Positions 1-64,000 of a stretch of 64,000 bases of DNA are shown piece by piece (positions within the stretch are counted from its first letter, which is position 1; the number at the start of each line of letters is the position of its first letter). The stretch covers positions 622,782 to 686,781 of the forward strand of contig CP010424.1 of NCBI GenBank assembly GCA_000830275.1. The letters run 5' to 3'. Source of the stretch: an archaeon GW2011_AR10 (GTDB lineage: Archaea > Iainarchaeota > Iainarchaeia > Iainarchaeales > GW2011-AR10). Both the position numbers and the translations under genes were made by a program. Below the pieces are notes generated by a model. That model had not been told where the DNA came from. It did not search any database and saw only the letters and a program-made list of their open reading frames with translations.

Positions 1-57
1 TCTTGGAAAGAAATTGCAAGGCAGTACCAAAAACTTATTGAGGGAAAGAGGTAGGCA

Positions 58-507
58 ATGGAAATGCTTGGACAAATTTTTTTTAGGGTTTATTCGTTTT
101 TTGCAACAATTGGTTTTGGTGGAAAAGGAAACAACGTGATTGTTTTTCCTGGGGCAAAACTTTTGAACAAAAAAAACCTGTTTGTTGGCAGCAACGTTGT
201 TCTGGCTGATGCCTTCATTGACTCAACTGCAAAGGTTGAAATCCAAAACAACGTTTTTTTCGGCCACCAAGCAATGGTTTTGACTGCATCACACGATTTT
301 AGAAAGAAGGGAACTGAAAGGCAGAAAGCAGTCAATGCAAAACCCATCCTAATTAAGGAAGGAGCATGGATTGCTTCACGTGCAATAATTCTTTCAGGAG
401 TTACCATCGGAGAAAACTCTGTTGTTGGAGCAGGGGCGGTTGTTGCAAAAGACGTTCCAGCAAACTCGGTTGTTGTAAGCGAAAGCAAATTCAAGATAAT
501 CAAATAA
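58..507 (+). CDS. Hexapeptide-repeat (left-handed beta-helix) sugar O-acetyltransferase
   Basis: 149-aa ORF with imperfect hexapeptide repeats (VGSNVVLADAFI, IASRAIILSGVTIGENSVVGAGAVVAKDV) typical of LbH acyltransferases. In-frame TAG at 52-54 puts the N-terminus inside the window. Confidence 0.6.
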   Translation: MEMLGQIFFRVYSFFATIGFGGKGNNVIVFPGAKLLNKKNLFVGSNVVLADAFIDSTAKVEIQNNVFFGHQAMVLTASHDFRKKGTERQKAVNAKPILIKEGAWIASRAIILSGVTIGENSVVGAGAVVAKDVPANSVVVSESKFKIIK

Positions 508-514
508 AATTTAT

Positions 515-1291
515 TTACCTGCTTTTCCTTTCCAGCTCCCAAAGCTTCACATTCACCTGAAAGCGGTAGAATGCAAAAGTTGTTGCAAGAATTAAACCTT
601 CCAAACCATCAAGTATGCCCTTCCACCAAATCAAGCGGTAAAAAAAGCTGCCTACAGGATGAAAAATCAGTTTCAGCAGGCTGAATTTTTCCCCTTTCAT
701 TTTCCTTGCTTTTGCTTCAAGCGAAGAGTAATGGTTGAGTTTCTGCAGCAAATCCGAGAGGTCAGGGTAAGAAAAATGGATTATCTTGTTTTTCATTTTG
801 CCTTCAGTGCCGGCAATTTTTGCTTCCTCGTGAACAATTTGGTCGTATTTTGCATTTTTTCTCCTGAACAGGCGCATGTGGTAGTAACTTTCCCCACCAT
901 ATTTTAGTTCTTTTTTTCCGTAATGGTTTTTGTAAGGAATCCAGTAACCGTCAGCAGAATTCTTTGAGTTCACTGTTTCAACTATTTCCTGCGCAAGCTC
1001 TTTGGGACATATTTCGTCCGGGTCTGGAAAAAAAATCCACTCGTTTTTTGCTTTGGTTAGAGCAAAATTTCTCTGCGCTGCAAAATCAGAGAATTTTTTC
1101 CTGAAAACTTTTGCACCAAGCTTTTTTGCTATCTGCACTGTTTTGTCGAAGCTATGGGAGTCAACGACAATTATTTCGTCTGCAAAGCCCTTAACTGCTT
1201 CAATGCATTGCCCTACAAATTTTTCTTCGTTGAATGTGATAATGCAGACAGAAATTTTTGCCATGAACTCACTTCTTTGCAGCAATAACAA
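515..1291 (-). CDS. Family 2 glycosyltransferase (GT-A fold)
   Basis: N-terminal ISVCIITFNEE...VVDSHSFDKT matches the GT2 nucleotide-binding signature. The more likely start is the internal ATG ending at 1264 (MAKISVCII...); the track start at 1291 adds 9 residues. Confidence 0.7.
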   Translation of the reverse strand: MLLLQRSEFMAKISVCIITFNEEKFVGQCIEAVKGFADEIIVVDSHSFDKTVQIAKKLGAKVFRKKFSDFAAQRNFALTKAKNEWIFFPDPDEICPKELAQEIVETVNSKNSADGYWIPYKNHYGKKELKYGGESYYHMRLFRRKNAKYDQIVHEEAKIAGTEGKMKNKIIHFSYPDLSDLLQKLNHYSSLEAKARKMKGEKFSLLKLIFHPVGSFFYRLIWWKGILDGLEGLILATTFAFYRFQVNVKLWELERKSR

Positions 1292-2054
1292 TTATTGTGT
1301 CCCCTTCACGCCAATTAAGGAGAAACTGATAAAATATTTTGTCAAACAAAATAAAAGGGTTTAATGAAATCGGAAAAAAAGGCTTGTTGATTTTAACCTT
1401 TAAAACCCTGAAGCCGTTCCTTGAAAGCAGTGCAGGAAGGATTTTATGGCCGAAATGCCAGACATGCTCTTCTGGGTTAAGGTAAACCCAGTTCTGCTTT
1501 TTAATTCCAGCAAGCCTGCTCTCAAAGTCTGGAACGCCAATTACTACAACGCCTTTTTTGCGCAGAATGCGCTTTGCTTCTTTAAGCGCTGCAGCAGGTT
1601 CCTGAAAGTGCTCAAAGACATGGTTGAAGACAACCAAATCAAAGTAGCGCGGAGGAAAACCGCTGTCTTCAAACAGGGCTTCTTTAACTGCTTTTTTTCC
1701 AAGCGCTTTTTTTGCCTCTGCTGCAGCTATTCTGCTTGGCTCAACCCCTTTAACACTGTAACCGCTGCGTTCAGCCAGCTCAAGCAGGATGCCAACGCTG
1801 CAGCCAACATCCAATAGTTTTCCGCTCGGCTTGAATTTTTTCACTTCCTCCAGGAGCTCTTCCATGAATCCTTCAACTTTTTTTCTTTCCAGCAAATAAT
1901 TAAGGTGCTTTTCTTTTTCCCCCGCATAGTTTGGTTTTGGGACAGGAAAGGTTCTTGATATTCCACAAGAACTGCATTTTTCAATCGAGTGAGGCCCTTT
2001 CCTGAACAAAAGATGGTATGATGCTGAGCCACACACGCATTTTTCTTTGCTCAT
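1269..2054 (-). CDS. Class I SAM-dependent methyltransferase with N-terminal Cys4 zinc ribbon
   Basis: LLDVGCSVGILLELA is a SAM-binding motif I; N-terminal CVCGS...CSSCG is a zinc-ribbon pattern. Start chosen at the ATG ending at 2054 (MSKEK...); the track ORF runs to 2237 through the flippase gene. Confidence 0.7.
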   Translation of the reverse strand: MSKEKCVCGSASYHLLFRKGPHSIEKCSSCGISRTFPVPKPNYAGEKEKHLNYLLERKKVEGFMEELLEEVKKFKPSGKLLDVGCSVGILLELAERSGYSVKGVEPSRIAAAEAKKALGKKAVKEALFEDSGFPPRYFDLVVFNHVFEHFQEPAAALKEAKRILRKKGVVVIGVPDFESRLAGIKKQNWVYLNPEEHVWHFGHKILPALLSRNGFRVLKVKINKPFFPISLNPFILFDKIFYQFLLNWREGDTIIVIAAKK

Positions 2055-3499
2055 TGTGAAACCTTTTGCATGGTTTTTGGCAGCACCTGCTTGATTAGGG
2101 CTACATCGGTTTTGTCTATTATTCCGAGCGGATAAAGCGGAACAGCGTAAAACGCCACTGAAAGCAAAAACAAAAGTATGATGGGAGTATCTAATAGGAG
2201 CATGCCCATAATCAGAAATGCTGTGAATGCATTCCATAAAGCCGGCTTAAAAAGCGTTTCAGTGAGGTTGACTCGGAAAATGTTCGTTGAAAAAAAGTGA
2301 AATGCCAGAATGAAAAGCAATGCTTCTGACGCCAAGAAGGAAACGCTTGCGCCAAGCAGGCCAAACAAGGGGACAAGGTAAAAGTTTAACAGCAGGCCAA
2401 GCAATGCAATTACGCAGAAGATGGCTGCAACAGCCCTTTGCTTGTTCACTGCAAAAAGCGAGTAAAACAGGAGGCCGTTAAGGAAGCTGAGCGGGACAAT
2501 CCAGGAGATTACTCTCAGCACGGCCACTGATTCAAGGAATTCCACGCCGTAAATGAATAGAACAATTTTTTCTGCTGCGATGAACAAAAAAACGGCTATT
2601 GGCAGGCCAACAACAACCAATAGCTTGAAGGATTTCTCAAACAGTCTGAAGAACCTAACCTTATCAGCGTGAAATGAAACCGAGAGGGCAGGATAAATTG
2701 CTATCAGGAAGTTTGTCTGAATAACAATAAGCGATTCAACCAGCCTTTGCGATGCAGTGTAAAGCCCCACAACCGCGCTGCCAAAAAAATGTTCCAGGAA
2801 GAGGACATTGATTTTAGTGTAAACAAGCAGAAAAATTGTTATCAGCGCAAAAATGAATCCATCCAAGAGAAGTGAACGCCAAAGCTTGAAATCGATGTTC
2901 CACGAAAAGCGGGAGATTTTTGTAAGCACGAGGAAAACGCTTAAAATAAATGAAACGATGTTGGCAAAAAGGTAAACTATAACGACTTCGAGGAGGCCGA
3001 AACCTTGCAGCAGAACAAGCATGCCAAAAAGGAAAAAGATTATGCTTTGAATTATCACCACCAGTGACTCAAATTCCATTACTTCAAAGGACTGGAAATG
3101 GTAGCGGAAAACCTGGCTTAAGGAATTGATGAAGGATGCAAGCGCAACAATGTAAACAATTGTCTTTAGGTGCGGCGAATAATTGGAGTTTTCAATGAAC
3201 AGCACTAATACAAGTAAAGCTGCAATTACAAGCAGGAAGCGCAGCACTAAAACATTGCTCAAGTACTTCTGCACCCGTGATTTCTCTTTTGCAACATCCC
3301 TTATGACCAGGTTGGAAAAGCCAAACTCTGCAACTATTATAAAGAAGGATACAAGAATCAGCGCGAAGTTGTAGTTCCCAAAAGGCTCTGAGCCAAGGTT
3401 TCTTGCAACGAAAACCAGCAGCAGGAAAGTCAGGAACATTGAAATGATTCTTGCAGCTGTTAACGCAAAAGTGTTCCTGAAAACTGTTTTTACAACCAT
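2051..3499 (-). CDS. Polysaccharide biosynthesis protein / oligosaccharide flippase (Wzx-like, MOP superfamily)
   Basis: 482 aa, hydrophobic throughout with about 12-14 predicted helices; N-terminal FRNTFALTAARIISMFLTFLLLVFVARNLGSEPFGNY is typical of Wzx/RfbX flippases. Its stop overlaps the methyltransferase start by 4 bp (ATGA), implying coupling. Confidence 0.65.
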   Translation of the reverse strand: MVVKTVFRNTFALTAARIISMFLTFLLLVFVARNLGSEPFGNYNFALILVSFFIIVAEFGFSNLVIRDVAKEKSRVQKYLSNVLVLRFLLVIAALLVLVLFIENSNYSPHLKTIVYIVALASFINSLSQVFRYHFQSFEVMEFESLVVIIQSIIFFLFGMLVLLQGFGLLEVVIVYLFANIVSFILSVFLVLTKISRFSWNIDFKLWRSLLLDGFIFALITIFLLVYTKINVLFLEHFFGSAVVGLYTASQRLVESLIVIQTNFLIAIYPALSVSFHADKVRFFRLFEKSFKLLVVVGLPIAVFLFIAAEKIVLFIYGVEFLESVAVLRVISWIVPLSFLNGLLFYSLFAVNKQRAVAAIFCVIALLGLLLNFYLVPLFGLLGASVSFLASEALLFILAFHFFSTNIFRVNLTETLFKPALWNAFTAFLIMGMLLLDTPIILLFLLSVAFYAVPLYPLGIIDKTDVALIKQVLPKTMQKVSQ

Positions 3500-3737
3500 T
3501 GCTTATCACGCGGCCTTTCCAGCACAGCCAAGACATAGAAAAAGGTTGTTTTCACTTGCCAGTTGCAAAAGCAGTGCATGCTTTCCTTTAAGGAATTCTT
3601 CCAGCATACAAGTAAAAGGAGGGATGCCTAATAAAAATTTAAAGGCAGGATTTTTCACTGAATTTTTAGCCATCTAACTCAAACGAAATATTTAAATAGA
3701 ATAATATCTATATTGATGTAGAATTTTTGCTTGCCTA

Positions 3738-5678
3738 TTGATTAAAGGGGTAAAATGCATGGCTGAACTTCAAGAAATGCAGAAGAAAGGCATTATTCTT
3801 GCAATGGTGGCAGTCATCGTTGGGATTGTAATAATTGGAGGCCCGGCATCTGCATTTTATGTTGTTGGCACGCCAGTGTTAACGCACACGCCAGGAACGA
3901 AGGATGCCAATGTAACTGTTACAATTTACAAAGAGAGATATGAGGCAATTGGAGACATCAACGCCCAAATGTTCGGAATGAGCACTGACGGTGATGTTAC
4001 AAATGCAAAGGGCTTTGGTGCTGTAGGCACTGACGTAAACTGCTTTGCAGTGCCGGATGAGTATTATGCTTACACTGAACCATTAAGCCAGACTCCTTCA
4101 GCAAACCCTTCAACGACAACTGTTAGGAGCTATGCACCGTGGCAGAAAAGCGATGGAACCTATGACTACAACATTTTGGCTTACGGCTATGTTGGAAACA
4201 CTGGAACTTTTACTGCAGGGGACCCGGGCAGCGCTGCAAGGTTTTTGACTGCTAACCCAGGTGGGCTGACAGAAGCATACTATGGTTATGGATACAATTA
4301 TGCCGGGAAGTTCAATTGCAAATGGCAGTTCACAAACCTTCCTGATGCGGTTTACTTTGGGGTGAAAGTGTGGATTAATGGGTTTTTAATGAACACTAGA
4401 GGTTTTACCACTCAAGCCGATACTGTTCAGGGAGCAACAATTGGAGATGTAAACGCAATCTTTGCAATTAAAACATTTGCAACAAGCGGTGCAACTGACA
4501 TAAACTTTGTTGACGGCTCATCAAACAAAAAAATGTATTTGTCAATTCCTGCAAACGCAGTTAACAGCGGCTCAGGAAGCACTGTAACGAAAGGCTCTGA
4601 TTTTATAACAGTAGACATTAATATTGCTAGTGCAAGAGCTAATAGTGCTGCTGACATTACAAACGTTCCAAGGTTCAGGCTTGATTCAAATGTTGCAAGC
4701 CTTACATTTGATGGAAGCAACCAAGCAACCCTTGATTTGTTCTACACGGGCTTTTTCACTGATGCTCAAATACTATCATTTGGTACAGCATTTAATATTT
4801 GGAAATTGGGAACTAATGGAGCCTGGACAAAGATTACCAATGGAAGAGACATTAATACAGATATTGACAGAGTCAGAGTAATCATTGGAAGCTTTTCTGA
4901 ATGGGGTTTTGGTCAGGACACTTCAGCAGGAAGTGGAACAGGCGGAACAACAACTACCACTGGAAGCACTGGTGGAGCCGGTGAAGGTGGCGGAGGAGGC
5001 GGTGGAGGCGGAGAGCCAAGTGCCCCATCCGGTGTTACAAGCGTTATTGTAGGGGAAAGCAGTGAAACTTACACTCCCACTCCAGAGGAGATAATAGATG
5101 TTTTAACCAAGGCAGGAGTAAGCCAGGAACAGATTGAAAAAGCGCTGGAGGCTGCGGACAGCACTTCCATTACGAAGAGCCTGCAAGTGTTCAAAGAAAC
5201 AAACAATGCAACAGGAGAGGTAACTTATAGGACAGAATTCACGATAGTTGTTAGGAACACTTCAACTGACACGATTTTGGCGAATGTAAGGGTTGTTGAA
5301 ACAATTCCGAAGAGCGTTGCACAGAGCGCAAGCGAAATAAGTAGTTCTTACACTTACAGTGTGCTGGTTGCTGACCCGGTGCTAGAGTTTGAAGCGCCAA
5401 ACGTCAGGCCAGGACAAGAAATCAAAATAACTTACTCTGTTAACAAAAAGCTGGATGAATCGGTTCTTGGAGAGTTCGAACCAACGGCTGTTATTGCTGA
5501 TGAGAAGCCAATTAGTGCAGGGGAAGAGGAAGTTACGCCGCCAACAGGGGAAGTAATTGCCCCAACTCCAGGAGAGGGAGTTGAAAAGCCAACTGACTTG
5601 CTTGGAACGCTGCTGGTAATAGTAATAGTTATTGTCGCAATTGCGGCAGCATACACTTACTTCATGAAAAAGAAGTAA
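3738..5678 (+). CDS. Cell-surface protein with Gly/Thr-rich linker and C-terminal transmembrane anchor plus KKK tail
   Basis: 646 aa; N-terminal hydrophobic signal (ILAMVAVIVGIVIIGGPASA); internal linker GSGTGGTTTTTGSTGGAGEGGGGGGGGGEPSAPSG; C-terminus LLGTLLVIVIVIVAIAAAYTYFMKKK. Possible S-layer-like or sortase-substrate protein. True start may be an internal M (MAELQ at 3759). Confidence 0.55.
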   Translation: MIKGVKCMAELQEMQKKGIILAMVAVIVGIVIIGGPASAFYVVGTPVLTHTPGTKDANVTVTIYKERYEAIGDINAQMFGMSTDGDVTNAKGFGAVGTDVNCFAVPDEYYAYTEPLSQTPSANPSTTTVRSYAPWQKSDGTYDYNILAYGYVGNTGTFTAGDPGSAARFLTANPGGLTEAYYGYGYNYAGKFNCKWQFTNLPDAVYFGVKVWINGFLMNTRGFTTQADTVQGATIGDVNAIFAIKTFATSGATDINFVDGSSNKKMYLSIPANAVNSGSGSTVTKGSDFITVDINIASARANSAADITNVPRFRLDSNVASLTFDGSNQATLDLFYTGFFTDAQILSFGTAFNIWKLGTNGAWTKITNGRDINTDIDRVRVIIGSFSEWGFGQDTSAGSGTGGTTTTTGSTGGAGEGGGGGGGGGEPSAPSGVTSVIVGESSETYTPTPEEIIDVLTKAGVSQEQIEKALEAADSTSITKSLQVFKETNNATGEVTYRTEFTIVVRNTSTDTILANVRVVETIPKSVAQSASEISSSYTYSVLVADPVLEFEAPNVRPGQEIKITYSVNKKLDESVLGEFEPTAVIADEKPISAGEEEVTPPTGEVIAPTPGEGVEKPTDLLGTLLVIVIVIVAIAAAYTYFMKKK

Positions 5679-5689
5679 AACAAACGCCA

Positions 5690-5710
5690 TAGCAAACAGC
5701 AAATTAAAAA
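5690..5710 (+). promoter_or_regulatory. Half-site of the recurrent TAGCAAACAGC element (site D)
   Basis: TAGCAAACAGCAAATTAAAAA lies about 45 nt upstream of the 5755 start; it shares 18 nt with site C but has no second arm. Confidence 0.35.
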
Positions 5711-5754
5711 TTCTTTTTTCTTTTTGTTTTCCTTAAAGCGGAATACTTAATTAC

Positions 5755-6423
5755 TTGGTTGAACTACTTTATTTCATGGGAAACAGGATTGACAAAATTT
5801 ATTTCATAACGCATCCAGCATATACTACCGCAATTAGAAGCAAGCAAACCAGGAACACTGCTAACGAGGCAAGGCACTTCATTGAAACAGAACTGCACCC
5901 GGTCATTGAAAGGGCTGCGAAAGAGCCAAATTCAATTGTCGTTCTTGTTAAGAGCCCTTTTTCGCTTCCAATAAAAGGCCTTAGCAGGGAAATACAGAGT
6001 GCAATGAGACGGTCACTCAAAATCAGTGGGTCATGGCACAGGAAAGGCAACGCAGTTGAAAAAAGGTTTGCTAAGTTTGTTGAAGGAAAACTTGGAGTGA
6101 AGGCCATAATTTCTTCTGGCCATGTAGGCCTTAAAGCGCTTTCAAAGGATCCAGCAGATTTGATTATAGAAAAAGTTAAAGCTGAAATCAAGCGCAGAAA
6201 ATTTGAGTTAAGCAGGAATGCCTCTGTTGAAGGCTATGGGAGTTACAGGGAAATATGCGCCCATGATTTTCCGAACAAGTTCAGGGAAGCGCTTGGAATT
6301 ACCGGCAGGTTTGAGGTGAAGCGAGCCGGCAGCATTTCTTTTGTTACAGGGTACAGGAAGCTCCCGAGGCCACCCCACAATCAGCCAAAAAAACCCAAGC
6401 AACACGGCATTAGAAGGCGCTAG
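5755..6423 (+). CDS. Hypothetical protein (basic C-terminus)
   Basis: 222-aa ORF with no recognised motif; C-terminal PRPPHNQPKKPKQHGIRRR is strongly basic. Confidence 0.4.
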   Translation: MVELLYFMGNRIDKIYFITHPAYTTAIRSKQTRNTANEARHFIETELHPVIERAAKEPNSIVVLVKSPFSLPIKGLSREIQSAMRRSLKISGSWHRKGNAVEKRFAKFVEGKLGVKAIISSGHVGLKALSKDPADLIIEKVKAEIKRRKFELSRNASVEGYGSYREICAHDFPNKFREALGITGRFEVKRAGSISFVTGYRKLPRPPHNQPKKPKQHGIRRR

Positions 6424-6480
6424 TTTTATCCTTGTTTTCAGGAGGAAAAAGAAAGCCTTAAAAAAAGCACCAGACATATT

Positions 6481-6496
6481 TACGTCAATTGACGTA
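6481..6496. promoter_or_regulatory. Perfect 16-bp palindrome TACGTCAATTGACGTA upstream of the Tad-like ATPase
   Basis: Read directly from the sequence; about 185 nt upstream of the annotated TTG start at 6682. Confidence 0.3.
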
Positions 6497-6681
6497 TAAC
6501 TATTGGCGGTGTTTTTCTGGAAAAGCTGGAAAATCCTTCGGAAGCGAAGCTTAAAAGCCACGAAATTCTTGGCTGGGGCCTTTACCACTTTGACGAACCG
6601 ATTTCAAAGACACTAAGGAAGGGGAAGGAAGCCGAAATAGTTGAACGCGCTGACGGCAGCAAGCATTACATTATCAGGGCT

Positions 6682-8019
6682 TTGCCTGAGCTTTCAGTGC
6701 AGGAAGCGTGGCTTGTCAAAAACTTTCTCAGCGAGTTTGCTGAAGGAGCCTATGGCAAAGGAAATTCTGAGCCGATTGAAGTTGCACTTAAAAAATTTTG
6801 CGAGAAAAACTGGGTTGAGCTGGATGATGGGCAGCGAGAGTACTTGGTTAAAACGCTTCAATTGCTTGCCTTTGAATTCGGGTTCCTTTCAATCATCTTG
6901 GAAGACGACAACATAGAGGAAGTTGCGGTAATCGGCTTGCATAAACCGGTTTATGTTTTTGACAGAGCATTCGGCTGGATGAAAACCAATGCCTTTTATT
7001 CAAGCGAAGCAGCCGTTAAAAATGCAGCCAACAAAATGGCAAGGCAGATTGGCAGGCACTTAAGCCTCCAAAACCCAAAACTGAATGCAGTGCTGCCGAA
7101 CGGAAGCAGGCTGAATGCATGCATTGAGCCGGCAGCAATGCAGCCTGCAATCACAATAAGGAAGTTCAGGGAAAAACCTTTTACTCCAACAGAGCTTGTT
7201 GCCAACAGAACGATTTCAAGTGAAGCCATTGCTTTCCTGTGGGCGGCAATGCAGACTGACTGCTCCATGCTAGTGTGTGGCAACACTGGCAGCGGGAAAA
7301 CAAGCACACTGAACGCGCTTTTCTGTTTTGTTCCAAAAGAGGAGAGAATTATTGTAACAGAGGAAACCCCTGAAATAAACCTGCCGCACGAACACATGGT
7401 AAAGCTCGTAACTGTTCAAAACATTGGCATTGGCATGAGTGAACTCATCGAGAATACTTTAAGGATGAGGCCTGACAGGGTTGTTGTTGGTGAAATACGG
7501 AACAGGGAAGAAGTGAATGCATTCATTGACACTCTCCTTGCAGGGCAGGGAAAGGGCTGCTATGCTACTTTTCACGCCAGATCCGCGAAAGAAGCTGCGC
7601 TGAGAATGAAGAAGTTAGGAGTGATGGAAATGGATCTTGGGGCAGTTGACATTATTCTTGTTCAGAAAAGGTGGAATTCTGTCAGAGAAAAAAAGGTTTC
7701 AGCCGAAGGCCCATTTTCGCAAACCTTTTCCCAAAAGGTTTCAGCCGAAGTCAGGCGCATCACTGAAATTGTTGAGGTCAGCCATTCAGCTGAAGGGCTT
7801 GAGTTGCGCACACTGTTTGAATTTGACCACGAAAAAGGCATGCTTGTCAGAAAGAACAGGAGCTCAAAGGTGATGGAGAAAATGAAAATCACTTTCGGTT
7901 TAAATGAAAAGCAGTTGGGGAAGCTGTTGAAGCAAAGGGAGAAAAGGCTTCGCCTGCTGCAGGCAAAAGAGCCATCATTGAAGGAATTCTTCGAGGAAAT
8001 CAGCAATGAACCAGACTGA
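6682..8019 (+). CDS. Type IV filament / secretion ATPase (TadA/CpaF/VirB11 superfamily)
   Basis: Walker A CGNTGSGKTSTLNAL, Asp box IIVTEETPEI, Walker B/His box DRVVVGEIRNREE...TFHARSAKEA. The annotated start is TTG; the reading frame is open upstream back to 6493 without a canonical start, so the N-terminus is uncertain. Confidence 0.8.
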   Translation: MPELSVQEAWLVKNFLSEFAEGAYGKGNSEPIEVALKKFCEKNWVELDDGQREYLVKTLQLLAFEFGFLSIILEDDNIEEVAVIGLHKPVYVFDRAFGWMKTNAFYSSEAAVKNAANKMARQIGRHLSLQNPKLNAVLPNGSRLNACIEPAAMQPAITIRKFREKPFTPTELVANRTISSEAIAFLWAAMQTDCSMLVCGNTGSGKTSTLNALFCFVPKEERIIVTEETPEINLPHEHMVKLVTVQNIGIGMSELIENTLRMRPDRVVVGEIRNREEVNAFIDTLLAGQGKGCYATFHARSAKEAALRMKKLGVMEMDLGAVDIILVQKRWNSVREKKVSAEGPFSQTFSQKVSAEVRRITEIVEVSHSAEGLELRTLFEFDHEKGMLVRKNRSSKVMEKMKITFGLNEKQLGKLLKQREKRLRLLQAKEPSLKEFFEEISNEPD

Positions 8020-8809
8020 ATGGATTGAGAGAAAGTTGTCAAAAGACTTAATGGAAGCCGGAATGAAGGTAAATGAAAAGGAATATCTTTCAAATGCATT
8101 CAAGTTTTCTTTGATTGCAGCAATTTTTTTCTGGCTGGCTTGGAATCTTCTGTTCAATGAACTTTTTTTTGGGATTGCTGCAACTGCATTGTTCTTTCTT
8201 GCGTCTGTCTTGGTGTGGATTTACCTGCCTGAAGCAAAAAAGAGAAAGCGCGCTGCACTGATTGAAAGGGATCTGCCGTTTGCTTTAATGCAGATGAGTG
8301 TTGAGCTGAACGTAAATGTTCCCTTCGAAAAAAGCCTGGAAAGGCTCTCCAAAGGAGGCTATGGCTTGGTTTCAGGGGAGCTGGGAAAAGCAATTGGTGA
8401 GGTGAAAGAAAAAGGGGCTTCGCTCCAGGAGGCGTTTATTCATGCAAGTGAAAGGAACCACTCTCACATGTTCCGAAGGGCACTGGCTCATCTAACGCAG
8501 GTGTACGAGCAGGGAAACAGAATCAAGGGCGAGGGGCTGAGGAGCCTGGCCAGAGAAGAGCTCGCACGGCAGAGGGCTAAAAGCAAGGAATTTTCAGGCA
8601 AGTTGGTAACGTATTCCTTGATGTTTATTGCCTTGTCGGCAATAATTCCTGCCTTGTTTCAGGCATTTATTGTTGTTGGCTCCACTTTCATGGAGCTGAC
8701 GCTTTCACCGCTACAGGTGCTGCTCATTCCGGCGCTTGTTTTTCCACTGATTGATTTGGCGGTTTTGCAGCTCATAAGAAGCAAAACTCCAGAGTTCTTG
8801 AAAGGATGA
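8006..8809 (+). CDS. Type II secretion system F-domain platform protein (TadB-like half-platform)
   Basis: 267 aa; cytoplasmic T2SSF-type region (RDLPFALMQMSVELNVNVPFEKSLERLSK) flanked by transmembrane helices. Overlaps the ATPase gene by 14 bp. Confidence 0.6.
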   Translation: MNQTEWIERKLSKDLMEAGMKVNEKEYLSNAFKFSLIAAIFFWLAWNLLFNELFFGIAATALFFLASVLVWIYLPEAKKRKRAALIERDLPFALMQMSVELNVNVPFEKSLERLSKGGYGLVSGELGKAIGEVKEKGASLQEAFIHASERNHSHMFRRALAHLTQVYEQGNRIKGEGLRSLAREELARQRAKSKEFSGKLVTYSLMFIALSAIIPALFQAFIVVGSTFMELTLSPLQVLLIPALVFPLIDLAVLQLIRSKTPEFLKG

Positions 8810-8821
8810 GAGTGAAAGGAA

Positions 8822-9736
8822 ATGCTTGAGTTCTTTGAAGGCAGAGAATGGATGAAAGAATTTGAATCTGTTCTAAGGCAGAACAACTATGAAAAAGGGG
8901 TTAAGGGGTTTGTTAGGAGTGCAACAGTGCAGGGGGCAGTGCTTTTTCTTTTCACATTCAGCGCGCTACTGCTCACAGGACAAAATGAAGTATACATAAT
9001 TGTTTTTTCTTTTGCAGCTTTTCTCGCTCCAGGAACTCTGAATTACTTATTCCAGCTCTTTGTTTTCGATTTGAGGAGGAAAAAAATTGAGGAATTGGTT
9101 CCTGATTTGCTGCTGCAGGCATCAATGCTTCCAGCAGGCACATCGCTTGAAAAAGCAATAGAGCGTTTTTCAAAGGCAGACTACGGCGAACTCAGCAGGG
9201 AATTCAGGAGAGCGCATGAAAGCATATTGAGTGGTGCTTCGCCGGAAGAAGCACTGGAAAAAATGAACAATAGCAACAGGTCAAAAACACTGGAGAGAGC
9301 AGTAAACCTGATAGTGCAGGGAATAAATTCAGGGAGCGAGGCAAGCCACGTGTTCAAGGAAACCGCTGAAGACATCCTTGAAACAAACAGCATTCTCCGA
9401 GAGCGCTCCTCTTCAATGGTAGTGGAAAAATACACTCTGCTCCTAGGCGGGGGAATAATTGTGCCGTTAATTCTCGGCCTGCTGGTTGGAATGGTGCATG
9501 AATTGAACTTTAATTCGTTGGCGGAACTAGGAATTGGTCTGCCGACGGAGCAGCGCGAGGCAGTAATGCAGGCAGCACTGCTTGCAAATCAACTTTACTT
9601 GGTTGAGTATGCAATTATTGCGTCGGTTTTTGTGGCTTTCCAGGAATCTGATTCCAAGAAGGCATTGCTGTATGCTGCCGTGCTTCTGCCATTGAGCTTT
9701 ATCGCTTATCATGCGGGGCAGATGTTTGGCATTTGA
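8822..9736 (+). CDS. Type II secretion system F-domain platform protein (TadC-like half-platform)
   Basis: 304 aa; T2SSF-type region (VPDLLLQASMLPAGTSLEKAIERFSKADYGELSREFRRAHESIL) with N- and C-terminal transmembrane helices. Confidence 0.6.
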   Translation: MLEFFEGREWMKEFESVLRQNNYEKGVKGFVRSATVQGAVLFLFTFSALLLTGQNEVYIIVFSFAAFLAPGTLNYLFQLFVFDLRRKKIEELVPDLLLQASMLPAGTSLEKAIERFSKADYGELSREFRRAHESILSGASPEEALEKMNNSNRSKTLERAVNLIVQGINSGSEASHVFKETAEDILETNSILRERSSSMVVEKYTLLLGGGIIVPLILGLLVGMVHELNFNSLAELGIGLPTEQREAVMQAALLANQLYLVEYAIIASVFVAFQESDSKKALLYAAVLLPLSFIAYHAGQMFGI

Positions 9737-9750
9737 AAGCAGGACAAAAA

Positions 9751-9873
9751 ATGACGTCCTCCCCTGCCTAAAGGCAGAGGGTATCCCAACATTTAATGGA
9801 CGTCATGAACCCGTCAACGCAACACTTTGTCAAAAAGAAAACAGGTGTTTTTATTTCACTTGACAAAGTGTTG
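9751..9873 (+). other. Two adjacent long hairpins; the second (9820-9873) is copy 1 of a 54-bp conserved hairpin element
   Basis: Hairpin 1: 9-bp arms ATGACGTCC / GGACGTCAT (9751-9759 and 9798-9806). Hairpin 2: 14-bp perfect arms CAACACTTTGTCAA / TTGACAAAGTGTTG around a 26-nt T-rich loop. Second copy at 51858-51911. Confidence 0.5.
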
Positions 9874-9905
9874 AAAAGATACCGAGACCAATAACCGCGA
9901 CTTAA

Positions 9906-10193
9906 AAGCCGAGGCGCACGCCTAACACTCACACATTATACCTAAAAAAGCCGGAGGAGCTTTCTGAGATATTATCCCCAAAAAGAATAGAACTGCTCAA
10001 GTACATAATCAGCAACCGCAAAAAAAACAGAACAATAAGTGAAATTTCCAAAAAGTTAAATAGAAAGCAGGAAGCAATAAGCAGGGACGCAAATTTATTG
10101 GTAAAGCACAATTTAATCAGGAAGATCCGACAAAAGCAGATGACCTGCTTGAAGGCCATTTACGGTTCCCTGCAAATAAGGTTGACCGCCTAA
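9906..10193 (+). other. Winged-helix (ArsR/Lrp-like) regulator-like ORF with no canonical start codon
   Basis: Open frame from after TAA at 9903-9905 to TAA at 10191-10193 encodes ...EELSEILSPKRIELLKYIISNRKKNRTISEISKKLNRKQEAISRDANLLVKHNLIRKIR.... No ATG, GTG or TTG lies in frame upstream of the helix-turn-helix part. Confidence 0.35.
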
Positions 10194-10302
10194 AGTAGTA
10201 CCCCCAATCAAAATTTTTTTTAGAACCCGCCATGTTCTACATCTGAAAGCGATATCAAGGCAAGAATTAATAAGCAGTTTGCACTTTTTTTTATTGGATT
10301 TT

Positions 10303-11049
10303 ATGCCTGGAGCCATAGCGGAGTTTGTGGAGTTCAGCCCGAAAAACCTTAAGGGCTACACTATTATTGAGGGCTTTCCAGGTATGGGTTTGGTTGGAAC
10401 AATTGCAGCCAAGTACATGGTTGAAAAAGTTAAGTTCAGGCTCTACGGTTACATTGATTCTGACATTTTCATGCCAATAATTAGGGTACACAAAGGCCTT
10501 CTAGTAAGGCCTGCAAGAATTTATGTTCATGAAGAAAAAAAACTCGTTGTTCTGATTTCAGAGCAGGCAATTCCAAAACTTTACACAAACAGGCTTGCAA
10601 AAGAGGTTGTAAAGTGGATTCAGAACAAGGGAATAACCGAGCTAATTTCCTTAAGCGGAATCCACGCATATAGTGAGGCGCCTGGCCAGCCAATAATTTA
10701 TGGAATTGCAGCAAATGAGGAATCAGTGGACATGCTGAAAAAATTTAACCTTGAACTAATCCAGGATGGCATTACCACTGGAATAACTGCGATGATTTTA
10801 ATGGAGCTCAAGAGAACAAACATTAAAGGAATTTCAATTCTCGGGAATGTGAAGATTGCGGCAGATTACCAGGCCGCTGCAGAAGTGCTTAAAAAACTCA
10901 ATGAACTGCTTTCACTTAAGATTGATGTCAAACCGCTGTTGAACGAGGCAAAAGAAGTTGAACGCGAGCTATTAAAGCAGTTGCAGACGACAAAGCAGAC
11001 CAAGGACTCGGCGGAAAAATTCGAGCCTAAGGCGCCGATGTATACTTAA
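10303..11049 (+). CDS. PAC2-family proteasome assembly chaperone
   Basis: GFPGMGLVGTIAAKYM near the N-terminus is the PAC2/COG1938 signature (family found in archaea and eukaryotes). Start chosen at ATG 10303 (MPGAIAEF); the track begins at TTG 10279. Confidence 0.7.
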   Translation: MPGAIAEFVEFSPKNLKGYTIIEGFPGMGLVGTIAAKYMVEKVKFRLYGYIDSDIFMPIIRVHKGLLVRPARIYVHEEKKLVVLISEQAIPKLYTNRLAKEVVKWIQNKGITELISLSGIHAYSEAPGQPIIYGIAANEESVDMLKKFNLELIQDGITTGITAMILMELKRTNIKGISILGNVKIAADYQAAAEVLKKLNELLSLKIDVKPLLNEAKEVERELLKQLQTTKQTKDSAEKFEPKAPMYT

Positions 11050-11059
11050 GCGGGAAAGC

Positions 11060-11935
11060 ATGCCTTCAAACGTGAAGATTGGAGTAATCGCAATTGTTGT
11101 TGTAATGGCTGCAGTGGTTGTTCTTCATTACCTTCAGCAGTCACAGGTGCCTGAATACATTGAAACCCCAAGTGGTGATGAGTACCTTCCACAGGATTAC
11201 GTTGACCCGGCAACCGCCGGAGGCCCTGAAATTGATTTGAGTGAAGGAAGCGCTCCAAGCAATTGCGCGCAGCTTGAAGGCTTTGAAAAGGAGAGCTGCA
11301 TTCATGCAAGTGCAGTCATTCAAGGAAACCCTGAAACATGCAATTCAATTGAAAGTGTTTACGCAAGGGACAACTGCATTTTGGAAGTTGCTATAACAAC
11401 TGGAAATGAGGAGGCATGCCCTCAAATTAGGTTTGGAAAAGAGGACTGCTTTTCGCAGATTGCACTGCAGGAAAACAGGCCTGAACTTTGCGAGAAAACA
11501 ACAATTGAAAAGGATGTTTGCAGGAATGCAGTGCAGCAAAATGACATTTCCATATGTGACTCGCTGGGGGAAGGAAAACGACACTGCATGAACGCTTTCA
11601 TTAAGCAGTGCCCTGATGATGCCCCATTGGCGCAGATATGCTATAGGAGCCCTCCCGATATGACGCAGTGCGACAGCATAATTGATTTGCGCGGAAGCTG
11701 CTATGCAGACATTGCTCTTGAAAAAAACAATCCTGCTTTATGCGCTGAAATCGGGGAGTTAAGCAACGTGTGCTATTTCACGATAGCAATTAACACCCTT
11801 GATGCAGGCGTTTGCGAGTTCATGAGCGAAAACAGGGACAACTGCGTTGCAACAATCGCTTTTGAGACAGGAAATCCTTCTCTCTGCGAAAAGGCAGGAA
11901 CTGAAAGGCAAAATTGTTTGGCTGACCTATCTTAA
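11060..11935 (+). CDS. Membrane-anchored cysteine-rich tandem-repeat protein
   Basis: N-terminal transmembrane helix (IGVIAIVVVMAAVVVL), then about four roughly 48-aa repeats each starting N-P-x-L-C with regularly spaced cysteines (GNPETCNS, ENRPELCEK, KNNPALCAE, GNPSLCEK). Confidence 0.5.
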   Translation: MPSNVKIGVIAIVVVMAAVVVLHYLQQSQVPEYIETPSGDEYLPQDYVDPATAGGPEIDLSEGSAPSNCAQLEGFEKESCIHASAVIQGNPETCNSIESVYARDNCILEVAITTGNEEACPQIRFGKEDCFSQIALQENRPELCEKTTIEKDVCRNAVQQNDISICDSLGEGKRHCMNAFIKQCPDDAPLAQICYRSPPDMTQCDSIIDLRGSCYADIALEKNNPALCAEIGELSNVCYFTIAINTLDAGVCEFMSENRDNCVATIAFETGNPSLCEKAGTERQNCLADLS

Positions 11936-11971
11936 AAAACCTTTATAAATAACTTGAATCCTAATTGTAGT

Positions 11972-12790
11972 ATGGCTTTATTCAGGCGAAGAGAAAGGGT
12001 TTCCCCCCTTACTGGCTTAAGGATGCACACCAGAAAAATAAAGCACCCTGGAGTTCAGGAGTATATGAGGCCACGCCGGATGCTGCCACTTTTTGAGCAC
12101 CCTGACATGGTGGAAGTTAAAAGGGCCGGGCCGTTCATTTTCAAGAAACCAAAAGACGAGCAGGCAGCAAAAAAGCTGTTGCTTAACCCTGATACAATGA
12201 TTGTGGGAGTGGACACAAGGTATGTTATTGACCCCCGGCAACTTGAGCTCGTGAGAAAAGAGTTTCAGAGAAGGCTGAGAATTACTTCTCCAGAAGAGCT
12301 GGAACGTTTGCCAAATGTTAAAATTTCTCCGGAAGAACTGAGCATGATTGAAGAAATGCAGGCAGACATTTTAAAAGTTCGTGGCTACTCTGGGGAAATT
12401 GAAAGAATGATGCAGGAACTGGTTTCTGGCTTGTACCATTCAGGCCAAGCGCCGGGCTTTAAGTGGGTTAGAATGGGCCCAGTAAGGGAAAGGACTGTAA
12501 AAGTGCCGGTTGCCGGAAAAATTCCTGGCGTAAACTTTTTTGCAACGAAAATTGCAAACTATTTAAGCAGAACCCCTTATCTTGGCTCAAAACATATAAT
12601 GCGCCCTCTCACTGAAGCAGAAAAGGAAAAAGTTGGAAGCAGGATTCAAGAGGTTGGAGCAGAGAGAGGGGAACTCATTGCCAAATGGGAGAGGGGAGGC
12701 ATTGGCACGGATTTAATCAGAAGATACAGGGAAGAAGAACAGCGTGCAATGGACACGCAAATTGAAAAAAAATTCAAGCTTGTAAAATAA
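11972..12790 (+). CDS. Hypothetical basic protein
   Basis: ATG at 11972 (track starts at TTG 11954); about 272 aa, rich in R/K, no recognised motif. Confidence 0.4.
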   Translation: MALFRRRERVSPLTGLRMHTRKIKHPGVQEYMRPRRMLPLFEHPDMVEVKRAGPFIFKKPKDEQAAKKLLLNPDTMIVGVDTRYVIDPRQLELVRKEFQRRLRITSPEELERLPNVKISPEELSMIEEMQADILKVRGYSGEIERMMQELVSGLYHSGQAPGFKWVRMGPVRERTVKVPVAGKIPGVNFFATKIANYLSRTPYLGSKHIMRPLTEAEKEKVGSRIQEVGAERGELIAKWERGGIGTDLIRRYREEEQRAMDTQIEKKFKLVK

Positions 12791-12831
12791 TGAAAACTAA
12801 AAGCAGGTTTTTCCTGAAAAAAACTGGAAAA

Positions 12832-15800
12832 CTAATTTTTTTCTCTTCGAATGTAAACAAAGACCGCAATTAATGAAACAATGAAAAGTGCTAAAACAAC
12901 AGGGTTTTCTGGAAGCGATGGAAGGTTAAGCAGGCTCTTGTCGGTTTCCCCTACCTGCAGGTTAAGCACGTTGCCTGAAGCAGTTGAAGTTACCTCGTTG
13001 TTGGGGCCAACTCTTGCAGAAATGCCTTCGCGGAAAGCCTCAATCAAAGGCAGCAGCTGGGCGTTTTCAGCATACCACAAGCCTTTCTCCGGGTCATAAT
13101 AGAATGCCCCGTTCCTTCCCTGCGCTGAAGTAAGAACCTCTGGCTTCTGCCCGTCGAAGGAAACTGTTGGAACACCGTTTTCTGCAGCAAAGTCAAGCGT
13201 GTGCTTTTTGCCGTTCTCGTCAATGAATTCAAGGCCATTTGGAGTGGCTCTTGCAGTTCCAGCAAAGTCTTGAATCTCGCCTGTTTCCTTATCTATTACC
13301 CTCAAATGGTCCTTGCATGCTCCTGTTTCATCTCTTTCCGAGCTCAGCACATACCTTTTGGTCGGGGTTTCAAATACTTGGAAGGGGCCGAATTTTTTTA
13401 AGGAAGTATTGAATGCAGCAACCTTTGCTTGGTTCGCGGGACTATTGGGGTCGCCTTCCACTTGGAAGTCAAGAGCTGGTTCCTCGCACTGGTTTTCAGG
13501 GTTAGTGGAGGAAGTCAGGTCAGTGTCAAGGCCCCTAACATCGTTTTGTTCAAGTATGCCCTGCTCGTGGTGCCTTAACCAAATAAGGTAACAGCCGTCA
13601 GGCCTTGCAACAATCATTCCATTCTTGAACTGGATTGACTTAAGCGAGCCAACTTCCGGAATCCCATCATTAGAGCTTGAGAGCGCAACATCATTGTTTG
13701 CAAGTACATTTATTGTTGAAATGTTTCCTACAGCAATTTTTCTTGGAACTCCTTCAGCGACAATCCTGTCACCTAATGGCCTGATGTTGGGGTGCGTAGT
13801 GGTTATAACGGAATTCACCAACCCAAATGTTGAGGTTAAATTGTTTCCCCCAACCAAAGGCAAACCAGTCTGCTGCATCACTCCATCCTGCAGGCACGCC
13901 CGCGCTTCAGGATGTGTTATGAATGCCTCGCCCCTTGCATTCACCTGAATTGCAACATCAGCTGTTGGAGGCAAGCAGACAGTTGTCAATGTTCTTGGAA
14001 CTTTTTTAGCTGGAATGCTTAGCTCAAGGTCATCTCCGGCCAACCTTGCTGCATCCTCGTTCTCTACAATAGGCTTTCCATCAAAGAGTATCTTGCCGTT
14101 CTCGAAATCAAAGTCAAGGCCTTTCCCTGTTGTTTTGTCTTTCACTGTTTCCTTTCCCTCTGTTTTGTATTCGCCGGAACTCATCTCGCAGCCCGGTCCA
14201 CACCAGAAATAGAACAGCTTTCTTCCCTTCAGCTGGCCTGAGCTCTGACCTTGAATGCTCAAGCGTGCCTGAACAATGTTTTTTTCCTCGGAATCATTCA
14301 CAAACTTTTTGATGTCATTTCCGATTCCTTCAACCTGCTCTTTGACCAATGAGTCTTCACTGCTGCCGCTGAATGCACCGGTTATCTGCTCGTTGAGGTT
14401 GCCAATAAAATTGGAAACTTTTTCAGTTGAAAGCTCCACGTTTCCTTCATCGTCCCTCTCCTCCATTGGAGGAACAAGGTAATGCACGAAGTAGCCTTCC
14501 TCAACATCAACGCAGTCCTGAAGCTTTGGAGCGTAAAGGGTTTGAATTGCAACAGTGCTGAATGCTCCAGGCCAGAAAAAGGTTGCGTAAGCCAAGGTTT
14601 CAATGCCGCCAAGCACTCCACCAATGCCGCCTTCTTCAGGCAGGAATGGAGCAATTTTTTTTGCTGTGGCATAACCAGGCAAAGAGAACACTGCCTGCTT
14701 GCAGGTTTTTGGTTCCCCTTCGGGCTGCACGAATTCCTGGCCCCTGTCCCTTGCCTCGAATTCTTCCTGCTCGTTGCTCCAGGCATCATGCAAATCAATT
14801 CGTTCCCCTTCAATGTCCCCAGTGCTTCCCTTCAAGTCCATGTGGTGCGCGAAAGCAATCAGGGTTTGGCCTTTCTGCAAGGCATCCTCCGAGCGCGTGT
14901 CCTCAAGAATGTAGGCATCGAAAGGCCTGCCGACAACAAAGAAGGGGTTAAAGTCCTCCAAGTTGGCTGAATTCAATGTGACAAAACAGTCAACGCATTC
15001 ATTGGGGCCAGTCAAGTAAAACGCAAGGCTTTCGGTTTCATTCCTCAGTTCCCTTCCTGAGAGCTTGTTGTAAAAGTCCGCAACAGGATTGAATTTATCG
15101 CTTACTTCATCAAGCACAAGCTTCCATGGAAGCTTGTTTGCAACCTGCACAAACAAATCGCCTTGATCAGAACCCTCATTTGCAAAGAAGTCAATGTATG
15201 CTTCAAAGTAAAGCGGCTTGTCTTGGAGCAGGAAGTCAACCTCGCTCCAAGTGTCTGGCAGCTGGTAAAGTGATAGGTCCTCAAAGCCTGCTCCTTTTTT
15301 GCTCCACCAGTAGCCAAACGGGTAAACAGTCCACTTTGCACCGCCCTTGAACGAAAAATAGCTCCTTATTATTTCGTCTTCTTCTGCCGCAAGCTTGTCA
15401 AGCCAGCTCCAGTAGCGCCTTGAAACCCAGTTTCGTTCACGGAGAGTATTAAGCATTAAGTCAGTATTCACTTTTGACCTCAAAACGTTTGAACCAACCC
15501 TTGCGTTTGTCAATGCAGATGAAAGCTCTTCCGGAGTAAGCACTTTAGAAGGCCCCCAGTTTCCTTGAACAATTGTAGGGTTGCCGCCAATCCTGTTCTG
15601 AATTAACGGAATGCTTGCATCAGTGTAATGGATGTATTCGCCCATGTCGGTTTTTACCCAAGTATTGGCATAGCCTTTGGCCGCCCTTTCAAGGTTGCTG
15701 TAACTTAAGGCCCTAAACTCTGTTGTTGTGGCAGGGTCAAAGCCATAAAGTATGAGGTTTCCAAACTCGTCAGTTTCATAGGCGCTGCGGTACTTGTTTA

Positions 15801-17661
15801 TCTCAGCCGTAAAGTTCCTCCAGTTGCCAGAGTCAACGAATTTATCCAGAATTACGCGGAAGTTCCTGTGCTCTGAGAACAAGTCAAGAACATCGCCTGT
15901 GTTCACCTGCTTTACTCCCTTGTCATACAGGCCCATATTGACATGCCTGACAATCCATTCAGGAAGGTCGGCTCCCATTTGGTCATCCGCAGTTGTGAGG
16001 AACTTTGCAAAAGAACGGCCATAATCAACAAGGGCTTTTTTCCCTTCAGGGTGCGTTAATGGGTCAATTCCTTGGTCCCTTAGTTTGTTAAAAATATTTG
16101 AGTATACTTTCTCTGACTGTTCCACTTCGTGGAGGCCGCCCCTCCATATTGTCCTCAGGTCTTTCATGACGCGGACAAACTCTGCTTTCTTTTCAAGAGT
16201 GTCAATTGATTCAAGGAATCCGCCTTTCGCCTGCTGTTTTCCCCACCAGTCAAAGAACTCCTGGGTTTTAATAATTGGGTAGCCTGTGCCATCAGAGCTG
16301 CCGATTGTCATGCTCTGCCAGAAGTCACGCCAGCCGTACTTGTCAATTTTTGACTGCATCCTTGAAACCTTAAGGTCTCCAAGGAAAGAGCCAGGAGTTT
16401 CAAATGTTGCCCTGAACCTGTCAGCGTAATCTGTGAGTTTTCCTTTCAGGCCAGGCAAGAGGCCTCTTCTCGCATTCCAGCCGAACATTTTTTTTGCTGC
16501 ATAGCCAAGGCTCGGCCCGAAATTTGTTACAACCATTTCAGCGCTCAGCCACTGGTTAAAGTATTTGTCAAACATCGAGTAAGTTGTTATAATGCAGTCG
16601 TTGCTGATGCAGTTGGTGCCGAATTCTGCGTCAAACTCCTGTGCAAGAATCGAGTTGGGAAGCAACTCTGTTTCCAGTCGAGTTGCGGTTTTAATGTGGT
16701 TGGGAAAAGAACATATGCTGTTATCCCACACCATTCCAGCTGAAGTGCATGAAGCTTCATCTCTTGGGGTTTCAATGCACTCTCCTGTTACCTTGCTGTA
16801 AAAGTTTTTTGCTCCATCAGTGCACTGCTCCTGGGAAACTTCTTTCCAGAGCTCTTCCTGTCCTTCCTCAGTGAAAACCGCTGCTGCCAGAACTTCCTGC
16901 TCTTCTGATGTGAACTCTGGCTTTTCTGTTGAGTTTTCATCAGTGAACCAGCTCTTTATTTTGTCGTATCCGCTGCCGAAAGCTTCCTTGATTGGTTTAA
17001 AATCTGCAGCAATTCCTGAACCGGAATTTCTGTAAGTGAGGTTTTTTCCTGTAAGCCAGCAGTTCTGGTCGTAGTCCTTGCATCTCCCTGTACGCAGAGA
17101 ATCATCAAGCACAAGACCGAAAGCGAAAGGCCCCTTTATGTGCCTGTTCAAGTAATTGCTTATCTCCCAAGGATTAAATTTTTTGTTTGGCAAGTCGGCT
17201 TTTGCCGTGACGTTTTCGTCCTGCTGCGATTTCAGAATGATGTTGTTTTCTTTCAGCTCATCCCTGTCATCAATCTCGTTTTCTGTTTGCTGTGGAAGAG
17301 CATCACCGCTTATCTCTTCTCCAACAAAGCCGTCTTTCAGGAGGTTTAGTATGTTGTTGCTTTCAGTTGGTGTAAGAGAACGGGACTCGCAGACATAACC
17401 CCTGTTTGGGAAAGGCGAAGGTATCGGCACTATAGGAGAAGTTGCAGGAGGAACTGCAGGTATTATTGGAGGGGGTTGTGGCACAGCATCAGGCGTCGGA
17501 TCAAGCACTGTTGCATCTGCACCCTGAAATGCGGCAGAATTTTCGTTTTCAGTTGGATTTAAAGGTTCTGGTGCCTGTTCAGCGTAATAGTCCTGCGCGT
17601 TGGCAGGATAAGTGCTAAGCAGAATTATTGCAATCAAGAAAAGGCTTGGAAGTTTCCTCAC
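12832..17661 (-). CDS. Large secreted surface protein (1,609 aa) with N-terminal signal peptide and C-terminal transmembrane anchor
   Basis: N-terminus MRKLPSLFLIAIILLSTYPANAQ; C-terminus PENPVVLALFIVSLIAVFVYIRREKN. Plus-strand ORFs inside it are treated as frame shadows. Confidence 0.6.
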   Translation of the reverse strand: MRKLPSLFLIAIILLSTYPANAQDYYAEQAPEPLNPTENENSAAFQGADATVLDPTPDAVPQPPPIIPAVPPATSPIVPIPSPFPNRGYVCESRSLTPTESNNILNLLKDGFVGEEISGDALPQQTENEIDDRDELKENNIILKSQQDENVTAKADLPNKKFNPWEISNYLNRHIKGPFAFGLVLDDSLRTGRCKDYDQNCWLTGKNLTYRNSGSGIAADFKPIKEAFGSGYDKIKSWFTDENSTEKPEFTSEEQEVLAAAVFTEEGQEELWKEVSQEQCTDGAKNFYSKVTGECIETPRDEASCTSAGMVWDNSICSFPNHIKTATRLETELLPNSILAQEFDAEFGTNCISNDCIITTYSMFDKYFNQWLSAEMVVTNFGPSLGYAAKKMFGWNARRGLLPGLKGKLTDYADRFRATFETPGSFLGDLKVSRMQSKIDKYGWRDFWQSMTIGSSDGTGYPIIKTQEFFDWWGKQQAKGGFLESIDTLEKKAEFVRVMKDLRTIWRGGLHEVEQSEKVYSNIFNKLRDQGIDPLTHPEGKKALVDYGRSFAKFLTTADDQMGADLPEWIVRHVNMGLYDKGVKQVNTGDVLDLFSEHRNFRVILDKFVDSGNWRNFTAEINKYRSAYETDEFGNLILYGFDPATTTEFRALSYSNLERAAKGYANTWVKTDMGEYIHYTDASIPLIQNRIGGNPTIVQGNWGPSKVLTPEELSSALTNARVGSNVLRSKVNTDLMLNTLRERNWVSRRYWSWLDKLAAEEDEIIRSYFSFKGGAKWTVYPFGYWWSKKGAGFEDLSLYQLPDTWSEVDFLLQDKPLYFEAYIDFFANEGSDQGDLFVQVANKLPWKLVLDEVSDKFNPVADFYNKLSGRELRNETESLAFYLTGPNECVDCFVTLNSANLEDFNPFFVVGRPFDAYILEDTRSEDALQKGQTLIAFAHHMDLKGSTGDIEGERIDLHDAWSNEQEEFEARDRGQEFVQPEGEPKTCKQAVFSLPGYATAKKIAPFLPEEGGIGGVLGGIETLAYATFFWPGAFSTVAIQTLYAPKLQDCVDVEEGYFVHYLVPPMEERDDEGNVELSTEKVSNFIGNLNEQITGAFSGSSEDSLVKEQVEGIGNDIKKFVNDSEEKNIVQARLSIQGQSSGQLKGRKLFYFWCGPGCEMSSGEYKTEGKETVKDKTTGKGLDFDFENGKILFDGKPIVENEDAARLAGDDLELSIPAKKVPRTLTTVCLPPTADVAIQVNARGEAFITHPEARACLQDGVMQQTGLPLVGGNNLTSTFGLVNSVITTTHPNIRPLGDRIVAEGVPRKIAVGNISTINVLANNDVALSSSNDGIPEVGSLKSIQFKNGMIVARPDGCYLIWLRHHEQGILEQNDVRGLDTDLTSSTNPENQCEEPALDFQVEGDPNSPANQAKVAAFNTSLKKFGPFQVFETPTKRYVLSSERDETGACKDHLRVIDKETGEIQDFAGTARATPNGLEFIDENGKKHTLDFAAENGVPTVSFDGQKPEVLTSAQGRNGAFYYDPEKGLWYAENAQLLPLIEAFREGISARVGPNNEVTSTASGNVLNLQVGETDKSLLNLPSLPENPVVLALFIVSLIAVFVYIRREKN

Positions 17662-17705
17662 GCTATCGCCTTAGTTTTTCCTTTAGGATAATGTGTTTTC
17701 CATTA

Positions 17706-17750
17706 TAGCAAACAGCTTTGATTTTTGAACATTTAATTTGCTGTTTGCTA
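17706..17750 (-). promoter_or_regulatory. Recurrent inverted-repeat element, site A
   Basis: TAGCAAACAGC-N23-GCTGTTTGCTA, 45 nt upstream of the minus-strand start at 17661; its reverse complement matches site C with a near-identical spacer. Confidence 0.5.
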
Positions 17751-17842
17751 GTTGCAAAACGCAGTTTTTGTTCATATTCAAATACATAAGCATTTTGCTA
17801 TATATATAACTTATTATTATTCGAAATTAGGCAAGGCTTTGC

Positions 17843-18385
17843 TTAAATTTCCGGCCAATAGTAAATGAATGCCAGAGTGCCGCTGATTATCCATTGAGCG
17901 AAAAAGAGCACGAATATGGAGGCAAGCAGTGTTACAATGAAAACCGTTAAGTAGAGCTTCAGTGCCCAGTGGAACTTGAACGACTTCTTGATTTTTTCGT
18001 GCAAGAACAGGCCTATGAACTCAAGCGGCAAAACAATGAAGGAAAGCACTAATGCAACAACAAGCAGCCTTACAAGCTGAATTAGCGCAATTAAGAGCAG
18101 CTCCAGAACAGGAGTCTGGAATTCAACTGGAGTTTCACCAAATGGATCGCTTTGAAGCAAGGGCAAAGCAGGCTGAAGATACAAAACTAATATTAATGAG
18201 AATATTAGTAAATATGTGGTTATGAATCCTGACTTGAACCAACTCCACTTGTACTTTCCGGCAATGGCCCTGCGCACTTTTGAAGCAAAAAAAACGAAAA
18301 TGAAAACAGGAACGGAGCTTATGAAGGAGCCTTTCAGCAAATCAATCAGGGAAAAAACGGTAACCGAAACAAGGTCCTGCACCAT
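17843..18385 (-). CDS. Hypothetical polytopic membrane protein
   Basis: 180 aa with four to five hydrophobic helices. Confidence 0.45.
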   Translation of the reverse strand: MVQDLVSVTVFSLIDLLKGSFISSVPVFIFVFFASKVRRAIAGKYKWSWFKSGFITTYLLIFSLILVLYLQPALPLLQSDPFGETPVEFQTPVLELLLIALIQLVRLLVVALVLSFIVLPLEFIGLFLHEKIKKSFKFHWALKLYLTVFIVTLLASIFVLFFAQWIISGTLAFIYYWPEI

Positions 18386-18418
18386 GGAAAAAATATCGAT
18401 AAACTAGTATAAAAAGCT

Positions 18419-19681
18419 ATGGAAGATGTCTTGATGGGGTTTATTGATTTGCTGCTTGATGGCTTCATTGCATTTTATCTTGTTCTTGGCTCAACTAGCC
18501 TTGGCTACATGTTCTTGCGTTTGGGGTGGCCGAGGATAAGGATTCTTGACAAGCAGTACCGCGCGGGGTGGAGCTTGATTCTTGGAGTGATTTTTACTTC
18601 CATTATTGTGGTGAGCTCGCTTATTTTCAGCATTACTCCTTTCCTTTCATTCAATTTCAAGGAGTTTTTGTTCCTTAACCTGAGCGTTACTTTTTTCATT
18701 GCAGTTGTAGTTCTTACAATTAAGAGAAAAATCCTTGTGCCGCGAAAGGCAACTGTGACTGTGCCAAGCGAACTGCTTAGAGCAAAAGTTGCGGCTGCAA
18801 AGGCAATGACGCATATTGAGTTAAGCGAAAGCCTTAAGGAAGGCGTAATCAGCGTTAAGCCATTGGAAGAGCAAAAGATTGCCGCGCTGAGAAAAAAACT
18901 TGAGGAAGGAAAAGAACTGGGTGCCATGAAAGCATCTGTTCAGGTTGAGTCAAGGCTTCCTCCGCTTGAAAAAATGTCAGAACAAAAGCATGAACAAAAA
19001 GAGGAAAAAATAGAAAGAGGGGAAGCAACGCACCCACTGGTGGCAAAACTTTTCGGAAAAAAACAGCTGGAAAAAACAGAAGAGAAGCTAATGGCCGAAA
19101 CTGGAAGGGCAAAGCCTTCCATTGAAGAGAAAATAGGGCAGGCAAAACAGAGGGAAGGAGAAGCAAAAGAGAAAAGGCTTGCTGAACTCCAAAACCTGCT
19201 AGAGCAGCAGAGAGATAAAGCAAGGGAAGAGGAGGGAAAGCCATCCAAGCCTTCTTGGAGTTTCACCAGCAGACCGAAGCAGGGCGGGTTTGAAGCAAGG
19301 AAAACAGAAGCAGGAAAGAAAGCATTAGGAGAACAGTTGAAAAAAACAGAAGCACTAAAGAAACCCGCAGCACAGAAACCGTTAAAGGAAACAATACAGT
19401 TCACTCCCCTGCCTCCAGAGGAAAGAAAGATAGAGGCTGTGAGAGCTCCTCCAAAACTGCAGCAAGAGCAGGTGCCTTCTGTGCCAAAAACTGCAATACC
19501 TGAAAAGCAGGGAAAAAAAGTTGAAGGGAAGCTGAGAGAACTGGACAAAACCGGGAAAAAACAAATTCAGCAGCGGCCTGAAGACAGCGGAGAAGATGTT
19601 CTGGACAGGTTCCTGAGAGAAAAAGGGGCCCAACTAAGAGTGCTAAAAAAGAAAAAAACAAAAGGCGAAGAAAGTGGGTGA
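18419..19681 (+). CDS. Membrane protein with long Lys/Glu-rich low-complexity tail
   Basis: N-terminal third has about three transmembrane helices; the rest is K/E/Q-rich and likely coiled or disordered. Confidence 0.45.
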   Translation: MEDVLMGFIDLLLDGFIAFYLVLGSTSLGYMFLRLGWPRIRILDKQYRAGWSLILGVIFTSIIVVSSLIFSITPFLSFNFKEFLFLNLSVTFFIAVVVLTIKRKILVPRKATVTVPSELLRAKVAAAKAMTHIELSESLKEGVISVKPLEEQKIAALRKKLEEGKELGAMKASVQVESRLPPLEKMSEQKHEQKEEKIERGEATHPLVAKLFGKKQLEKTEEKLMAETGRAKPSIEEKIGQAKQREGEAKEKRLAELQNLLEQQRDKAREEEGKPSKPSWSFTSRPKQGGFEARKTEAGKKALGEQLKKTEALKKPAAQKPLKETIQFTPLPPEERKIEAVRAPPKLQQEQVPSVPKTAIPEKQGKKVEGKLRELDKTGKKQIQQRPEDSGEDVLDRFLREKGAQLRVLKKKKTKGEESG

Positions 19682-20582
19682 GGGAAACCTGCCGAGAAGG
19701 CTTCGGCATAGAAAGCAGGCAGCTGATGCCAAGGCAGTTGAGAAGAAGTCCAGCGGCTTCTGGGATAATCTTTTTGGGAAAAAAAAAGCAGAAGAAAAAA
19801 AAAGCGAAGCAGTAGAACCAGAGCCTGACAGGCTGAGAAAAAAGCTGAAAGAAGAGAGCGATTACTTGGCTTCAGCAGAGGTCGGCAAATTCAAAGAAAA
19901 ACATAACAGGATTCCTACAAGAAAAGAACTGGATGAAATTTCTGAAACAATTTACAGCCAGCTTAAGAAAGAGACAAGAAAAGAAAGGGAACGCGAGGAA
20001 AAGCCAAGCAGGAGAAGGGAAAAGCACGGGAAAGAAAGAACACTGCTGGAGAAACGAAGGGCTGAGAGGAAAAGGCACAGGAGAAGAGAAGAAGTTGGCC
20101 GCCGAGAAAAGCTGGAAGAAGACGAAACAGAAGAAGAAAATGAGGAAGAAGCACTCCAGCTTGGAAGAGCTGAACCAGAAATCGGGAAAGGGGAAGAACC
20201 ACTTATTTCAGAGGAAGAGGAAAAAGAAATAAGCGTGAAGGACTTGCTGAAAGAAGAAGCAGGCGGAAAAGAAGAGGAAAGAGAAGAAACTACTGATGAA
20301 GATTATGACAAGCTTTCACTTGAAGAGCTGACGGAAACGGAAGAGTTTGGCAAAATAGGCAGCGAGCTTGAACGCAGCGGAACTGAATCAATCACAAAAG
20401 AGATTGAAACAGAGAAGAAGTGCCCTCACTGCGGCACAAAATCATCCGATATTGTTTTCTGCTCTGGCTGCGGAGCAGGATTCTGTTCCCACTGCGCGAA
20501 AAAGGTTGAAGTGCAGGAAGAGCACATAAAGTATGTCTGCCCTTCATGCGGCAGCGAGTTCAGGGTAAAAAGGCACAAGTGA
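19674..20582 (+). CDS. Highly charged protein with C-terminal double zinc ribbon
   Basis: C-terminus CPHCG-x10-CSGCG...CSHC-x14-CPSCG; K/E/R-rich remainder. GTG start overlaps the previous ORF by 8 bp in a different frame; two A9 tracts at 19779-19787 and 19795-19803. Confidence 0.4.
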   Translation: MGEGNLPRRLRHRKQAADAKAVEKKSSGFWDNLFGKKKAEEKKSEAVEPEPDRLRKKLKEESDYLASAEVGKFKEKHNRIPTRKELDEISETIYSQLKKETRKEREREEKPSRRREKHGKERTLLEKRRAERKRHRRREEVGRREKLEEDETEEENEEEALQLGRAEPEIGKGEEPLISEEEEKEISVKDLLKEEAGGKEEEREETTDEDYDKLSLEELTETEEFGKIGSELERSGTESITKEIETEKKCPHCGTKSSDIVFCSGCGAGFCSHCAKKVEVQEEHIKYVCPSCGSEFRVKRHK

Positions 20583-20588
20583 AAAATT

Positions 20589-21374
20589 TTACCTGCACGC
20601 TGAAGAATCAAAGTGCTCAATGCCTGCTTCAATGCAGCACCACTCAGAACTCTTAAAGTAGGGAACAGAACCTACTTCTGTCGCATCCCACAAAACCAAA
20701 TCTGCCTGCGTTTCAAATGGCCTGAAAGTTATCTCGTCCTCTGCAACCATTGTTATTTTGGCTGAAGCCTGCGCTGTGTCGCCAACCCGGATAATAAGGT
20801 CTTTCAGGCTGTTGTTGATTGTGCCAAAGTCAGCATTTTCCCCAATGCTGCACAGCAAATCAGTTCTTGGAGGGTCATCAGCAACAAAGTTTGGAAACCT
20901 CCCTGTTCCAATGTTCTCAAAGTTTGTTTTGTGGAAAAAAATGAAGATGAATTTCTGCCTCACATCCTCTTGGTCTCTTGGAACAGAAAGATAGAAAATG
21001 TAATCAAAGTTGTCTCCAAGAGGAGCCATTATTGAATTGATGTCCTGCGCTAAAATCAGCATTGTTTTCTCTGTGAGGTAGCGCTTGTCGGCATAATCTT
21101 CCTTCACATAAGCAAGCAGCTGGTCAATTTCAACTTCACTACTTAAGCCGTAAATTGAGCTGTCTGGGTTTCTTGGAGTGCTGCTGTAAAGAATTGTTTT
21201 AAGGGCATCCGTTGCAAAATCAGAATTGTAGTTCTGCACTATCTGCGCTGAAACAGTGTTGCCGTATCCATTGGAGAAAGAGAAAAGGAAAACGCTGATT
21301 GAGGTAACTATCAGGAGAAAGTAAAGAGCATCTGTTACTGCTGCTTGGCCTCTGTTTTCCTTTAAGGCATCCAT
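20589..21374 (-). CDS. Pilin-like protein with archaeal class III signal peptide
   Basis: N-terminus MDALKENRGQAAVTDALYFLLIVTSISVFLF: charged residues, Gly, then a hydrophobic helix. Confidence 0.5.
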   Translation of the reverse strand: MDALKENRGQAAVTDALYFLLIVTSISVFLFSFSNGYGNTVSAQIVQNYNSDFATDALKTILYSSTPRNPDSSIYGLSSEVEIDQLLAYVKEDYADKRYLTEKTMLILAQDINSIMAPLGDNFDYIFYLSVPRDQEDVRQKFIFIFFHKTNFENIGTGRFPNFVADDPPRTDLLCSIGENADFGTINNSLKDLIIRVGDTAQASAKITMVAEDEITFRPFETQADLVLWDATEVGSVPYFKSSEWCCIEAGIEHFDSSACR

Positions 21375-21901
21375 GTAACCACCACCAAGTGCATTGGCTT
21401 AATAACCCTGTTGTCTTCAACTGCAATCGGGTAAATCCTTGCAACAATTTCTTTGTCGGCAAAAAAACGGTAAGCAAAGCTAGGGGAAGAAGAAATGTCG
21501 CTGTTAATTGCAGGGTCAATGTTGTGGCATGAGAACTCGTTGCCTGCTTCATCCAAGAAAAAGCCCACGTTGTATAGCCTTGCATCCTGGGCATTGTATT
21601 GCAGGCTGTATTGGTCTGTGGCAGTATAATAGTTTGTTATTCCCGCGCGGAATTTAAGGTTTGGAATGCTGAGTGTACTGCACAGCGCTTTGAAGTTCTC
21701 GTAGCCACTTATATAGCTTGTGCCTTTAAGGACTTTGGCAATTTTTATCACTTTGATGTCAGAATCGAACTTGGAGTTTTTATTGTCAAAGACACCGAAA
21801 GCGAAAGTAAAGGTTGAAAAAAACATTATCAGCGCGAAGAGCAGTGGAATCAGGGAAGGCAGGTCATCTCCAATCGGCCCCAAAAAACCTTTATTCAGCA
21901 A
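21362..21901 (-). CDS. Pilus-associated protein with N-terminal transmembrane helix
   Basis: N-terminus MLNKGFLGPIGDDLPSLIPLLFALIMFF; overlaps the downstream gene by 13 bp, so it belongs to the operon. Confidence 0.4.
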   Translation of the reverse strand: MLNKGFLGPIGDDLPSLIPLLFALIMFFSTFTFAFGVFDNKNSKFDSDIKVIKIAKVLKGTSYISGYENFKALCSTLSIPNLKFRAGITNYYTATDQYSLQYNAQDARLYNVGFFLDEAGNEFSCHNIDPAINSDISSSPSFAYRFFADKEIVARIYPIAVEDNRVIKPMHLVVVTWMP

Positions 21902-22587
21902 GTGAAACCAACCCCTGGGTAAACGCTTTCACCCACGCTTGATTTTATGGCATTGCATGTCGGGCCAACGCTGCATGGAAAAATGTAGAGGGAGCTTTGC
22001 CCCCTCTTGATTTCCTTAACTAACTGAATTGAATCCATTGGAACTCTGGCCTGAGGGTCAATGTAAACAGATTCCCCTGTGTCAGTGGCCAGTTCGCGGA
22101 GTGTTCCAATTCCCCCGTACTCGTCACCCAAATAGTCTTGGCTGAAAAGGGTTACTTCTGCTTTTGTTTCAAAGGATTTTGCTGCAATTGCTTTTGGAAT
22201 GTAGGAAGGGTCATTAATTGATTTCACGAGGTCGCGCCTCGGGAAAACCGAGAAAATAACTTTCGAGATTGTTTCAGGGCCTGAGGGAAGCTCTTTCTCA
22301 AACTGCGTTACACTTATTTTCATCACATAGTAGAATTCTTGGCCGCTTACATCAAGGGAGCGCGGGAATGTATGTGAATCAGAAAAACAGTAAGCGGGGG
22401 AAGAAGCAACACTGCTTGCTTTGGTGAGAACCCTGTCAAGCAACAGCTGTGCTTCCTTCACCTTGACTATGTCGATTAAGCCGAAAGTGAAGAAGGCAAC
22501 GATTGCAAAAATTGATACCACAAGTATCAAGAGATTCATTTTGCTTAAAATGAAGCCAAGCATTGTCAAACCCTCTTGTAAACGCAA
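21895..22587 (-). CDS. Pilus-associated protein with N-terminal transmembrane helix
   Basis: N-terminus ...MNLLILVVSIFAIVAFFTFGL; overlaps neighbours on both sides. Confidence 0.4.
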   Translation of the reverse strand: MRLQEGLTMLGFILSKMNLLILVVSIFAIVAFFTFGLIDIVKVKEAQLLLDRVLTKASSVASSPAYCFSDSHTFPRSLDVSGQEFYYVMKISVTQFEKELPSGPETISKVIFSVFPRRDLVKSINDPSYIPKAIAAKSFETKAEVTLFSQDYLGDEYGGIGTLRELATDTGESVYIDPQARVPMDSIQLVKEIKRGQSSLYIFPCSVGPTCNAIKSSVGESVYPGVGFTC

Positions 22588-23111
22588 ATCCTTGGCTGCG
22601 GGGAGAACAAGTGGAACTGCTTGATTAAAGTGTACTGGCCGGGCTCAATTGCTTCGTCTTTCTTCCATTCCTTTACTTTAAATTCTGTTGGCTGGTCGTC
22701 AAAGTCGTGGCAGACTGTTGCGGAAGGAAAATCCGTTGCAGAAGAAATGTTAAGACACTTTATTGAACTGAAGTCAGGCGAGGAAAACAAAAGCAGAGTG
22801 CATTCATAGCGCAACCCGCCACAATGAAAAGAGCAAGTGGCCCGGTCATCCCTGCTGACAATCCTCAGCGAGCTATCATTCTGGTTAAAGCAGGACGGCA
22901 TATCGTATGCAACAGTTTTTTTGCCTTCGCCTTTTGCAACTGTTTCAAGCGCAGTCTTCAATTCCTCCATGTTCTGGTCAATTTTGCCTTCACACTGCGC
23001 TCTCAGCAAAGTGCTCATTGCATTGAGCCCTACAACTATCACAAAAGTCATTGTTATTACTGCAATCAGCAGCTCGAAAGGGGCTGCTTCCTGGCCTTTC
23101 TGGCTGAGCAT
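22566..23111 (-). CDS. Pilin-like protein with archaeal class III signal peptide
   Basis: MLSQKGQEAAPFELLIAVITMTFVIVVGL; start chosen at the internal M because K-G-Q sits right before the hydrophobic helix. The track ORF extends to 23162. Confidence 0.55.
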   Translation of the reverse strand: MLSQKGQEAAPFELLIAVITMTFVIVVGLNAMSTLLRAQCEGKIDQNMEELKTALETVAKGEGKKTVAYDMPSCFNQNDSSLRIVSRDDRATCSFHCGGLRYECTLLLFSSPDFSSIKCLNISSATDFPSATVCHDFDDQPTEFKVKEWKKDEAIEPGQYTLIKQFHLFSPQPRICVYKRV

Positions 23112-23220
23112 GGTAACAAGAATACTGTAAAGAGATATATAAAGATTCTCAGAATCAATCAACAGGTATTGAGGGCAAGCATTATGAGCTGTTTGTGTTA
23201 CTGTAAAAAAACGCAGTGTT

Positions 23221-23388
23221 TTACTTATTGAAATACTTGGCCTGCTGCCTGCTCCAAACCTTATTCGGAGTTTTTTTCAGCCATTCAGCGTACATGTCGA
23301 TAAATTCCATGCGCTGCTGCCTGTTTCTCCTCATTTCCTCTTTAAGCTCTTTCAAATCTTTTTTTGTAAGCTTTAGCCCTTTTCCCAT
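23221..23388 (-). CDS. Small charged protein (55 aa) inside the pilus operon, not in the ORF track
   Basis: Hand translation: MGKGLKLTKKDLKELKEEMRRNRQQRMEFIDMYAEWLKKTPNKVWSRQQAKYFNK; ATG ends at 23388, TAA at 23221-23223. Confidence 0.3.
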   Translation of the reverse strand: MGKGLKLTKKDLKELKEEMRRNRQQRMEFIDMYAEWLKKTPNKVWSRQQAKYFNK

Positions 23389-23547
23389 AAAATTTTCTCC
23401 GCCTGCTTTTCAACCCTGAAATTTTGAAAGCTCTCTTTCAAAAACAATCCTGTTTCCCTTGAATTCCAGTTCCATAAATTAATCTGCCAACAAACTTAAT
23501 TTAACCATTCTCAAGCAAAAAAAGTATCCAAGTATTTGAAGTAGTAG

Positions 23548-23706
23548 TCAGTTTATGAGCGGCTGCCTTTTAACTATTTCCTGGCTCTTCTTGAACATTG
23601 GCTTAATCAAAGCAATCAGCAAAAGCGCTGCAATAATAAAAATAATGATTAGGTAAATTGAGCTCCATTCACCCTGCGCCCTTTCACCTAATTCAGGAAA
23701 TCCCAT
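23548..23706 (-). CDS. Small hydrophobic pilin-like protein (52 aa), not in the ORF track
   Basis: Hand translation: MGFPELGERAQGEWSSIYLIIIFIIAALLLIALIKPMFKKSQEIVKRQPLIN; short charged N-terminus, Gly, then one helix, like short Flp-type pilins. Confidence 0.4.
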   Translation of the reverse strand: MGFPELGERAQGEWSSIYLIIIFIIAALLLIALIKPMFKKSQEIVKRQPLIN

Positions 23707-23752
23707 ATAGAAAAAGAATGGAAAAAGAAGTATTTAATGATTGGTGTTAGGT

Positions 23753-24301
23753 TTAACTTGCCGGAATAATGCTTACAAGGCAAATCCTTTCAGTGTTTGA
23801 GGGGTCAAATATTGCTGTTCCACCGCCACAAAAGCTGTTGTAGCCGGAAAACACTGTGTCAAGCCTTGCTTCTAGGACGGTTTCCTCAACCCTGTTCGCG
23901 TTATCGCAGAGCACGTATAGCTTCTGCTGCTGGTCAGAGTTGCCGTTGTAGCGAATCCAAGAGCCTTGAGCAACTTCCTCATAGTTAGGGTTGCTTCCTG
24001 AAACAGTGTCAGAAATTAAAACGCAAAGCTGGTGCTCTCCAAGCGAACCAGTTTTTTCTGCAATTGTCCTTGACCTCAGGCTTGTGCCGTTCTTGAATGT
24101 TACTAATCCTGTTCTTTCAGGCGTGCCCAAATTGTTGATGAGTGTCTTAATTTTTGAGGACGCTTCCTCTGTGGGGTCGCCTTGGCTTGGGGGCGCAATC
24201 TGCGTTAAAATCTGCAGCAGAATTGTGAGAATGAATACTGCAACAATTGCTGCAATCAACAGCTTGAAAACGCTGAAAGCCTGCCCTCTCTCATTCAACA
24301 T
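23753..24301 (-). CDS. Pilin-like protein with archaeal class III signal peptide
   Basis: MLNERGQAFSVFKLLIAAIVAVFILTILLQIL. Confidence 0.6.
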   Translation of the reverse strand: MLNERGQAFSVFKLLIAAIVAVFILTILLQILTQIAPPSQGDPTEEASSKIKTLINNLGTPERTGLVTFKNGTSLRSRTIAEKTGSLGEHQLCVLISDTVSGSNPNYEEVAQGSWIRYNGNSDQQQKLYVLCDNANRVEETVLEARLDTVFSGYNSFCGGGTAIFDPSNTERICLVSIIPAS

Positions 24302-24366
24302 AGCAATCGTAAATAGAAACTCTTAACCCATATTTAAAGGTTTTGCTTTAATTCGGCTATAAACAG

Positions 24367-24813
24367 CTAAGGCGTAATTGGTTTAGAGAAAGAGAACTTG
24401 CAGCAGATTTCGCAGGTTGAATCGCAAAAGGAGGCAGGGTCAAGGTTTGTTGTGCACTGCGCGTAAAAGTTTGTTTCAATGCGGTAATTTACCAGTATTC
24501 TTTGCGAGTCAACAGTGAAAGAGGAACTGCTTGGAGCAAGAATTTCAACGCATTGCCCCTCTAATCCTGTTCTTCTTGCAAGAAAATCTTTAGTATAAAC
24601 TGTGCCTTTGTCGAAGAGGAGGTTTTCAACAACAAGAATGTCATTGTTTGGCTGCTGCACCGCGTTCTCTAATCCTTCAAGAAAACGCTCTTTGCTCACG
24701 TTTATTTTGAACTCCTCAAAGGAACGGATTGCACCGAGAATTATTAATAAAATCAGCAGCGCAACTATTGCGCCAATCATCATCTTGAACGGCTCAAACT
24801 GCCCTTTCTCCAT
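24367..24813 (-). CDS. Pilin-like protein with archaeal class III signal peptide
   Basis: MEKGQFEPFKMMIGAIVALLILLIILGAI; start chosen at the internal M (track start 24831). Confidence 0.6.
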   Translation of the reverse strand: MEKGQFEPFKMMIGAIVALLILLIILGAIRSFEEFKINVSKERFLEGLENAVQQPNNDILVVENLLFDKGTVYTKDFLARRTGLEGQCVEILAPSSSSFTVDSQRILVNYRIETNFYAQCTTNLDPASFCDSTCEICCKFSFSKPITP

Positions 24814-24852
24814 ACTAAAAACATCTCCCAATTTTTTTTAGTGTAAAAAACA

Positions 24853-27210
24853 TTAAGCCAAAAATCCGCCGACGAGAATGTTGGAAATAATTATGCTTAA
24901 AACGAAAATTATAACTGAAATTGGGAAAAAGCGCGCAATGTTTATTCTCACCAGCAAATCGTTGTCCTCCTCTATTTTGGTGGTGAAGTAAGTCATTATG
25001 AGGAGAAGCTCCACAACGTAGATTGCAACGATGATTACGAACTGCGTTGGAGTAGCCATTCCAGCAACTGCTGCCGGGTCAATGAAGCTTCCAACGTTTA
25101 TGCCAGAAAACGTGTTTGGAATGCCTGCTCCTCCTGGAACATCAAGGTTGCTCAGATCAAGTTCCGTTGCAATATTGGAAGAAGCGATGGAGGAAAGGGT
25201 TATTATTACGATTTTCTGCAGGCTTGTTGTAATGCCCAAAACCATCGGCGCAATGAATAGGCTCATTGTCTTCATCATTCCTGTTACATCAGAAACCAAA
25301 ATCTTCAAATTGTTTGCAACCTTTTCCGCGTTGTCGAGCTGGATGCTTAACGCAATCATTGTCCTGGCAGCAACGTTCACCCCCAATTGCACTGAATCAA
25401 CAAGCAGCCTCACTGAACCGCTAATCAACGAGCTTGGAATGTTTTTCAATGAACCATAGTTTGGGTCAAAGAATGCCTGCTCTAATGGCATTGCAAGCAA
25501 GGCAATGTTGTCAAGCGTTTTCGAGAAAATCCTTTTCGATATTTTGAACTGTGGCAAAAAATCCATTGTGTGCTTTAATGCTTCCTCCACCGGCTTGTTT
25601 TCACCCATGCGGGAAGCAAGAATGTAGATTGAGTCCTTGAACTCTGACTCCATTTCAACAATTTCAAGCTGGGCTTTCCGCTTGTAAATGTTGTTGTAGT
25701 AGAGGTAAACAAACACTGAAAGTGAAACGGTTATGAGCAGGCCGAAAATGAAATTGTAGGGAGTAATATCGTTGGCCGGCTTCGTGAAAAATGCCTGTTC
25801 CTCGCTTTTCACGCGTTTCTCTGCTTCCTCAACAGGAAAACCCTGCGCAATCAGCTCATTGTAAAGCACTCCTGTGGGAATGTCAAAGTATTTCAATTGG
25901 TAGCCTGCTTTTGAAAGAACTTCAGTCCTTTGCTTGTCTAATGCAAGCAGCTGCGGCGTGCCTTCCTCAAGGCCCAAAGCATCGTAAAGAATTTTTGGCG
26001 GAACTCCTTGCTGTGAAACAAAAAAGGAAATTGAGCTTCCTGCAATCAACACAACAACAACCACGAAGAAAATGCTCACAAAGCCGTTGCCTAACCTCAT
26101 TGTGCCCTTCGGCGGCAAACCCGGAAAGTTGTCCTTTATTTCAGGCGCAACATACGTTGGTGGGCGCTTGCTTATAACGGAGAAAGCAAACCAAAGCGTA
26201 ACCAAAGGAATTATTATGTTGTAAATGGCAAACAAAACAATTGGGTTTGCAAGCGGTGCGCCGCTGAAAGAGCTCCCTACAGGAAGAATGATTATCAGAA
26301 TCAATGGAAGCAGCACCCCAACATAGAAGAGAATCATTGTTGGCTGGTTGAGGTCGCGAGCATACTGCTCCATTTTGTTTTTTATTGACTCAAGTATTTC
26401 ATCCATTGTTTGGTCAAGCAAAGCAAAACGCTTTGCTTCAGTTGTTTCAATCACTGAAGCGCGGATTCGCATCAACGCTTTCTTGAATTCATCGCTGAAT
26501 GCACCCCAGCGGTAAGCCAGTGCATCGCTTGCTTCTGCAACAGACGAGTAAACTCCCAACTGGACATCCCACAAAAGTTTTTTGAAGTCTTCAGCAATTT
26601 TGCCCCTGCCGTGCTCTGCTGCAAACTCAATGCTTTTCTCCAGGTTCGGGCTTAACTTCATTGACATAACCATGTAGCCGAGGATTTCAGGAACATAAGT
26701 CAAAGCACGCACCTGCTCTGCTCTTGCCTCCTCCAAGGGATAGTTTTGAACATAATATGTTGCAAAAACCACCATGCCAAGCAATGGGAGGAGAATGTAG
26801 ATTGGCGTAAGAAAGGTTGCCCCGCCAACGAATAGGTTTACAACCACTATTGCAGGGGACAGGAAAATAATTCCTGCAATTACTATTGCAGCAAGAAAGC
26901 TCACAATCAGCACGAACTTGTACGCTGCACCAAGCTCTTCCCCATTTAGCTCCCAACCCAGAAACTCCACTGCCTTCTTGTTCTGCTCTGAAAGCGCTTC
27001 ACCTTTTCCTAGTGAAGGAGCCATTGCGTGAATGCGCTTGCAGAACCTAACAAAAGGGTGCTGTTTTCTCCTTACAAGCGTTCTTTCCTCATTCTTGAAC
27101 TCGTCCTTGACCACGGCTATTTCCCTGTAAAGCTCTCCAATAGAGCTTGGCCCATCAAACAGCTTCTCTTCTTCTTCCTGCTCTCTTTCTTCCCTGTCTT
27201 TTCTCGCCAT
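24853..27210 (-). CDS. Type IV pilus platform membrane protein (FlaJ/TadC-like, two-domain, 785 aa)
   Basis: Polytopic; helical bundles alternate with two soluble regions, as in two-domain T2SSF platforms; sits directly downstream of the ATPase. Confidence 0.55.
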   Translation of the reverse strand: MARKDREEREQEEEEKLFDGPSSIGELYREIAVVKDEFKNEERTLVRRKQHPFVRFCKRIHAMAPSLGKGEALSEQNKKAVEFLGWELNGEELGAAYKFVLIVSFLAAIVIAGIIFLSPAIVVVNLFVGGATFLTPIYILLPLLGMVVFATYYVQNYPLEEARAEQVRALTYVPEILGYMVMSMKLSPNLEKSIEFAAEHGRGKIAEDFKKLLWDVQLGVYSSVAEASDALAYRWGAFSDEFKKALMRIRASVIETTEAKRFALLDQTMDEILESIKNKMEQYARDLNQPTMILFYVGVLLPLILIIILPVGSSFSGAPLANPIVLFAIYNIIIPLVTLWFAFSVISKRPPTYVAPEIKDNFPGLPPKGTMRLGNGFVSIFFVVVVVLIAGSSISFFVSQQGVPPKILYDALGLEEGTPQLLALDKQRTEVLSKAGYQLKYFDIPTGVLYNELIAQGFPVEEAEKRVKSEEQAFFTKPANDITPYNFIFGLLITVSLSVFVYLYYNNIYKRKAQLEIVEMESEFKDSIYILASRMGENKPVEEALKHTMDFLPQFKISKRIFSKTLDNIALLAMPLEQAFFDPNYGSLKNIPSSLISGSVRLLVDSVQLGVNVAARTMIALSIQLDNAEKVANNLKILVSDVTGMMKTMSLFIAPMVLGITTSLQKIVIITLSSIASSNIATELDLSNLDVPGGAGIPNTFSGINVGSFIDPAAVAGMATPTQFVIIVAIYVVELLLIMTYFTTKIEEDNDLLVRINIARFFPISVIIFVLSIIISNILVGGFLA

Positions 27211-27224
27211 AAAATGGTTTCACT

Positions 27225-29504
27225 TCAAGACTTTGTTTTGGCAATTATTCCCTTAATTAAGTGGTTTTTTACCCAGTTCTTCCACTCGCCCAGAACCTCT
27301 TCGTAGTCAACGGAACCGTGTTCTTCAAGCTGGTCCTCCTTCAATAGCATGAGCTTGTTGTTTGCAAGAACCGCGTTTTCTGCTTCAAGCAGAGAAGGAA
27401 TTGAATTCTTGTTCTTCATTTCCACCAAAAACTCTTTTGCCGAGCCATTCATTCTTATGCTCCTCCAGATTTCTTCAAGGTTGAGGCCGCTCATCTTGCT
27501 TATCTTTGAGAACATCTCGCTTTCCTTAAGGTTGTCTTCAAGCAGTTCAAGCTCGTCTTTTTTTGCGTCATAACTCATTAGGTCCAGCAAACCGCCCTCT
27601 CTTTCAGGATCCTCAATCCAGTGCTTTTTCACCTCTGTTATCTGGACAATTCTCCTGTTCCTCTGCAGTGACCCGGAAAACCTTATCGGCCTTGCAACCA
27701 CGACAACATCAGTTGCCTTAAACGAAGTGTTTGGAACATCCAAGTCATTCACTACCCTATCCCACACAGAGTAAGCGCTTTCACCGTGGATTGTTCCCAT
27801 CACAATGTTTCCCGCAGCACCAATTCTCATTGCCTCGTACAGAACCCTTGCTTCCTTGCTCCTCACTTCACCTATGATTAGGGCAGAATCTCCCAAACGA
27901 AGCGCTGTCCTCAAAGCTTCCTCTGGCGCAACCTCAGAGGAAGTGCCGCCAGCAGCAATAGGTGAACGCGTTTTAAGCCTCTGGATGTTGAAGCCTATGT
28001 TCTTCATGTAAGGAACTGGAAGTTCCAAGGTGTCTTCCTGCACAATTATTCTCGTGCTCTGGATAATTTCAAGGATTAGTGCCTGCATCAAAGAAGTTTT
28101 TCCGCTGCCCCTTGAACCAGTAACCAGCATTGTTGCCTGTGCGTCAACGAAAAAAGAAAGCAGGCCTGCTGAAAGAGGAGTTAAAAATTTCACGTCAACA
28201 AACTGGGGCAGCGTCCAAGGAGTAACCTTATGCAGCCTGAAAGCAAACGCGATTCCGCTCGGCGCAAGCGGCGGGCCAATGACTGCAACCCTTGTCTCCA
28301 TGTCAGGCAAATCAAAGTCCAGGACTGGATGAGCTTCATCAAATGGCCTGCCTGACATTGCACGCATTTTTGATACAAGCGAACTTGCCTCTCCTTCAGT
28401 GTAAAGAATGTTGGTTTCGCACTGGCCAAAGTCAGAGTGAATAACGTAAAGCGGCTTCTGCCCGATGGGAGAATCAATGAAAATGTCTGTGAGGTTCCTG
28501 TCAGAGAGCAGCAGTTCAAGGATTCCGTAGCCGACAGTGTACCTTGCAACAATCTGGCTTAACTCAATTATTTCATCGTTGCCAAGAGAAATATTGTTCT
28601 CTTTCGCGATGTCCTTGATTGTTGACTGGTAAACGCGCTCAAAGTACTTCCTGCTTTTCGCAAGCTCGCTTAAAGAGGTTTTTCCAGGCCTGTACGATGC
28701 AACGATTTCCCTTGTCTTGCTCAAAATGAAGTACTTGTCCGGGGGCAGGGAATACTCTGGGGGATTGACAATGTAAAGCTTCTGCGGCTTGTTCGGGTGC
28801 TTGAATATCTGCACTGTTGTATCCTTCACTTGGTATTCGTCCAGAAGCTCCAGCTTTTCCTCTTCTTCAAACAGCAGCCTTGAACCGATAAAGGAGGGTT
28901 TTACCTGCGCTTCAAAGAACGGCTTGTACATTTCTTTTGTGTCAGGAACTGTTTTCAGCTTCAAAAGAATCTGTTTGGCTTTCTGGACAAGCATTGTGCT
29001 GTCAAGGTTCTTCTTTATGTAAAGCAGGGTGCGAAGGTAAACATCAGAGTAATGCTCTTTGTCCTCAGAGCTAAAGCGCTCCCTTTCCTTGCTGATGGCG
29101 CGGAGCAGTTCAAGGTAAGAATAAATCGGGTCAAACAACAGGGTATCGTGAGTGATTTTAACAATAGTGTTGTGCCTTTCACCGAAGTCTTTTTCGCCCT
29201 CAATTTTTGCATCCCCTAAAAACTTGTAGCTCCACACGCTTTCAATCTCTAATTTTTGCGCAACCCTCGAAATTTCCTCCAGAAGCTTTTTCTGCTCCTC
29301 GCTGTAAACCCTTTCGTACACTTCAGCCAAAACAATGTCGTCAACTTCCACTTCTTGAAGCAGGCTGAAGACATGGTACCTGCATGCAGGGTCATCAGCG
29401 ATTGAGGAACTATAAACGCAGTCGCGACAGTCAAAAATCAGGTGCCTCTTGTTGCCTTCCTCTTTAACCGCCCAAGGGCCTACTTCAAAACCGCCGATTT
29501 TCAA
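27225..29504 (-). CDS. Type IV pilus assembly ATPase (FlaI/ArlI/PilB-like) with extended N-terminal domain
   Basis: Walker A TGSRGSGKTSLMQAL, Asp box IIVQEDTLEL, Walker B/His box ALIIGEVRSKEA...GTIHGESA; 759 aa, about 200 aa longer than typical FlaI. Confidence 0.8.
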   Translation of the reverse strand: MKIGGFEVGPWAVKEEGNKRHLIFDCRDCVYSSSIADDPACRYHVFSLLQEVEVDDIVLAEVYERVYSEEQKKLLEEISRVAQKLEIESVWSYKFLGDAKIEGEKDFGERHNTIVKITHDTLLFDPIYSYLELLRAISKERERFSSEDKEHYSDVYLRTLLYIKKNLDSTMLVQKAKQILLKLKTVPDTKEMYKPFFEAQVKPSFIGSRLLFEEEEKLELLDEYQVKDTTVQIFKHPNKPQKLYIVNPPEYSLPPDKYFILSKTREIVASYRPGKTSLSELAKSRKYFERVYQSTIKDIAKENNISLGNDEIIELSQIVARYTVGYGILELLLSDRNLTDIFIDSPIGQKPLYVIHSDFGQCETNILYTEGEASSLVSKMRAMSGRPFDEAHPVLDFDLPDMETRVAVIGPPLAPSGIAFAFRLHKVTPWTLPQFVDVKFLTPLSAGLLSFFVDAQATMLVTGSRGSGKTSLMQALILEIIQSTRIIVQEDTLELPVPYMKNIGFNIQRLKTRSPIAAGGTSSEVAPEEALRTALRLGDSALIIGEVRSKEARVLYEAMRIGAAGNIVMGTIHGESAYSVWDRVVNDLDVPNTSFKATDVVVVARPIRFSGSLQRNRRIVQITEVKKHWIEDPEREGGLLDLMSYDAKKDELELLEDNLKESEMFSKISKMSGLNLEEIWRSIRMNGSAKEFLVEMKNKNSIPSLLEAENAVLANNKLMLLKEDQLEEHGSVDYEEVLGEWKNWVKNHLIKGIIAKTKS

Positions 29505-29524
29505 CGCAATTCACCTTTAAAATT

Positions 29525-29612
29525 GCGAATTCCCTTTATTAATAGGTGGTTCAGTGGAATTCGCGTAACTCAAAAACCACCCATAATCCACCGACTTAGG
29601 CCGGTGGTTTTT
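29525..29612 (+). other. Conserved structured intergenic element, copy 1, followed by hairpin plus T-run
   Basis: 9-bp inverted repeat GCGAATTCC / GGAATTCGC encloses GGTGGTT, which can pair with the downstream AACCACC; then CCACCG-N8-CGGTGG followed by TTTTT. Core GGTGGTTYAGTGGAATT...AACTC...AAAAACCACC recurs reverse-complemented at 51926-51999. Confidence 0.45.
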
Positions 29613-29759
29613 GAAAGCTGCAGCGAATAAAAAAGGCCTAATCTTATTATTATACTTTATCTTCAATGAAAGAAACTAATAATAATAACAAAATACATTG
29701 TTTTTCTGCGGAAAGTGAAGCACTAAGAGCATGGCTGACTTGAAGCAAAAGGTGAACTG

Positions 29760-30995
29760 ATGCGGTTCGGCGAAGTGTTAAAGAATTCATTCACCCTGTG
29801 GCTGAAGGACAAAAAGAGCCTTATATATGTTCTTGCATTAATTGGATTGTTTGCGGTTCTCGCAGCTGGATTGATTGCTTTTCTTGCAATTGGTTCTTTG
29901 ACTAACTCGATTAGATTTATTGAAGGTTCGGACTTAACCCAAGTGGCCCTTTCAGATGACGGAAACATCATCTTCCTGGCAATTGCGGCAATTGTTTTGC
30001 TCTGCGCTTTTATAGTGTTTTTTGTAGGCACATTCTATGTGTCAGCCTTGCTGGAGGTTCGAGCGCTGCAGCTGCTGGGCTTTAACACCGCGCGGTTCGG
30101 GCTAATTAAATTCGTCAAGCTTGTTCTATTCCAGATTTGGGTTTCAATCATGGCCTACACTTCATGGTACAACAAGGTGTTCTTCTACTATCTAATCGGG
30201 CTGATTCTCTTCTGGGTTACATCAATCGGCGTGTTTTTGCTGATTGAGCGCATCGGAAACATTTTGCTTTTATTGGCAACACTGCTTTCAGCTGTCTACC
30301 TTTTACCTGTTATATACAACACAATTAGGCTGAGCATTGCTTCCGCCATTTATCTCCATGAGGACTTTGGGATTATGAAGGCAGGAAGGGCCGCATGGGA
30401 GCTAGCGCACAAGAAAGTGCTTGGAATATTCATTGCATTCCTGCTGGTGCAGATTGCAATTCAAATATTACTAATCATACCTTGGTTTGTCTTAATTATT
30501 GCGGCAAACGTTGCCCTGCTTTTGACAGGCATAGAACTCTTAGCAATTGCAATTGCTTTCACAGGAATGGCCTTGATAATTATTTTTGCTATTGTTGTTT
30601 CATCTTTTGCAGTGCCAAGCATTTACTCGGAAGTGAAAAACAGCCCGAGCGAGCAGCCACCTGCCCCAAGTGGTTTGCCGAAAAATACAACTGCCCTTAC
30701 AACAATGCAAACCAATGAGCCGATTGAAAGAATGCGCGCATCAATCCAAAGGCAGGAGCCAGTTTACTCTCAGCCACAAAGGCAACAGAGCTATGCAAGG
30801 CGCAGCCCTGCAGCTGCTGGGCTTTCAGCGGTTGAAAAAGCGCATGTGAACAAGCTTGCTGCAGTGCTGAAAGACGTTTCCCACCGCTACAAGGAATCGG
30901 AAATAAGGCAAGTAATAAAGGAAAAGAATTACTCTGACAGAATAGCGGATGAAACAATCAAGCTGCTCCAGAAAGACCTTAAAAACAGCAAATGA
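29760..30995 (+). CDS. Hypothetical polytopic membrane protein
   Basis: 411 aa with about eight hydrophobic helices and a hydrophilic C-terminal tail. Confidence 0.45.
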   Translation: MRFGEVLKNSFTLWLKDKKSLIYVLALIGLFAVLAAGLIAFLAIGSLTNSIRFIEGSDLTQVALSDDGNIIFLAIAAIVLLCAFIVFFVGTFYVSALLEVRALQLLGFNTARFGLIKFVKLVLFQIWVSIMAYTSWYNKVFFYYLIGLILFWVTSIGVFLLIERIGNILLLLATLLSAVYLLPVIYNTIRLSIASAIYLHEDFGIMKAGRAAWELAHKKVLGIFIAFLLVQIAIQILLIIPWFVLIIAANVALLLTGIELLAIAIAFTGMALIIIFAIVVSSFAVPSIYSEVKNSPSEQPPAPSGLPKNTTALTTMQTNEPIERMRASIQRQEPVYSQPQRQQSYARRSPAAAGLSAVEKAHVNKLAAVLKDVSHRYKESEIRQVIKEKNYSDRIADETIKLLQKDLKNSK

Positions 30996-31028
30996 TTTAA
31001 AAACAAGGGAACTGCATGATTTTAGTTA

Positions 31029-31586
31029 ATGCACAAAAAATTTGAATTTCTGAGTAAAACTTTTTCAGAGAAAGAAATACTTAAAGCAGGAAAGTTTCTT
31101 TTGGGCTTAGCTGCATACTTCATTGCGCTGAGCTTTCTTGTTTCACTGGTGCCGCTGGAATTGGTTGAATTCTTTTTTGCATCAGTTTCACTTTTCTTTC
31201 TTGGGTTTTTTGGCTTTTCGGGAGAACTGGTTTTCACGGAACCAGTTATCATGCAATTGCAGGGCTTGGAGCAAGGAATTGCAATAACCTATCTTTGCAC
31301 TGGCCTGCTGGAACTGGTGCTGCTTGTTTCAGCTGTTGCCTCCTCGTTCGGCATTGAATGGAAAAAAAGAATTATTGGAGTTATTGCTGGCGCAATTGCA
31401 TTGGTTGCGTTCAACGTTTTCAGGATAGTTTCAAGCATTCTGATTATTCTTTGGTTTGGTTTGGAGGCAGGTGGCTTTTCGCATGACCTGTTGTTCAGGG
31501 TTTTTTTGTTTGCAACCGTTGCCGGCTACTATTTTGTGTGGTTTAACTGGGCCACAAGACTAAAAAAACTGAATTCCACCTTATAG
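31029..31586 (+). CDS. Small polytopic membrane protein, possible exosortase/archaeosortase-family
   Basis: Five to six helices; a helix-embedded Cys (ITYLCTGLLEL) and a downstream N-x-x-R (AFNVFRIV) resemble the conserved Cys and Arg of that family. Weak, motif-level only. Confidence 0.3.
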   Translation: MHKKFEFLSKTFSEKEILKAGKFLLGLAAYFIALSFLVSLVPLELVEFFFASVSLFFLGFFGFSGELVFTEPVIMQLQGLEQGIAITYLCTGLLELVLLVSAVASSFGIEWKKRIIGVIAGAIALVAFNVFRIVSSILIILWFGLEAGGFSHDLLFRVFLFATVAGYYFVWFNWATRLKKLNSTL

Positions 31587-31949
31587 CATTATAGTGTTTT
31601 CTCCTTCAAAGTGTTTGTCCCCAGTAACAATCGGCAGATTGTACTGCTTTGCTGTTGCAAGAATGATTGCATCAATTAAACCAAAATCCTTGAAGTTTTT
31701 TCTTTTTTCTATTTTTAATATACCTGATGTTTCCAATTGTTCTTGGTTGACTTCGATAATTGTAGACAGGTTTTTAACAATGTGAAAAATTTTTTGCCGG
31801 TTAAGTTTGCTTTTTTCAACCCACTCGCTCAGCTCTGCAATAGAAATAGCACTTGTGAAACACTGGTTATTAGCAATAACTTCTTTTACTTTTAGGCCCC
31901 TGCTAGTACCATTAAATAATTCAATCCAAGCATATGTATCCAAAAGCAC
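31581..31949 (-). CDS. vapC: PIN-domain toxin VapC
   Basis: N-terminal MLLDTYAWIE (first acidic residue) and C-terminal PIVTGDKHFEG are the PIN-domain signatures. Confidence 0.8.
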   Translation of the reverse strand: MLLDTYAWIELFNGTSRGLKVKEVIANNQCFTSAISIAELSEWVEKSKLNRQKIFHIVKNLSTIIEVNQEQLETSGILKIEKRKNFKDFGLIDAIILATAKQYNLPIVTGDKHFEGENTIML

Positions 31950-32168
31950 TTAAAACACTCTGTCTTTGTGGTCTCGCCTAAAGGGTTTTGCATTTTTTAC
32001 AGAACCAAATGCTTTTTCAAGTAAAGAGATGTCTTTTTTAATAACAGCCAACTGTATTTTCTCCCCCTCGCCGATTTTTTCCTGTTTTACTACCTCCTTT
32101 GGAATCAGAGCACCCCAAGAACTCCCAACCTTTCTAAGCTTGGTTTCAAAAACCTGCACAAAAATCAC
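31950..32168 (-). CDS. vapB: AbrB/SpoVT-type antitoxin VapB
   Basis: 72 aa; KVGSSWGALIPKEVV matches the swapped-hairpin DNA-binding fold; its stop abuts the vapC start. Confidence 0.7.
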   Translation of the reverse strand: MIFVQVFETKLRKVGSSWGALIPKEVVKQEKIGEGEKIQLAVIKKDISLLEKAFGSVKNAKPFRRDHKDRVF

Positions 32169-32350
32169 TATTATAATATATTATAACAAAATATTTAAAC
32201 TTATTCTTGGCCGGAACTGCATTGTTTCTGCCAAAAAAAACATTCATCTGGGCGACAAGAATCTGAAGCCGTTTTGCATAAGAAGCACCTTAAAACCTGA
32301 AAGCAGTAAATATATATTGCTGAAGATAATTAATACAAAGAGAGAAGCAG

Positions 32351-32935
32351 GTGAATTTGTTGGAGAAGCGCTATAGAAACCTCGCCCTGTTAGTGGTTGC
32401 AGTAATAGTTTTAGCTTTGGCTTGGCTTCTTTTTTCCTCTGTTTCCTTTGAGTCAAAGCTCTCGGAAATTGATGCAGTGTGGAAAGAAAACGGCCTTAGC
32501 GTGGCTGGTTTTCCTTACCGAAATTCACAGGAATTTGACGCGCTCAGCCTGCAGGAAATTGAGTCACTGAAGGAAAGGCTTGGCAGGGTTGAGCCGGCAA
32601 GAATTGAATCAGTTGAACAGTTTGTGGCATTAAACAAAAAGCTGTTGGCTCTTGCAACCGCTAGGAAACTTTTGGAGGAAAAAGTTCTTGCAATCGAATC
32701 AACAGCAGGCATATGCAGTGAACTCAGCCTTCTTGATGAACTGCTAGAAGCCCAAAGGGAAGTGAACGAAAAATCAAAATCGTTTGTTGGAAGCTACAAT
32801 TTGTTCGTTGAGTCTTTTCCTAGGGAAGCCGAGACAGCATCGCTTCCACAAATTGAGGACAACGGCCTTGAACTGGAGTTCCTGCTCGCGCAACAGGAGG
32901 AAAATGCTGCAGCAGTCAGGGGTGAGTGCGCTTGA
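32351..32935 (+). CDS. Hypothetical membrane-anchored protein
   Basis: N-terminal transmembrane helix (LALLVVAVIVLALAWLLF) then a helical, Leu/Glu-rich region. Confidence 0.4.
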   Translation: MNLLEKRYRNLALLVVAVIVLALAWLLFSSVSFESKLSEIDAVWKENGLSVAGFPYRNSQEFDALSLQEIESLKERLGRVEPARIESVEQFVALNKKLLALATARKLLEEKVLAIESTAGICSELSLLDELLEAQREVNEKSKSFVGSYNLFVESFPREAETASLPQIEDNGLELEFLLAQQEENAAAVRGECA

Positions 32936-35900
32936 AGAAAAAACCTTTATTCTTGCTTTTGCTGCTTGCACTGCTTTTAACTGCCGCTAACGCAGAAGCA
33001 CAAATTGCTGCCTCTGAGTGGAATGAAGGCGTTATTGCAACCAGCTTCAGCTGCAGGAAAAGCAACTGCGTTGCATTGCCCTCTCGTTTGGCTTTAGGCA
33101 AGAGAGTTGAGGTGTGCTCTTCCAAAGGATGCGTGACCGCGGTTGTAGCAGATGTTGGGCCTTGGTGCAGGCAGGATGACCCCTACGTGCTTGGCAACAG
33201 CAGGCCTTTTGCTGAGCAGCGTGCAGGAGAAAACCTTGATGATGCATTAAAATTTCCTGAAGCAGGAGAGGACACCTTGGACTGCAGAACTAACCCGAAA
33301 GTTGGAGGGCCTATTCCAAGGAAAAGCAACGGCGCAGGCATTGACTTATCGGTTGATGTTGACAGGGAACTAGGCAACAACGGAAAAGGAATTGTGAGCT
33401 GGAGGTTCATTGATGATCCAACCAATTCGCTGTTGAAATTGATTGACACTGCAAGAAAATCCCAGCAGGAGTCAATTCCAAATATTTTTTCGGCTTCAAT
33501 TAGTTCAGGCGCTCCGCTTGACTTCTTCAGGGGCAAAACAGTTCTTATTGATGTAGGGCACGGTGGAAGGGATCCCGGCGCAGTTTTCACCACCAAAAAC
33601 GGGCAGACAGTGAACGAGAAGGACATGGCACTCTCGTATTCAAATAAACTCAAAGAAGTGCTTGAATCAAACGGGGCGAGGGTTTTGATGACAAGGGAAA
33701 CCGATGTTTACCTTTCCTTGAGCGAAAGGGTTGACATCATTAACAGGGAAAAACCTGATGTTGCAATTTCAATGCACATTAACTCTGCAAGGCTGCCTGT
33801 TTTCAGGGGCACACCACTGGTTTTCGTGGCATGCCTTTTCAGGGAGGAGGGCAAAAACGGCAACGGCTTGGTTGACATAGCAGAATTTGCCTCATTTAAC
33901 CAGTTGTGCCAGCCTAACCCTGCTGAAAGCCACCAAGGCAGCGTAATAGTGGCATCGAACGTTACAAACAAGTTAAGCGGGTTTCTTACCGGAATGCGCG
34001 TAGCTGATGCAACTGTTCTGGTTAGGTCAAATTCTCCTGTTGTGTTGTTTGAGGTTGGCTTTGGCTCGAACAAGGATGAACTTGAAAGAATGCTGACTCC
34101 ATTGCACCAGACAACCATAACTCTTGGCTTGGCAGCAGCAATACAGGATTACCTTGGAAAAACGAAAAAGGCAGCAGTAACTGGAACCGAGCTGAAGGAA
34201 ATTGAGCTGGAGGAAGAACTGGATTATGTTGTGCTGAACTTTGGTGACCTAAGCGAACTCGAAAGGAGGGGGGTGCCAAACCCAATCACTTCAATTGCAA
34301 GCGGCACAAAATTCTACAAGAACGGGAACGAAGTGGATGCGTTCGCAACTTCGATTGTTCCTGATTCGGCTGGCAGCGAAAACAAGCTGGCAGTGTACAG
34401 GCTGCAACAGTACTCATCATACAATTTTGAGGTGAAGCTCACAGGCTACTTTGACAACAAGGTGATTGGCACAGGAAGCTTTGGGCCTATTCCTGGAAAG
34501 GCAAAGCCGGAGCTAAACGCAAATGTAAAGTGGAATTTTGCAGGGGAAGCAGCAGGCAATGTTGCTCCAACCGCTGTTGCAAATGACATAAATGCAGTGA
34601 AAGGAAAAGCGGTTTTGCTTGACGCTTCAAGGTCTTTTGACTCCGATGGAACAATTGAAGGTTACTTGTGGCTTGATTCAAGTCACCCGGATGAAAGCCC
34701 TGCAAATGGGAAAAGAGTTGCAGAGGCAACTGTTTCAGCTGTGTTTAACACTTTGGGAGAGCACCTTGTAATTCTTTACGTAACAGATGACAAGGGGGCA
34801 ACCGGCTCGGAAACTTTTTACGTGAATGTAGCCAAGGAACAAGAAGGCATAGTGGAAGAAGGAGCTCCGAGGATTGAGAGACTTGTGCTGAATTATGAGT
34901 ATTCTTTACGAATCAGATACAACGAGGACGGCACTATCAGGGAAACAGATGTTATTTCCCTGCAGCTCGGAAAAAACCAATTAATCTCTGCCGCGTTTTA
35001 TTCCCCTGTTGAGTTTTATCGCGCGCAACTTGAGCTCTGGGCATTCCAGGAGGGAATTACTCCAAGCGCGGCAAGCATTGAGAGGAGAATGATAATTGCG
35101 GCTGATGAACGAGGCACTAATGCTCATGAGGCAGGCACTGACATATTGGTGCCAATTGATGAGGGAAAAATTGTCAGCCTAGACGAAATAGATTACGGAA
35201 AAATTGGGACAGGGCAGTGGAACAGTTCAGTGAAAGAGTTCGTGCAAAAATTCAAGGACAACCAGTATTATTTTAGGGTTGAAACAAGGATTGAAAAGGA
35301 AAGCAATGGTAAAAAGGTTGGCTCACAATTCGTGCCGGTAAGCATATCCTTGTTTGAGGAGCTTCCGCGCATTGAGAGCTGCAGTTCCATTAGGGAGTGC
35401 CTTGCCCGCGGCAGCCAGATTGTTTCCAACAGTCTTTTGAGGGCAGGCGAACAGGCAGAAGATTTTGAGGGCTTGAAGTGCGTGCAATTAGAGGAAGGAA
35501 AGCAGCTGGATGTTGTCAGTGCTCCATGCATTTCAGCTGAAAGGATTGATGAAATCCTTGCAGCAAACGATTCTCCGGCAGCTGGAACAGGAAAGGCATT
35601 CTATGATTACGGTTTAAAGTACGGCATTGACCCAACAGTTGCCTTGGCTTTCTTTAGGGAAGAGTCAACTTTCGGAAAGTTTGGGGCAGCAAACAGGACA
35701 AAATCAATCGGCAACATCAGGTATTACGATACTGCTGACCCAAATGATGCTGCTTACTGCCCAACGCAGAGAAATGACAATGGATTCTGCTCTTATGACA
35801 GCTGGGAGCAAGGCATCGAGCACTTCTACAAGTACATTAATGGCCCGCTTTACGTTGCAGCAGGCAACAATACTCTGGAGGAAATAGTGCCAATTTACAT

Positions 35901-35976
35901 TTCCGCTTCTTCAACTGAAACAAGCAGCATCATCAGCAAAATGAGAAGCTGGTTGGCTGAGTGGAGGGAACAGTAG
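32926..35976 (+). CDS. Secreted multi-domain peptidoglycan hydrolase (amidase-3 plus lysozyme/glucosaminidase-like)
   Basis: Signal peptide; RlpA/3D-like segment (GVIATSFSCRKSNCVALPSRLALGKRVEVCSSKGCVTAVVADVGPW); amidase-3 motifs (VLIDVGHGGRDPGAV...ARVLMTRETDVYLSLSERVDIINREKPDVAISMHINSA); PKD-like segment (LLDASRSFDSDGTIEGYLW); C-terminal lysozyme-like region (GIDPTVALAFFREESTFGKFGAANRTKSIGNIRYYD). Confidence 0.65.
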   Translation: MRLKKKPLFLLLLLALLLTAANAEAQIAASEWNEGVIATSFSCRKSNCVALPSRLALGKRVEVCSSKGCVTAVVADVGPWCRQDDPYVLGNSRPFAEQRAGENLDDALKFPEAGEDTLDCRTNPKVGGPIPRKSNGAGIDLSVDVDRELGNNGKGIVSWRFIDDPTNSLLKLIDTARKSQQESIPNIFSASISSGAPLDFFRGKTVLIDVGHGGRDPGAVFTTKNGQTVNEKDMALSYSNKLKEVLESNGARVLMTRETDVYLSLSERVDIINREKPDVAISMHINSARLPVFRGTPLVFVACLFREEGKNGNGLVDIAEFASFNQLCQPNPAESHQGSVIVASNVTNKLSGFLTGMRVADATVLVRSNSPVVLFEVGFGSNKDELERMLTPLHQTTITLGLAAAIQDYLGKTKKAAVTGTELKEIELEEELDYVVLNFGDLSELERRGVPNPITSIASGTKFYKNGNEVDAFATSIVPDSAGSENKLAVYRLQQYSSYNFEVKLTGYFDNKVIGTGSFGPIPGKAKPELNANVKWNFAGEAAGNVAPTAVANDINAVKGKAVLLDASRSFDSDGTIEGYLWLDSSHPDESPANGKRVAEATVSAVFNTLGEHLVILYVTDDKGATGSETFYVNVAKEQEGIVEEGAPRIERLVLNYEYSLRIRYNEDGTIRETDVISLQLGKNQLISAAFYSPVEFYRAQLELWAFQEGITPSAASIERRMIIAADERGTNAHEAGTDILVPIDEGKIVSLDEIDYGKIGTGQWNSSVKEFVQKFKDNQYYFRVETRIEKESNGKKVGSQFVPVSISLFEELPRIESCSSIRECLARGSQIVSNSLLRAGEQAEDFEGLKCVQLEEGKQLDVVSAPCISAERIDEILAANDSPAAGTGKAFYDYGLKYGIDPTVALAFFREESTFGKFGAANRTKSIGNIRYYDTADPNDAAYCPTQRNDNGFCSYDSWEQGIEHFYKYINGPLYVAAGNNTLEEIVPIYISASSTETSSIISKMRSWLAEWREQ

Positions 35977-36036
35977 GCCAAAAAATTTGGAAAATAGGAT
36001 ATATTTTAGTTAAAGTCGGAGTATAAGTGTATTGTA

Positions 36037-36918
36037 ATGGCAGCAAAGAGGAAAACAGGGAAAGAGAGCTTAGCCAGAATATTGGTTAAAGGAACTGGGA
36101 ACAGCATTTGGTTCACAGCAAAGGCTCCGTTCACGGCAGGCTGGTGGGTTTCAAAGAAAGGCGTAAAGGCAACAGGGTGGCTTGCCAAGAAGGGCACAAA
36201 AGCAGGAAGTTGGTTGGGAAAAAAAGGAGTTAAGGCTAGCGCAGTTGCAGGGGCTTGGGCGGGAAAGAAGACAGCGTCGGCTATGAAGAGGCTCATAAAA
36301 AGCCCTTACGTTAGGTCTGCTGGCGCCGGGGTTATTGTTTACCAGTTTCCCAGCACAACCATTAAGCTGATTTTAACTGGAGTAAAATGGAGCGCAATTG
36401 GGGCTTACACTTTTCCAGGCGTGGTGATTCCAGCTGCCCTCGGTGCCGGAACATACCACTACTTTAAGGACGCCAGGAGAAGAAAGGTTATCTGGCAGTT
36501 GGTTTCAGCAGGGAAAGACCTTGCATGGGAAAGGATTGGCGGCAAGCTGTTCATTAAGGGTGGTGACGGAAAAAATCGTTTCAGGTGGAGCCCAACGGAA
36601 CTCATAGTGTTGGCTACTGAAAGGGCAAGGAAAGGGATAGCAGGGAGAAGAGAGACCAGGGAGGCCAGGCAAAGGCTTTTGAAGGCATTGGATGAACCAA
36701 GCATGAAAAAATTTGTTTCTGGAATCAGAAAGGAAATTGAAGCGATTCATAGTAGGGCTGCAAGGAAGGCAAAAGCAGTTAGTGGCCAATCAATAGTTGA
36801 TGGCGCGGAAGTGCTCAATGAAACCAGAAAAATCAAAGCCATCTTTACTGGAAAGTTCGAAAGGAAAACTGGAATAAAGCTGAGTGAAAGGCAGGTTGAT
36901 GAAATTTTGAGCGGGTGA
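36037..36918 (+). CDS. Hypothetical basic protein with N-terminal KKG-[VT]-KA-x2-WL tandem repeats
   Basis: GWWVSKKGVKATGWLAKKGTKAGSWLGKKGVKASAVAGAWAGKK; no recognised domain. Confidence 0.4.
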   Translation: MAAKRKTGKESLARILVKGTGNSIWFTAKAPFTAGWWVSKKGVKATGWLAKKGTKAGSWLGKKGVKASAVAGAWAGKKTASAMKRLIKSPYVRSAGAGVIVYQFPSTTIKLILTGVKWSAIGAYTFPGVVIPAALGAGTYHYFKDARRRKVIWQLVSAGKDLAWERIGGKLFIKGGDGKNRFRWSPTELIVLATERARKGIAGRRETREARQRLLKALDEPSMKKFVSGIRKEIEAIHSRAARKAKAVSGQSIVDGAEVLNETRKIKAIFTGKFERKTGIKLSERQVDEILSG

Positions 36919-36932
36919 ACAATTAAATATAG

Positions 36933-36986
36933 CAAAACGCTTAAGTAATTGAACATTGAAACAAAACGCTTAAGTAATTGAACATT
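36933..36986. repeat. Tandem direct repeat, two copies of CAAAACGCTTAAGTAATTGAACATT, 29-bp period
   Basis: Units at 36933-36957 and 36962-36986, immediately upstream of site B. Confidence 0.6.
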
Positions 36987-37004
36987 TAAATTGCATTTTG
37001 CATC

Positions 37005-37048
37005 TAGCAAACAGCAATAAAAAGTTCAAAAATATAAGCTGTTTGCTA
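37005..37048 (+). promoter_or_regulatory. Recurrent inverted-repeat element, site B
   Basis: TAGCAAACAGC-N22-GCTGTTTGCTA, about 55 nt upstream of the 37103 start; spacer differs from sites A and C but keeps GTTCAAAAAT. Confidence 0.5.
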
Positions 37049-37102
37049 TACAATAAACTTAGTAATGTTAAGTAATGGAATGCTGTGGGTTAAGGTGGTT
37101 GG

Positions 37103-37696
37103 TTGGATAAGAGATGGAAAAACCTGTTGCTCTTGGGGGTTTTAATTCTGGTTGTTGCAGCTGCGGCATTTATTATTCTTCAGCCAGGACCTGGAAGGGC
37201 AAAGACGTTTGGAGAGGGGTTTGAGGAAATGAAAGCATTTTTTGCAGGAAAAGGAATTGATGCCGGGGCGTTAGACATTGAGGACTTGGCTGCTCTGTCT
37301 TCGGCTGAACTTGCAGAGCTAAAAGTTGAGTTGCAGTCTTTTGCAAGTTCGTTTAATGGGCCTGGCTCTGCAAAAGAGCTTGCGGGAGTTTATGTTTCAG
37401 CAATTGATTTGGGGGCCAAGTCAAAAGCGCAGGGCAAAAAAACCAACCAAATTGATGCCCTCAGCCTGCAGGACTACTGTTCAAACATTGTGCTGTTCAA
37501 GGAAAGGGATTCACTGGAGGAGGAAAAAATTGGTTTGCTGGAGCAATTGAAAACAAATATTAATTCTTTTGTTGGAAAGTACTCAAATGAGGCACAGCAG
37601 ATAGGGCTTAAACCGCTTGAAGTGGACATTGAAGCGCTGCGCTCTGCAAATGGTGAGAGAGCAACGGTAACAGCGCAGCTAGAGGGAGCATGCTGA
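37103..37696 (+). CDS. Hypothetical membrane-anchored protein
   Basis: 197 aa with N-terminal signal anchor (LLLLGVLILVVAAAAFIIL); TTG start in track. Confidence 0.4.
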   Translation: MDKRWKNLLLLGVLILVVAAAAFIILQPGPGRAKTFGEGFEEMKAFFAGKGIDAGALDIEDLAALSSAELAELKVELQSFASSFNGPGSAKELAGVYVSAIDLGAKSKAQGKKTNQIDALSLQDYCSNIVLFKERDSLEEEKIGLLEQLKTNINSFVGKYSNEAQQIGLKPLEVDIEALRSANGERATVTAQLEGAC

Positions 37697-37706
37697 GTGA
37701 TTTGAA

Positions 37707-39152
37707 ATGAACAGAAAAGTTTTTGCGCTTGCAGCGTTCTTGTTTTTTGCTGTTCTGGTTTTACCAAGTGCATTCGCGCTTCAGAGCTGCGCTTTTGCTT
37801 ATGACTTGGGCGTTAACGGGCAGTTTAATCTGCCGAATTACTGCGGAATGAACCTCAATCAGAAAATTGAGTTCAAATACCCTGTTCCGGAAAGGAACTA
37901 TTCGGTTACTGTCTTCTCGTTGAGGTTGATTAGATTCAATCAGAATAAGGCAGGAACATATTTACCATTTAACGATGACAGCTGGTCGTTCCTTATTGAA
38001 AATGATTTGTTTGGAACAAGAGGCGAATTTGTTATCAATGAAGACACTACTGATTCCCGAGGAATAGGCAGGGGGATTGGAACAATTTCAATATATGTTG
38101 ACTCACAGTCAGCTGATTTTGCTTCACAGATTGAGAGGTTGACCATTAACTTTGACAGCAGGCAAATATACGAGCAGTTGAACAAACGCGTGGCAGAAGG
38201 AGAGTCTTCTCTTGGAGAGTTGGTTGGCTTTGGGGAAAATTTCACCCCTAATTTGCCTGCAACTCAAGGCGGCCAGTGCCAGCCGGCTTACACTGTTCCG
38301 AGCAGCGGAAAATTCAGGCTGCCACAGCCTTGCACAGCGGTTCCCGGCCAGCAAATTTCTTTCATGTTCAGGCAGACAGAGTTAAGTTCTCCTGTTGAAT
38401 TGTTTGTTTTAAGGTATGAAAACATAAGGCCAGATTCTTTGGATTATTGGTATGACAATGATTTGCTTGAGTTCTCTGTGATTGACAGGCTCACAGGCCA
38501 AAGAAATGTTTTGAACGCGGAGGAAAATCAGGGTGGCTCTTCTAAAGTGGGAAATTATGCTGGGGTTTTCCTTAATGCAGACACCATTACTGAGGCAGGC
38601 TCGATTAAGGTGAAGAACCTTAACATTGAAATTTACCCACAAGAACTCAGCGGACTGACATCAGAGTTTCCTGGTTTGCTTGAACAGGTTAGCTCCAATA
38701 AAGTTGATGAAAAAACCAAAGCAGCAATTAATGCAAAGTTTGCAAACGATGAGGCAGCAGATGATTCAGAGGGAATTGCCGTTGCCGTGAAGGATTCAAC
38801 ATCAAAAACCTCAGGAGATGCCTGGGCTTCATCTCCTCCAAAAAAAGGAACTTATGTTTGGGCTTGGCAGCTTGAAGGCGCGACAATTCAGCAGCTTAAT
38901 GATAACAAGGAAAAAGTTACAATAAAGCAGGAAGTCGGCAGCGAGTTTGTTGAAACCAGTGTTCCAATAAATGTTTCATCCTCGTTCAAAGACACAGAAG
39001 GAAACGATGTCGTGGGGGCATTTTACCTGGTGGAATTCAGGGACGCGGGAAAATACAGGGTTTTGGTTGAAGGGCAGGTTGTGAAAAACTTGCTGGTGTT
39101 CGTGAAAAGCGGCAATACGGGGTATGAGATAATAAAGCTCACGGGGCAGTGA
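37707..39152 (+). CDS. Secreted protein with signal peptide
   Basis: MNRKVFALAAFLFFAVLVLPSAFA then a Cys-containing mature region; no recognised domain. Confidence 0.45.
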   Translation: MNRKVFALAAFLFFAVLVLPSAFALQSCAFAYDLGVNGQFNLPNYCGMNLNQKIEFKYPVPERNYSVTVFSLRLIRFNQNKAGTYLPFNDDSWSFLIENDLFGTRGEFVINEDTTDSRGIGRGIGTISIYVDSQSADFASQIERLTINFDSRQIYEQLNKRVAEGESSLGELVGFGENFTPNLPATQGGQCQPAYTVPSSGKFRLPQPCTAVPGQQISFMFRQTELSSPVELFVLRYENIRPDSLDYWYDNDLLEFSVIDRLTGQRNVLNAEENQGGSSKVGNYAGVFLNADTITEAGSIKVKNLNIEIYPQELSGLTSEFPGLLEQVSSNKVDEKTKAAINAKFANDEAADDSEGIAVAVKDSTSKTSGDAWASSPPKKGTYVWAWQLEGATIQQLNDNKEKVTIKQEVGSEFVETSVPINVSSSFKDTEGNDVVGAFYLVEFRDAGKYRVLVEGQVVKNLLVFVKSGNTGYEIIKLTGQ

Positions 39153-39156
39153 AAAA

Positions 39157-40662
39157 ATGAAAAACAAAATCTTTGTTGCAGTTGCAGTTGTTTTGCTTGC
39201 AGTACTGGTTTTCGCAGCTGAAGCAGGCATTGAAGGCATTACAACAACAGAGGACGGCCAAGGAGCTGATGTTGACAACTTTTCAACAATTTTTGGAGCA
39301 CAACAGCCAACAGAATTGGTTGAAATAACCGGAAAGCCGGTTATTCTTTCCGTTTCGGTTGATGGAAAAACTTTCAGGTGCGCGACAGAAGAGCAGCCGG
39401 GAAAGTTCAGGCTTACTTCTGAATGCAAGGACATTCCGGTTAACTTGGCTGAAAATTCAGCGTTGGCGGTTGAATTCAAGTCATTGGAGAATGCGAAGTG
39501 GACAACCCTTGACATCTGGGCGATGCAAAGCGATTTGGTTCCTTTGTTTGAAAACATGGACAAGGACTTTGAGGAAACAAGGCTGAGGCAGTTCATTTTC
39601 AAGCAGCCGTACAGTTCAAATACAGCGTTGAACCTGCAAAGTGAAACCGACACGAAAAGCGGTTACGCTGAAAAGAAAACACAGGAATGGAAGGGCCTGA
39701 AACCGGAAAACTTTTTCCAGTACATTGAAGGAAAAAATGATGATTCAGGATATTACGTCCTTGTGGAGCAGTCAACTGTTGGGGCTGATGGCCCTTACAC
39801 TGATTCTGAACTTGTTTCAATCCAGCTTAGCAATGTTAAGGCGCCAGCGCCTTCATTCAATTTGAGGTTCACTGAGGTGAGGGCAAAGGACAACTCGGTT
39901 TTGAAACAGAACAGCTCTGGCTTAACCTCTTACAGTTTTTCTGAACCACGGGAATTCAAGCTGAAAATTGAGGGAATTGACATAGCAAAAAACCTTTACC
40001 TTTCAAGCGGTGAAAACTCATGCAGCAAAGTGATTGAGGCAGTGAAAACAACTGCATCTGCTGGGACTCAAGGAGAAACAAGAGTTATGGGAATGGTTTT
40101 GCTCGCAGAGGATTCAACTGCAAAGGATTGGGGTGAAGCAGCAGGCACTAACACAAGGACTGCTGTTAGAACAGCTGGAACTTGGACTGGCAGGATTGTC
40201 AATGGAGCATGGATTATCGTTAGCGAATTTGGTTCAGGGTTCTGGGAAGGCGTAACTGCTTCAAGCCCGGAAGCCGCAACAACAGAAGAAATTAATGATA
40301 TTCAGGTTCAGGAAACGCAGCCAGAACCAGGAAGCACTCCGCAGCCTGCTGCTGAACCTGTTGAGGAGGAAGCCGAAATAACCCTTAACGAAAAAGACAA
40401 TGTTGTTGAGGGAAAGTTTTACCCTGTTCCAACCGGCACAATAAAAAAAGATTCAGCGCTCTGGAAGATTGCTCAGATTGACGGAGTGAACGTTTCAGCA
40501 ATAAAGGGGGAGAGTTACACTTTTTTCGCGTGCCAGGAAAGCGGAAGCAGCTACAAGGAAGCAAAAATAACCGTGAGCTTTCCAAGCGAGCCGGGAGAAT
40601 GCTCAACAATTAGGCAGTGCCTTGCAATAACCGACAAAAAGTTTGTTGAAAGGCTTGGGTAA
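39157..40662 (+). CDS. Secreted protein with signal peptide
   Basis: MKNKIFVAVAVVLLAVLVFAAEA; no recognised domain; sits 4 bp after the previous gene. Confidence 0.45.
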   Translation: MKNKIFVAVAVVLLAVLVFAAEAGIEGITTTEDGQGADVDNFSTIFGAQQPTELVEITGKPVILSVSVDGKTFRCATEEQPGKFRLTSECKDIPVNLAENSALAVEFKSLENAKWTTLDIWAMQSDLVPLFENMDKDFEETRLRQFIFKQPYSSNTALNLQSETDTKSGYAEKKTQEWKGLKPENFFQYIEGKNDDSGYYVLVEQSTVGADGPYTDSELVSIQLSNVKAPAPSFNLRFTEVRAKDNSVLKQNSSGLTSYSFSEPREFKLKIEGIDIAKNLYLSSGENSCSKVIEAVKTTASAGTQGETRVMGMVLLAEDSTAKDWGEAAGTNTRTAVRTAGTWTGRIVNGAWIIVSEFGSGFWEGVTASSPEAATTEEINDIQVQETQPEPGSTPQPAAEPVEEEAEITLNEKDNVVEGKFYPVPTGTIKKDSALWKIAQIDGVNVSAIKGESYTFFACQESGSSYKEAKITVSFPSEPGECSTIRQCLAITDKKFVERLG

Positions 40663-40743
40663 ATTTTTGGCGAAATATTTTTGAGTTTGAACAACCAAAA
40701 CAAATAAATTCTTTGGATTGATACTATTTATAGGTGTTGGAGA

Positions 40744-40956
40744 ATGGCTAATGGGAAAACCGTTGTTTTGAAGAAGGAAGCTATTAATGAATTAAGGAAA
40801 GAAGCTAACCGGCTTAGAAGTGATTTTAAGGGGTATCTTGAGGATTTGGAGCTGATGAGCAATCCTGCTTTTTGGAAATCTGTTGAGGAGTTGCAGTCCG
40901 GAAAATTGAAGAAATATGATTCGCTGGAAGAATTTTTCAAAGAGCTTGAAAGCTGA
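40744..40956 (+). CDS. Putative antitoxin partner of the RelE-family toxin
   Basis: 70 aa, charged; its TGA overlaps the toxin ATG (ATGA at 40953-40958). Assigned by position, not motif. Confidence 0.5.
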   Translation: MANGKTVVLKKEAINELRKEANRLRSDFKGYLEDLELMSNPAFWKSVEELQSGKLKKYDSLEEFFKELES

Positions 40957-41204
40957 TGCCTTATAGTTATTCTTTTTCCAGCGAATTCAAAAAGTCATTC
41001 AAGAAACTTGACCGCAGAATGAAAATTCTTGTTAAAAAGAAGATTGCCAAGATTGCAGAGAACCCTGAACTTGGAAAACCGTTGCATAAGCCTTTGCAGA
41101 ACTTCAAAAGTGAAAGAGTTGAGAAAATGCGGATAGTCTATGCTTTTGACGGCAAATCAATCGAGTTTGCATTGCTTGACGACAGAGGACATGTTTACGG
41201 TTAA
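40956..41204 (+). CDS. relE: RelE/ParE-family toxin
   Basis: 82 aa; pattern FKKSFKKLDRRMKILVKKKIAKIAENPELGKPL...RVEKMRIVYAFDGKSIEFALLDDRGHVY matches RelE-type mRNA interferases. Confidence 0.65.
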   Translation: MPYSYSFSSEFKKSFKKLDRRMKILVKKKIAKIAENPELGKPLHKPLQNFKSERVEKMRIVYAFDGKSIEFALLDDRGHVYG

Positions 41205-41248
41205 AAATGGCATGAAGAACTTCGATTTACGGCAAACAGTTTGGCAAT

Positions 41249-41581
41249 TCAGCTTTTCAGTTTGTCAATTTTTGCTGCAAGAATGAAATCATTATCGTGA
41301 AGCCCCTGAATTTTGTGAGTGTAGTTTGTTAAGGTAACCTTGTTGTAAGAAATTAGTATGTCTGAATGGTGGCGCTCTAGTTCCATTATGGCTGCAGCCT
41401 TATTGACGAAAGCCATTGCTTCAATGAAATTCTTGAACTTGAACTGCTTGCGGATTTTTTTCGAGTTCGCTGTCAGGCTCCAACCTGAAACCTGCCGCAG
41501 AAACTTTTTTGCTTTTTTTTCTTCCATTGGAGGAATTCCTCCCCTGCAAGGAATGCAGTCCTTTGATTCAAGTTTGCTCAT
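41249..41581 (-). CDS. Pterin-4a-carbinolamine dehydratase (PCD/DCoH)-like protein
   Basis: 110 aa; WSL...KQFKFKNFIEAMAFVNKAAAIMELERHHSDILISYNKVTLTNYTH...GLHDNDFILAAKID follows the PCD pattern. Confidence 0.6.
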   Translation of the reverse strand: MSKLESKDCIPCRGGIPPMEEKKAKKFLRQVSGWSLTANSKKIRKQFKFKNFIEAMAFVNKAAAIMELERHHSDILISYNKVTLTNYTHKIQGLHDNDFILAAKIDKLKS

Positions 41582-41671
41582 TAAACCACCCCCATATTTA
41601 GTGAAAAAATACTAATTTAAGGGCCTGCTTTAATGGTTAAAATTTGGTTTTCTGCGAAGCTGCGTTTTGAT

Positions 41672-41691
41672 AAACCTTTTTTAAAAGGTTT
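41672..41691. promoter_or_regulatory. Inverted repeat AAACCTTTT-TT-AAAAGGTTT upstream of giant gene 1
   Basis: 9-bp perfect arms with a 2-nt spacer, about 95 nt upstream of ATG 41784; a TATA-like TACTATATAA lies at 41742-41751. Confidence 0.3.
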
Positions 41692-41783
41692 TTGGCTGGA
41701 GAAGGGAGCATCCTTAATATATTAGTTTTCACTTTTAATACTACTATATAATGCGTTGAATGCTTTGCGCGCGAGGCCTTTTC

Positions 41784-44700
41784 ATGGGGATTTCCGAGAC
41801 ATTGAGCGGATTTTACGCCAAACTGGAGGACAAGTTCTATGGCATTGCGGACTTCTTTGACAGCAAAGGCATTCCGGTTAACAGCGCGATTGACTGGGTT
41901 GAGGACAAGGGCATTCCTGCTTTTCCTCTGACAATTGCGGCAATTGTTGTTGTTGTAGCGCTGCTTTACGGTTTCGTGTTTGCTGCAACACAGCAAGTAA
42001 CTGTTGTTTTTGACCTGAAGGACAACAATGGAAACGCGTTAAGCCAGGTTAGGGTTAGCGCGGTTAATTCGGCAGGCAACAATGTTCCCTTAGGCAAAAC
42101 TTCCTTTAAGGACGGGGAAGACGTAACACTTGCTGGAGTGCCTGTTGGCGGCACAATAAAGTTTTCCTCTCAAAAGGAAGGTTACATTGATGGAAAGTTT
42201 TCACTGCAGGTTTCAGGCACTGAAAACCTTGCATTGCTGCGCATGAAAAAGGATGTGCAGACAATCGTGGGGCAAATAAGCCTTGTTGACACTGAAACAG
42301 GGGACCCTGTTGGAGAGGCACAAGTTATTGCAACCTTAAGCGACAAATCAACTGTTGAATGCAATGCCGGGGAGAGCATTGGGGCTTATGAGTGCGTTGG
42401 AGTGCTCGAGGGTGACAGCGCAAAAGTTGATGTTAGGACAAGCAACTTTGAGGACAGCTCCTTCACTGTTTCTTTCTTCGAGGGAAGCGTCAGCGAGTTT
42501 GAACTGCAGCCAAAGGCTTCCGCTGCAGAAGGAAAAAGCAGCCTAATTATCAGGGTTGTGGATTCTGCAACAGAGCAGAGAGTGCAGGGCGCTACAATCA
42601 GAATATTTGACGCTGATGATGAGGGCTTAATCAGTGAGGTAACTGACGAGGATGGGGAGTACATTGAAAGGGTTGACAAGGGGTTATCCTTAAGAGTGGT
42701 TGTTTCAAGGGACGGTTACATAAAGTATGATTCCGGCGCTGAAGGAATCGAGAGGACAATGCGGGATGACGAGGAGCTGTGGCTTGTCAGCATGGTGGAA
42801 GGCGGGGCAACTGTTACTGTTAGGGTAAGGGATGCTGGCGGAGCGCCACTAACAGGGGTTGTTGTTTCATTGTTCAACAGCGAGGCGGAACTGCTGGATG
42901 AAGAGAAAACATTGTTTGCCGGGGAAGTTGATTTTTCTGACTTGAATGCGGAAGCAACTTATTTTGTTACGGCTTTCCTTGACAGGTATGTTCCTGCAAG
43001 AGAAATCGTGAGGCCGCTGCAAAGCAAGGAACTTGACATAGAGCTGGAGCGATTAACGCAGTCAAATTCCTCCAATCTCAGGGTTTTTGTTGTTGATGAA
43101 CGTAACAGTGCGGTAAACAATGCGTTCCTTAACTTCTTTGAATTAGAGGACGGGAAGAAAACCCCTTCAGGAATACCGCAGCAGAAAAGTGATGTAACTG
43201 GAAAAGCAACTGTGCCTGTGTCAGTAAACATTTCAATGCTTGTTGAAGCGGTTAAGGGAGCGCAGCGCGGCGAAGCCGAGGTTGAAATCAAGCAGCAGGG
43301 CCTCAATGAGGCGCTTGTAACTGTTCGCAAGGAGCTTGGCCTAGTGACCTTTGCTCTGCTGGATGAAGACAAGGAACCAGTTCAGGGAGGGCATTTAACA
43401 ATTAAAAGCGGTGCAGGGGAAGAGCTGTTCAGGGCAACTCTTTCAGGGCAGAATGAAGTAACAGTTGATGTCGGGGAAAACGATTACGTGAAGATTGACT
43501 TCCTCGGCACTGACGGCAAAACACACGCGGAAGAAATTTATGTTAAGGAACAATCAAGGGTTGAAGTAATAATTGGCGGAAAGGGTTCTGCTAGTCTTTC
43601 CCCCACGCTGGAGTTTTTGGGGGTTTTCAGTGCAAGCGGTGCAGAGGTTGAGGGAATAAAGCGCGGGCAAGATTATTTCCTAAAGTTTCAGGTTGTTTTT
43701 CCTGAGGGCAAAGGAAATTATGGCATGCACGTGAGGGTTGGGGATGACTCGGTTAAGTTTGCTGACTCGCAGGATGTCGGCATAATTGGTTTGAGTGCAA
43801 CTGGTGCACAGGCTTTTTATGGAAGAACTTTCTCTCCTTTCCCGGAACCGGGCTTTGAGGGGGTTGACATGCAGAACGAGGGAAACCCGGGAGGATACAA
43901 CAAGTTTGTTGAGCTTTCCTTCACTGAAGGTGGAACAAAAATCGTCAAAGTGAGGGTTAAGGCAAAGGAAACAGCAACTGATTCAAGCTTTGATGTTAAG
44001 TTCAGGGCATGGAGTGAAGCAGGCAGAAGCTTTTATCGCGCACCAGTTGATTCAGTGCTTGAAACAGCAGCGTTTTCAAGCGAAAAAGGAACCTTGTACG
44101 CTGAAACATTGAAGGAAAGCGTGAGGATTTTCCAGACTGATTCGAGCTGCGAAGACGACTTGTGTGCTGGCTTCAAGTTCATCAGGAGCAATGACTCTGA
44201 GTTCGCGCCTGAAGACTTCAAGGCAGTGGTTGGAGAGGTTTACGCGCTTGAAGTGGAGCTTAACCCGAGCAAGGAAATTGACGCAACAATCAGGGCGGTC
44301 ACTTCGCGAAGCAACCCGAAAATTTTCTGGCAAGGATATGGAATTGACAACTTCATTGACTTTCCTGACAACAACAAGCAGGAAACCTCCATTGAAGTGA
44401 AAGGAATTACTGCAATGCCGGGGCAGGCAGTCAAGACAAGGCTTTTCTTTAAGACGGTTGAGCTGGAAACCGCTTCAATCACGCTGCAGGTTGTAACAGC
44501 AGATGATGTTTTGAACGAGTCCTTCTTTTTCGATATTTTCCTTGAAAGGGACATGGAGTTCTCAATCCAGCCTGATGAGGTAACTTTGGGAAAGGACTTC
44601 AGCATCCTGTTAAAGGAGGATACTGGAAAAGGGATTGAGAACGCAACGATTAAGCTGAAGGACAAGGACGGAAAGCACATTGAAACAATTATCGGGGATG

Positions 44701-47700
44701 GTTCCCTTGGAAAAGGGCTTGATGGAAAATACGATGTAAAAAACTCTTTTGATCCTGGAGTGATAAAATACGAAATCGCTGCTGAGGGATTCAAGCCTGT
44801 TGAGGGAGAACTTCAGGTGCTTAAAACCGGGGTGCTGAGGCTGCCGGAGGAAGTGCAGGTAAGCATTCCTGCTGGGCAGGAACAGGCAAGCGTTTCAGTA
44901 AACCTCGAAAATATTTCAGAGGAGTTAGTGCAGGACATACAGTTTGAGGTGAAGAGGCGCGGCAATTTCCCTGTTGGAATGGAGCTGAAGGCAGGCGGGG
45001 TTTCATCCATTCAGGCTAACTCAACTTACAGGGTGCCGTTTACTGCAGCTTACCATGGAATTGCCGAAAGAGAGCACGGCGAGGTTGATGTTATTGCAAG
45101 GGGCAGGGTGCTTGGCAAGTACTCTGTCAGCGCTGAAACAAGAGTGAAAATTGACTTTAACCCCGAGGTTGACCCGGCAGACATTGAGTTCAGCAAGTCA
45201 AAGTTAGTGGCTTACCTTGCAAGCGGCTACGACAACAGGCAGTTCTATGACAACAGCTATAATCAGCGTTACCCTTCAGGCTATGACAGTTCCCTGTACG
45301 GCACTGGTGGCAGCTCTCCGTATGGCACTTCCCAGTACGGCACTGGTGGCACTTCCCAGTACGGCACTGATTACTCCGGCGCAGGCTACTATGACAGCAC
45401 TTCATATCCTTACAGTTACTCCAACAACGTTTACGCGCAAAGGTACTATCCTTCTTATTTGACTGGCTATGGTTCAACTGATTACTCCAACTATAATGAC
45501 ACTCTCCCATACCGTTACCTTAATTACTCAAGCGCGCAGCAGGTTGAGTTCACTATCAGGAACAACTCTGACCTTGACTTGGTGCTGGTGCCGGATGTTG
45601 TAGCAGAGGACAAAATTGATGCTGAGGGAATACAGGTTGATGTGCCGCAGGTTACGCTGAAAAAAAAGGGCACAGCTGTCGGCGGGAGAAGAGAGGACGA
45701 GAAAGCAGTGAAGGTTTCCATAACAAACAAGCTGCTTAGGAATTATCCAAACAAGCAGTCATTCAAGTTTGACCTTGTGTTCAAATCAGATGCAGTCACT
45801 AAGTCCATTCCGCTGGAGATTTTCATTTGGAGCCCAAAGTTTGCGCTGGAAATGCAGCGCAATGTTGAGCTGTGGCTTTCACAGGAAACTCCAACGTCGA
45901 GGGCAATTGCTCAGGTTCCATTGTTTGTGAGGAACGTTGGTTTGGCGCCTGTTGAAAACATTGTGTTCAGGGCTTCGAGCGCGAGCCTTCGCGGCAATGT
46001 CAATGTCAGAGTAATTCCTGCTGTGCCTGTTCCATTCCTTGACAAGGGGCAGGCAATAACTCCGCCGCCAGCGCTTGTGGCTGAAGCAATTAGAACAGAG
46101 AAGACAACCCTGCTGGATGTGAAGCAGATTGACGTGTTTGGAACCATTGACGGAAGGCAGTACGAGTTCGGGCCAATTTTTGTGACAACCCACATTTCTA
46201 GGCCGGAGTGCTTGGTTGTTGTGCCTAACTCGCTTGAATTCCTAAGCGAAAAGGAAACAGGGGCAATAACAAAGGAATTGAAGGTTAAAAACACTTGCGC
46301 TGAAGAGGTAAGGGTTAGGCTCATTGAGCCAAGAGAGTTTGGCTCAAACAGTCTTGACTTGGCGTTTCCTGATGAAGTTGTTCCGCCGGGAAGTGATAGG
46401 CCAATTCAAATAATTTTAACCAAGAACGAGGCGTGGAATGCGCAAACACAGGTTTTTTTGCGCGGCTTCCTTGTGAGAAGCGGCAGGTTCACTTCCTCTA
46501 ACCCAATAAACGTTAACCTCAACATAGGCAAGCAGGGAGTGCAGGACAAAGTAGCTGTTGAAGAAATTTCTGTGCCGGTGTGTGGTGAGGAAGGAAAGGC
46601 AGCTGAAGAAAAGCTCGTTGCGTTTCCGAAGATTGCAACAGGCAATGACTGCAGCAACGCTTACTGTGATGCAAAACAGCTTTCAGAGTTCTTGGCTGAA
46701 AAAATCAGAAGCAGAATTGATGAAACAAAGAGGCAGGTAACCAACTACAAATCTGACTTGCTGAATGTGCCTACTTGCGAAACGCATTCATCAGGCTACT
46801 GTTCTTTTGCTGACTTGGGGCTTTCAGGGGAGAGCTTCAGCGTTTACTTCCAGAACGACATTCTTTCACCGCAGCTACTGAAGGAAGCCCTAAGCGGGAA
46901 AGGCGCGGACCTTGCTTCTTACAGAACAGACTATGCTTCAGGCTCTGATCCGGGCAGGTTTTTGGGGCAGATTGGAAAACAGGTTTTAATCAACGGAAGG
47001 ATTGAGGGGTGCGGGCGCTATAGAATGTCTGTTAACGGAGCAGTGAAAGTGCAGGGCTCGCAGCTGCAGCCTGACCTAATGGTGATACTAATTGATGTGA
47101 ACCCGGAGGGAGAAGCACTGGACAATGCAGAGGGAGCAGCAGGGGGAGCAATGACAGGAAAAGAAGTAACGGAGCAGTGCCTGCCGAAGATACAAAACAT
47201 TGCGAACTTTTTGCCGCTGGATGAAGGGTTCACTCCAGCCAACAGAAAGGACACTTTGCTTGGACTGGTTGATGTCGGCGGTGAAACACCTGAGGAAAAG
47301 CAAAAGCTTGAGGGTTTGGGAAAAGAGGTTGCAACTGGAATGTTTGGGAACGAGGCAAGGTTTGTGCAGAACGCAACCACTTCCAACAGATTGAACCTGC
47401 AGATTGGCGAAACAACTGGTTACTTGGTTAAGGTTGACATTGAGAAAACAGGGGAGGGGGCAAAGAAGACAGTGAAAGCATTCATTCAGGATGCTGGAAC
47501 TAATGCAGAAAAGCAGGGCAAGGTTGCGAAGGAGGCAGCACAAGCAATAATCGGCTTGAGGAACAACGCGATTGACGGATGCATTTCAGCAAACGATGAT
47601 TATGCTTTGCTGAAGTCAGCTGCAGAAGTTGGGGAACTTGAGATAATGGCGTGCAAGGACAGCAAGTTAAGGATTTCAGTTGGAGAGAGCTGCTGTGATA

Positions 47701-50288
47701 TAAGCGTGCTTGGCGACTTGCAGCAGGAAGTAGAAGCCGGGGCAAGCATTGACAAGGTAACCGGAATAAACCCGCCGCAGGTAAAGAAAGGCAATGCAGC
47801 GGTAACTGAAACAAAGCTTGATGCAAAAGACGAGAAAACAAACAAGTACAAATCCGAATTGCAGCTTTGCGTTACAGGATTAACTGATTTGCATAATGCT
47901 AATGGAAAGAAGGTGAAGCTTGACGCGCAGTACAAGGTTACGAAAGCAAAGGCTGCAGCAAAAGAGGTTGAATTGCAAGTATGCGGCCTGCACCCAAGCA
48001 CTCTGCTTGACGAAGTGCAAAAGCAGCCTGCCGGCACTTATTACTTTAATCCCTCGTGGAAGGGCACCCCTGAAACAATCCAGTTGAAGGAACTCATTGA
48101 AGGAGAGGTTGCTGAAGCAAACCTTGCTGAAGCAGAGAAATCCGTTGCAAGCAACAAACCAGGCGGGCAGACAAAAATTGAGGACGCGAAGAAAACCCAG
48201 AGGCTGCGGGGGCTTGGAATATATGTTGGAACATGCAGTGCGGTTGCTGCTTTGGCAGGATGGTGGACTGGATTCGGGATATTTTTGAACCCCTTAATTG
48301 ACTGCATTATTCCTGCTGCTTGGTCAGGAGCAGACGACATCGGGTTAGGCGGAGTGAAGGAATGGATTTCAGATATTTCAGGAAAGGTGTTTGGTTTCCT
48401 TGGCGGAATCACTGACAGCCTTTTCGGAAAGTTTGATGATGTTACTGAAGCATTGACAGGGCCAACAGACAACATTGAAAACTTTGACGAGTTAAAGAAC
48501 AGTGCTTTCACGACCGTAAGCACTTACTCGATTTACCGTGGTATCACAAACCCAAGCGATATCGCAACTGCATCCAATGTTAGGTCAGCTGCAAAAACAG
48601 TTTCAGAAAACCTTGCAGACCAGATAATGAAAGACAATTTCCCGCATTATCCACTCATTAGGAGCGCGAGGAGCACTGCGCTTTGGAAAAACCTTTCAGA
48701 CAAGTATTACAACGAAATTGTTAAGGGGGCTGAATCATCTTACGGAAAATCAACGCTTGATAATGCGGTGAGAAGTGCAACTGGAGCATCACATGCAGCT
48801 GTTGCAGCCGACAGTAAAGTGGTTGAAGAGTTTGTTAAGCTTAAGGGAAACCTGAAGCCTGAAGCACAAAACCTTTTGAAGGGAAATAAGGCAACTGTGC
48901 TGAATGAAGCGTTTGATTTGCAGAAATACACAGGAGCCGCTGAAGGCTCAGGAACAGTTAAGAAGTGGGATATTGGAGTTGATAGAACCACCACTCCTCC
49001 TAAATATTCTGAAAAAAGCTTTAAGAGCACCGCAGCAGGAATTGCTGACCAGCTGACTAATGACACGTGGCCGCAAATCAGGAGTGACATGGCTGAAAAG
49101 CTTGGAGCAGAGTTTGTAGGAGAAAATGAAAAAGAATTGAGGTCACTTTACAGGAGAGGCGTTGGAGCAGCAGTGAGAAACCAGCTCTCAACCCCAGTTG
49201 ACGCTGGCACAGGAAGGCTTCTGTCTTTTTCCACTGAGTTCACGCCAGCAAACGCAAGAAGCTCCGTTACCGCTGGAGTTGAAAACATTAACAAGAATTT
49301 GGCCGGCAAGGCGCTTGAATTCGTGGAAAAGAAGGCCGGCCCGAAAGTGATGCAGGAGCTTGCACAAAAAGCAGATGAAGCAATTACAAGCACTAAAGGC
49401 ACTTACAGTTTGAAATGGACTAATTTCAAGTCATATGCGAAAGGTTTCCTCAAAAATTTCGGCAAAGGAATTGCTGGAGGACTGATAGCGAATGCTGCCG
49501 GCTTGGCCGCTTACAAGGCTTACATGAACAGCGCTGGAAAAGCGGTTGAAGCTGATGAAACTTTCCAAGCGATGCAAGGAAATGCAAGTGATGATGACGG
49601 TGATGGCTTAATTGATGAAGAGGTTGCTGACGGCATTGACAATGATGGAGACGGAAAAGTGGATGAGGATGTAATAGAAATCAAGTCAGACATTACGCTG
49701 AAAAAGTACAAGCCGTACAAGGTAACAATCAGGGAGGAGTTCGGCAGGAAAACTTATACAATTGATGAAGCCGGTGAAGGCGCGGAAATTCCTGCTGACG
49801 CAAAGTTCATTGAAAAGTGCGATGCAACCCTGCAGGAAGATTTCGAGGTTGTTGGGAGCCTGCTGCCACAAGCAAACGAATTCAGTGGACAGGCCCCACA
49901 GGTTGCCAGCTACTACAAGCATTACTCTCCAATTACAAGGCATTTCTCTGATGCGTTTAATGTGCCGGAAGCGCTGCTTGTAACTGTTGCTTCATGGAAG
50001 ACAGGCATGGGAACTCAAGGAAGCGTTGAGTGGATTACGAGCTGCAATTACGGCAGCGAGGAAACAAAGTCAGTTGAAAAGAGCTTTGAGTGCGCTGCAA
50101 GAGAACTAAGCACTGCACTGAATTCTTGCAGCGGGGAAGAAAACAGCAAGGAAAAGGTAACTTGCGCTTTGCAGAAATATGATTCCGCAGGGAACAAGAG
50201 GCCAAATGAAAAAGCAGCAAACTTTGATGAACTGTTTGAACAATTCGAGCTGTGGAACAAGAGGAAATTCACAATTGAGGCAAGCTGA
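41784..50288 (+). CDS. Giant surface protein 1 (2,834 aa) with N-terminal anchor and tandem carboxypeptidase-regulatory-like domains
   Basis: Start at ATG 41784 by paralogue alignment (track ATG 41760 adds 8 aa). Conserved N-terminal motif, transmembrane helix, then beta-sandwich repeats (SLIIRVVDSATEQRVQGATIRIFDADDEGLISEVTDEDGEYIERVDKGLSLRVVVSRDGY). Y/G/S-rich region at about 45230-45520; acidic DDDGDG...DNDGDGKVDED at about 49570-49680. Confidence 0.7.
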   Translation: MGISETLSGFYAKLEDKFYGIADFFDSKGIPVNSAIDWVEDKGIPAFPLTIAAIVVVVALLYGFVFAATQQVTVVFDLKDNNGNALSQVRVSAVNSAGNNVPLGKTSFKDGEDVTLAGVPVGGTIKFSSQKEGYIDGKFSLQVSGTENLALLRMKKDVQTIVGQISLVDTETGDPVGEAQVIATLSDKSTVECNAGESIGAYECVGVLEGDSAKVDVRTSNFEDSSFTVSFFEGSVSEFELQPKASAAEGKSSLIIRVVDSATEQRVQGATIRIFDADDEGLISEVTDEDGEYIERVDKGLSLRVVVSRDGYIKYDSGAEGIERTMRDDEELWLVSMVEGGATVTVRVRDAGGAPLTGVVVSLFNSEAELLDEEKTLFAGEVDFSDLNAEATYFVTAFLDRYVPAREIVRPLQSKELDIELERLTQSNSSNLRVFVVDERNSAVNNAFLNFFELEDGKKTPSGIPQQKSDVTGKATVPVSVNISMLVEAVKGAQRGEAEVEIKQQGLNEALVTVRKELGLVTFALLDEDKEPVQGGHLTIKSGAGEELFRATLSGQNEVTVDVGENDYVKIDFLGTDGKTHAEEIYVKEQSRVEVIIGGKGSASLSPTLEFLGVFSASGAEVEGIKRGQDYFLKFQVVFPEGKGNYGMHVRVGDDSVKFADSQDVGIIGLSATGAQAFYGRTFSPFPEPGFEGVDMQNEGNPGGYNKFVELSFTEGGTKIVKVRVKAKETATDSSFDVKFRAWSEAGRSFYRAPVDSVLETAAFSSEKGTLYAETLKESVRIFQTDSSCEDDLCAGFKFIRSNDSEFAPEDFKAVVGEVYALEVELNPSKEIDATIRAVTSRSNPKIFWQGYGIDNFIDFPDNNKQETSIEVKGITAMPGQAVKTRLFFKTVELETASITLQVVTADDVLNESFFFDIFLERDMEFSIQPDEVTLGKDFSILLKEDTGKGIENATIKLKDKDGKHIETIIGDGSLGKGLDGKYDVKNSFDPGVIKYEIAAEGFKPVEGELQVLKTGVLRLPEEVQVSIPAGQEQASVSVNLENISEELVQDIQFEVKRRGNFPVGMELKAGGVSSIQANSTYRVPFTAAYHGIAEREHGEVDVIARGRVLGKYSVSAETRVKIDFNPEVDPADIEFSKSKLVAYLASGYDNRQFYDNSYNQRYPSGYDSSLYGTGGSSPYGTSQYGTGGTSQYGTDYSGAGYYDSTSYPYSYSNNVYAQRYYPSYLTGYGSTDYSNYNDTLPYRYLNYSSAQQVEFTIRNNSDLDLVLVPDVVAEDKIDAEGIQVDVPQVTLKKKGTAVGGRREDEKAVKVSITNKLLRNYPNKQSFKFDLVFKSDAVTKSIPLEIFIWSPKFALEMQRNVELWLSQETPTSRAIAQVPLFVRNVGLAPVENIVFRASSASLRGNVNVRVIPAVPVPFLDKGQAITPPPALVAEAIRTEKTTLLDVKQIDVFGTIDGRQYEFGPIFVTTHISRPECLVVVPNSLEFLSEKETGAITKELKVKNTCAEEVRVRLIEPREFGSNSLDLAFPDEVVPPGSDRPIQIILTKNEAWNAQTQVFLRGFLVRSGRFTSSNPINVNLNIGKQGVQDKVAVEEISVPVCGEEGKAAEEKLVAFPKIATGNDCSNAYCDAKQLSEFLAEKIRSRIDETKRQVTNYKSDLLNVPTCETHSSGYCSFADLGLSGESFSVYFQNDILSPQLLKEALSGKGADLASYRTDYASGSDPGRFLGQIGKQVLINGRIEGCGRYRMSVNGAVKVQGSQLQPDLMVILIDVNPEGEALDNAEGAAGGAMTGKEVTEQCLPKIQNIANFLPLDEGFTPANRKDTLLGLVDVGGETPEEKQKLEGLGKEVATGMFGNEARFVQNATTSNRLNLQIGETTGYLVKVDIEKTGEGAKKTVKAFIQDAGTNAEKQGKVAKEAAQAIIGLRNNAIDGCISANDDYALLKSAAEVGELEIMACKDSKLRISVGESCCDISVLGDLQQEVEAGASIDKVTGINPPQVKKGNAAVTETKLDAKDEKTNKYKSELQLCVTGLTDLHNANGKKVKLDAQYKVTKAKAAAKEVELQVCGLHPSTLLDEVQKQPAGTYYFNPSWKGTPETIQLKELIEGEVAEANLAEAEKSVASNKPGGQTKIEDAKKTQRLRGLGIYVGTCSAVAALAGWWTGFGIFLNPLIDCIIPAAWSGADDIGLGGVKEWISDISGKVFGFLGGITDSLFGKFDDVTEALTGPTDNIENFDELKNSAFTTVSTYSIYRGITNPSDIATASNVRSAAKTVSENLADQIMKDNFPHYPLIRSARSTALWKNLSDKYYNEIVKGAESSYGKSTLDNAVRSATGASHAAVAADSKVVEEFVKLKGNLKPEAQNLLKGNKATVLNEAFDLQKYTGAAEGSGTVKKWDIGVDRTTTPPKYSEKSFKSTAAGIADQLTNDTWPQIRSDMAEKLGAEFVGENEKELRSLYRRGVGAAVRNQLSTPVDAGTGRLLSFSTEFTPANARSSVTAGVENINKNLAGKALEFVEKKAGPKVMQELAQKADEAITSTKGTYSLKWTNFKSYAKGFLKNFGKGIAGGLIANAAGLAAYKAYMNSAGKAVEADETFQAMQGNASDDDGDGLIDEEVADGIDNDGDGKVDEDVIEIKSDITLKKYKPYKVTIREEFGRKTYTIDEAGEGAEIPADAKFIEKCDATLQEDFEVVGSLLPQANEFSGQAPQVASYYKHYSPITRHFSDAFNVPEALLVTVASWKTGMGTQGSVEWITSCNYGSEETKSVEKSFECAARELSTALNSCSGEENSKEKVTCALQKYDSAGNKRPNEKAANFDELFEQFELWNKRKFTIEAS

Positions 50289-50334
50289 ATAGAGAGTTAA
50301 ATATATTAATGAAATAAACGATAATTTTCCTCTG

Positions 50335-51807
50335 ATGACTGGAATAAAGGGGTTCACGCTTTTCACTGCACTTGTTGCATTCATACTGATTGTTTTATCG
50401 GTGCTGCTGGTTCAGACAATGATTCGCACCGAGAGGAATACAACTGACATCATTTCAGACATTCAGGAGGAACAGGAAATGCAGGCAATAGCTGATTTGG
50501 CGAGAGCAGAGGCACTGCAAACATTCAATTACGGCATCAGGTTTTCGATTGAGGACTGGCTCACAAAAGACGGGGATGGAGACGGCATTCCTGATAATGC
50601 TTACCTTTTGACGCCAAGCGAGTTGGCTGGAACTGATGCAGAGTCATGGGAGAACACAAAGAAAAAGTTCGCTGAATCCAATTTTGGTGTTGGAGGCGAA
50701 GGAACCCAGTTTGCCAACAGGGCAGCAAACCATCTTTCAACGCTGCTTGCAAGCACGCCTGATGTAAGGGGCTTCCAAGTAAATCTTGACAACAACAGCC
50801 AGGCGGTGATTGTTAGTGTGCTGGAACCATTGTTTGAGGACAGCAGTGCAAGGCAGGACTTTTTTGAAGTGATTCGGTGTGATGGCACTTGGGATGGTTG
50901 CCCGATAGGAACTTTTTATGTTAACCTTGACATTGCAAGACTGACTGATGAGCAGTACGAGAAGCTGCCGCAGATTGTCGTGAAAAAAATCACAACAAAA
51001 GGAGAGGTGGAGAGGACTTTGAGGGAGCCGATTCTTCCAAGGGGAAATTTGCAGATTTATGTGCCGATAAGAATCTTCAAGGCAATTGCTGGGGCAAGAG
51101 ATGTTGCAAGGACAGGCAGCGGGTTTTACTCTGGAGCAATTGATGCAACTTTGTTGGAGGTAAAGTTGGGGGTTTGTGGAGAGAACACTTGCGTGCCGGA
51201 ATACCATTCTGCTTCCGGCCCTGACATTGAAGGTTTTGCCTGCGTCGGCGACACTTACGCTGACCATCCAAAAATTTCAAGCATTCCAGTTTTGATTGAC
51301 GGAACATCTTTCAACTATGATCCAAACAATGAGGAGGAAATGAGGAGCAGGCTGATTAACGAAGTTGGCAGGCCAAGGCTCCTCAACTTCTTTGCAAATG
51401 AGCTGACGCAAAACCTGCCTAATGACTTGAGTGTCCCGGCGGTTGACTTTCGGCTTGTAACAATTCCTGCGGGAAGCGGCTATGACACAATCCAGAGAAC
51501 TTCTGTTATTGTTGTAACTCCTAAGACAAGGCAGGTTGATTTCATTGGTGCGCCATCTGGAGAAGCTGTTTGCGCGAGAATTGACAGGGTTGGCGGCTTC
51601 CTTGTGTTTGAGGACACCAAGCCGGATTACATGGTGAGCGAGTTGCCAAAATATGGTTCTCTTATCCCTACTAACAGGTATGCTGTGAGGCTTTCAACTG
51701 ACTCTTTTTCTGGAGAAGTTCCTGCTGTTAAAACCTGTGAAACCATTGCAACCCCAACTGGAATAGACCTGGCAGATTTTACTTACAGATGCGAGTTCAG
51801 GGGCTGA
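50335..51807 (+). CDS. Large pilin-like protein (490 aa) with class III signal peptide
   Basis: MTGIKGFTLFTALVAFILIVLSVLLVQ: K-G then a hydrophobic helix; contains DGDGDGIPDN. Confidence 0.5.
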   Translation: MTGIKGFTLFTALVAFILIVLSVLLVQTMIRTERNTTDIISDIQEEQEMQAIADLARAEALQTFNYGIRFSIEDWLTKDGDGDGIPDNAYLLTPSELAGTDAESWENTKKKFAESNFGVGGEGTQFANRAANHLSTLLASTPDVRGFQVNLDNNSQAVIVSVLEPLFEDSSARQDFFEVIRCDGTWDGCPIGTFYVNLDIARLTDEQYEKLPQIVVKKITTKGEVERTLREPILPRGNLQIYVPIRIFKAIAGARDVARTGSGFYSGAIDATLLEVKLGVCGENTCVPEYHSASGPDIEGFACVGDTYADHPKISSIPVLIDGTSFNYDPNNEEEMRSRLINEVGRPRLLNFFANELTQNLPNDLSVPAVDFRLVTIPAGSGYDTIQRTSVIVVTPKTRQVDFIGAPSGEAVCARIDRVGGFLVFEDTKPDYMVSELPKYGSLIPTNRYAVRLSTDSFSGEVPAVKTCETIATPTGIDLADFTYRCEFRG

Positions 51808-51857
51808 ATTGCGACAAAAAAGGTGATGGTTGAAACAGCAGTGGAATGAATCTCAAA

Positions 51858-51911
51858 CAACACTTTGTCAAAAAGAAAATAGGTGTTTTTATTTCACTTG
51901 ACAAAGTGTTG
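51858..51911 (+). repeat. 54-bp conserved hairpin element, copy 2
   Basis: One mismatch (loop C to T) relative to 9820-9873; arms identical. Confidence 0.6.
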
Positions 51912-51925
51912 AACCACTATATGCA

Positions 51926-51999
51926 GTCCACCAAAATTATTTGGTGGTTTTTGAGAGTTACAAATTCCACTAAAACCACCCATTAAAATAGGTGGAATT
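51926..51999 (-). other. Conserved structured intergenic element, copy 2 (reverse orientation)
   Basis: Reverse complement reads AAATTCCAC...GGGTGGTTTTAGTGGAATTTGTAACTCTCAAAAACCACC. Outer stem pairs are AAA:TTT here versus GCG:CGC in copy 1, i.e. covarying. Confidence 0.45.
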
Positions 52000-52111
52000 T
52001 GTTTGATTTTAATACTTGGCATGCAACACAGAATTGGTTTAAATAATATAGTAACTTTAATATAGATAAAACGCATTAGTTATTGGTAAAACAAAGGTTT
52101 TCCGTGGTTTC

Positions 52112-55100
52112 ATGCCTGAGGGGAAAAAGGGGCTTTACGCTTCACTTGAGGGAAAGTATTACGATTTGCTTGACTGGCTTGACACGAAGGGAATCCCTGT
52201 TTACAGTGTAGTTGACTGGATTGAGGACAAGAATATTCCTTCCTTTCCTGTTGCAGTGCTTTTCTCCTTTCTTGTGCTGATTTTGGTTGGCTGGCTTGTT
52301 TTGGGCTTGGTTGCGCCGGGCAAGGCAACGCTTTCTGTTTCGGTTTTTGATGAAAGCCTTTCTCCAGTTAGTAATGTTGAAGTGAGCGCTTCGACTGCTT
52401 CTGGGGGAACAATTGGCCCGGAGCTTACTGATGCAAGCGGTGTTGCAAGCATAACTGTGCCAATGAATGAGGAAATTCTTGTTGAAGCAAAAAAGGAGCC
52501 TGATTTCAGGACAAAAACTGAAACTTTCACTGCAATTAAGCAGGAGGAAAGCCTTGAGTTGGAGTTGCAGCGCACGGTTTCAACTTTGAGGAAAACAATT
52601 GAAATTTTGAGGCCTGGAACAAACGAGCTTGTGGACGAGCTTGTGGAGCTTGAGCTTCGATGCAGTGAAAAGCCAGAGTTCAGCGAGCGCGTAACAACCA
52701 CTACAGGCATAATTACTGTTGAAGTACAGAGCGATTGCGGAACACTTCACGTTACTCCTGCCAATGGGTTCACTGCTTCCGGCACAACAAGTTTTGATGT
52801 GAGGGTTGAGGGAACAATTGAACTGTTTTTGAGGGAAGAGGAAACAGGGAAAGGCACAATAATTGTTTCAGTTACTGACAGCTCTGGAACCCCACTGCAA
52901 GGAATTGATGTTTCGGTTGTAGTGCGGAGTGATGAATCAGAAATTGGCTCGGTTGTTGAAACAAAGCAGACTCTTGCTTCAGGCACTGTTACTTTCCTTG
53001 AGGTTCCGGAAGGAACATACTCTGTAACGGCTTTTGACAGAACAGGAACGTTCAGCGAATTTGATTCATCAGAAATTGGCTTGGTGCAGGAAGTTGCGGA
53101 TGGGGCAACCAAAACTTTTTCAATTGCATTGGAGAAAACAGTAGTGGGCTCAATAAGGGTTTTAGTGAAGGACGCTGTTTCGCTTAAGGCAATTGAGAAC
53201 GCAACTGTTTCAGTGAGCAAAGAATCAGTGAATCTCCCTCAAAAGAAAACCGATGCGGAGGGAAGAGCCGAGTTTGGTGTAGGGGAACAGGTAAAGTACA
53301 CTGTTGTTGTGGACAAGGAAGGCTACCTCATTGAAGAACTTGAACTGGAGCCTGCCAATGAGTTCAGGGAAGTTCTTTTAAGGGAGGCAACAGCTGAGAA
53401 CAGCCAGAGCCTTACAGTAATAGTGAGAGACGAGGTAGGCGACCCGATTGAAAATGTAAGAATAACTTTGAGGAACGCGGAAACTGATGCGCAGGTTGGA
53501 AGGGAGCTTGTTACTGGCATTGCAGGAATTGCGTTGTTTGAAAGAGTTGAGGCGGGAACATATTACGTGTTTGCCTTGAAGCCTGGCTTCGGGGAAAAAA
53601 CAAGCCAGACATTCACTTTGAACAGGAGGCAGGAAAACAGGGTGGAGCTAACCATTTCAATCGGTTCTGGAGCAGTTGAATTGATGGTGTTTGATGAAGC
53701 AAAGCAGCCAATGGCTGGGACAAGCGTTAAACTGCTTGACTTTTACTCGAAAGAAGTTTTAAGCGAGGGCATCACAGGCTCTGATGGAATTGCTTCTCTT
53801 GCTGCGAGAGCAGACAAAACAGTTTATGCGGTGGTAACCTTGAGCGGTTACCTGCCGTACATTACTAGAACTGTTAGGATGGGAAAGGATGTAACGCAGC
53901 AACTTGAGGCAGGCATGAGGAAGGAAATAAGTGCTCTTTCACTTGAACTGGTGAGCCTGCAGCTCGGCGAAGAAACTGTGAGAGACGTTGAGGTGCCAAG
54001 CCTTGAGCCGGGGCAAAGGTATAAGGCAAAGTTTTTGCTGCTGGTGCCTAAGGGCTCTGCTTTGGAGGAGGCTGGAGTGCATTTGAGGGTTGGCGCATCA
54101 GAGGAAGGCAAAACAAATGTGCTGGAGAAAGATGACCTGTATATTCTGGGTGTGAGTTCTGCTTTCAGTGAAATTCTGCGCGGCACTTCTTTCACTCCGC
54201 CTATTGGCTATGGCGCTGACGCGCAACATTTTACTTCAGCTGAAGCGAAGTGGGTTAATGTTTTCTTTTCACAGCCAGCAAACGGCGTGATTGAAGTTGA
54301 AGCAGAAATTCAGGTTAGGGAAAATGCAAGGCGCGGCTCAGCGCTTGACTTGTGGTATAGGGCTTGGGGGAAGACAGGAAGTTACCTTAGGTTTCCAAGC
54401 GATGCAGCTCTTGGAAGCTCTGAGAACAGTGCATCAAAGCAGGCACTGTATGCTCAGGCCAAGAACAAGAAGTTTTCTGTTGGCCCAACCAACCTTTGCT
54501 TGAACGAGTTCTGCTCAACTGTTTCAATTGAGGACTTGAGGGAAGAGCTTGAAACAAGCGTTGTGGACGAATATGTTGCGGAAATAGGCAACAATTACAG
54601 GTTAAAGTTTTCCATAAACAGTGTTTCATCAGAGCTATTCGAGCAAGCAGAGCTACAGGTGGTTGACTCAACAGGCAGCCTTGCATTTGGCAATTACGAC
54701 ATTTCAACTGTTGCCGGGGAGCGGAGAAGCGGAACTGCAACAGGCTCAGAGTTAAGGGTTGGAATAGGGAGCCTGGCAAAAGATGACTTCTTTAATGGAA
54801 CGCTTGAGTTCAGTTCAAGAAAGGAGGGAACAGCCTTAGTGCAATTAAGCGTCATTTCATCCAACCAGCGGGTTTTCGAGAAAGAGGTTAGGATCCTTGT
54901 TTTGCCGGCAGAAGAGATGAGCGTTGACATTTTGCCGAAAATAATTGTGCCATTCATTAACAACAACATTTTGGTGCAGGCTTCAACTGAGGCAGAGGAT
55001 GGGTTGCTGTTGCCTGTTCCAAATGCATCAGTTTCATTGAAGAAAGACGGCGAGGTTGTTGCCTCTGGTTTCACTGATTCAGCCGGAATTTTTCCTTACA

Positions 55101-58100
55101 CGCTGTTGAACCCGAACGCAGGCATAACTGTTGGGGTTAAGGTTGAGAAGCCTGGCTTCAGGCCGGTTGAAAAAGAAATAATCGTTACTGAGGACATTTT
55201 GGTTGCAACTCCTGCAACACTGAGGGAAACCCTTAAGGTTGGCTTGGCTCCAAGCAAAGAGCTTGCATTCGGTTTAAGCAATTTAACCCAAGTGCCCCTC
55301 ACTATTTCCAGTGTTGAGGAAAGCGCTGACTTCACTAACTTGGTGAAATTTTCATTTGATGAAACCCTTGAGGGAAGAGTAATTGGGGTTAGGGAGGACA
55401 GCAACTTAACTGTTAGGGTGAGCCTTGCTCCTGCTGGAACTATTGTTGATGAGCCTACTGCTGTGAATGGAGGGGTAAGCGTTTACGTAACGAACCCTGC
55501 ATTTAACCGCACTTGGCGCAGCGTTATTCCTGCAGAGATAAGGATTGGCTTTGGTGAGGAAATAGATGATGCAGACTGCTTCAGCATTTTTCCCAGCGAC
55601 TGGAGGATTTTCACTTCAACTGAGGCCAAATCGTTGAACGTTGATGTGAAGAACTCATGCAAGATTGGCGGAATTCCTGTTAATCTCAGGAACCTGCAGG
55701 CAAGGCTCGTAACCGGCAACCAAAACCAGGCTGGAGAATTCAGGGTTAAGAGCAACTTGGAGGGAAGCAACTCAGTAAATTTAACCGGCAGTTTCCAAAC
55801 CATTTCATTGGTTGTGCCGGAAAACTCGGAGTCAACTTTGACCTTTGATTTTAACCCTGCAAACGTCAAGAGCGCCAGCTCAGAGCTAAAGGTGGAGGTG
55901 AGGGCAATTAACCTTACGGTTAACGGGGCAGAAGAAGTGAAGCGGGCAATAAATGTGAAGGTTAGTGTGAATGACTTAGTGCAGTGCTTGGATATCCCGC
56001 AAAGGGAAGGCCTAAAGCTTTTGAGCTGCCCGTTCAATGTAGGTTATGGAAATTACCCCAACAATTTCGGCGGGGCATACGGTTATGGTGGGTATCCTTC
56101 TGGTTACTCTTACGGCCAAGGTTATGGTGGAACAAGCTATTATGGGAATCAGGCTTCAGGCTACAACCTTTATGGTGGAACAGGCTATTATGGGAACCAG
56201 GCTTCAGGCAACAACCTTTATGACCCTTCCAATACAGGCCTTGGTTATGGTAGCGGCTACAACAACTACAATCCTTACGGTTCCGGTTATGGACTTGGCG
56301 CTGGTTATGGTGGAACAACAAGCTCTTACGGTTACAGTTCCTATGACCCTTACCAAACTCAATCCGGCTACGGAAGCGGATTGCCTCCATACATTGGCAC
56401 GCTTTCACAGCTTGGCTCAACTTACCCTAACCCATCTTATTACTCCCCATCCTATGGCGGCGACTACTATGATAGAAGCGCTAACAACAGGTTTGGGTGC
56501 GGCCCTGGATTAGGCCAGGGAAAAGCAGAAATAGTGCTCAACAATTCCTGCACTGACTCGGTTGAAGTGCAGGCAAGGGATGCTGATGGTTTGATAATTA
56601 ATGAGTCAACTGTTAAGATTGAGAAAGGAAAGCAGGGAAAAATCAGTGTGCAGCCAGCCTACTTTGTTGGAAGGTATCCTGTAGAGATTTCAGCAAGGCT
56701 TGAAGGAAGCGAAGAGTCATTCACTCCGATTGATTCCGTAAACGTAATCGTGGAGAACCCTTTAACTCTTTCATACAGGGACTGCATCAGTGTTTCTCCT
56801 TCAAGGAAGCTTTCATTCAACAACTTTTTCGGAAGGCCTGTAACATTGAAAGTTATAAACAGCTGCGTGAATGAAGGAGTGCGGCTGCTTTTCAGCAACG
56901 ACACGATTTTCTTTTCAAGTGGCGCATTGAGGCAGCCAACCGACGTTAGGAGCGGATTCCACGAAATGATTGAGAACTGGGCAATACTTGATGAAAAGTT
57001 TGAGTCAGCACCAGACGGCAAAACCACTCAAATACTTGAGTTTGAAATAGTGAAAGCGCTGAAGCAGTACTGCAATCAAGCACCGCCTTTCCCAAAAGAG
57101 GGAAGCATTTTCCAGCAGGTGGGAAACTTGCGCTACTTTGCTTCTTCAGCGTACTACTCTGTTCTGGGAAGAGCAAGTTTGACTGTTAAGTTTTTCACTC
57201 CTTTTGGCAGTGAGAGCAGGATTGCTTTCCCGATGGAAATAGAGGACTTCTGGGAGGGGCTGCCTTACGGTGAAAGGCTCATAAGCTACGGTGACCCGAA
57301 TTACACTCCAGACCAATGCGTGAAGCCTGATGCATTGAATTTCAACAACACTTACAATGGGTGCATTCCTATTGGAGAGCTTGACAGGCTTGCAACGCAG
57401 CCTTTTTCAACAAAGAATAATGGAGGCTTAATGGTTGTTGCAGCGCCACAGCCAGTCAGCCAGACTTGCCAGAGCTTCCAGGCACTAGTGCAGGCCGGCG
57501 CGCCAGAGAAAGGCGGCTGCGGAACTGTTGACACAATTTCAGGGCTTTCAAGCAACAGGATTGAAAAGAACGGAATGGTGTTTTACTTTAATGCCCTCAA
57601 TAACCGCGACATTGAAATGCGCGTTGACAAGTCAGCCTGGAACGGAAAAAAGGTTGAGGTTGAGGAAACATTGTTTGTTACAGTTAACAGGGTGGTGCCT
57701 TCAAGCAGCAAGCGGGTTGCTGTGCCGGTCAAGCTGTGCGTTGAAGGCGGAGCTAATATTGGGCAGGAAGAGCAGAGCATAATTGACAAACTTGATGACA
57801 AGTACGGCGAAAACAGGTGGAAGGAACTCGGCGAGTCCGACTTGAATAAGGCAATAAAGGAGGCCAAACCCAATGCAACCAATGAAGAAATCAAAAAAAT
57901 AACGGATTTGGCTAATGAAACCCCAACAACAGGAGAGGCTTTTGTGTGCGAGGCGGGAAAGAGTGGCAGCGCTGTTTACAAGGAGCTTGGCTTTGACAAG
58001 CTGTTGTTTGATTGGCGCTATGACAGCATTGGCATGCAGGCGTGCGATGCAGGTAATGCAGTAGCCTATTACTGTGATGCAACACAGCTGTCAGTGGAGT

Positions 58101-60121
58101 TGAACAAGAAGGCAGAGCAGGTAAGGACAGCGGTAAGCAAGCTGCCGAGAGAAAACTGCGGGGTTGAAGGCATAACTGATTGCAATAAGTTTGAGAACTC
58201 GAAGGAGTTGCTGCGTTTCTTCCGCAGCACAGCTGATGTTACAGATCATGCAAGGAGTGATAAGCCTGTGCTGCGCTTCTTCAAGGACTCAAATGGCAAA
58301 ATACTTGAAAATACTTCTGCAACAGAGGAAACAAAGAAGACATTGAAGGAATTGATGGATTCAATCAAAGGCACTTCAACGGATTCGATTGCTTCACAGC
58401 AGAAAACAATTGATGACACAACAGAGCTGTTGTTGAAGCTTGCTGCCAACAAGGAAGTTGACAATGGCAAAGACATTGTTGGCTTGCTGAAGAAAGAGCC
58501 TACGGGCCTGCAGGACAAGCACAAGGAAACACTGAAAGAGTTGGGCATTACTGAAGGGGAAGTGCTTGCTGTTGGCAATGAGGAATTTTATCTCATTACT
58601 TTCGAGGAATTCAAGCTGTTCCACCTAAACACTGACAAAGCAAAGAATGAAGCGCAGTGCGGCGGCTCTCCTGAGAACAAGAACTGCTGGGTTGAAAAGA
58701 ATGAAACCGGAGAGGTAATCAAAGTCAGAATCAAGGAAACCAATGAAGGGAATTTAGACGGAACCCTTATTGACACAACTTTCATGCCAGACTTCTATAA
58801 CAGCTTTGCGGGCTTTGTTGTCGGAGTACGGAATAAGCCGGAATTGAATGACTCGCAAAGAAAGGTTTTGATGAAGGACATTAAGGGAAGCGAGTTTGGC
58901 TTGGCAGAATTCAGCAACTTTGAGGAATTCTATAACCAAGATATTAACTTTAATGCAAACCTTATAAAGGACGGCTACAGCACTGATTTCAGGAAAGACT
59001 TTGCGAAGGCATCAGAGTACAAGGAACATATTGTAGGGACATTCTATTCTGAAGACAGTGCTGCGCCAAGATGGGGTTTCACGGTTAAGCAGTCTGCAAG
59101 CGACAGTGGCGCAAGCAATGCAGCGCTGCCTGACACTGGCACTTACAATGTTGGCTTGGCTTATGATTGGAGCAAGGGAACTTTAAACAACCAAATAAAA
59201 GTGCAGGTTGACTTAACGCTGAAAGAAAGGCTTAAAGGCAATTACGCAAAGAACGCGCTGTTTTACCTGCCAGTGGATGGCAGGATTGGCTTTGAGTCAA
59301 GCAGCCTTGAATTCAGCAGGGAAGACTATGGCTCTGGTTTCAGCGGCAACACCGGCCTGCTTAGGTTTGCAAACTATTCTCAGGTTGAAGGGGCTGTGCT
59401 TGACCCGATTGCTGAAAAGGGTTCAGGCAAGGAACAGTTCAAGGTTAACTACACCTCTGCCTTTGATGTTGGAAAGACAGCTTCCAAAGTGCTTTCAATT
59501 GATTCAACTGCCAAAGAAATTGTTTTCTCTCCGAGAGACCCTGTTGCAGTTGAAGTTGGAGTTGAGAAGAGAACAAACCCGCAGATTCCTGCAGGGTTTT
59601 TGTACAGCGTTTTTGGCGGAACAACCCAGGCTGGAAGCGTTGCATCACTGCTTGAGTGGCAGGTAACAGAAGACACGGTAACGGATGATGGAAATAGAAC
59701 AGCAAAGGATTCAGCGCATGCAAGCGATGAATTATGCAAAACAGGAAGCGAATCATTTTATGGCTTTGTTTTTAGCAGCGGGAAAGTAGGCCAAACAAAG
59801 ATGAAGACAATAATTTATGCTCCCACTAACACTGCATCGGTTGCAGTTTCGCGGCTCAACATTGTGTGCTGGAAGGACTCTGGCAGCGGAAGGGCAAGGG
59901 ACATTCTTGCAGATAAAAGCTTCACGCTTTCCATTGGGTCGAACCAGCTGAATCACTCTGAGAAGGACAGGATCAGAAGTGATTACACTGTTAAGAATTT
60001 GATTGAAATGGTTAAGAGCGGTGGCGAGAAAGGAAGGGTTTGCGTTGAGTCAGGAACTGAAACAGAGAAGAAACTAAACTTTTACTGGAACCCAGACAAG
60101 ATATTCGATGAATTCGGTTAG
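52112..60121 (+). CDS. Giant surface protein 2 (2,669 aa), paralogue of giant 1
   Basis: Same N-terminal motif, transmembrane helix (VAVLFSFLVLILVGWLVLGLV) and repeated beta-sandwich modules (GTIIVSVTDSSGTPLQGIDVSVVV..., GSIRVLVKDAVSLKAIENATVSVSKE...); Y/G/S-rich region at about 56040-56475; no C-terminal hydrophobic segment. Confidence 0.7.
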   Translation: MPEGKKGLYASLEGKYYDLLDWLDTKGIPVYSVVDWIEDKNIPSFPVAVLFSFLVLILVGWLVLGLVAPGKATLSVSVFDESLSPVSNVEVSASTASGGTIGPELTDASGVASITVPMNEEILVEAKKEPDFRTKTETFTAIKQEESLELELQRTVSTLRKTIEILRPGTNELVDELVELELRCSEKPEFSERVTTTTGIITVEVQSDCGTLHVTPANGFTASGTTSFDVRVEGTIELFLREEETGKGTIIVSVTDSSGTPLQGIDVSVVVRSDESEIGSVVETKQTLASGTVTFLEVPEGTYSVTAFDRTGTFSEFDSSEIGLVQEVADGATKTFSIALEKTVVGSIRVLVKDAVSLKAIENATVSVSKESVNLPQKKTDAEGRAEFGVGEQVKYTVVVDKEGYLIEELELEPANEFREVLLREATAENSQSLTVIVRDEVGDPIENVRITLRNAETDAQVGRELVTGIAGIALFERVEAGTYYVFALKPGFGEKTSQTFTLNRRQENRVELTISIGSGAVELMVFDEAKQPMAGTSVKLLDFYSKEVLSEGITGSDGIASLAARADKTVYAVVTLSGYLPYITRTVRMGKDVTQQLEAGMRKEISALSLELVSLQLGEETVRDVEVPSLEPGQRYKAKFLLLVPKGSALEEAGVHLRVGASEEGKTNVLEKDDLYILGVSSAFSEILRGTSFTPPIGYGADAQHFTSAEAKWVNVFFSQPANGVIEVEAEIQVRENARRGSALDLWYRAWGKTGSYLRFPSDAALGSSENSASKQALYAQAKNKKFSVGPTNLCLNEFCSTVSIEDLREELETSVVDEYVAEIGNNYRLKFSINSVSSELFEQAELQVVDSTGSLAFGNYDISTVAGERRSGTATGSELRVGIGSLAKDDFFNGTLEFSSRKEGTALVQLSVISSNQRVFEKEVRILVLPAEEMSVDILPKIIVPFINNNILVQASTEAEDGLLLPVPNASVSLKKDGEVVASGFTDSAGIFPYTLLNPNAGITVGVKVEKPGFRPVEKEIIVTEDILVATPATLRETLKVGLAPSKELAFGLSNLTQVPLTISSVEESADFTNLVKFSFDETLEGRVIGVREDSNLTVRVSLAPAGTIVDEPTAVNGGVSVYVTNPAFNRTWRSVIPAEIRIGFGEEIDDADCFSIFPSDWRIFTSTEAKSLNVDVKNSCKIGGIPVNLRNLQARLVTGNQNQAGEFRVKSNLEGSNSVNLTGSFQTISLVVPENSESTLTFDFNPANVKSASSELKVEVRAINLTVNGAEEVKRAINVKVSVNDLVQCLDIPQREGLKLLSCPFNVGYGNYPNNFGGAYGYGGYPSGYSYGQGYGGTSYYGNQASGYNLYGGTGYYGNQASGNNLYDPSNTGLGYGSGYNNYNPYGSGYGLGAGYGGTTSSYGYSSYDPYQTQSGYGSGLPPYIGTLSQLGSTYPNPSYYSPSYGGDYYDRSANNRFGCGPGLGQGKAEIVLNNSCTDSVEVQARDADGLIINESTVKIEKGKQGKISVQPAYFVGRYPVEISARLEGSEESFTPIDSVNVIVENPLTLSYRDCISVSPSRKLSFNNFFGRPVTLKVINSCVNEGVRLLFSNDTIFFSSGALRQPTDVRSGFHEMIENWAILDEKFESAPDGKTTQILEFEIVKALKQYCNQAPPFPKEGSIFQQVGNLRYFASSAYYSVLGRASLTVKFFTPFGSESRIAFPMEIEDFWEGLPYGERLISYGDPNYTPDQCVKPDALNFNNTYNGCIPIGELDRLATQPFSTKNNGGLMVVAAPQPVSQTCQSFQALVQAGAPEKGGCGTVDTISGLSSNRIEKNGMVFYFNALNNRDIEMRVDKSAWNGKKVEVEETLFVTVNRVVPSSSKRVAVPVKLCVEGGANIGQEEQSIIDKLDDKYGENRWKELGESDLNKAIKEAKPNATNEEIKKITDLANETPTTGEAFVCEAGKSGSAVYKELGFDKLLFDWRYDSIGMQACDAGNAVAYYCDATQLSVELNKKAEQVRTAVSKLPRENCGVEGITDCNKFENSKELLRFFRSTADVTDHARSDKPVLRFFKDSNGKILENTSATEETKKTLKELMDSIKGTSTDSIASQQKTIDDTTELLLKLAANKEVDNGKDIVGLLKKEPTGLQDKHKETLKELGITEGEVLAVGNEEFYLITFEEFKLFHLNTDKAKNEAQCGGSPENKNCWVEKNETGEVIKVRIKETNEGNLDGTLIDTTFMPDFYNSFAGFVVGVRNKPELNDSQRKVLMKDIKGSEFGLAEFSNFEEFYNQDINFNANLIKDGYSTDFRKDFAKASEYKEHIVGTFYSEDSAAPRWGFTVKQSASDSGASNAALPDTGTYNVGLAYDWSKGTLNNQIKVQVDLTLKERLKGNYAKNALFYLPVDGRIGFESSSLEFSREDYGSGFSGNTGLLRFANYSQVEGAVLDPIAEKGSGKEQFKVNYTSAFDVGKTASKVLSIDSTAKEIVFSPRDPVAVEVGVEKRTNPQIPAGFLYSVFGGTTQAGSVASLLEWQVTEDTVTDDGNRTAKDSAHASDELCKTGSESFYGFVFSSGKVGQTKMKTIIYAPTNTASVAVSRLNIVCWKDSGSGRARDILADKSFTLSIGSNQLNHSEKDRIRSDYTVKNLIEMVKSGGEKGRVCVESGTETEKKLNFYWNPDKIFDEFG
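56126..56221 (+). repeat. In-frame 48-bp tandem duplication inside the Y/G-rich region of giant gene 2
   Basis: Unit 1 (56126-56173) encodes GGTSYYGNQASGYNLY and unit 2 (56174-56221) GGTGYYGNQASGNNLY; the two units differ at a handful of positions. Confidence 0.6.
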
Positions 60122-60181
60122 TGAAAGAAAAAATGCAAGCAAAGCAAGCACGTGACATACAAGTGAAAAGAGCATAGCAGA

Positions 60182-60667
60182 TTGAGGCTTCAGTTTATGA
60201 ATGAGAACCAATTGATTTATGTGCCGTTGAATTTTATCATGTTTCTTGTGGGCCTCGCGGTTGGCTTCTTTCTGGAATTGAACATCGCGCCTTTCACTTT
60301 TGGCATTCACCCCGCTGTTGACGCAGTTGTTTTAACTTTCGGGGTTTTCGTGCTCTCAATTGTTTTCTATGGTTACCTTAACCCTGTTATTTTCCTTTAT
60401 ATTGGCCTGCTTCACTCAGGCCTGGTTTCAGGGAACCCTATTGGAGTGGTAATGCTCTTGCTTCCATTGCTTGTTGCATCTTATGGGGGTGGAATGACTG
60501 CAGGCTATTTGGCGGTTGACCTGCACGAGGAAGGCAACCTGTTCGAGCACAAAATCCAGATAGCGGCTTTTTTCTTTGGGGCGCTGTTTTTGGCGCTTGT
60601 AATAGGGCTGCTTTACGGTTTTCTCCCCAACCTGGAGGAACTTGACAGCCTGATTTTTTATGATTAA
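60182..60667 (+). CDS. Hypothetical polytopic membrane protein
   Basis: 161 aa with about four to five helices. Confidence 0.45.
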   Translation: MRLQFMNENQLIYVPLNFIMFLVGLAVGFFLELNIAPFTFGIHPAVDAVVLTFGVFVLSIVFYGYLNPVIFLYIGLLHSGLVSGNPIGVVMLLLPLLVASYGGGMTAGYLAVDLHEEGNLFEHKIQIAAFFFGALFLALVIGLLYGFLPNLEELDSLIFYD

Positions 60668-60717
60668 CCTATGGCAAAATGCTTATGTGTTTGAACAAAA
60701 AATTGCATTTTTGAAAC

Positions 60718-60761
60718 CAGCAAACAGCAAATTAAATGTTAAAAAATCAAGCTGTTTGCTG
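60718..60761 (+). promoter_or_regulatory. Recurrent inverted-repeat element, site C
   Basis: CAGCAAACAGC-N22-GCTGTTTGCTG, 115 nt upstream of ATG 60876; spacer and about 40 nt of upstream flank match the reverse complement of site A. Confidence 0.5.
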
Positions 60762-60875
60762 TACGCTTAAACATAACAAAAAGTTATGATTAAAACCATA
60801 ACCAAAAAGTATATTAATATTAGATTAATTAGATTACTTATATTAATTTGGAAATTACCTGCGCACGGTGAATAA

Positions 60876-63800
60876 ATGGGTGTCCTAGATTCATTGAAAA
60901 ACATTTATTTTGGCCTCGAGGAAAAGTACTATTCTCTGCTGGACAAAATCGATGAAAGGATCCCAATTTACAAGATAATCGACCCAATTGACAAGATTGT
61001 GCCGAGTTTTGCACTGGTTTTAATCATCGGTTTCTTGCTCCTTGTTTTGGCACTATGGTGGCTTGCAGGAATACTGCTGCCGCCGACAACCTCAACCCTG
61101 ACAATTGTTGTGGTGGAAGAGGATAAAACTCCAATAGAAAATGCTGCCGTAACTTTTTCGGTTGGCGGTGAGGAAGAAAGCAGGGAGCGCACAAACGAAA
61201 ACGGTGAAGCAAAGCTTGAGGGCATTGAAAAGGGAACAGAGGTGTTCGTTGAAGCCGAGAAAGAAGGCTATCAGACAAGGACAAGGAGCGTGTTCGTTTC
61301 AGAGGTTCCAAGCCAGGTTGAAGAAATCGTTTTGGAGCTGGAGGAAGCTGCATTTGAAACAAAAACAATCAGGCTTGTTGATTCTCTTGGGCAAGGCGTT
61401 CCGGCTGAGTTCACGCTTACTTTCAGCTGCAGTGACCCTTTTGCAACTCCGCCTTCACCGGTAAACCTGCTTAGAAGCGATTTTGGGGTTGCAAGGGTTC
61501 AGGTGCCAAGCAACTGCGGAACACTGCGCGTTTCAGTAATTGATGATGCAGGCTATGAAAACATAACAAGCATTGAGGTCATTGGGAATGACTTCAGGAT
61601 TGAGTTAAGTGAAGCAGTAAAGCCTGAAGGCACAATCGCGGTAAACCTGCTGGATGAAGACGGAAATCCAATTGAGGACTCAGTTGAAGTGCAGTTGTAC
61701 CGCTACGATGACCTGGTTCAGAACCCGGAAATAGGGCCAATTGATTTTGGTTACAGTTCCGGCGGGCAAGCAACATTTGTTGCAACTGTGGGACAGTACG
61801 TGGTGAAGACGTTTGACTCTTCCGGAGTTTATGGGGATGAAACTTCCGCCAGGATAACGCTTTCAGCTGATGAAACCAAGACAGTTAACATCACTTTAAC
61901 TGCGAATGTCATTGGGAGCATTAAGATTCAGGTAATTGATTCTGCTTCAAGGCAGCCGGTTGACAATGCAAAGGTAACATTAAAGTATCAGAGCGATGAA
62001 AGGCAGGTGGCGCAGCTCACAACTGACTCGGATGATGACGCAATAGTTGAGTTCTCCATTTCCAGGGACGTGGAATACAGGGTTTTGGTTGAAGCAGAAG
62101 CCTACCAGCTTGGAAAAAGGGAGAGCCTTGAAATAAGCAGTGCTGTTGTAGTGGTTGAGCTCAACAAGTGCACTCCAACAACTTGCGGAAAGCTTTTAGT
62201 GAAGGTGCTAGACCAAGACGGGGAACCAGTGGAAAATGCTGCTGTTTCATTGTACAATGCTTCAACCAATTACCTGGCTGGCTACAGCAACAAGGTGTCT
62301 GATCTCAATGGAGTTGCAGAGTTTACTGGAGTCAGCTCCGGAAACTACTTTGCGTTTGCGTTCAAGGAAACAATTTCAGGGAGAAGCGACACAACATATT
62401 TCAGCAGTACAAGCAATGACGATGAAGACGTTGACTTGACTGTTTCAATGGAGATTCCAAACGGGATTGTGAGGGCGCTTATTGTTGACAAGGAAGGAAG
62501 AGGAATTGCTTTTCCAATTGTTACTGTGTTTGATGCGCGCACAAACGAGGTCATTGGCTCAAGGCAGGGGGAAGCGGATGGCACCTTCGAGCTTGAAACA
62601 AAGGCTGACAAAAGGGTTTACCTGCGCGTTAGGCAGAAGGACTCAAAGCCAAGGATGGCAGACTACTTCACTGTAGCGAGGCCTGTTGTGCCGTCAACCA
62701 TTCAGGAGTTCACAATAGTAATGGAGCCGGAAATAATTGACAAGGACATCGAGGCAGAGTTTTTGGGTTTGTTCCAAGCAGGGGAAAGGGCAAAGACTCT
62801 TTCAAAAGGAGAACAGTACACGGCAAGATTCAGGTTGCGCGTGCCAGAGGAAAAGGATTACTCTGAAACAGGAATGCACATCAGGGTTGGAAAAGAACTC
62901 ATAATGGAAAAAGACCCCATTGTGTTGAAGGAAATAAACGCTCCAGCAGCATCAATCATCAAGGCAACAAAGTTTGACCCTGACTCAGGATTAAGCGAAC
63001 AGCAATATGCTTTGACGAATGATGACGCAAAATGGTCCAACATTGTTTGGAGCAATGAGCCGGCTGCAGGAATATATGAGGTTGAATCGGTTGTGGAAAT
63101 AAAGGAAACCGCCTCAATTCGCGATGAGCTGGAAGTGCATTGGCGGGGCTGGGCTGAAAACGGAATCAGGGAAAGAAATCCTGAGGATGACTCTGTTTCA
63201 ATTGAGCTTTACTCTAATACCCACACGCAGGTGTTTGAGGTTGGCGTAACCACTTTGTGCAGTGAGGACTTCTGTTTCAGCGCAAGGATAAGGGACCAGG
63301 AAGCAGGCCTAACCGAATCTGTTTCTGATGCGTACACTGCAAGGATTGGGAACACTTACGAATTTAGGTTCATTATTACAAACAACAACCCTTCAAGGAT
63401 TCACGACAACGCGGATCTTAGAATCAACAACGTTGACCAGGCAGTCAGGTTTTTGGAGTACAGCATGGTGAACGCGCAAACAGGAGAACTGCAAGGCGTA
63501 GTCAATGGTTCAGAATTTCCAAGGCTGAACGTTGGCAATTTGAGCCCAAACCAGGACATTGTTCTGACAACAGAGTTCGTAACATTGAAGCCAATCACAG
63601 GCATCATAAGCATCAGGCTTGTATCTGATGAGGCAATTGTTTTCGAGAAAAACCTTACAATCCAGATTTCTGCGCCGAAGGAAATGACTGTAACTGTTCT
63701 ACCGCAGCGCTATGCTTCCGGCATAGAAACAGACATTAATGTGCTGGTCAAGGACAAGGAAACAAGGCTTGAGCTGGAGGAAGCTGTTGTAAGGCTCAAA

Positions 63801-64000
63801 GACAGAAGGGATAACACCATTGAAGCAACTCAAACAGGCAAAGACGGCTTTGCTTTCCTCATTGTTCCAGCGCAGATGCCGGGAGAGGTTCTAACGCTTG
63901 AAGTAAGAAAGCCTGGCTACAACACGAAGGAAGTTGAGCTGAAAATTGAGTCAGGGGTGCTTGAGTTAAGCCCTGACCAGCTAGGCGTGCAGTTGAATGT
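60876..64000 (+). CDS. Giant surface protein 3 (5' partial, >1,040 aa), third paralogue
   Basis: Hand translation from ATG 60876 stays open to the window end (absent from the ORF track, presumably because no stop is reached). N-terminus MGVLDSLKNIYFGLEEKYYSLLDKIDERIPIYKIIDPIDKIVPSFALVLIIGFLLLVLALWWLAG aligns with giants 1 and 2, followed by similar beta-sandwich modules. Confidence 0.6.
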   Translation, partial: MGVLDSLKNIYFGLEEKYYSLLDKIDERIPIYKIIDPIDKIVPSFALVLIIGFLLLVLALWWLAGILLPPTTSTLTIVVVEEDKTPIENAAVTFSVGGEEESRERTNENGEAKLEGIEKGTEVFVEAEKEGYQTRTRSVFVSEVPSQVEEIVLELEEAAFETKTIRLVDSLGQGVPAEFTLTFSCSDPFATPPSPVNLLRSDFGVARVQVPSNCGTLRVSVIDDAGYENITSIEVIGNDFRIELSEAVKPEGTIAVNLLDEDGNPIEDSVEVQLYRYDDLVQNPEIGPIDFGYSSGGQATFVATVGQYVVKTFDSSGVYGDETSARITLSADETKTVNITLTANVIGSIKIQVIDSASRQPVDNAKVTLKYQSDERQVAQLTTDSDDDAIVEFSISRDVEYRVLVEAEAYQLGKRESLEISSAVVVVELNKCTPTTCGKLLVKVLDQDGEPVENAAVSLYNASTNYLAGYSNKVSDLNGVAEFTGVSSGNYFAFAFKETISGRSDTTYFSSTSNDDEDVDLTVSMEIPNGIVRALIVDKEGRGIAFPIVTVFDARTNEVIGSRQGEADGTFELETKADKRVYLRVRQKDSKPRMADYFTVARPVVPSTIQEFTIVMEPEIIDKDIEAEFLGLFQAGERAKTLSKGEQYTARFRLRVPEEKDYSETGMHIRVGKELIMEKDPIVLKEINAPAASIIKATKFDPDSGLSEQQYALTNDDAKWSNIVWSNEPAAGIYEVESVVEIKETASIRDELEVHWRGWAENGIRERNPEDDSVSIELYSNTHTQVFEVGVTTLCSEDFCFSARIRDQEAGLTESVSDAYTARIGNTYEFRFIITNNNPSRIHDNADLRINNVDQAVRFLEYSMVNAQTGELQGVVNGSEFPRLNVGNLSPNQDIVLTTEFVTLKPITGIISIRLVSDEAIVFEKNLTIQISAPKEMTVTVLPQRYASGIETDINVLVKDKETRLELEEAVVRLKDRRDNTIEATQTGKDGFAFLIVPAQMPGEVLTLEVRKPGYNTKEVELKIESGVLELSPDQLGVQLN

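Follow-up and report, generated by a model that had tools for sequence, protein, structure and literature searches.

Archaeal type IV filament cores with two platform genes in place of one have been described before (Makarova 2016, PMC4858521; Denise 2019, PMC6668835). Two tadC-like genes are present in archaeal clades 1, 2 and 4B, and the ATPases of clade 1 lie outside the group composed of clade 2 and the archaellum (PMC4858521). The Epd pilus depends on EpdL plus EpdJ and EpdK, the latter two both essential, and the substrates of EppA follow a rule of Gln at position +1 (PMC4371748). The bacterial Tad pilus is thought to be derived from an archaeal Epd-like system, in a 2019 phylogeny of type IV filaments from which DPANN archaea are missing (PMC6668835). 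The pili encoded by MIA14_0170-0177 of 'Ca. Mancarchaeum acidiphilum' Mia14 (Micrarchaeota) were assigned to the group of Methanococci, Methanothermobacteria and Thermococci (Golyshina et al. 2017, PMC5498576). For archaeon GW2011_AR10 (AR10; Diapherotrites, DPANN) the supplement of the latter paper counts four genes each of arCOG01819 (CpaF-family ATPase), arCOG01811 and arCOG01812, together with two arCOG02300 EppA/PulO genes, i.e. EppA-like peptidases. According to the published arCOG assignment the TadC families arCOG01811 and arCOG01812 also hold EpdJ and EpdK of M. maripaludis.

In this work a 64-kb stretch of AR10 DNA (64,000 nucleotides, the window) was analysed around three plus-strand genes (Table 1) which very probably constitute the core engine of an archaeal type IV pilus (type IV filament) machine, of the split-platform class and vertically inherited in DPANN archaea of the Diapherotrites/Micrarchaeota type. 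The initial annotation correctly recognised that this archaeal genome contains a second type IV filament core, with a platform truly made of two single-domain genes, while the rarity that it implied for such a split does not hold. The three-gene core is real but ordinary, its arrangement being already known as common in archaea. Its discovery value is little, in that split-platform archaeal pilus cores had been described and the AR10 copies already counted in published arCOG tables.

Table 1. Features of the operon and of the other pilus cluster, in window coordinates
Feature	Position	Strand	Remarks
In-frame upstream extension	6550..6681	+	conserved N-terminus …EILGWGL…KHYIIRALPELS, without ATG, GTG or TTG
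ATPase gene	6682..8019	+	445 aa; PilB/FlaI/CpaF superfamily secretion/assembly ATPase; first canonical start TTG 6682
Walker A motif	7279..7305	+	GNTGSGKTS, aa 200-208; columns invariant in alignment A1
Asp box	7348..7377	+	IIVTEETPEI, aa 223-232; aligned to afGspE, FlaI, CpaF
Walker B motif with catalytic Glu	7468..7500	+	RPDRVVVGEIR, aa 263-273; from alignments
His box	7561..7584	+	YATFHARS, aa 294-301; from alignments
Platform N-half	8006..8809	+	267 aa; one T2SSF domain; GAGGA upstream of start
Platform C-half	8822..9736	+	304 aa; one T2SSF domain
Two stable hairpins	9751..9873	+	directly 3' of operon; MFE -48.4 kcal/mol, z = -5.5
Five candidate class III (EppA-type) prepilin ORFs	20589..24831	-	[KR][GA]/Q; other pilus cluster

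The operon and its ATPase

The three genes are organised as a translationally coupled operon. ATPase stop and N-half start overlap by 14 nt; the N-half and C-half genes share a frame and have 12 nt between them, with the sequence TGA-GAG-TGA-AAG-GAA at the junction. The hairpins that follow, for which equally good folding was obtained in 0 of 200 shuffles, are likely to be a terminator-like element, and the second of them (9820-9873) is a repeat with a further copy at 51858-51911. No TadZ/FleN/FlaH-like accessory ATPase, prepilin peptidase or pilin is encoded in the operon or adjoining it, and profile searches found no FlaH/KaiC-like or TadZ/FleN-like ATPase domain among the operon neighbours. 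Across the window the only Walker A proteins are two secretion ATPases and one giant surface protein, the sole other P-loop secretion ATPase belonging to the other pilus cluster. There is no prepilin peptidase among the window ORFs, and tRNA genes and Rfam families are likewise absent from the window. A class III signal (KKG/IIL) considered for the 646-aa protein encoded upstream was rejected; the homologue in relative L001 has an ordinary Sec-type signal and the AR10 protein a PASA/F site.

The ATPase carries a Pfam T2SSE domain (PF00437; 123 bits, 1.2e-35, cut-off 24.9) and is 100% identical to P0001 of archaeon GW2011_AR10, which starts at GTG 6697. Walker A motif, Asp box, Walker B motif and His box are all intact and represent invariant columns common to afGspE, FlaI and CpaF. 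The original description of the protein as an ATPase of the TadA/CpaF kind is loose, the best match in the PDB being GspE of A. fulgidus (afGspE, 2oap) with 170 bits, ahead of CpaF with 135 bits. The NCBIfam matches to FlaI (199 bits) and to the TadA family (179 bits) both lie under the cut-off. Micrarchaeota proteins are among the homologues, which are 49-57% identical. One subfamily of these pilus ATPases in the relatives has an N-terminal 2x[4Fe-4S] ferredoxin domain, a fusion which may merit a separate look; a literature search on Fe-S-fused pilus ATPases gave nothing relevant.

It should be noted that position 6682 is merely the first canonical start, and that homology of the ATPase runs about 40 codons further upstream, to window positions ~6550-6570. 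The frame is open from 6493, the upstream extension contains no ATG, GTG or TTG, and 113 of 119 BLASTP alignments to relatives start at residues 5-27 of the extension (window positions ~6505-6573). The true start is probably non-canonical (e.g., ATT 6565), or else the start codon has been lost. With a conserved N-terminus that has no canonical start, expression of the full-length protein is therefore not assured, and flagging this gene has a modest value of its own.

Split and fused platforms

Both platform halves contain transmembrane segments and a single Pfam T2SSF domain, detected with 39.1 bits in the N-half and 56.2 bits in the C-half (cut-off 25.2). The N-half aligns to positions 6-249 of a 555-position ArlJ model and 4-246 of the 484-position UpsF model, and the C-half to 262-457 of a 465-position ArlJ model and 299-446 of the 484-position UpsF model. 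In hhalign comparisons the N-half scored higher with euryarchaeal N-type profiles (116-135) than with C-type profiles (93-111), and the C-half higher with C-type (127-139) than with N-type profiles (60-93). By these profile alignments the two halves follow the domain order of fused archaeal platforms, the first corresponding to their N and the second to their C domain. Single-sequence hhalign and three-sequence TadB/TadC profiles gave weak results, and no pairing of either half with TadB or TadC emerged. The AF2 models have a pLDDT of 94.2 (N-half) and 91.7 (C-half), and the best folds retrieved by Foldseek (probability 0.95-1.0) were EpsF, OutF and PilC, in the case of the N-half their cytoplasmic domains. 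Each half has a single T2SSF domain, with transmembrane helices and a cytoplasmic helix bundle of the GspF/PilC kind.

The position of the AR10 halves in one frame, at such a short distance, could speak for a two-domain platform gene recently broken by a frameshift, a nonsense mutation or a sequencing error, a history to which we attach practically no credence. Two in-frame TGA stops intervene (TGA being the commonest stop of the window, in 15 of 30 genes), and the second gene is equipped with a start codon of its own, preceded by a Shine-Dalgarno-like AAGGA. The two genes are retained in the relatives L001, L003 and L004, where the ATPase, 47-56% identical to that of AR10, is followed in the same order by proteins of ~266 aa and ~305 aa, and where the operon neighbours PAC2, a 277-aa gene and a giant gene of ~1550 aa are shared. 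The overlap of the platform genes in L003 and L004, where they lie in different frames, excludes a read-through artefact; together with the two TGA stops this also led us to reject read-through or recoding that would join the same-frame halves. Near-full-length matches in word-index searches (39-54% identity), and their orthologue clusters, were single-domain sized. The recent split by frameshift that the initial annotation had named as a refutation is contradicted by relatives that keep the same three genes and neighbours.

The impression from word-index searches that the family has no fused homologues was overturned by an exhaustive HMMER search with the C-half profile, in which 39 of the best 150 representatives were colinear fused proteins of 458-599 aa, coming from Diapherotrites, Micrarchaeota and Parvarchaeota. 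The platform state therefore changes easily, and whether it is split or fused is evolutionarily labile. In Thermoplasmata, Methanomassiliicoccales, Methanosarcinales, Bathyarchaeota and others, platforms are commonly split, with the genes ordered as in AR10, and about 35 of 57 scorable euryarchaeal loci have the order ATPase, N-half, C-half. That the AR10 split is one of many later fissions or fusions and not a single ancient Epd/Tad fission, with the same function and a different history, is a possibility to be taken seriously, if one we doubt somewhat more than we believe it. Besides the fused representatives, it is favoured by the NJ platform tree, in which DPANN C-domains are monophyletic with respect to euryarchaeal ones (100%) and complete split and fused members are mixed in one clade with 100% support; under strict completeness criteria, by which possibly truncated proteins are left out, this is the only such clade with at least 90% support. 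Euryarchaeal loci with split and with fused platforms are intermingled, the ATPase tree showing at least five changes between the states, and hhalign gave scores of 434-555 between split halves and the equivalent domains of fused proteins. Against it, the AR10 orthogroup is uniformly split, its nearest complete split relatives being at a distance of 0.71-0.84 and the nearest fused one at 1.21, and Fitch reconstruction gives a split root on both NJ trees; the fused forms may just as well have arisen secondarily, by fusion of adjacent colinear genes, and support for the internal nodes of the platform tree is poor. All trees in this work are neighbour-joining trees. The presence of both states within one DPANN family is of modest value in that it bears on the scenario of a single fission in the Epd/Tad ancestor.

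Probable native origin and the bacterial Tad pilus

The order ATPase, platform, platform is that of tadA-tadB-tadC, and homologues carry the names CpaF or TadA in some databases, both of which would favour acquisition of the module from a bacterial Tad locus by lateral transfer, or else assembly contamination. We consider such an origin extremely improbable. The codon usage of the operon matches that of the window (distance 0.052 vs a null of 0.055 +/- 0.008), as does GC, which speaks against contamination, and in relatives the operon keeps its synteny with PAC2 and other archaeal genes. In the NJ tree of the ATPases, for which rooting with VirB11/TrbB is debatable, the DPANN clade (99.5%) is joined to euryarchaeal and archaellum ATPases at 85% and is united with bacterial Tad in 0 of 200 bootstraps. 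The best bacterial identity to the ATPase is only ~31-36%, and no Flp pilin, TadV peptidase, TadZ, RcpA secretin or TadD-G was found among the window ORFs. The lateral transfer entertained by the initial annotation is therefore at odds with the data. Within the same tree euryarchaeal and FlaI ATPases form a clade with 99% support, outside of which the DPANN clade lies, as does clade 1 with respect to clade 2 and the archaellum in PMC4858521.

In the unrooted ATPase tree the DPANN modules branch between the euryarchaeal/archaellum ATPases and the side of Tad plus VirB11. Given this branching position and the order tadA-tadB-tadC, the archaeal system from which bacteria received the Tad pilus might have its nearest extant relatives in these modules. 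We regard this as a long shot which, if true, would point to DPANN-like episymbionts as donors of the Tad pilus. A weaker corollary is more likely, namely that fission and fusion of the platform occurred many times, in which case the split platform would be unusable as a shared derived character of Epd and Tad.

Substrates, function and known systems

The statement that no pilin gene lies immediately next to the module was confirmed, as there is no pilin-like ORF within ~10 kb of the operon. The five ORFs of the other pilus cluster are the only +1-Gln prepilin candidates in the 64 kb, at a distance of 11-15 kb from the operon. The platform of that cluster (24853-27210) had been described as long and two-domain; it is indeed 785 aa long, but one T2SSF domain is statistically detectable and a second was not detected with any profile used, and 'two-domain' is therefore only plausible.

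In the proposed mechanism the two halves would associate in the membrane as a pseudo-two-domain platform equivalent to one PilC/FlaJ, and the hexameric ATPase would dock on the cytoplasmic bundles of both. An EppA-like peptidase encoded elsewhere would cut the class III signal peptide, after which ATP-driven movements would lift the prepilins from the membrane into the base of the filament. As pilin genes are missing from the operon itself, its substrates are most likely pilins encoded in trans, with the five +1-Gln prepilins as candidates; duplicated or orphan ATPase/TadC modules sharing pilin sets have been proposed in other archaea (PMC4858521). The same lack of pilin genes and the same proposal would also suit an accessory engine acting on the filament of the neighbouring cluster, e.g., in retraction, secretion or DNA uptake, without a pilus of its own, and PMC4371748 cites the idea that, of two platform paralogues, one serves to add pilins and the other to remove them. 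We find this role unlikely, because the module has its own complete platform, unlike the retraction ATPases (PilT), and an archaeal pilus retraction ATPase has not been identified so far (PMC4371748); no sequence feature separates assembly from accessory roles. A core engine for pilus assembly is the preferred reading of the operon.

Of the known systems, the TadA/CpaF-TadB-TadC genes of bacterial Tad/Flp (type IVc) pili have the same three-gene order and domain content as AR10, with an identical architecture at the Sulfitobacter, Ralstonia and Sinorhizobium loci. The AR10 ATPase does not group with the Tad ATPases, however, and the Tad accessory genes listed above are missing from AR10's window. 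Denise et al. (PMC6668835) report TadB to resemble the C domain and TadC the N domain, an order opposite to that of the AR10 halves. Euryarchaeal clade 2 (relatives of afGspE, PDB 2oap) provides the best solved-structure match and, in the majority of loci scored, the same layout, whereas the AR10 ATPase falls outside the clade and the halves are distantly similar (hhalign 116-139). The locus MIA14_0170-0177 of Mia14, likened to AR10's from its published description, has a CpaF-family ATPase followed by two TadC genes; it differs in its secreted pilus components, which the AR10 operon does not have. The Epd locus of Methanococcus (clade 1) differs in the order platform-platform-ATPase, where AR10 has the ATPase first. 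No FlaH/KaiC-like gene adjoins the AR10 operon and no short EppA-type (+1 Gln) pilin is encoded within ~10 kb of it, the AR10 candidates sitting in a different cluster with its own ATPase and long platform. The Epd core of M. maripaludis nevertheless consists, as in AR10, of one ATPase and two adjacent single-T2SSF platform genes; the arCOG tables list four copies each of the same two TadC families for AR10, as well as EppA-like peptidases, and candidate +1-Gln prepilins are present in its window. The Epd-type option raised by the initial annotation fits, on the basis of the published arCOG counts.

Gene order and domain structure of the module

The initial annotation had placed a secretion ATPase and two single-domain platform genes at 6682-9736, and this was borne out by three forward-strand open reading frames carrying one T2SSE and then two T2SSF domains. 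The ATPase stop and the start of the first platform gene (N-half) overlap by 14 nt, the N-half and the second platform gene (C-half) are spaced by 12 nt, and Shine-Dalgarno-like purine-rich motifs lie ahead of both platform starts. The ATPase has a Walker A (GNTGSGKTS), an Asp box, a Walker B (RPDRVVVGEIR) and a His box, in alignment columns common to Archaeoglobus GspE, Sulfolobus FlaI and Caulobacter CpaF. AlphaFold2 models of the platform proteins were all-helical and confident (pLDDT 94.2 for the N-half, 91.7 for the C-half), and the cytoplasmic bundles of both resemble EpsF, OutF and PilC (Foldseek probability 0.95-1.0).

Features of the split-platform module and of other genes and elements in the window
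Feature	Position	Strand	Basis or description
Secretion ATPase, 445 aa	6682-8019	+	ORF listing; Pfam T2SSE 123 bits (cut-off 24.9)
Platform N-half, 267 aa	8006-8809	+	ORF listing; single T2SSF, 39.1 bits (cut-off 25.2)
Platform C-half, 304 aa	8822-9736	+	ORF listing; single T2SSF, 56.2 bits (cut-off 25.2)
646-aa protein	3738-5678	+	S-layer or adhesin type
Palindrome ACGTCAATTGACGT, 14 nt	6482-6495		perfect
Hairpin, 54 nt	9820-9873; 51858-51911		perfect; CAACACTTTGTCAA, 26 nt, TTGACAAAGTGTTG
Winged-helix regulator-like frame	~9900-10170	+	…ILSPKRIELLKYIISNRKKNRTISEISKKLNRKQEAISRDANLLVKHNLIRK…
Other pilus cluster	20589-29504	-	759-aa ATPase, 785-aa platform
185-aa protein	31029-31586	+	weak exosortase/archaeosortase-like
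1016-aa protein	32926-35976	+	Amidase_3, 8e-34
Giant proteins (2842, 2669, 1609 aa)	41760-60121; 12832-17661	+; -	no Pfam matches where tested

The ATPase frame is open from 6493 with no ATG, GTG or TTG before 6682, and the database annotation starts later still (GTG 6697). Conserved residues are nevertheless encoded from about 6550, some 40 codons ahead of 6682, and match the N-termini of relatives in 113 of 119 cases. Translation probably begins at a non-canonical codon, with ATT 6565 as a candidate; alternatively the start codon was lost, or the protein lacks about 40 N-terminal residues.

In NCBIfam alignments to the ArlJ/UpsF models, the first half corresponds to the 267-aa protein and the second to the 304-aa protein. 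Profiles were made for the DPANN families and for 80 loci of euryarchaea, Bathyarchaeota and Hadarchaeota, which an alignment led by afGspE (the Archaeoglobus fulgidus GspE) had located. In split euryarchaeal loci the first gene matched the N-domain of fused platforms (hhalign 434-463) and the second the C-domain (532-555). The N-half of archaeon GW2011_AR10 (AR10) scored 116-135 against N-type and 93-111 against C-type profiles, and its C-half 127-139 against C-type and 60-93 against N-type. By these NCBIfam alignments and profile preferences, the AR10 pair is a colinear N + C split. The two DPANN halves match each other (158-165) better than their euryarchaeal counterparts, and the match of the AR10 halves to TadB versus TadC was ambiguous with three-sequence profiles.

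Origin and lability of the split

A recent frameshift in a two-domain platform gene, contamination and lateral transfer from bacteria had all been raised as origins of the module, and none of them held. The order ATPase, 265-267 aa, 304-306 aa is kept in three relatives with ATPases 47-56% identical (the middle gene of homologous locus L004 being 185 aa as called), and the platform genes of L003 and L004 overlap in different reading frames; the AR10 halves lie in one frame with two TGA codons between them, TGA being the commonest stop in the window. The conserved split, the differing frames and the two stops rule out a recent frameshift. Contamination is excluded by the synteny, with PAC2, a gene of about 277 aa and an opposite-strand gene of about 1550-1690 aa recurring among the relatives, and by GC, GC3 and codon usage indistinguishable from those of equally sized window blocks (0.052 vs 0.055 +/- 0.008). 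The same synteny and native codon usage rule out bacterial import; archaeal genes such as PAC2 adjoin the module, and bacterial CpaF proteins are only about 31-36% identical (tblastn against plasmids). Database proteins of AR10 (Candidatus Diapherotrites) match the ATPase and the C-half at 100% identity.

Word-index searches gave solely homologues of single-domain size, and the resulting picture of a family lacking fused members was overturned when HMMER was run exhaustively with the C-half profile (7432 hits, 276 at E <= 1e-30): 39 of the 150 best representatives were fused colinear proteins of 458-599 aa. These are 27-43% identical to both AR10 halves, and the named ones come from Diapherotrites, Micrarchaeota and Parvarchaeota. 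Set against euryarchaeal sequences, the C-domains of DPANN form a single clade (100%). AR10 lies at a distance of 0.71-0.84 from its nearest complete split relatives and 1.21 from the nearest fused ones, and one clade with 100% support holds both complete split and fused members. Given these distances, the mixed clade and the fused homologues, the AR10 orthogroup is stably split but the DPANN family is labile, having switched platform state more than once, with either direction possible.

Pilins, neighbouring genes and non-coding elements

As initially annotated, the surroundings of the operon contain no pilin-like ORF; the window's five prepilin candidates ([KR][GA]|Q) all belong to the other cluster, at 20589-24831. 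Neither a prepilin peptidase nor a TadZ/FleN/FlaH-like ATPase was found in the window. The ATPase of the other cluster sits on a very long branch. Its platform is indeed long, but of the two domains ascribed to it only the first T2SSF was detectable. A +1 Gln is the EppA signature (PMC4371748) and the five prepilin genes with this residue stand beside that platform, therefore Epd-style pilins (Epd, the EppA-dependent pilus of Methanococcus maripaludis) sit with the long platform and not with the split one. The most economical reading is that the ATPase/platform module uses pilins encoded in trans, an arrangement also suggested for duplicated archaeal modules elsewhere (PMC4858521).

The 646-aa protein upstream carries a signal peptide, a linker rich in Gly and Thr, a DUF11-like domain and, at its C-terminus, a membrane anchor, and may act at the surface as a partner of the pilus locus; its homologue is kept upstream of the operon in locus L001 (5561-7808), split there into 439-aa and 303-aa genes. 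The 1016-aa protein, an N-acetylmuramoyl-L-alanine amidase with PKD domains and a weak glucosaminidase match, is by its domains a predicted archaeal peptidoglycan hydrolase that may target neighbouring bacteria. The 185-aa protein adjoins the pilin cluster, and the two largest giant proteins flank one of 490 aa whose signal (KG|FTLF) is class III-like.

The palindrome, which lies within the 260 nt between the ATPase and the preceding gene and adjoins an ATATTTA TATA-like box, occurs once in the window, comparable matches arising in 11 of 100 shuffles; it is a possible operator. The two hairpin copies differ by one mismatch over 57 nt and each lies just 3' of a forward-strand gene, the C-half and the pilin-like 490-aa gene; the stretch 9737-9900 has a folding z of -5.5. 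The hairpin, absent from 91 compared loci, could serve as a terminator-like repeat or represent a small mobile element. The small winged-helix-like frame, which has no canonical start codon, lies in a 540-nt gap 3' of the operon, and because the corresponding gap in L003 and L004 is only about 140-180 nt it resembles an insertion specific to AR10 or the remnant of a gene.

Relationship to known systems

ATPase relationships were taken from a neighbour-joining tree of DPANN, euryarchaeal, archaellum and bacterial Tad ATPases (139 sequences aligned over 301 columns, 200 bootstraps, VirB11/TrbB as outgroup), limited by method and root choice. The AR10 ATPase and 16 DPANN relatives form a clade (99.5%) that never grouped with bacterial Tad ATPases (0%), but joined the euryarchaeal afGspE-like sequences and FlaI at 85%, outside their own 99% clade. 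Unrooted, the tree sets this clade between two sides, the euryarchaeal/archaellum group and Tad/VirB11, which is compatible with a deep 'clade 1-like' position. Among the 120 closest ATPase homologues, 33 (570-623 aa; examples among proteins P0003-P0118 and at L001 8001-9800) are extended at the N-terminus by a segment bearing one or two CxxCxxCxxxC motifs, identified by precomputed Pfam matches as 4Fe-4S ferredoxin domains fused ahead of the pilus ATPase; the AR10 protein has none. No description of such a fusion was found in the literature searched, and it could render pilus assembly redox-sensitive.

Among scorable euryarchaeal loci, 35 have the order ATPase, N-like, C-like and 22 an ATPase followed by a fused platform of 573-729 aa, the two states being intermixed across the ATPase tree, where at least five changes are needed. 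In many Thermoplasmata and Methanomassiliicoccales loci (L014, L023-L031, L035, L038, L047-L048, L052-L056, L058, L065, L067 and others) one split platform stands between two paralogous secretion ATPases.

The arrangement has already been described: Epd-like and Tad systems have two single-domain platform genes, ascribed to fission (Denise et al., 2019, PMC6668835), two tadC-like genes occur in clade 1, many clade 2 and clade 4B loci (Makarova et al., 2016, PMC4858521), and the DPANN archaeon Mia14 has two TadC genes alongside a CpaF-family ATPase, a set assigned to the Methanococci/Methanothermobacteria/Thermococci group (Golyshina et al., 2017, PMC5498576). The latter study credits AR10 with four copies each of arCOG01819, arCOG01811 and arCOG01812, one of arCOG01814, and two EppA-like peptidases but no FlaK. 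As arCOG01814 is the only other TadC-family arCOG looked up with AR10 members (arCOG01808 and arCOG01809 have none) and holds a single copy, these counts suggest that the window's pair is one of four arCOG01811/arCOG01812 pairs. The module is a native, conserved and ordinary system, one of several split-platform pilus cores of archaeal, probably Epd, type that this DPANN genome carries, and the platform families credited to AR10 in four copies each are those of M. maripaludis EpdJ and EpdK.

Follow-up and report, generated by a model that had tools for sequence, protein, structure and literature searches.

A 54-nt hairpin beside two pilus-related genes probably belongs to a family of short interspersed palindromic repeats in Diapherotrites genomes

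Why should nearly the same 54-nt hairpin stand twice in one stretch of an archaeal chromosome, each time behind a pilus-related gene? The window, i.e., the whole 64-kb stretch analysed here, contains CAACACTTTGTCAA-N26-TTGACAAAGTGTTG at 9820-9873 and again at 51858-51911, both on the plus strand, and the initial annotation proposed that this element may link the two loci, as a small RNA, an RNA-processing site or a protein-binding palindrome. Its description of the element is accurate. Perfect 14-bp arms (copy 1: 9820-9833 and 9860-9873; copy 2: 51858-51871 and 51898-51911) enclose a 26-nt centre in both copies (9834-9859 and 51872-51897), and the one mismatch reported between them, C at 9842 against T at 51880, is indeed the sole difference; identity extends over 56 nt (9820-9875 vs 51858-51913; repeat family D7). 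Copy 1 begins 83 nt after the end (9736) of an open reading frame at 8822-9736 coding for a T2SSF-family (TadC-like) protein (PF00482, 4.4e-15). Copy 2 begins 50 nt after the end (51807) of a 490-aa open reading frame, whose label 'pilin-like' is reasonable given that its N-terminus, MTGIKGFTLFTALVAFILIV, looks like a type IV pilin-type signal. Both distances agree with those first given. The supposed link between the pilus loci finds no support, because other members of the family adjoin unrelated genes and because the syntenic spacer of relatives carries neither of the hairpins found behind the TadC-like gene, as shown below.

The palindrome is not a product of chance. With up to two mismatches, the 14-mer of the arm occurs seven times in the window against 1.5 ± 1.2 expected, a count reached in 0 of 100 shuffles, and four of the seven matches are the four arms themselves. 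Folding, which had been suggested as a check, gives a strong structure of about −20 kcal/mol for copy 2 on either strand (in 81 nt of context, −20.2 kcal/mol with z −3.55 on the plus strand and −21.2 kcal/mol with z −3.13 on the minus strand). Each copy forms a stem of 14 bp. The module is self-contained: arms CAACACTTTGTCAA and TTGACAAAGTGTTG around an A/T-rich centre of 24-26 nt. A covariance-model search, also suggested at the outset, scored both copies (model R1: 73.2 bits for copy 1, 72.8 bits for copy 2) and returned no others; with nhmmer and R1 only copies 1 and 2 were found in the window, and R1 detected no others in Diapherotrites loci totalling about 190 kb. Nor are single arms in excess, the 64 kb holding three extra matches (each with two mismatches) outside the four arms where 1.5 are expected, and a pair of DNA uptake sequences was rejected on this count.

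The module does recur outside the window, in other Diapherotrites contigs, and is conserved there. The family scan demanded 11 + 11 exact arm bases with a gap of 18-36 nt and also matched many unrelated palindromes; its metagenome match counts are lower bounds, as it missed Ga0209211_10000053, which contains copy 2. Complete 14-bp arms are present in L001 (an archaeon MAG), L021, L026, L028, L032, L043, L046, L050, L053 and L054, of which L021, L026, L028, L043, L046, L050 and L053 all come from one metagenome, and a diverged copy lies at L032 150-202. A match at L021 967-1018 proved to be a different palindrome and was discarded. In all, the module occurs at at least ten distinct loci in several genomes, at a density of two copies in the 64-kb window and one in the 21 kb of L078. 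With respect to lineage, the T2SSF protein of the window is identical to an NCBI protein named 'Candidatus Diapherotrites archaeon', found on groundwater contigs of up to 1.24 Mb, and L050 is of Diapherotrites origin judging from the names of its DUF373 homologues.

Next to these copies stand assorted housekeeping genes with no relation to pili. The module adjoins an ABC-2 permease in L001, a DeoC aldolase and a histidine phosphatase in L026, LonB and DUF373 in L050, CoaE in L043, a GT4 glycosyltransferase in L046, and the divergently transcribed genes for CDP-archaeol synthase (CarS) and an S49 peptidase in L021. The copies of L021 and L046 lie in divergent (5') spacers, so a role in 3' untranslated regions is not general. 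The window, in turn, holds two T2SSE/T2SSF sets, PAC2 and very large surface proteins, and since it is so rich in pilus and surface genes, we regard the two pilus-related neighbours as coincidental. Our preferred reading is that the 54-nt sequence belongs to a family of short interspersed palindromic repeats in Diapherotrites genomes, similar to REP, BIME and MITE elements, with coincidental pilus neighbours; we consider it likely, although well short of certain.

Conservation within the family is concentrated in the arms. Whereas the centres (24-26 nt, A/T-rich) differ between copies at about half of their positions, the copies share AAGAAA where the centre meets the 5' arm and TTCA(C/A/G) where it meets the 3' arm, and an extension RWGAAW is conserved just inside both arms. 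Across 12 distinct copies, 10 of the 14 stem pairs never vary, and the changes seen include a single compensatory one in the diverged copy of L032 (C-G to U-A) and a U-G wobble in L026, a pattern that favours conservation acting on the arm sequence more than covariation. This arm conservation is partly ascertainment, given the 11 + 11 exact bases in the search pattern; the three outermost arm pairs, which lie outside it, are conserved in 11 of the 12 copies. Because copies were found with intact arms and half-diverged centres, the arms must change much more slowly than the centres despite this ascertainment. A hairpin that is purely selfish or neutral is not what identical arms around diverged centres suggest; they suggest that the sequence is specifically recognised or has a function.

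Such a pattern brings in the alternative that a protein of the host or of a mobile element, e.g., a nucleoid protein or a Y1 enzyme of REP/RAYT-like or IS200/IS605-like type, binds or cleaves the specific arm sequence, either in duplex form or extruded as a hairpin, with the repeat persisting through that interaction. The fourteen identical arm positions, the retention of the outermost pairs and of RWGAAW, and the placement of the module at the tips or centres of other hairpins (see below) all speak for it. Nevertheless, the fetched neighbourhoods contained no candidate enzyme gene, the comparison of flanks revealed no conserved flanking tetranucleotide or target, and lone arms in the window are not in excess. 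We consider this alternative unlikely but deserving of weight; it overlaps with the interspersed-repeat reading, for which it would supply the mechanism.

Orthologous spacers differ in whether they carry the module. In relatives whose T2SSF is 44-51% identical to that of the window, the gene order is kept (L065, L067), namely T2SSE, T2SSF, T2SSF, PAC2, two unknown genes and a giant gene on the minus strand, while the spacer between the TadC-like gene and PAC2 measures 180 nt in L065/L066 and 47 nt in L067 against 543 nt in the window; these syntenic spacers contain neither hairpin. That gene order across copy 1 is kept in relatives without the repeat also eliminates the two copies as attachment-site repeats of a 42-kb island (9820 to 51911). 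Within the window spacer (9737-10278), no gene is called in public assemblies, a minus-strand 76-aa open reading frame at 9929-10159 has no Pfam match, and the remainder, 9874-10278, shows no unusual degree of structure (z +1.3 and +0.3). A second comparison concerns the spacer downstream of DUF373, which holds the module in L050 and L078-81, holds a MITE-like repeat of about 100 nt without the module in L082-87 (86% identical), and is short and empty in L088-90 (DUF373 79-88% identical); three of the four relatives checked have short empty spacers.

The same MITE-like repeat reveals that the module is nested in other repeats. In L021, L028, L043, L046 and L053, the hairpin has shared flanks of about 50 nt to its left and right, beyond which the DNA is unrelated. 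Together the flanks form the ~100-nt repeat TATAGCAAACC...GGTTTGACATA, which begins and ends with TA and has terminal inverted repeats that are imperfect; its loci are unrelated, and it may contain the 54-nt module or lack it (L021 1017-1168, L028 715-862, L043 1099-1311, L046 5298-5449, L053 371-566 and L082 4262-4356). Aligning filled with empty repeats gives a clean 55-nt indel (alignment A2): the empty form reads CTGTCA followed by AACCAC, and the filled form has A-CAACAC...GTGTTG between these two blocks. The indel could also be a deletion of the palindrome, a point against reading it as an insertion. L043 and L053 carry a further hairpin insert of about 48 nt within the MITE-like repeat.

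A second context is provided by H1, the hairpin that the initial annotation had placed at 9751-9806 just upstream of copy 1 and which does fold strongly there (−23.9 kcal/mol, z −4.55). On the plus strand, it consists of a 9-bp outer stem, ATGACGTCC/GGACGTCAT, an inner hairpin, CCCCTGCC-TAAA-GGCAGAGGG, and a 16-nt unpaired 3' bulge. H1 is a member of a second repeat family, with relatives at L021 4506-4440 (minus strand), L026 1536-1425 (minus), L001 5583-5690 and, in two copies, L032 1297-1245 (minus) and about 255-215 (minus); between the window and L021, the inner stem differs by three compensatory changes and the outer stem by one. In L001, L026 and L021, the upstream gene ends on the TGA within the conserved 5' motif of the family, (A/G)TGAC(G/A)(T/C)CC; in the window this TGA lies in frame, six codons past the T2SSF stop. 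In the alignment, every H1-family copy is followed by C(C/T)GT(C/A)AAC and then by another hairpin. In the window and L032, the module comes after H1 and the linker motif CCGTCAACG (9811-9819, plus strand), which joins H1 to the 54-nt hairpin; in L001 and L026, the module takes the place of the inner-hairpin tip of H1; and in L021, an H1 copy and CCGTCAACG precede a different hairpin.

Further repeat pieces lie on the 3' side. Copy 1 is followed at 9874-9914 (plus strand) by a right-hand extension, AAAAGATACCGAG...CTTAAAAGCCGAGG, in common with the composite repeat in L032 (1183-1143; 86% identity over 42 aligned columns, blastn). Downstream of copy 2 by 16 nt lies a small terminator-like hairpin, CCACCAAAATTATTTGGTGG plus TTTTT (51928-51953, plus strand). 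The terminator scan detected two terminator-like sites against 0.2 expected, and hairpin-plus-T-run units are also present 3' of the module in L050, L026 and L001. Overlapping the small hairpin is a repeat, GGTGGTTTTTGAG..GTTAC..AATTCCACT..ACCACC (51936-52012, plus strand; inverted repeat I7), which has a reverse-complement copy without the 54-nt hairpin at 29517-29587 (blastn, 76% over 79 nt). Taken as a whole, the arrangement is a mosaic of short hairpin repeats, similar to that of bacterial BIMEs and BOX elements (PMC3184786).

Several observations accompany these flanking pieces. The 51936-52012 repeat comes with paired terminator-like hairpins on both strands (51928-51947 and 51995-51976), and in L050 a related AATTCCAC hairpin precedes the module. 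In one assembly, L077, 28 nt (GCAACACAGAATTGGTTTAAATAATATA) are duplicated in tandem at about 2440-2500, which corresponds to about 52030-52070 of the window, within A/T-rich DNA immediately before the gene for the 2669-aa protein. In L032, composite H1-plus-module repeats in the same orientation flank, on both sides, a 220-aa open reading frame (393-1055) composed of degenerate GFGRELA/QGWGRELV-like repeats; a search of 5.8 billion proteins retrieved no homologue, so it may not be a real gene.

The window also holds features that are not part of these composites. A divergent second pair of T2SSF (785 aa) and T2SSE (759 aa) is encoded at 24853-29504 on the minus strand, a ParE-like toxin gene lies at 40956-41204, and a further open reading frame of 1609 aa occupies 12832-17661 (minus). 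A 1016-aa protein (32926-35976) combines N-acetylmuramoyl-L-alanine amidase, PKD and glucosaminidase domains, the amidase and glucosaminidase being bacterial cell-wall hydrolase domains in a DPANN archaeon. At least four giant surface proteins (2842, 2669, 2444 and 2249 aa, from window open reading frames and L119 gene calls) with Ig-like, CarboxypepD_reg and SpaA-type domains are encoded in tandem (window 41760-50288, 52112-60121 and 60876 onward; L119 18765-26099 and 26127 onward), a run broken only by the 490-aa pilin-like gene and a gene of 156-161 aa. The window also contains another repeat family, of about 90-120 nt, at 36933-37051, 60670-60764 and 17704-17802 (inverted), with a partial copy at 5690-5713. 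It has an internal palindrome, TAGCAAACAGC...GCTGTTTGCTA, and a 29-nt tandem duplication at 36933/36962, and its stem motif, TAGCAAAC, recurs in the TA-flanked repeat of other Diapherotrites loci. Since the full copies lie 43-112 nt upstream of gene starts, in the orientation of the gene (37103 plus, 60876 plus, 17661 minus), their position suggests a putative promoter or 5'-leader module.

The flanks of the MITE-like repeat also provide a reference for the orientation of the module. When they are aligned, the centres of L043 and L046 read AAGAAACAT..ATTCAC and those of L021, L028 and L053 its reverse complement, i.e., in three of the five MITE copies the centre is inverted relative to homologous flanks. 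As L043 and L053 share the extra insert yet differ in orientation, at least two inversions, or recombination between copies, must have occurred. At the window loci, all ten assemblies of copy 1 have one centre orientation, as do all ten of copy 2, so inversion of the centre is rare and not a fast switch. Variation among these assemblies is small: the position of the mismatch in copy 2 is C in L072, as in copy 1, and L058 has an A to C change at the loop-closing pair. Contigs end inside or beside the composite in four assemblies, in keeping with the breaks that repeats often cause.

Flipped centres would also be produced by a programmed invertible switch, with a promoter or terminator in the centre turned over between the 14-bp inverted repeats. 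Both orientations within homologous flanks, and the repeated inversion or inter-copy recombination that L043/L053 and L046/L021/L028 call for, speak for such a switch, but the two orientations are found only among paralogous copies, no recombinase gene lies nearby, and the terminator-like hairpin right after copy 2 would leave a centre promoter little to drive. The invertible segment, at 24-26 bp, is also far below the size used by known recombinase-driven invertons. We thus rejected an inverton, and a programmed switch seems extremely improbable. Passive, hairpin-mediated inversions of 4-50-bp loops are well known in chloroplast non-coding DNA, where they likewise involve short inverted repeats, recur, and need no dedicated recombinase (PMC12371153, citing Kelchner and Wendel 1996). 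The chloroplast cases differ in being passive mutations at single-copy plastid hairpins, whereas here the hairpins are copies of a dispersed archaeal repeat.

Presence and absence, nesting and centre inversion together point away from the functions first suggested and towards an interspersed, indel-prone or mobile palindromic repeat. Among the classes already described, REP and BIME elements of Enterobacteria and Pseudomonas resemble the module as short extragenic palindromes between genes, often at 3' ends or between convergent genes, that combine with other short motifs into mosaics; here the partners are H1, CCGTCAACG, the right-hand extension and the TA-flanked repeat. The module is not a REP as defined: REPs are about 20-40 nt, G+C-rich and imperfect, with a conserved 5' tetranucleotide, occur in hundreds of copies and are tied to RAYT transposases, whereas the module is archaeal and 52-54 nt long, A/T-rich (27-35%, about 30% G+C), with perfect arms, a large centre and no RAYT seen. 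Bacterial MITEs such as Correia/CREE, ERIC, RUP and SPRITE share with it terminal inverted repeats (here the 14-bp perfect arms plus RWGAAW), an intergenic location, and presence/absence polymorphism between relatives, the module occupying at least ten non-homologous loci; the ~100-nt host repeat (L021/L028/L043/L046/L053/L082) has TA at both ends, as in ERIC and Correia. The 54-nt module differs from them in reaching about half the length of the smallest one listed, in being nested in other repeats and in having no clear target duplication: when the flanks of all copies and the empty/filled pair were compared, a single, ambiguous duplicated A was the most that emerged. Neither the window nor the fetched neighbourhoods contained a gene for a transposase, integrase or recombinase.

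Integron attC sites, including those of archaeal integrons, are palindromes that likewise come right after a stop codon and have a 5' end in ...AAC and a 3' end in GTT.... They often overlap stop codons, as does the H1 hairpin. However, attC sites are imperfect, with extrahelical bases, a cassette array and an integrase, none of which accompanies the perfect stem of the module. The RYYYAAC/GTTRRRY consensus is not consistently present, as the 5' end does not fit RYYYAAC and, at the 3' end, GTTGAAC fits in some copies while GTTGAAA, GTTGTTG and GTTGTCG do not. Because the neighbours are syntenic core genes, no integrase was found and the stem is perfect, attC was rejected; a target hairpin of a diversity-generating retroelement (DGR) was dismissed since the neighbours are unrelated core genes. 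We also looked for a viral or plasmid origin. The arm pattern had no matches in IMG/VR, the patterns for arm plus centre and for the MITE ends matched nothing but coding DNA, by chance, and BLAST against phages and plasmids returned no relevant match.

Could the module nevertheless act at the transcript level? Most window genes have T5-T8 runs close after the stop codon rather than hairpins, which makes the initial remark that the hairpin is stronger than a typical archaeal terminator a fair one, and the two strongest gene-downstream hairpins in the window are those at the two copies studied here. Both centres carry T5 on the plus strand (9848-9852; 51886-51890) and T4CT5 on the minus strand, and the T5 is the first on the sense strand after each gene. 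Since the module usually lies just after a stop codon, it would probably be transcribed into the 3' untranslated region as a stem-loop of roughly −20 kcal/mol, and the window copies, by supplying the first oligo-T tract downstream of the gene, may incidentally shape transcript 3' ends or stability. [quoted passage not shown]

This line of thought leads to a cis-acting RNA element, close to the initial proposal, in which a bidirectional terminator or 3'-end stabiliser is selected at the pilus and pilin loci. It would account for the positions 83 and 50 nt after stop codons, for the T-runs on both strands, and for the module standing between a stop codon and a hairpin-plus-T-run unit in L050, L026, L001 and at copy 2. 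Yet the element is not kept at orthologous loci and occurs beside unrelated genes and in divergent 5' spacers; no T-run directly follows the stem, so neither copy appears in the terminator scan (AAAAG follows the stem of copy 1 and AACCAC that of copy 2), which rules out a bacterial-type intrinsic terminator; the forward-strand T5 is absent from most family members, the conserved tract being TTTCTTTT on the other strand; and covariation is almost nil. Selection of this sort appears quite improbable. Particular copies may act as terminators or stabilisers, but this does not define the family, given that the forward T5 is unconserved and that two copies lie in 5' spacers.

A small non-coding RNA gene, or a processing site, present in several copies would fit a structure that is stable on both strands, a TATA-like TTTTTATTT in the centre, and repetition with conserved flanking motifs. 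We judge it very improbable: the centre, the would-be single-stranded functional part, is the least conserved and can be inverted, and the flanks differ between copies. Scanning the whole window against Rfam at the gathering threshold gave 0 matches, and the best match in permissive scans of both loci, HgcC on the minus strand, scored 21 bits against a gathering threshold of 50 and was not reproduced in ten related loci. No tRNA or tmRNA was found in the window.

Returning to an interspersed palindromic repeat, we envisage that the module spreads or disappears as a whole, whether by the action of a trans-acting enzyme that would recognise the arms or by hairpin-driven replication slippage and template switching, and that recombination between the arms may flip the centre. 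More specifically, the arms might be the recognition site of a putative hairpin-specific (single-strand DNA) recombinase or transposase of Iainarchaeota that prefers hairpin tips and centres, as in H1 and the TA-flanked repeat, and flips the centre; we put this forward as a speculative and rather unlikely proposal. If it were true, a palindrome of about 54 nt would be one of the smallest self-contained mobile units known, and DPANN archaea would possess a modular system of 3'-end repeats made up of the module and the stop-codon-anchored H1.

On our reading, the 54-nt hairpins form a new family of interspersed palindromic repeats in a DPANN lineage. Literature and Rfam searches yielded no described repeat family of this kind for these genomes: a literature search with the sequence retrieved unrelated primers only, and searches on Diapherotrites or DPANN repeats gave nothing relevant. 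If our reading is correct, an interspersed palindromic repeat family is now documented in DPANN archaea, whose genomes are very compact. Such repeats break metagenome assemblies at their sites, inflate a few spacers (as between the TadC-like gene and PAC2, 543 nt vs 47-180 nt in relatives), and can wrongly pass for regulatory RNAs. The biological pay-off would be moderate unless a dedicated enzyme or a transcript-level role turns up. Even so, with its nesting, a clean empty/filled pair and recurrent centre inversion, the family would offer a small natural system for the gain, loss and flipping of palindromes.

Follow-up and report, generated by a model that had tools for sequence, protein, structure and literature searches.

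The two charged open reading frames that meet in an A-rich stretch of the genome of archaeon GW2011_AR10 (AR10), a groundwater DPANN archaeon of the Diapherotrites/Iainarchaeota, are very probably genuine, separately translated genes of one operon that together make up, in two pieces, a membrane-anchored zinc-ribbon protein which a sister clade has as one polypeptide. Judged from the comparison of orthologous loci, the pair is an old and fixed split of one protein. It is an ordinary overlapping gene pair derived from an old gene split, and the poly-A runs are incidental to lysine-rich coding. A sequence-only reading of the window (the whole stretch of DNA that was analysed, 64 kb in length) had drawn attention to the adenine tracts at the junction and proposed a sequencing or assembly indel, a pseudogene or slipped-strand phase variation. 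When the window sequence was re-read, all the ORF and tract coordinates given there proved correct (Table 1), and the GenBank annotation already has two genes at this place (AJF60212.1 and AJF60213.1).

The frame of ORF2 is +1 relative to that of ORF1, and the two genes overlap by 8 nt in the octamer GTGGGTGA. For ORF1, the ATG at 18434 is the start chosen by most gene callers. Upstream, the ORF2 frame is closed by a TAA at 19644-19646 and is open from 19647, so that the loss of one A from the A6 (19645-19650), A7 (19652-19658, after a single G) or A4 (19660-19663, after a single C) part of the junction tract would give a 720-aa fusion. The A-rich 27 nt before the GTG are exactly where the ORF2 frame is also open, and the A6-G-A7-C-A4 tract is the sole stretch in which a 1-nt deletion would join both ORFs. 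The proposal that a single-base slip would fuse the ORFs into a protein of about 720 aa was borne out by this computation, as a one-A deletion in the junction tract yields an ORF of exactly 720 aa; the hypothetical fusion would contain junction-spanning peptides such as VLKKKKQKAKKVGEGNLPR and also KKKKQKAKKVGEGNLPR. The two A9 runs inside ORF2 are the only homopolymers of at least 9 nt in the window, and a slip in them would terminate ORF2 after ~10-15 codons in either alternative frame. A comparison with Rfam gave no match to an RNA family in any part of the window.

Table 1. Features of the ORF1/ORF2 locus (nucleotide positions in the window) and fused orthologues in related genomes
Feature	Position	Strand	Size	Remarks
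ORF1	18434..19681	+	415 aa	from ATG 18434; 420 aa if ATG 18419
Conserved ORF1 membrane domain	18434..18790	+		motifs GSxSLGYxFLRxGWPxIR, YKxGWS, KRK...V.V.VPK (alignment)
K/E-rich ORF1 tail	18791..19678	+		length very variable between species
A6-G-A7-C-A4 tract	19645..19663	+		codes KKKKTK near ORF1 C-terminus
Start/stop overlap GTGGGTGA	19674..19681	+		ORF2 GTG 19674-19676, ORF1 stop TGA 19679-19681; putative termination-reinitiation site
ORF2	19674..20582	+	302 aa	GTG start; GenBank AJF60213.1
PRRLRH motif	19692..19709	+		6 residues past start codon; family consensus PRRLRRF (alignments)
Two A9 runs	19779-19787, 19795-19803	+		encode KKK and (E)KK(S)
ORF2 helical hairpin	19821..20024	+		residues about 50-117; motif F-x-E-x3-R-x-P-x3-E-x-D/E-x-I; alignment and AF2
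C-terminal zinc-ribbon module	20412..20573	+		four Cys pairs, CPxC...CxxC...CxHC...CPxC; AF2 pLDDT 82-90
T2SSF platform	24853-27210			neighbouring type IV filament machinery
FlaI/TadA-like ATPase	27225-29504			neighbouring type IV filament machinery
Fused P0054			576 aa	locus L031; in frame, orthologous Diapherotrites locus
Fused P0076			770 aa	locus L030; in frame, orthologous Diapherotrites locus
Fused P0090			746 aa	L028 and, independently assembled, L029; in frame, orthologous Diapherotrites locus

The product of ORF1 has three transmembrane helices, as predicted from hydropathy, followed by a long K/E-rich tail, and this charged tail is probably cytoplasmic, since a KRK follows the three hydrophobic segments. 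The membrane domain gave phmmer matches in 16 other loci (E 1e-16 to 1e-33), and no match to ORF1 was obtained in Pfam or NCBIfam. The GenBank name of ORF1, 'Caldesmon' (AJF60212.1), is a low-complexity artefact and a misnomer. Depending on the species, the whole ORF1-type protein has between 157 and about 710 aa. At strain level, every amino-acid polymorphism seen in ORF1 falls within the K/E-rich tail. The C-terminus carries a conserved ..LLKELLKE(T)xGE motif, the AR10 version of which is ..LRVLKKKKTKGEESG.

In ORF2, conservation begins at the start codon with an N-terminus of the form M-x3-5-P-R-R-L/M-R/K-R-F, and the homologues have an ATG, GTG or TTG start 4-8 residues ahead of PRRLRRF. 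Ahead of that start, the ORF2 frame is closed or unconserved in the orthologues. A lineage-specific insertion (residues about 15-56), missing from most orthologues, contains both A9 runs. The AF2 model of ORF2 (mean pLDDT 69) predicts long N-terminal helices (~8-162), confident only over the hairpin at about 50-117 and most confident, with values of 85-96, over residues 50-110; beyond the helices it places a disordered acidic linker and then a compact zinc module. In an alignment of 19 sequences, the zinc-ribbon Cys residues do not vary at any of the four pairs. Pfam and NCBIfam returned only sub-threshold generic zinc-ribbon matches for ORF2, among them Zn_ribbon_3 (PF13248) at 26.2 bits, just below the 27-bit cut-off. 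A Foldseek comparison of the model with the PDB gave nothing at E <= 0.001, and its only matches were generic zinc fingers, such as Rim2, rabphilin and Rpp21, with E above 0.09.

The separation of the two genes is shared by the relatives of AR10. Two distant ORF2 homologues (34-39% identity) were located in the syntenic loci L007 and L008 (L008 and L011 are one contig), in both cases as the downstream member of a gene pair, and a scan of GTDB species representatives contributed 18 more loci, including Candidatus Iainarchaeum andersonii. Other junctions could be read in 16 loci (15 GTDB species representatives and L007; listed L007, L009-L020, L022-L025), and the ORF1-like and ORF2-like domains lie in separate stop-to-stop frames in 16/16. 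The distances from the ORF1 stop to the ORF2 start are -14, -8 (four times), -4 (six times), +1 (three times), +2, +3 and +6 nt, the junction being an overlapping one in 11 loci. All three relative frames of ORF1 and ORF2 occur, and in L011 and L022 the two share the same frame with an intervening stop codon. The GTGGGTGA geometry of AR10 matches the ATGnnTGA of L014, L015, L016 and L023. A poly-A or slippery tract was found at none of the 16 other orthologous junctions. The break point falls between the amphipathic helix (..LLKELLKE..) and PRRLRRF at the same place in all split genomes. As both the C-terminal motif of ORF1 and the N-terminal motif of ORF2 are conserved, the break point is homologous across the clade, and its constant position places the split in the common ancestor of these genomes.

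Outside this clade the two parts are found in one chain. An exhaustive profile (HMM) search of 1.84 billion cluster representatives gave 385 ORF2 homologues, mostly of 230-330 aa, and N-terminal transmembrane segments are present in 8 of the 152 examined. This search recovered the fused forms, which were missed by the word-indexed protein searches; the latter, run with the single sequence and with a 19-sequence profile, gave 3 and 7 matches only and were dominated by low-complexity K/E candidates. At their N-termini, the fused P0054, P0076 and P0090 carry a membrane domain like that of ORF1, after which come a K/E tail, PRRLRRF, the hairpin of helices and the zinc ribbon. The fused gene is a true in-frame gene, because no stop interrupts the frame at the junction in any of the three genomes (38%, 47% and 55% GC) and P0090 occurs in two assemblies. 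The fused loci are flanked by a 177-aa gene on one side and by pilin-like genes on the other, with T2SSF and T2SSE genes beyond. A midpoint-rooted neighbour-joining (NJ) tree of the four flanking pilin-like genes, which evolve fast (781 columns), put the three fused loci and L021, which has ORF2 alone, in one clade and all split loci, including AR10, in the other.

A distant group of proteins (P0158, P0159, P0163 and P0164; 489-582 aa) is likewise fused. The transmembrane domain of this group matched the ORF1 profile with an hhalign P of 8.7e-5 and a probability of 60%; downstream, the gene layout of its locus is the same, with positional homologues that are weak, and in the distant locus L033 only 2/4 tree marker genes are detectable, weakly. 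By parsimony with the distant fused group, the single-chain form is probably ancestral, and a single fission would lie at the root of the AR10/Iainarchaeum clade; this direction, fission as against fusion, rests on the midpoint-rooted NJ tree, built from four genes that evolve fast, and on the 60%-probability match of the outgroup transmembrane domain. The earlier idea that the two ORFs belong together is right in evolutionary terms: they form a single gene in three related Diapherotrites genomes and are separate throughout the clade of AR10. The comparison of orthologues suggested with it divides, with separate genes in 16/16 other readable loci of the AR10 clade and a single gene in the sister clade. 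Within the AR10 clade the orthologues encode two proteins and, at the level of consensus assemblies, the AR10 tracts show no length variation, the pattern named beforehand as speaking against a slip.

In this reading ORF1 contributes a membrane anchor of three helices together with a charged tail on the cytoplasmic side, and ORF2 contributes the short PRRLRRF motif, the helical hairpin, the acidic linker and the four-Cys-pair zinc ribbon. A ribosome ending ORF1 at the TGA 19679-19681 would restart at the GTG 19674, 5 nt upstream, and such termination-reinitiation would supply the ORF1 and ORF2 partners in roughly equimolar amounts. The genes are co-directional with an 8-nt overlap in AR10, and the short distance (-14 to +6 nt) is kept in the 16 other junctions; from this geometry and its conservation, ORF2 is most likely translated by termination-reinitiation coupled to ORF1. 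The fused relatives suggest that the ORF1 and ORF2 products act together as one unit, and a physical interaction of the two is inferred from the same fused orthologues. A Shine-Dalgarno-driven start of ORF2 in AR10 was considered and rejected, as the upstream region offers only a weak AAGG and GGTGAGG comes after the GTG. A clear Shine-Dalgarno sequence is missing from most genes of the window. As to the start codon itself, GTG is a weaker start than ATG, which, like the weak AAGG, is a point against the reading preferred here.

Programmed recoding, in which transcriptional slippage or a +1/-2 ribosomal shift at A6-G-A7 produces a minor 720-aa isoform, is very unlikely. The fused architecture is functional in relatives and the ORF2 frame is open over just those A-rich 27 nt before the GTG, which speaks for recoding; however, no orthologous junction has a slippery tract, two orthologues have an in-frame stop, and ORF2 possesses its own conserved start. 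A -1 frameshift at the in-phase A_AAA_AAG heptamer (19645-19651) was rejected, because this site shifts to -1 and ORF2 is +1, the -1 frame being a 465-aa dead end. A stimulatory RNA structure downstream of the slip site was not significant (MFE -29.7 versus a shuffle mean of -26.8 kcal/mol, z = -0.9). A narrower form of the idea, to which we give only a slim chance and in favour of which nothing speaks, is that occasional transcriptional loss of one A in A6-G-A7 leads to a small amount of a 720-aa single-chain isoform beside the separate subunits; if true, this isoform would be the equivalent of the single-chain form of the sister clade.

The junction might also be the scar of a recent homopolymer frameshift that broke a single gene of about 720 aa in AR10 and left ORF2 as a pseudogene or a remnant that is not translated. 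Removal of one base from A6, A7 or A4 does restore the 720-aa ORF and fused orthologues of 576-770 aa do exist, yet 16 other related loci are split at the homologous position, each with its own ORF2 start codon, and AR10 is nested inside the split clade of the NJ tree. ORF2 is moreover intact, with four invariant Cys pairs and a conserved N-terminus from the GTG onwards, and does not vary across population variants. Such a recent break is highly improbable, and the pseudogene once proposed for this place is not upheld, given the two-gene arrangement with a proper ORF2 start in 16 other loci and the position of AR10 within the split clade.

The stability of the sequence was followed across assemblies and strains. 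The exact ORF2 protein is present on 24 contigs from various samples and assemblers, and the junction was compared in six of these (L001-L006) together with L027, that is, in seven assemblies, which include the closed AR10 genome, the TPA re-assembly GCA_013332025.1, ENA re-assemblies of several Rifle runs, one Logan assembly and one JGI contig. The contigs were picked by ORF2 identity and the tract lies upstream of the ORF2 start, so the test of the junction tract is unbiased. The 211-nt junction is base-for-base identical in 7/7 assemblies (L001-L006 and L027) from different samples and pipelines, and the whole 2.2-kb pair has at most one SNP among the six ORF2-identical contigs. Among the members of the 90% cluster of ORF1, 13 are full-length variants that differ by scattered substitutions, and 13/13 have the same stop and finish in ...KKKKTKGEESG / ...LRVLKKKKTKGEESG; its truncated members break at contig ends and never at the tracts. 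The 90% cluster of ORF2 has only two full-length entries, with the same sequence except for the rendering of the GTG start. A variable-gap scan of JGI metagenome contigs (+/-3 nt, both tract regions) gave one contig with the reference lengths, which is a thin sample. Tract-length variants were found neither among the 7 consensus assemblies nor among the 13 full-length ORF1 variants, and there is no sign of assembly error or length variation at the consensus-assembly level.

These data weigh on slipped-strand phase variation, in which a changing tract length would switch between separate and fused proteins at the junction or turn ORF2 on and off at the A9 runs. Cell-surface filament loci are of the kind that is phase-varied in bacteria, and the two longest homopolymers of the window both lie in ORF2. 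Tracts of A7-A9 are nevertheless short for an efficient contingency locus, and no length variant was seen among the 7 assemblies, the 13 ORF1 variants and the one JGI contig. Orthologues do not have the tracts, the insertion that holds the A9 runs is dispensable, the junction geometry varies between genomes, and the run counts are within chance for the composition, all of which leaves phase variation, as proposed earlier, a highly doubtful explanation. For this assembly, an indel brought into the A tract by sequencing or assembly, also suggested before, is next to impossible: homopolymers are classic indel sites, but an A7 tract is not error-prone on Illumina, the AR10 closed genome and the TPA, ENA, Logan and JGI assemblies have the same sequence, the junction is identical in 7/7 assemblies, and 13/13 ORF1 variants share the stop.

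The number of A runs was compared with what the composition of the genes would produce. Resampling of synonymous codons with window-wide usage gave at least 2 A9 runs in 7% of trials and at least 7 runs of A>=7 in 0.3%, and permutation of the two genes' own codons gave them in 20% (P = 0.20) and 5.4% (P = 0.054), respectively. ORF1 and ORF2 contain 13.6% Lys and 12-22% Glu with a mild preference for AAA/GAA. No homopolymer excess beyond composition was thus found by own-codon permutation of ORF1 and ORF2, and the A runs are explained by the Lys/Glu content together with the AAA/GAA preference. AAA/GAA-rich coding of Lys and Glu within low-complexity segments brings the A-rich tracts with it, as a by-product without a demonstrated role.

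With ORF1 and ORF2 regarded as two genes, their surroundings point to a cellular context. The conserved gene order is g1609(-) g180(-) ORF1(+) ORF2(+) g261 g179 g222 g181(-), which corresponds to a giant secreted protein (-), a 180-aa membrane protein (-), ORF1 (+), ORF2 (+) and four pilin-like genes (-). In all 21 related loci that were examined, the pair adjoins genes for type IV filaments. This conserved synteny puts it within a type IV filament locus (FlaI/TadA-like ATPase, T2SSF platform and pilin-like genes) and suggests an accessory role for it, in the cytoplasm, beside that machinery. The main value of the analysis is for annotation: there are two real genes here, which call for no merging, no pseudogene flag and no frameshift correction. 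In addition, the split and fused forms tie an uncharacterised membrane protein to an uncharacterised zinc-ribbon protein as one functional unit, and this unit is a candidate accessory component for the surface filaments of uncultivated DPANN archaea, which is a modest lead.

Several known systems can be compared with the pair. The E. coli dnaX site A_AAA_AAG and the A-runs of IS elements resemble the in-phase A_AAA_AAG and the A7-A9 runs of AR10; however, the AR10 heptamer reaches the -1 frame and ORF2 is in +1, the AR10 tract is unconserved and without a stimulatory structure, and ORF2 has a start that is its own and conserved. The homopolymer contingency loci of bacterial surface structures are likewise similar in that homopolymers occur in genes of a surface-filament locus, but the tracts of ORF1 and ORF2 are short, lineage-specific and compositionally expected, and no length polymorphism was found in them. 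Gene fission/fusion ('Rosetta stone') pairs are similar in that a single protein, encoded at the orthologous locus of related genomes, covers ORF1 and ORF2 from end to end, with the same domain order and the break in a low-complexity linker; the difference is that the direction of the event (fission) is inferred by parsimony and that the family is uncharacterised. Finally, two studies on termination-reinitiation describe short overlaps as a requirement of the coupling and as over-represented among genes whose products form heteromeric complexes (Huber et al. 2019, PMC6728339; Huber et al. 2023, PMC10666635). ORF1 and ORF2 resemble the pairs in these studies in being co-directional and overlapping or very close at a conserved distance, and the fused orthologues fit the enrichment among heteromeric complexes, whereas the 8-nt overlap and the GTG of AR10 differ from the ATGA (-4) or TGATG (-1) arrangements that predominate there.

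The gene pair, namely ORF1 (membrane domain with a charged, K/E-rich tail) and ORF2 (PRRLRRF motif, helical hairpin and zinc ribbon), lies next to a type IV filament-like cluster. Several of the eight small genes in this cluster have N-termini resembling class III signals, e.g., MLNERGQAFSVFKLLIAAIVAVFIL, and its large proteins are a T2SSF-like platform (785 aa) and a FlaI/TadA-like ATPase (759 aa), both scoring below the family cut-offs. The first four genes keep the same order in all related loci, and the DUF8150 gene (55–59 aa) holds its position within the cluster in AR10, in the split-pair locus L007 and in the fused-gene loci L028, L030, and L031. On the other side of the pair, the giant 1609-aa protein, which has no Pfam match, is strongly conserved beside the pair in related genomes, with partial matches up to E 1e-235; presumably it belongs to the filament locus and is exposed at the cell surface.

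Features of the gene pair's surroundings and of related loci
Feature	Position	Strand	Remarks
1609-aa protein	window 12832-17661	-	N-terminal signal-like segment, C-terminal TM anchor
Divergent intergenic region	window 18386-18433		AT-rich, 33-48 nt; 180-aa gene (-) on one side, ORF1 (+) on the other
Type IV filament-like cluster	window 20589-29504	-	Complete
55-aa gene	window 23221-23388	-	Pfam DUF8150 match (precomputed)
Lys-rich linker SEKKKKPSKKKKKHT of P0076	L030:9420-9476		A-rich; directly before PRRLRR
Lone ORF2 homologue	L021:4001-4756		Genome groups with the fused clade

Candidate start codons of ORF1 are ATG 18419 and ATG 18434. Read by eye, the intergenic region upstream contains TATA-like elements, with TATAAAAA at 18408-18415, and the transcripts of ORF1 and the 180-aa gene may both be leaderless.

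The charged tail of ORF1 (18791-19678) differs greatly in length among species, the whole protein ranging from 157 to ~710 aa. All of the amino-acid polymorphisms (~11 among 13 population variants) fall within this tail, and the TM domain of ORF1 and the entire ORF2 are free of variation in the same population. The linker of the fused orthologue P0076 occupies the position of the KKKKTK tract in AR10, so that split and fused forms both have a basic low-complexity linker there.

The ORF2 module also occurs in other settings. The lone homologue in L021 is preceded by an AT-rich non-coding region, and an ORF1-like membrane gene, the 180-aa gene and the giant protein are all absent upstream of it. 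In P0131 (647 aa; MBN1940861.1) and P0125 (581 aa), the module (PRRMRRFYR, helical hairpin and zinc ribbon) is joined to a different N-terminal part, which in P0131 consists of a secreted domain and one TM anchor. There is thus more than one way in which the zinc-ribbon module has become tethered to the membrane.

Follow-up and report, generated by a model that had tools for sequence, protein, structure and literature searches.

A conserved Iainarchaeota gene cluster that probably encodes a type IV filament assembly machine

Introduction

What does a tiny DPANN archaeon from groundwater, a member of the phylum Iainarchaeota (Diapherotrites), build with a long minus-strand operon encoding a secretion ATPase, a PilC/GspF-type platform, and seven N-terminally hydrophobic proteins? 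We analyzed this locus within a 64,000-nucleotide stretch of the genome (hereafter, the window). The cluster at 20589–29504 is a true gene cluster, and its products very likely form a machine that assembles a type IV filament resembling a type IV pilus.

Gene organization and conservation

The span and strand given in a preliminary description of the locus are correct, with the ATPase gene starting at 29504 and the last stop codon at 20589. The nine genes counted there correspond to the conserved core, whereas the locus itself contains ten open reading frames of 759, 785, 148, 182, 52, 55, 181, 222, 179, and 261 aa (Table 1), a count matched by the public gene calls for identical contigs. With the longest starts, p148, p181, and p222 would extend to 154, 198, and 230 aa, respectively. 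The genes were also described as abutting or overlapping by 7–22 bp, which applies to the last four only: p222 and p179 overlap by 7 nt, p179 and p261 overlap by 13 nt, and p181 and p222 are separated by 2 nt, or overlap by 22 nt if the longest start is used. The remaining junctions are gaps of 14, 39, 65, 46, 159, and 109 nt.

The nine-gene core recurs in the same order in dozens of Iainarchaeota species genomes, as assessed in the best 80 of the 191 genomes with the ATPase, and both the core and its signal motifs are conserved. The p148 gene follows the platform gene in 69 of 86 loci, p182 is syntenic in 60 of 86, and p222 is syntenic in 43 loci. Homologs of p55 occur only in the host species' own contigs (L001–L006); this gene is a species-specific insertion outside the conserved core.

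Table 1. Features of the filament operon and its surroundings. Positions refer to the window; arrows mark predicted cleavage sites.
Feature	Position	Strand	Description	Basis
ATPase	27225..29504	-	Secretion ATPase (PilB/FlaI/TadA superfamily), 759 aa	Pfam T2SSE, solved structures, motifs
Platform	24853..27210	-	Polytopic platform, GspF/PilC/TadC/FlaJ type, 785 aa	Near-cut-off T2SSF, AF2
p148	24367..24813	-	Pilin-like, signal MEKG↓QFEPFKMMIGAIVALLILLIIL	Class III-type motif
p182	23753..24301	-	Pilin-like, signal MLNERG↓QAFSVFKLLIAAIVAVFIL	Class III-type motif
p52	23548..23706	-	52 aa, ..ERA↓QGEWSSIYLIIIFIIAALLLIALIKPMFKKSQEIVKRQPLIN	Class III-type motif
p55	23221..23388	-	Small basic soluble protein, DUF8150, 55 aa	PF26477 (precomputed assignment)
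p181	22566..23111	-	Pilin-like, signal MLSQKG↓QEAAPFELLIAVITMTFVIVVG	Class III-type motif
p222	21895..22563	-	N-terminally anchored protein, MLGFILSKMNLLILVVSIFAIV	No conserved cleavage glycine
p179	21362..21901	-	Pilin-like, K-G↓F site, MLNKG↓FLGPIGDDLPSLIPLLFALIMFF	Class III-type motif
p261	20589..21374	-	Largest pilin-like protein, MDALKENRG↓QAAVTDALYFLLIVTSISVF	Class III-type motif
185-aa protein	31029..31586	+	Exosortase/archaeosortase-family membrane protein	NCBIfam TIGR04178
1609-aa protein	12832..17661	-	Secreted, C-terminal tripartite sorting signal	Sequence and orthologs
180-aa protein	17843-18385		Conserved membrane protein, precedes the 1609-aa gene	

Secretion ATPase and membrane platform

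The first gene, which starts with a TTG codon preceded by GGTGA six nt upstream, encodes a secretion ATPase composed of an N-terminal domain of ~290 aa, a core (~291–650), and a C-terminal helical extension (656–758). The protein matches Pfam T2SSE (E = 8e-17) and, among solved structures compared by sequence, Archaeoglobus fulgidus GspE (2oap, 5e-30), CpaF (2e-27), and FlaI (4e-22), with all three alignments confined to residues ~291–684. A Foldseek search using the AF2 model (pLDDT 76) returned the same proteins (2oap, 6e-27; FlaI, 1.5e-26; CpaF, 4.6e-21). The Walker A (GSRGSGKTS), Asp box (EDT.E), Walker B (GEVR), and His box motifs are invariant in 58 sequences. Identity across the phylum is 61–78%, and approximately 10% of the homologs carry inteins in the Asp box. 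The N-terminal domain contains a near-invariant C26/C29/C41/H44 (Cys3-His) motif and has no match in the PDB. This 290-aa domain is lineage-restricted: just 155 of the 1.84 billion representative clusters contain it, in every case at the N-terminus.

The second gene encodes a polytopic platform protein with two cytoplasmic six-helix blocks (~157–316 and 485–685). Its T2SSF score of 24.6 bits, at residues 179–310, falls just under the Pfam cut-off of 25.2, and T2SSF is matched by 60 of the 62 platform family members. The AF2 model is all-helical (pLDDT 84.7, pTM 0.78). When aligned by hhalign with the window's own split platform genes, only residues ~127–352 correspond; the second block escapes detection by sequence, and its matching helix pattern suggests that it is a counterpart of the first. 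As previously noted, both motor proteins exceed the FlaI/FlaJ type in size: the ATPase has 759 aa against 511–513 aa in the solved GspE and FlaI, and the platform, at 785 aa, is longer than the FlaJ models (465–570).

FlaI is the best NCBIfam match of the ATPase (138.6 bits, E = 2.7e-40), and some sources call its homologs "FlaI", as would be expected for a divergent archaellum (motility) locus. However, this score lies below the FlaI equivalog cut-off of 550 bits, and TadA scores nearly the same (131.6 bits). In a Pfam scan of the window ORFs of at least 110 aa and the shorter genes of the cluster, no FlaH, FlaF/G, FlaC/D/E/X, or archaellin was found in the window, in agreement with the preliminary description. 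The ATPase also bears large extra N- and C-terminal domains; a 2026 preprint argued that such additions are incompatible with minimal rotary ATPases (10.64898/2026.04.22.720090). Furthermore, the operon signals have Gln at +1, the pilin type; Methanococcus maripaludis FlaK does not process signals of this kind (PMC4371748). The archaellum reading is effectively refuted within the window, and the T2SSE match with its catalytic motifs, the six signals, and the sub-threshold FlaI score uphold the initial assignment as a type IV pilus-like operon.

Pilin-like proteins and their class III-type signals

In six N-termini, a [K/R]-[G/A]-Q/F motif precedes a hydrophobic helix. The sites are MEKG↓QFEPF in p148, ERG↓QAFSVF in p182, ERA↓QGEWSS in p52, QKG↓QEAAPFELL in p181, NKG↓FLGPIGDD in p179, and NRG↓QAAVTD in p261. 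At least five class III proteins, four of them labelled pilins, had been proposed; the motifs of all six are conserved in 36–63 orthologs. Of the two short ORFs previously left unlisted, the 52-aa one thus belongs to this class and the 55-aa one is the insertion described above, and one of two proteins regarded as membrane-anchored accessories, p179, also has a K-G↓F site. A six-frame motif scan of the window gave eight matches, six of which fall within a 4.3-kb stretch of the operon, against a mean of 0.13 in codon-shuffled windows. The conserved patterns are [KR]GQF..F+LLI in 63 p148 orthologs, KGQAFSVFKLLIAAVVA in 48 p182 orthologs, ee.AQsEwssvY.livf.IaAlllI...KPMF in 47 p52 orthologs, [KR]GQESAPFELLvAVI in 41 p181 orthologs, and [KR]GQAA[VI]TDALYFLLIV in 36 p261 orthologs. 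The mature N-terminus of p179 is strongly conserved as M..kGFiGPIGDDLPSLIPL in 37 orthologs.

None of the Pfam or NCBIfam pilin or class III models matches any of the seven families (0 of 147 orthologs), and p148 has no Pfam match. The earlier reading of the K/R-G-Q termini as class III signals is therefore not borne out by these models but agrees with the published EppA-type site: the M. maripaludis Epd pilins are processed by EppA at RAQI, KGQV, KGQL, and KGQI (PMC4371748), and the [KR][GA]↓Q site of the operon is identical in type. The operon's pilin-like proteins have neither the +5 Glu nor the QxSxE pattern found in the Epd pilins. On the strength of these motifs, the leaders would be cleaved at all six sites. 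A regular-expression search for the GxGD motif, covering the window and up to 10 kb from the operon at 86 loci, found no prepilin peptidase. Since five of the six proteins have Gln at +1, an EppA-like peptidase is predicted.

Among the larger proteins, p148, with its Cys-rich C-terminus, is a paralog of p182 (phmmer cross-match with the p182 query, E about 1e-4), and p181 is also rich in Cys. Position 3 of p222 is G, D, A, S, E, or M in 39 orthologs, and this protein probably remains uncleaved, as an accessory or anchor subunit. The smallest, p52, consists of one helix and a basic tail; it is the leading candidate for a short (Flp/EpdE-like) major pilin but could instead be a small bitopic membrane subunit. 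Its basic residues C-terminal of the helix are atypical for a pilin and, by the positive-inside rule, would place the protein N-out/C-in.

Linked archaeosortase-family and surface proteins

The 185-aa membrane protein scores 39.7 bits against TIGR04178 (cut-off 23) and matches no named subfamily; its conserved residues include C90, N129/R132, and H152/R157. Of 80 related loci, 56 have a homolog no more than 10 kb from the operon, at a median distance of 1 kb, as do 40 of the 45 loci (~89%) with at least 5 kb of upstream flank. In L046, L047, and L072, the gene is on the same strand, immediately after p182. The archaeosortase-family gene is thus tightly linked to the operon, and its product may be part of the filament machine. 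The giant 1609-aa protein ends in LPSLPENP, a transmembrane helix, and RREKN; the arrangement of NLPSLPE[DNQ]P, helix, and basic residues is kept in all five orthologs with a complete C-terminus, and homologs lie downstream of the operon in 16 loci. The protein belongs with the operon to one conserved surface island and is the likely archaeosortase substrate. The window also contains, at 6682–9736, another type IV filament locus; this one is compact, has a split platform, and looks more Epd/Tad-like than the main operon.

The p52–p181–p222–p179–p261 module always begins with p52, even where relocated, and in 8 of 80 genomes it lies on the other strand, upstream of the ATPase. Given a TTTATATA box 25–32 nt upstream of its ATG, p181 is probably transcribed from a promoter of its own into a leaderless mRNA, and oligo-T runs follow the p52 stop codon and the p55 gene. 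Together with the p52 architecture of a short motif, a transmembrane helix, and a basic tail, the module's relocation, the TATA box, and the oligo-T runs favor two separate units: a minimal pilus unit (ATPase, platform, p148, and p182) and an independent membrane or surface module working with the archaeosortase and the giant protein instead of the ATPase. We consider this division very unlikely, however, as the block lies within a few kb of the ATPase wherever both are visible, four of its five proteins share the [KR][GA]↓Q/F signal type with p148 and p182, and none has a C-terminal sortase signal, unlike the giant protein.

Proposed filament assembly machine

In the favored model of a single filament machine, a hexameric secretion ATPase would dock on the PilC/FlaJ-type membrane platform. 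Six proteins with short [K/R]-[G/A]↓Q/F class III-type leaders would be inserted by Sec and trimmed by a prepilin peptidase whose gene lies at another site in the genome. Through their hydrophobic N-terminal helices, the trimmed proteins would then polymerize into a surface filament that does not rotate. We infer both filament formation and the identity of the major subunit: p52, with 52 aa, is the strongest candidate for a Flp/EpdE-like bulk component, the larger Cys-rich p148, p182, p181, p179, and p261 would serve as minor or tip pilins, and p222 would be an uncleaved membrane-anchored accessory. An adhesive role would be reasonable, with the filament probably mediating attachment to surfaces or partner cells, and the filament, the archaeosortase-family enzyme, and the giant LPSLPExP-CTERM protein would be co-inherited as one surface island.

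The core parts would be identical in a short pseudopilus or piston used for secretion, for DNA or macromolecule uptake, or for surface-protein presentation, as in type II secretion, competence pili, or the Sulfolobus bindosome, and no feature at the sequence level distinguishes this from a long adhesive pilus. The housekeeping-level conservation of the ATPase and its Asp-box inteins suggest an essential rather than optional function, many proteins resemble minor pilins with no obvious abundant globular pilin, the strongly basic tail of mature p52 could bind nucleic acid or envelope polymers, and both a sortase gene and the gene for a giant surface protein are linked to the operon. In contrast, no class III protein has a substrate-binding domain, the BasE model gives just 83 bits where its cut-off is 1000, and ComEC or DprA-type genes were not found in the window. 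We regard a pseudopilus as unlikely, and favor the adhesive pilus.

Comparison with known systems

The machine is ordinary in kind, yet it is a distinctive variant without matching models, having unusually large motor proteins and unrecognized pilin families. As far as the literature searched shows, the two DPANN papers cited below describe neither the nine-gene core of Iainarchaeota and its signal motifs nor the N-terminal domain of the ATPase or the archaeosortase linkage. That literature also yielded no case of an exosortase/archaeosortase-family sortase co-inherited with a type IV filament operon.

The Epd pilus of M. maripaludis (archaeal TFF "System 1"), which functions in adhesion in that organism (PMC4371748; 10.64898/2026.04.22.720090), is likewise encoded by a multi-gene locus rich in pilin-like proteins and shares the [K/R]-[G/A]↓Q processing site with Gln at +1 and a candidate short major pilin without a globular domain. 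However, Epd uses two separate platform genes, EpdJ and EpdK, in place of one 785-aa protein, and its locus includes the dedicated peptidase EppA, which the present operon lacks. The pilins here have neither the +5 Glu nor a DUF361/Class_IIIsignal match, and the ATPase here bears a unique 290-aa N-terminal domain. In the bacterial Tad/Flp pilus (CpaF/TadA, TadB/TadC, Flp), the ATPase resembles the core described here, and a very short single-helix candidate pilin is likewise accompanied by several pseudopilin-like proteins. In contrast, the ATPase here is ~330 aa longer than CpaF, the platform is not divided into TadB and TadC, TadV, secretin, and TadZ are missing, and p52 has neither a Flp Pfam match nor the G↓xxxxEY motif. 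A. fulgidus GspE (2OAP) and FlaI (4IHQ), the best sequence and fold matches over ATPase residues ~291–684, are 511–513 aa long and lack the Cys3-His N-terminal domain (1–290) and the extension (656–758).

The 185-aa protein passes the same family signature as the ArtA/PGF-CTERM and exosortase/PEP-CTERM systems but is small and falls in no named subfamily, and the giant protein carries the C-terminal motif (LPSLPExP), transmembrane helix, and basic residues typical of sortase systems. Within DPANN archaea, type IV pilus loci containing unrecognizable "dark-matter" pilins beside FlaI/TadC have been described (Makarova, Wolf, Koonin 2019; PMC6393860), and the operon shares with them FlaI-like and TadC-like genes followed by signal-bearing proteins unlike known pilins. 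Micrarchaeota Mia14 is reported to have two type IV pilus systems and one unlinked FlaK (Golyshina et al. 2017; PMC5498576); the host likewise has two distinct systems and probably an unlinked peptidase.

Layout and conservation of the operon

Ten consecutive ORFs on the minus strand encode the secretion ATPase, the platform protein, and a series of smaller proteins (termed pNNN according to their length in aa), and public gene calls on identical metagenomic contigs agree with this series (759, 785, 148, 182, 52, 55, 181, 222, 179, and 261 aa). Identical operon proteins occur on groundwater metagenome contigs, among them a 250-kb JGI contig and GCA_013332025.1. ATPase relatives were detected in 191 genomes in a scan of one genome per species, and the homologues carry the names Candidatus Diapherotrites or Iainarchaeum, which places the organism with the Iainarchaeota among the DPANN archaea. 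The ten window proteins were compared by phmmer with all ORFs of 86 loci, consisting of the best 80 of the 191 genome loci and six from own-species contigs. The preliminary description had counted nine genes; this figure is incorrect for the ORFs but corresponds to the size of the conserved core, since p55, a basic DUF8150 protein encoded between p52 and p181, is restricted to own-species contigs among the 86 loci. The order of the core genes is kept, and the falling homologue counts along the operon are largely attributable to contig ends. In eight genomes, the p52-p181-p222-p179-p261 block is located upstream of the ATPase gene on the opposite strand, indicating that the cluster comprises two modules that stay together. 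In a single locus (L004, 9125-11606, scaffold ANAN16-1), the operon breaks after p55: only a 98-aa fragment of p181 is left, and beyond it FtsK and HTH genes take the place of p222, p179, and p261. This is due either to a genuine rearrangement or to a chimera in the assembly.

The genes had also been described as abutting or overlapping. This arrangement is observed for the last four genes, with a 2-nt gap followed by 7-nt and 13-nt overlaps, but at the remaining junctions 14 to 159 nt separate the genes. Oligo-T runs lie 3' of p52 and of p55, thus flanking p55 on both sides, and a TTTATATA box is positioned 25-32 nt 5' of the p181 ATG. These elements, read by eye, suggest at least two transcription units within the operon. 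The GC content of the window is 41-48%, and window scans for tRNA genes and Rfam families yielded zero matches.

Features of the operon and its surroundings. Loci: those with a homologue (phmmer; x/86) or, for neighbouring genes, those in which the gene was found. Signals are taken from orthologue alignments; the arrow marks the predicted cut.
Feature	Position	Strand	Loci	Signal or remark
Operon	20589-29504	-		
ATPase, 759 aa	27225-29504	-	86/86	
ATPase N-terminal domain	28635-29504	-		
Platform, 785 aa	24853-27210	-	80/86	
p148		-	69/86	[KR]G↓QF..F+LLI
p182		-	60/86	KG↓QAFSVFKLLIAAVVA
p52		-	52/86	[KR]A↓Q[SG]EWSSVYLLIVF
p55	23221-23388	-		
p181		-	46/86	[KR]G↓QESAPFELLVAVI
p222		-	43/86	
p179		-	41/86	KG↓F[IL]GPIGDDLPSLIPL
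p261		-	40/86	[KR]G↓QAA[VI]TDALYFLLIV
302-aa Lys/Glu-rich protein	19674-20582	+	26	Convergent with p261; ends in a zinc ribbon with double CxxC
420-aa protein			10	Conserved neighbour downstream of p261
180-aa polytopic membrane protein	17843-18385	-	22	Poorly conserved; always precedes the 1609-aa gene
1609-aa secreted protein	12832-17661	-	16	
Sortase-family protein, 185 aa	31029-31586	+		
PIN-domain toxin and small upstream partner	31581-32168	-		
1016-aa secreted protein	32926-35976	+		
646-aa surface protein	3738-6423			
Second filament locus	6682-9736	+		
Second-locus platform genes	8006-9736	+		267 and 304 aa
2842-aa giant paralogue	41760-50288	+		
490-aa protein	50335-51807	+		
2669-aa giant paralogue	52112-60121	+		
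Third giant paralogue, >1041 aa	60876 to window end	+		

The secretion ATPase and its N-terminal domain

The 759-aa protein matches the Pfam T2SSE model (E 8e-17), and its best NCBIfam matches are FlaI (138.6 bits, cut-off 550) and TadA (131.6 bits). Against solved structures, residues of about 291-684 align with A. fulgidus GspE (2OAP, E 5e-30), CpaF (2e-27), and FlaI (4e-22), and Foldseek ranked the AF2 model (pLDDT 76) identically. All four motifs expected of a PilB/FlaI/TadA-family ATPase of type IV filaments (TFFs) are present: the Walker A (GSRGSGKTS), the Asp box (EDT.E), the Walker B (GEVR), and the His-box residue H573 (in GTIHG) are invariant among 58 sequences. Both a GGTGA located six nt upstream and the N-termini of the homologues support the TTG start. 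Full-length identity across the phylum is 61-78%.

The enzyme had been noted as larger than a typical FlaI, and its extra 250 aa resolve into two additions, a helical C-terminal extension (656-758) that is well predicted in the AF2 model and an N-terminal domain of ~290 residues. The latter contains a near-invariant C26-x2-C29-x11-C41-x2-H44 motif, which is probably a zinc site; a minority of the homologues, such as P0042, P0080, and P0103, lack it. The domain had no Pfam match, and a profile search against the PDB gave nothing credible. In an exhaustive HMMER search, just 155 of 1.84 billion representative clusters contained it, in every case as the N-terminal part of proteins that measure about 715-790 aa or, where inteins are present, about 1260-1780 aa. 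The few named members are 'archaeon' MAGs (DPANN-type), with one exception labelled 'bacterium'. The domain is confined to this group of enlarged ATPases. Among the ATPase homologues listed, about one in ten is ~1270 aa long (P0017, P0025, P0084, P0087, P0099, P0102, P0104, P0113, P0114, and P0120) because of an intein with LAGLIDADG and splicing domains; in P0017, it sits within the catalytic Asp box, directly after VQED.

The platform protein

The platform scores 24.6 bits with Pfam T2SSF, just under the cut-off of 25.2, and 60 of 62 family members match in the same region, identifying a polytopic platform of the GspF/PilC/TadC/FlaJ family. Its database homologues are mostly annotated as 'hypothetical'. 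In the AF2 model, a second cytoplasmic block (about 485-685) shows the same six-helix pattern as the first (about 157-316), which agrees with the two-domain architecture originally proposed, but homology of the second block is not demonstrable by sequence. An internal duplication found no support, as the hhalign comparison of the N- and C-terminal halves was not significant (Prob 1.2%), leaving the helix pattern of the AF2 model as the sole basis for the two-domain assignment. The platform was also considered as the product of two fused TadC-like genes; both split platforms of the second filament locus align to residues of about 127-352 only, and such a fusion could therefore not be shown.

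Pilin-like subunits

Six proteins (p148, p182, p52, p181, p179, and p261) possess the features of TFF subunits, namely a short charged leader, Gly or Ala at position -1, and a hydrophobic helix of ~20 aa. Each motif is conserved in 36-63 orthologues; the earlier count had been at least five class III signal-peptide proteins. In a six-frame scan for the motif followed by a hydrophobic stretch, eight matches were found in 64 kb, six of them inside the operon, against a mean of 0.13 in shuffled controls. The expectation that the K/R-G-Q N-termini would be recognised as class III signals was not borne out by curated models: no Pfam or NCBIfam pilin model matched any of the 147 orthologues of the seven subunit families. 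In line with this result, DPANN pilins have been called 'dark matter' in the literature (PMC6393860). The seventh family, p222, begins with MLGF[IT]LSK, and since the glycine is not conserved, the protein is probably not cleaved.

After the predicted cut, p52 consists of 42 aa forming a single helix with a basic tail. In having no globular domain, it resembles Flp or the EpdE-type major pilins (10.64898/2026.04.22.720090), and it is taken as the best candidate for the bulk filament subunit. One caveat concerns the basic residues of p52, which are found on the C-terminal side of the helix; for this arrangement, the positive-inside rule would give the opposite topology. The possibility that p52 is an archaeosortase substrate was rejected, as nothing that could serve as cargo precedes its helix and its motif does not resemble LPSLPExP.

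A regex search for the GxGD motif of the A24 prepilin peptidase, a defining component of TFF systems, gave no match across the 64-kb window or the flanks of the 86 loci (≤10 kb from the anchor gene). The lack of a linked peptidase is usual, since the gene is unlinked in most archaea and in the DPANN archaeon Mia14 (PMC5498576). The 180-aa membrane protein lacks a conserved Asp, and its interpretation as an unusual peptidase was rejected on this ground.

A linked sortase gene and a giant surface protein

A gene for an exosortase/archaeosortase-family protein lies 1.5 kb upstream of the ATPase gene and is divergently transcribed. Its product matches TIGR04178 with 39.7 bits (cut-off 23) and no named subfamily, and the signature residues C90, R132, H152, and R157 are conserved in 57 sequences. 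Of 80 loci, 56 encode a homologue within 10 kb; among the 45 loci whose upstream flank extends for at least 5 kb, 40 (about 89%) do so. The median distance to the operon is 1 kb, and 16 loci have it within 300 nt. In three genomes with the moved p52-p261 block, the sortase gene directly follows p182 on the same strand, inside the operon. Between this gene and the surface-protein genes of the window lies a toxin-antitoxin-like pair, consisting of a PIN-domain toxin and a small upstream partner.

The 1609-aa protein belongs to a conserved gene set downstream of p261, together with the 302-, 420-, and 180-aa proteins. No Pfam domain was found in it. Its C-terminus combines NLPSLPE[DNQ]P with a TM helix followed by basic residues, and the five orthologues whose end is complete all keep this arrangement. 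Judged from these elements, its C-terminus reads as a typical sortase sorting signal, and the protein is a putative substrate of the linked enzyme. Most simply, the sortase would serve the giant protein, and the filament, the sortase, and the giant protein would make up one co-inherited surface island. We consider it improbable that the sortase-family protein is a working part of the filament system rather than a mere neighbour. Such a role may take two forms. The sortase may anchor the giant LPSLPExP-CTERM protein to the filament or next to it, giving a composite host-attachment organelle conserved across Iainarchaeota; more radically, it may help to process the [K/R]-[G/A]-Q proteins in a lineage whose operon has no linked prepilin peptidase. 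Either form, if true, would define a new sortase-coupled subtype of TFF machine with its own ATPase N-domain, and a functional coupling would join two surface-biogenesis pathways so far studied apart.

Other surface loci in the window

A second TFF locus encodes a compact ATPase of 445 aa (T2SSE E 1e-35) and, for the platform, two single-domain proteins matching the N- and C-halves of FlaJ/UpsF; this gene set was found nearby in only one related locus (L035). The 646-aa surface protein encoded upstream of it starts with ..MQKKG↓IILAMVAVIVGIV and ends with a TM helix plus KKK. Further along the window are three tandem giant paralogues, at least two of which share the N-terminal motif ..GLY.SLEGKYYDLLD..IP.Y.. 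followed by a hydrophobic stretch; the 2842- and 2669-aa members carry CarboxypepD_reg/Big_1/SpaA Ig-like domains. The 490-aa protein encoded between these two has a bacterial-style pilin N-terminus (MTGIKG↓FTLFTALVAFILIV) and a weak ComGF match. The 1016-aa secreted protein contains N-acetylmuramoyl-L-alanine amidase (E 8e-34), PKD, and glucosaminidase domains and is not a conserved neighbour of the operon. The presence of a peptidoglycan hydrolase in an archaeon that makes no murein hints at an interaction with bacteria.

Significance for DPANN surface biology

The prevailing view is that DPANN archaea live attached to other cells, and their attachment organelles have mostly been guessed from generic annotations of the kind 'type IV pili present'. 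The present analysis provides a concrete, phylum-wide parts list, comprising nine genes, six signal-bearing subunits with explicit motifs, the ATPase N-domain, and the co-inherited sortase and giant protein. Most of these parts are missed by current Pfam and NCBIfam models; the list enables annotators to build models and supplies specific experimental targets in a group without a genetic system.

Comparison with known systems

TFF systems are widespread in archaea, and earlier work mentions them broadly for DPANN, including Iainarchaeum (PMC6393860, PMC5498576). The kind of machine is already known, and the operon is a variant of it. The view that it is not an archaellum holds: the ATPase score against the FlaI equivalog NF058587 (138.6 bits) falls far below the cut-off of 550, and Pfam and NCBIfam searches of the cluster genes and the scanned window ORFs of at least 110 aa (except the ORF from 60876) detected no FlaH, FlaF/FlaG, FlaC/D/E, FlaX, or archaellins. 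The Tad/Flp system differs in several respects. It has TadB plus TadC, whereas the operon has a single platform gene; it has TadV, whereas the GxGD scan found no A24 peptidase; and the Flp match is absent from p52 and 21 scanned orthologues. Judged by gene content, the operon is neither an archaellum nor a Tad system.

In its signal sequences, the operon resembles the Epd pilus of Methanococcus maripaludis (System 1), whose pilins carry RAQI, KGQV, KGQL, and KGQI; the Gln at +1 is shared by five of the six operon proteins ([KR][GA]↓Q). The Epd pilins are cut by EppA, for which this Gln is required, and FlaK refuses such substrates (PMC4371748). In contrast, the Epd +5 Glu and DUF361-type N-terminus are absent from the operon proteins, where position +5 is F, V, S, P, or T and no Class_IIIsignal match was obtained. 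The dedicated EppA of the Epd locus likewise has no counterpart in the GxGD scan of the operon locus, and the two Epd platform genes (EpdJ and EpdK) contrast with the single 785-aa platform. The operon is therefore not a clean Epd/System-1 member; the split-platform arrangement of the Epd and Tad systems is instead resembled by the second filament locus. No description of such a cluster was found in the literature searched. As read from the sequences, its distinctive features are the ATPase N-domain, a platform barely recognisable by sequence, seven subunit families without curated models, and the sortase linkage.
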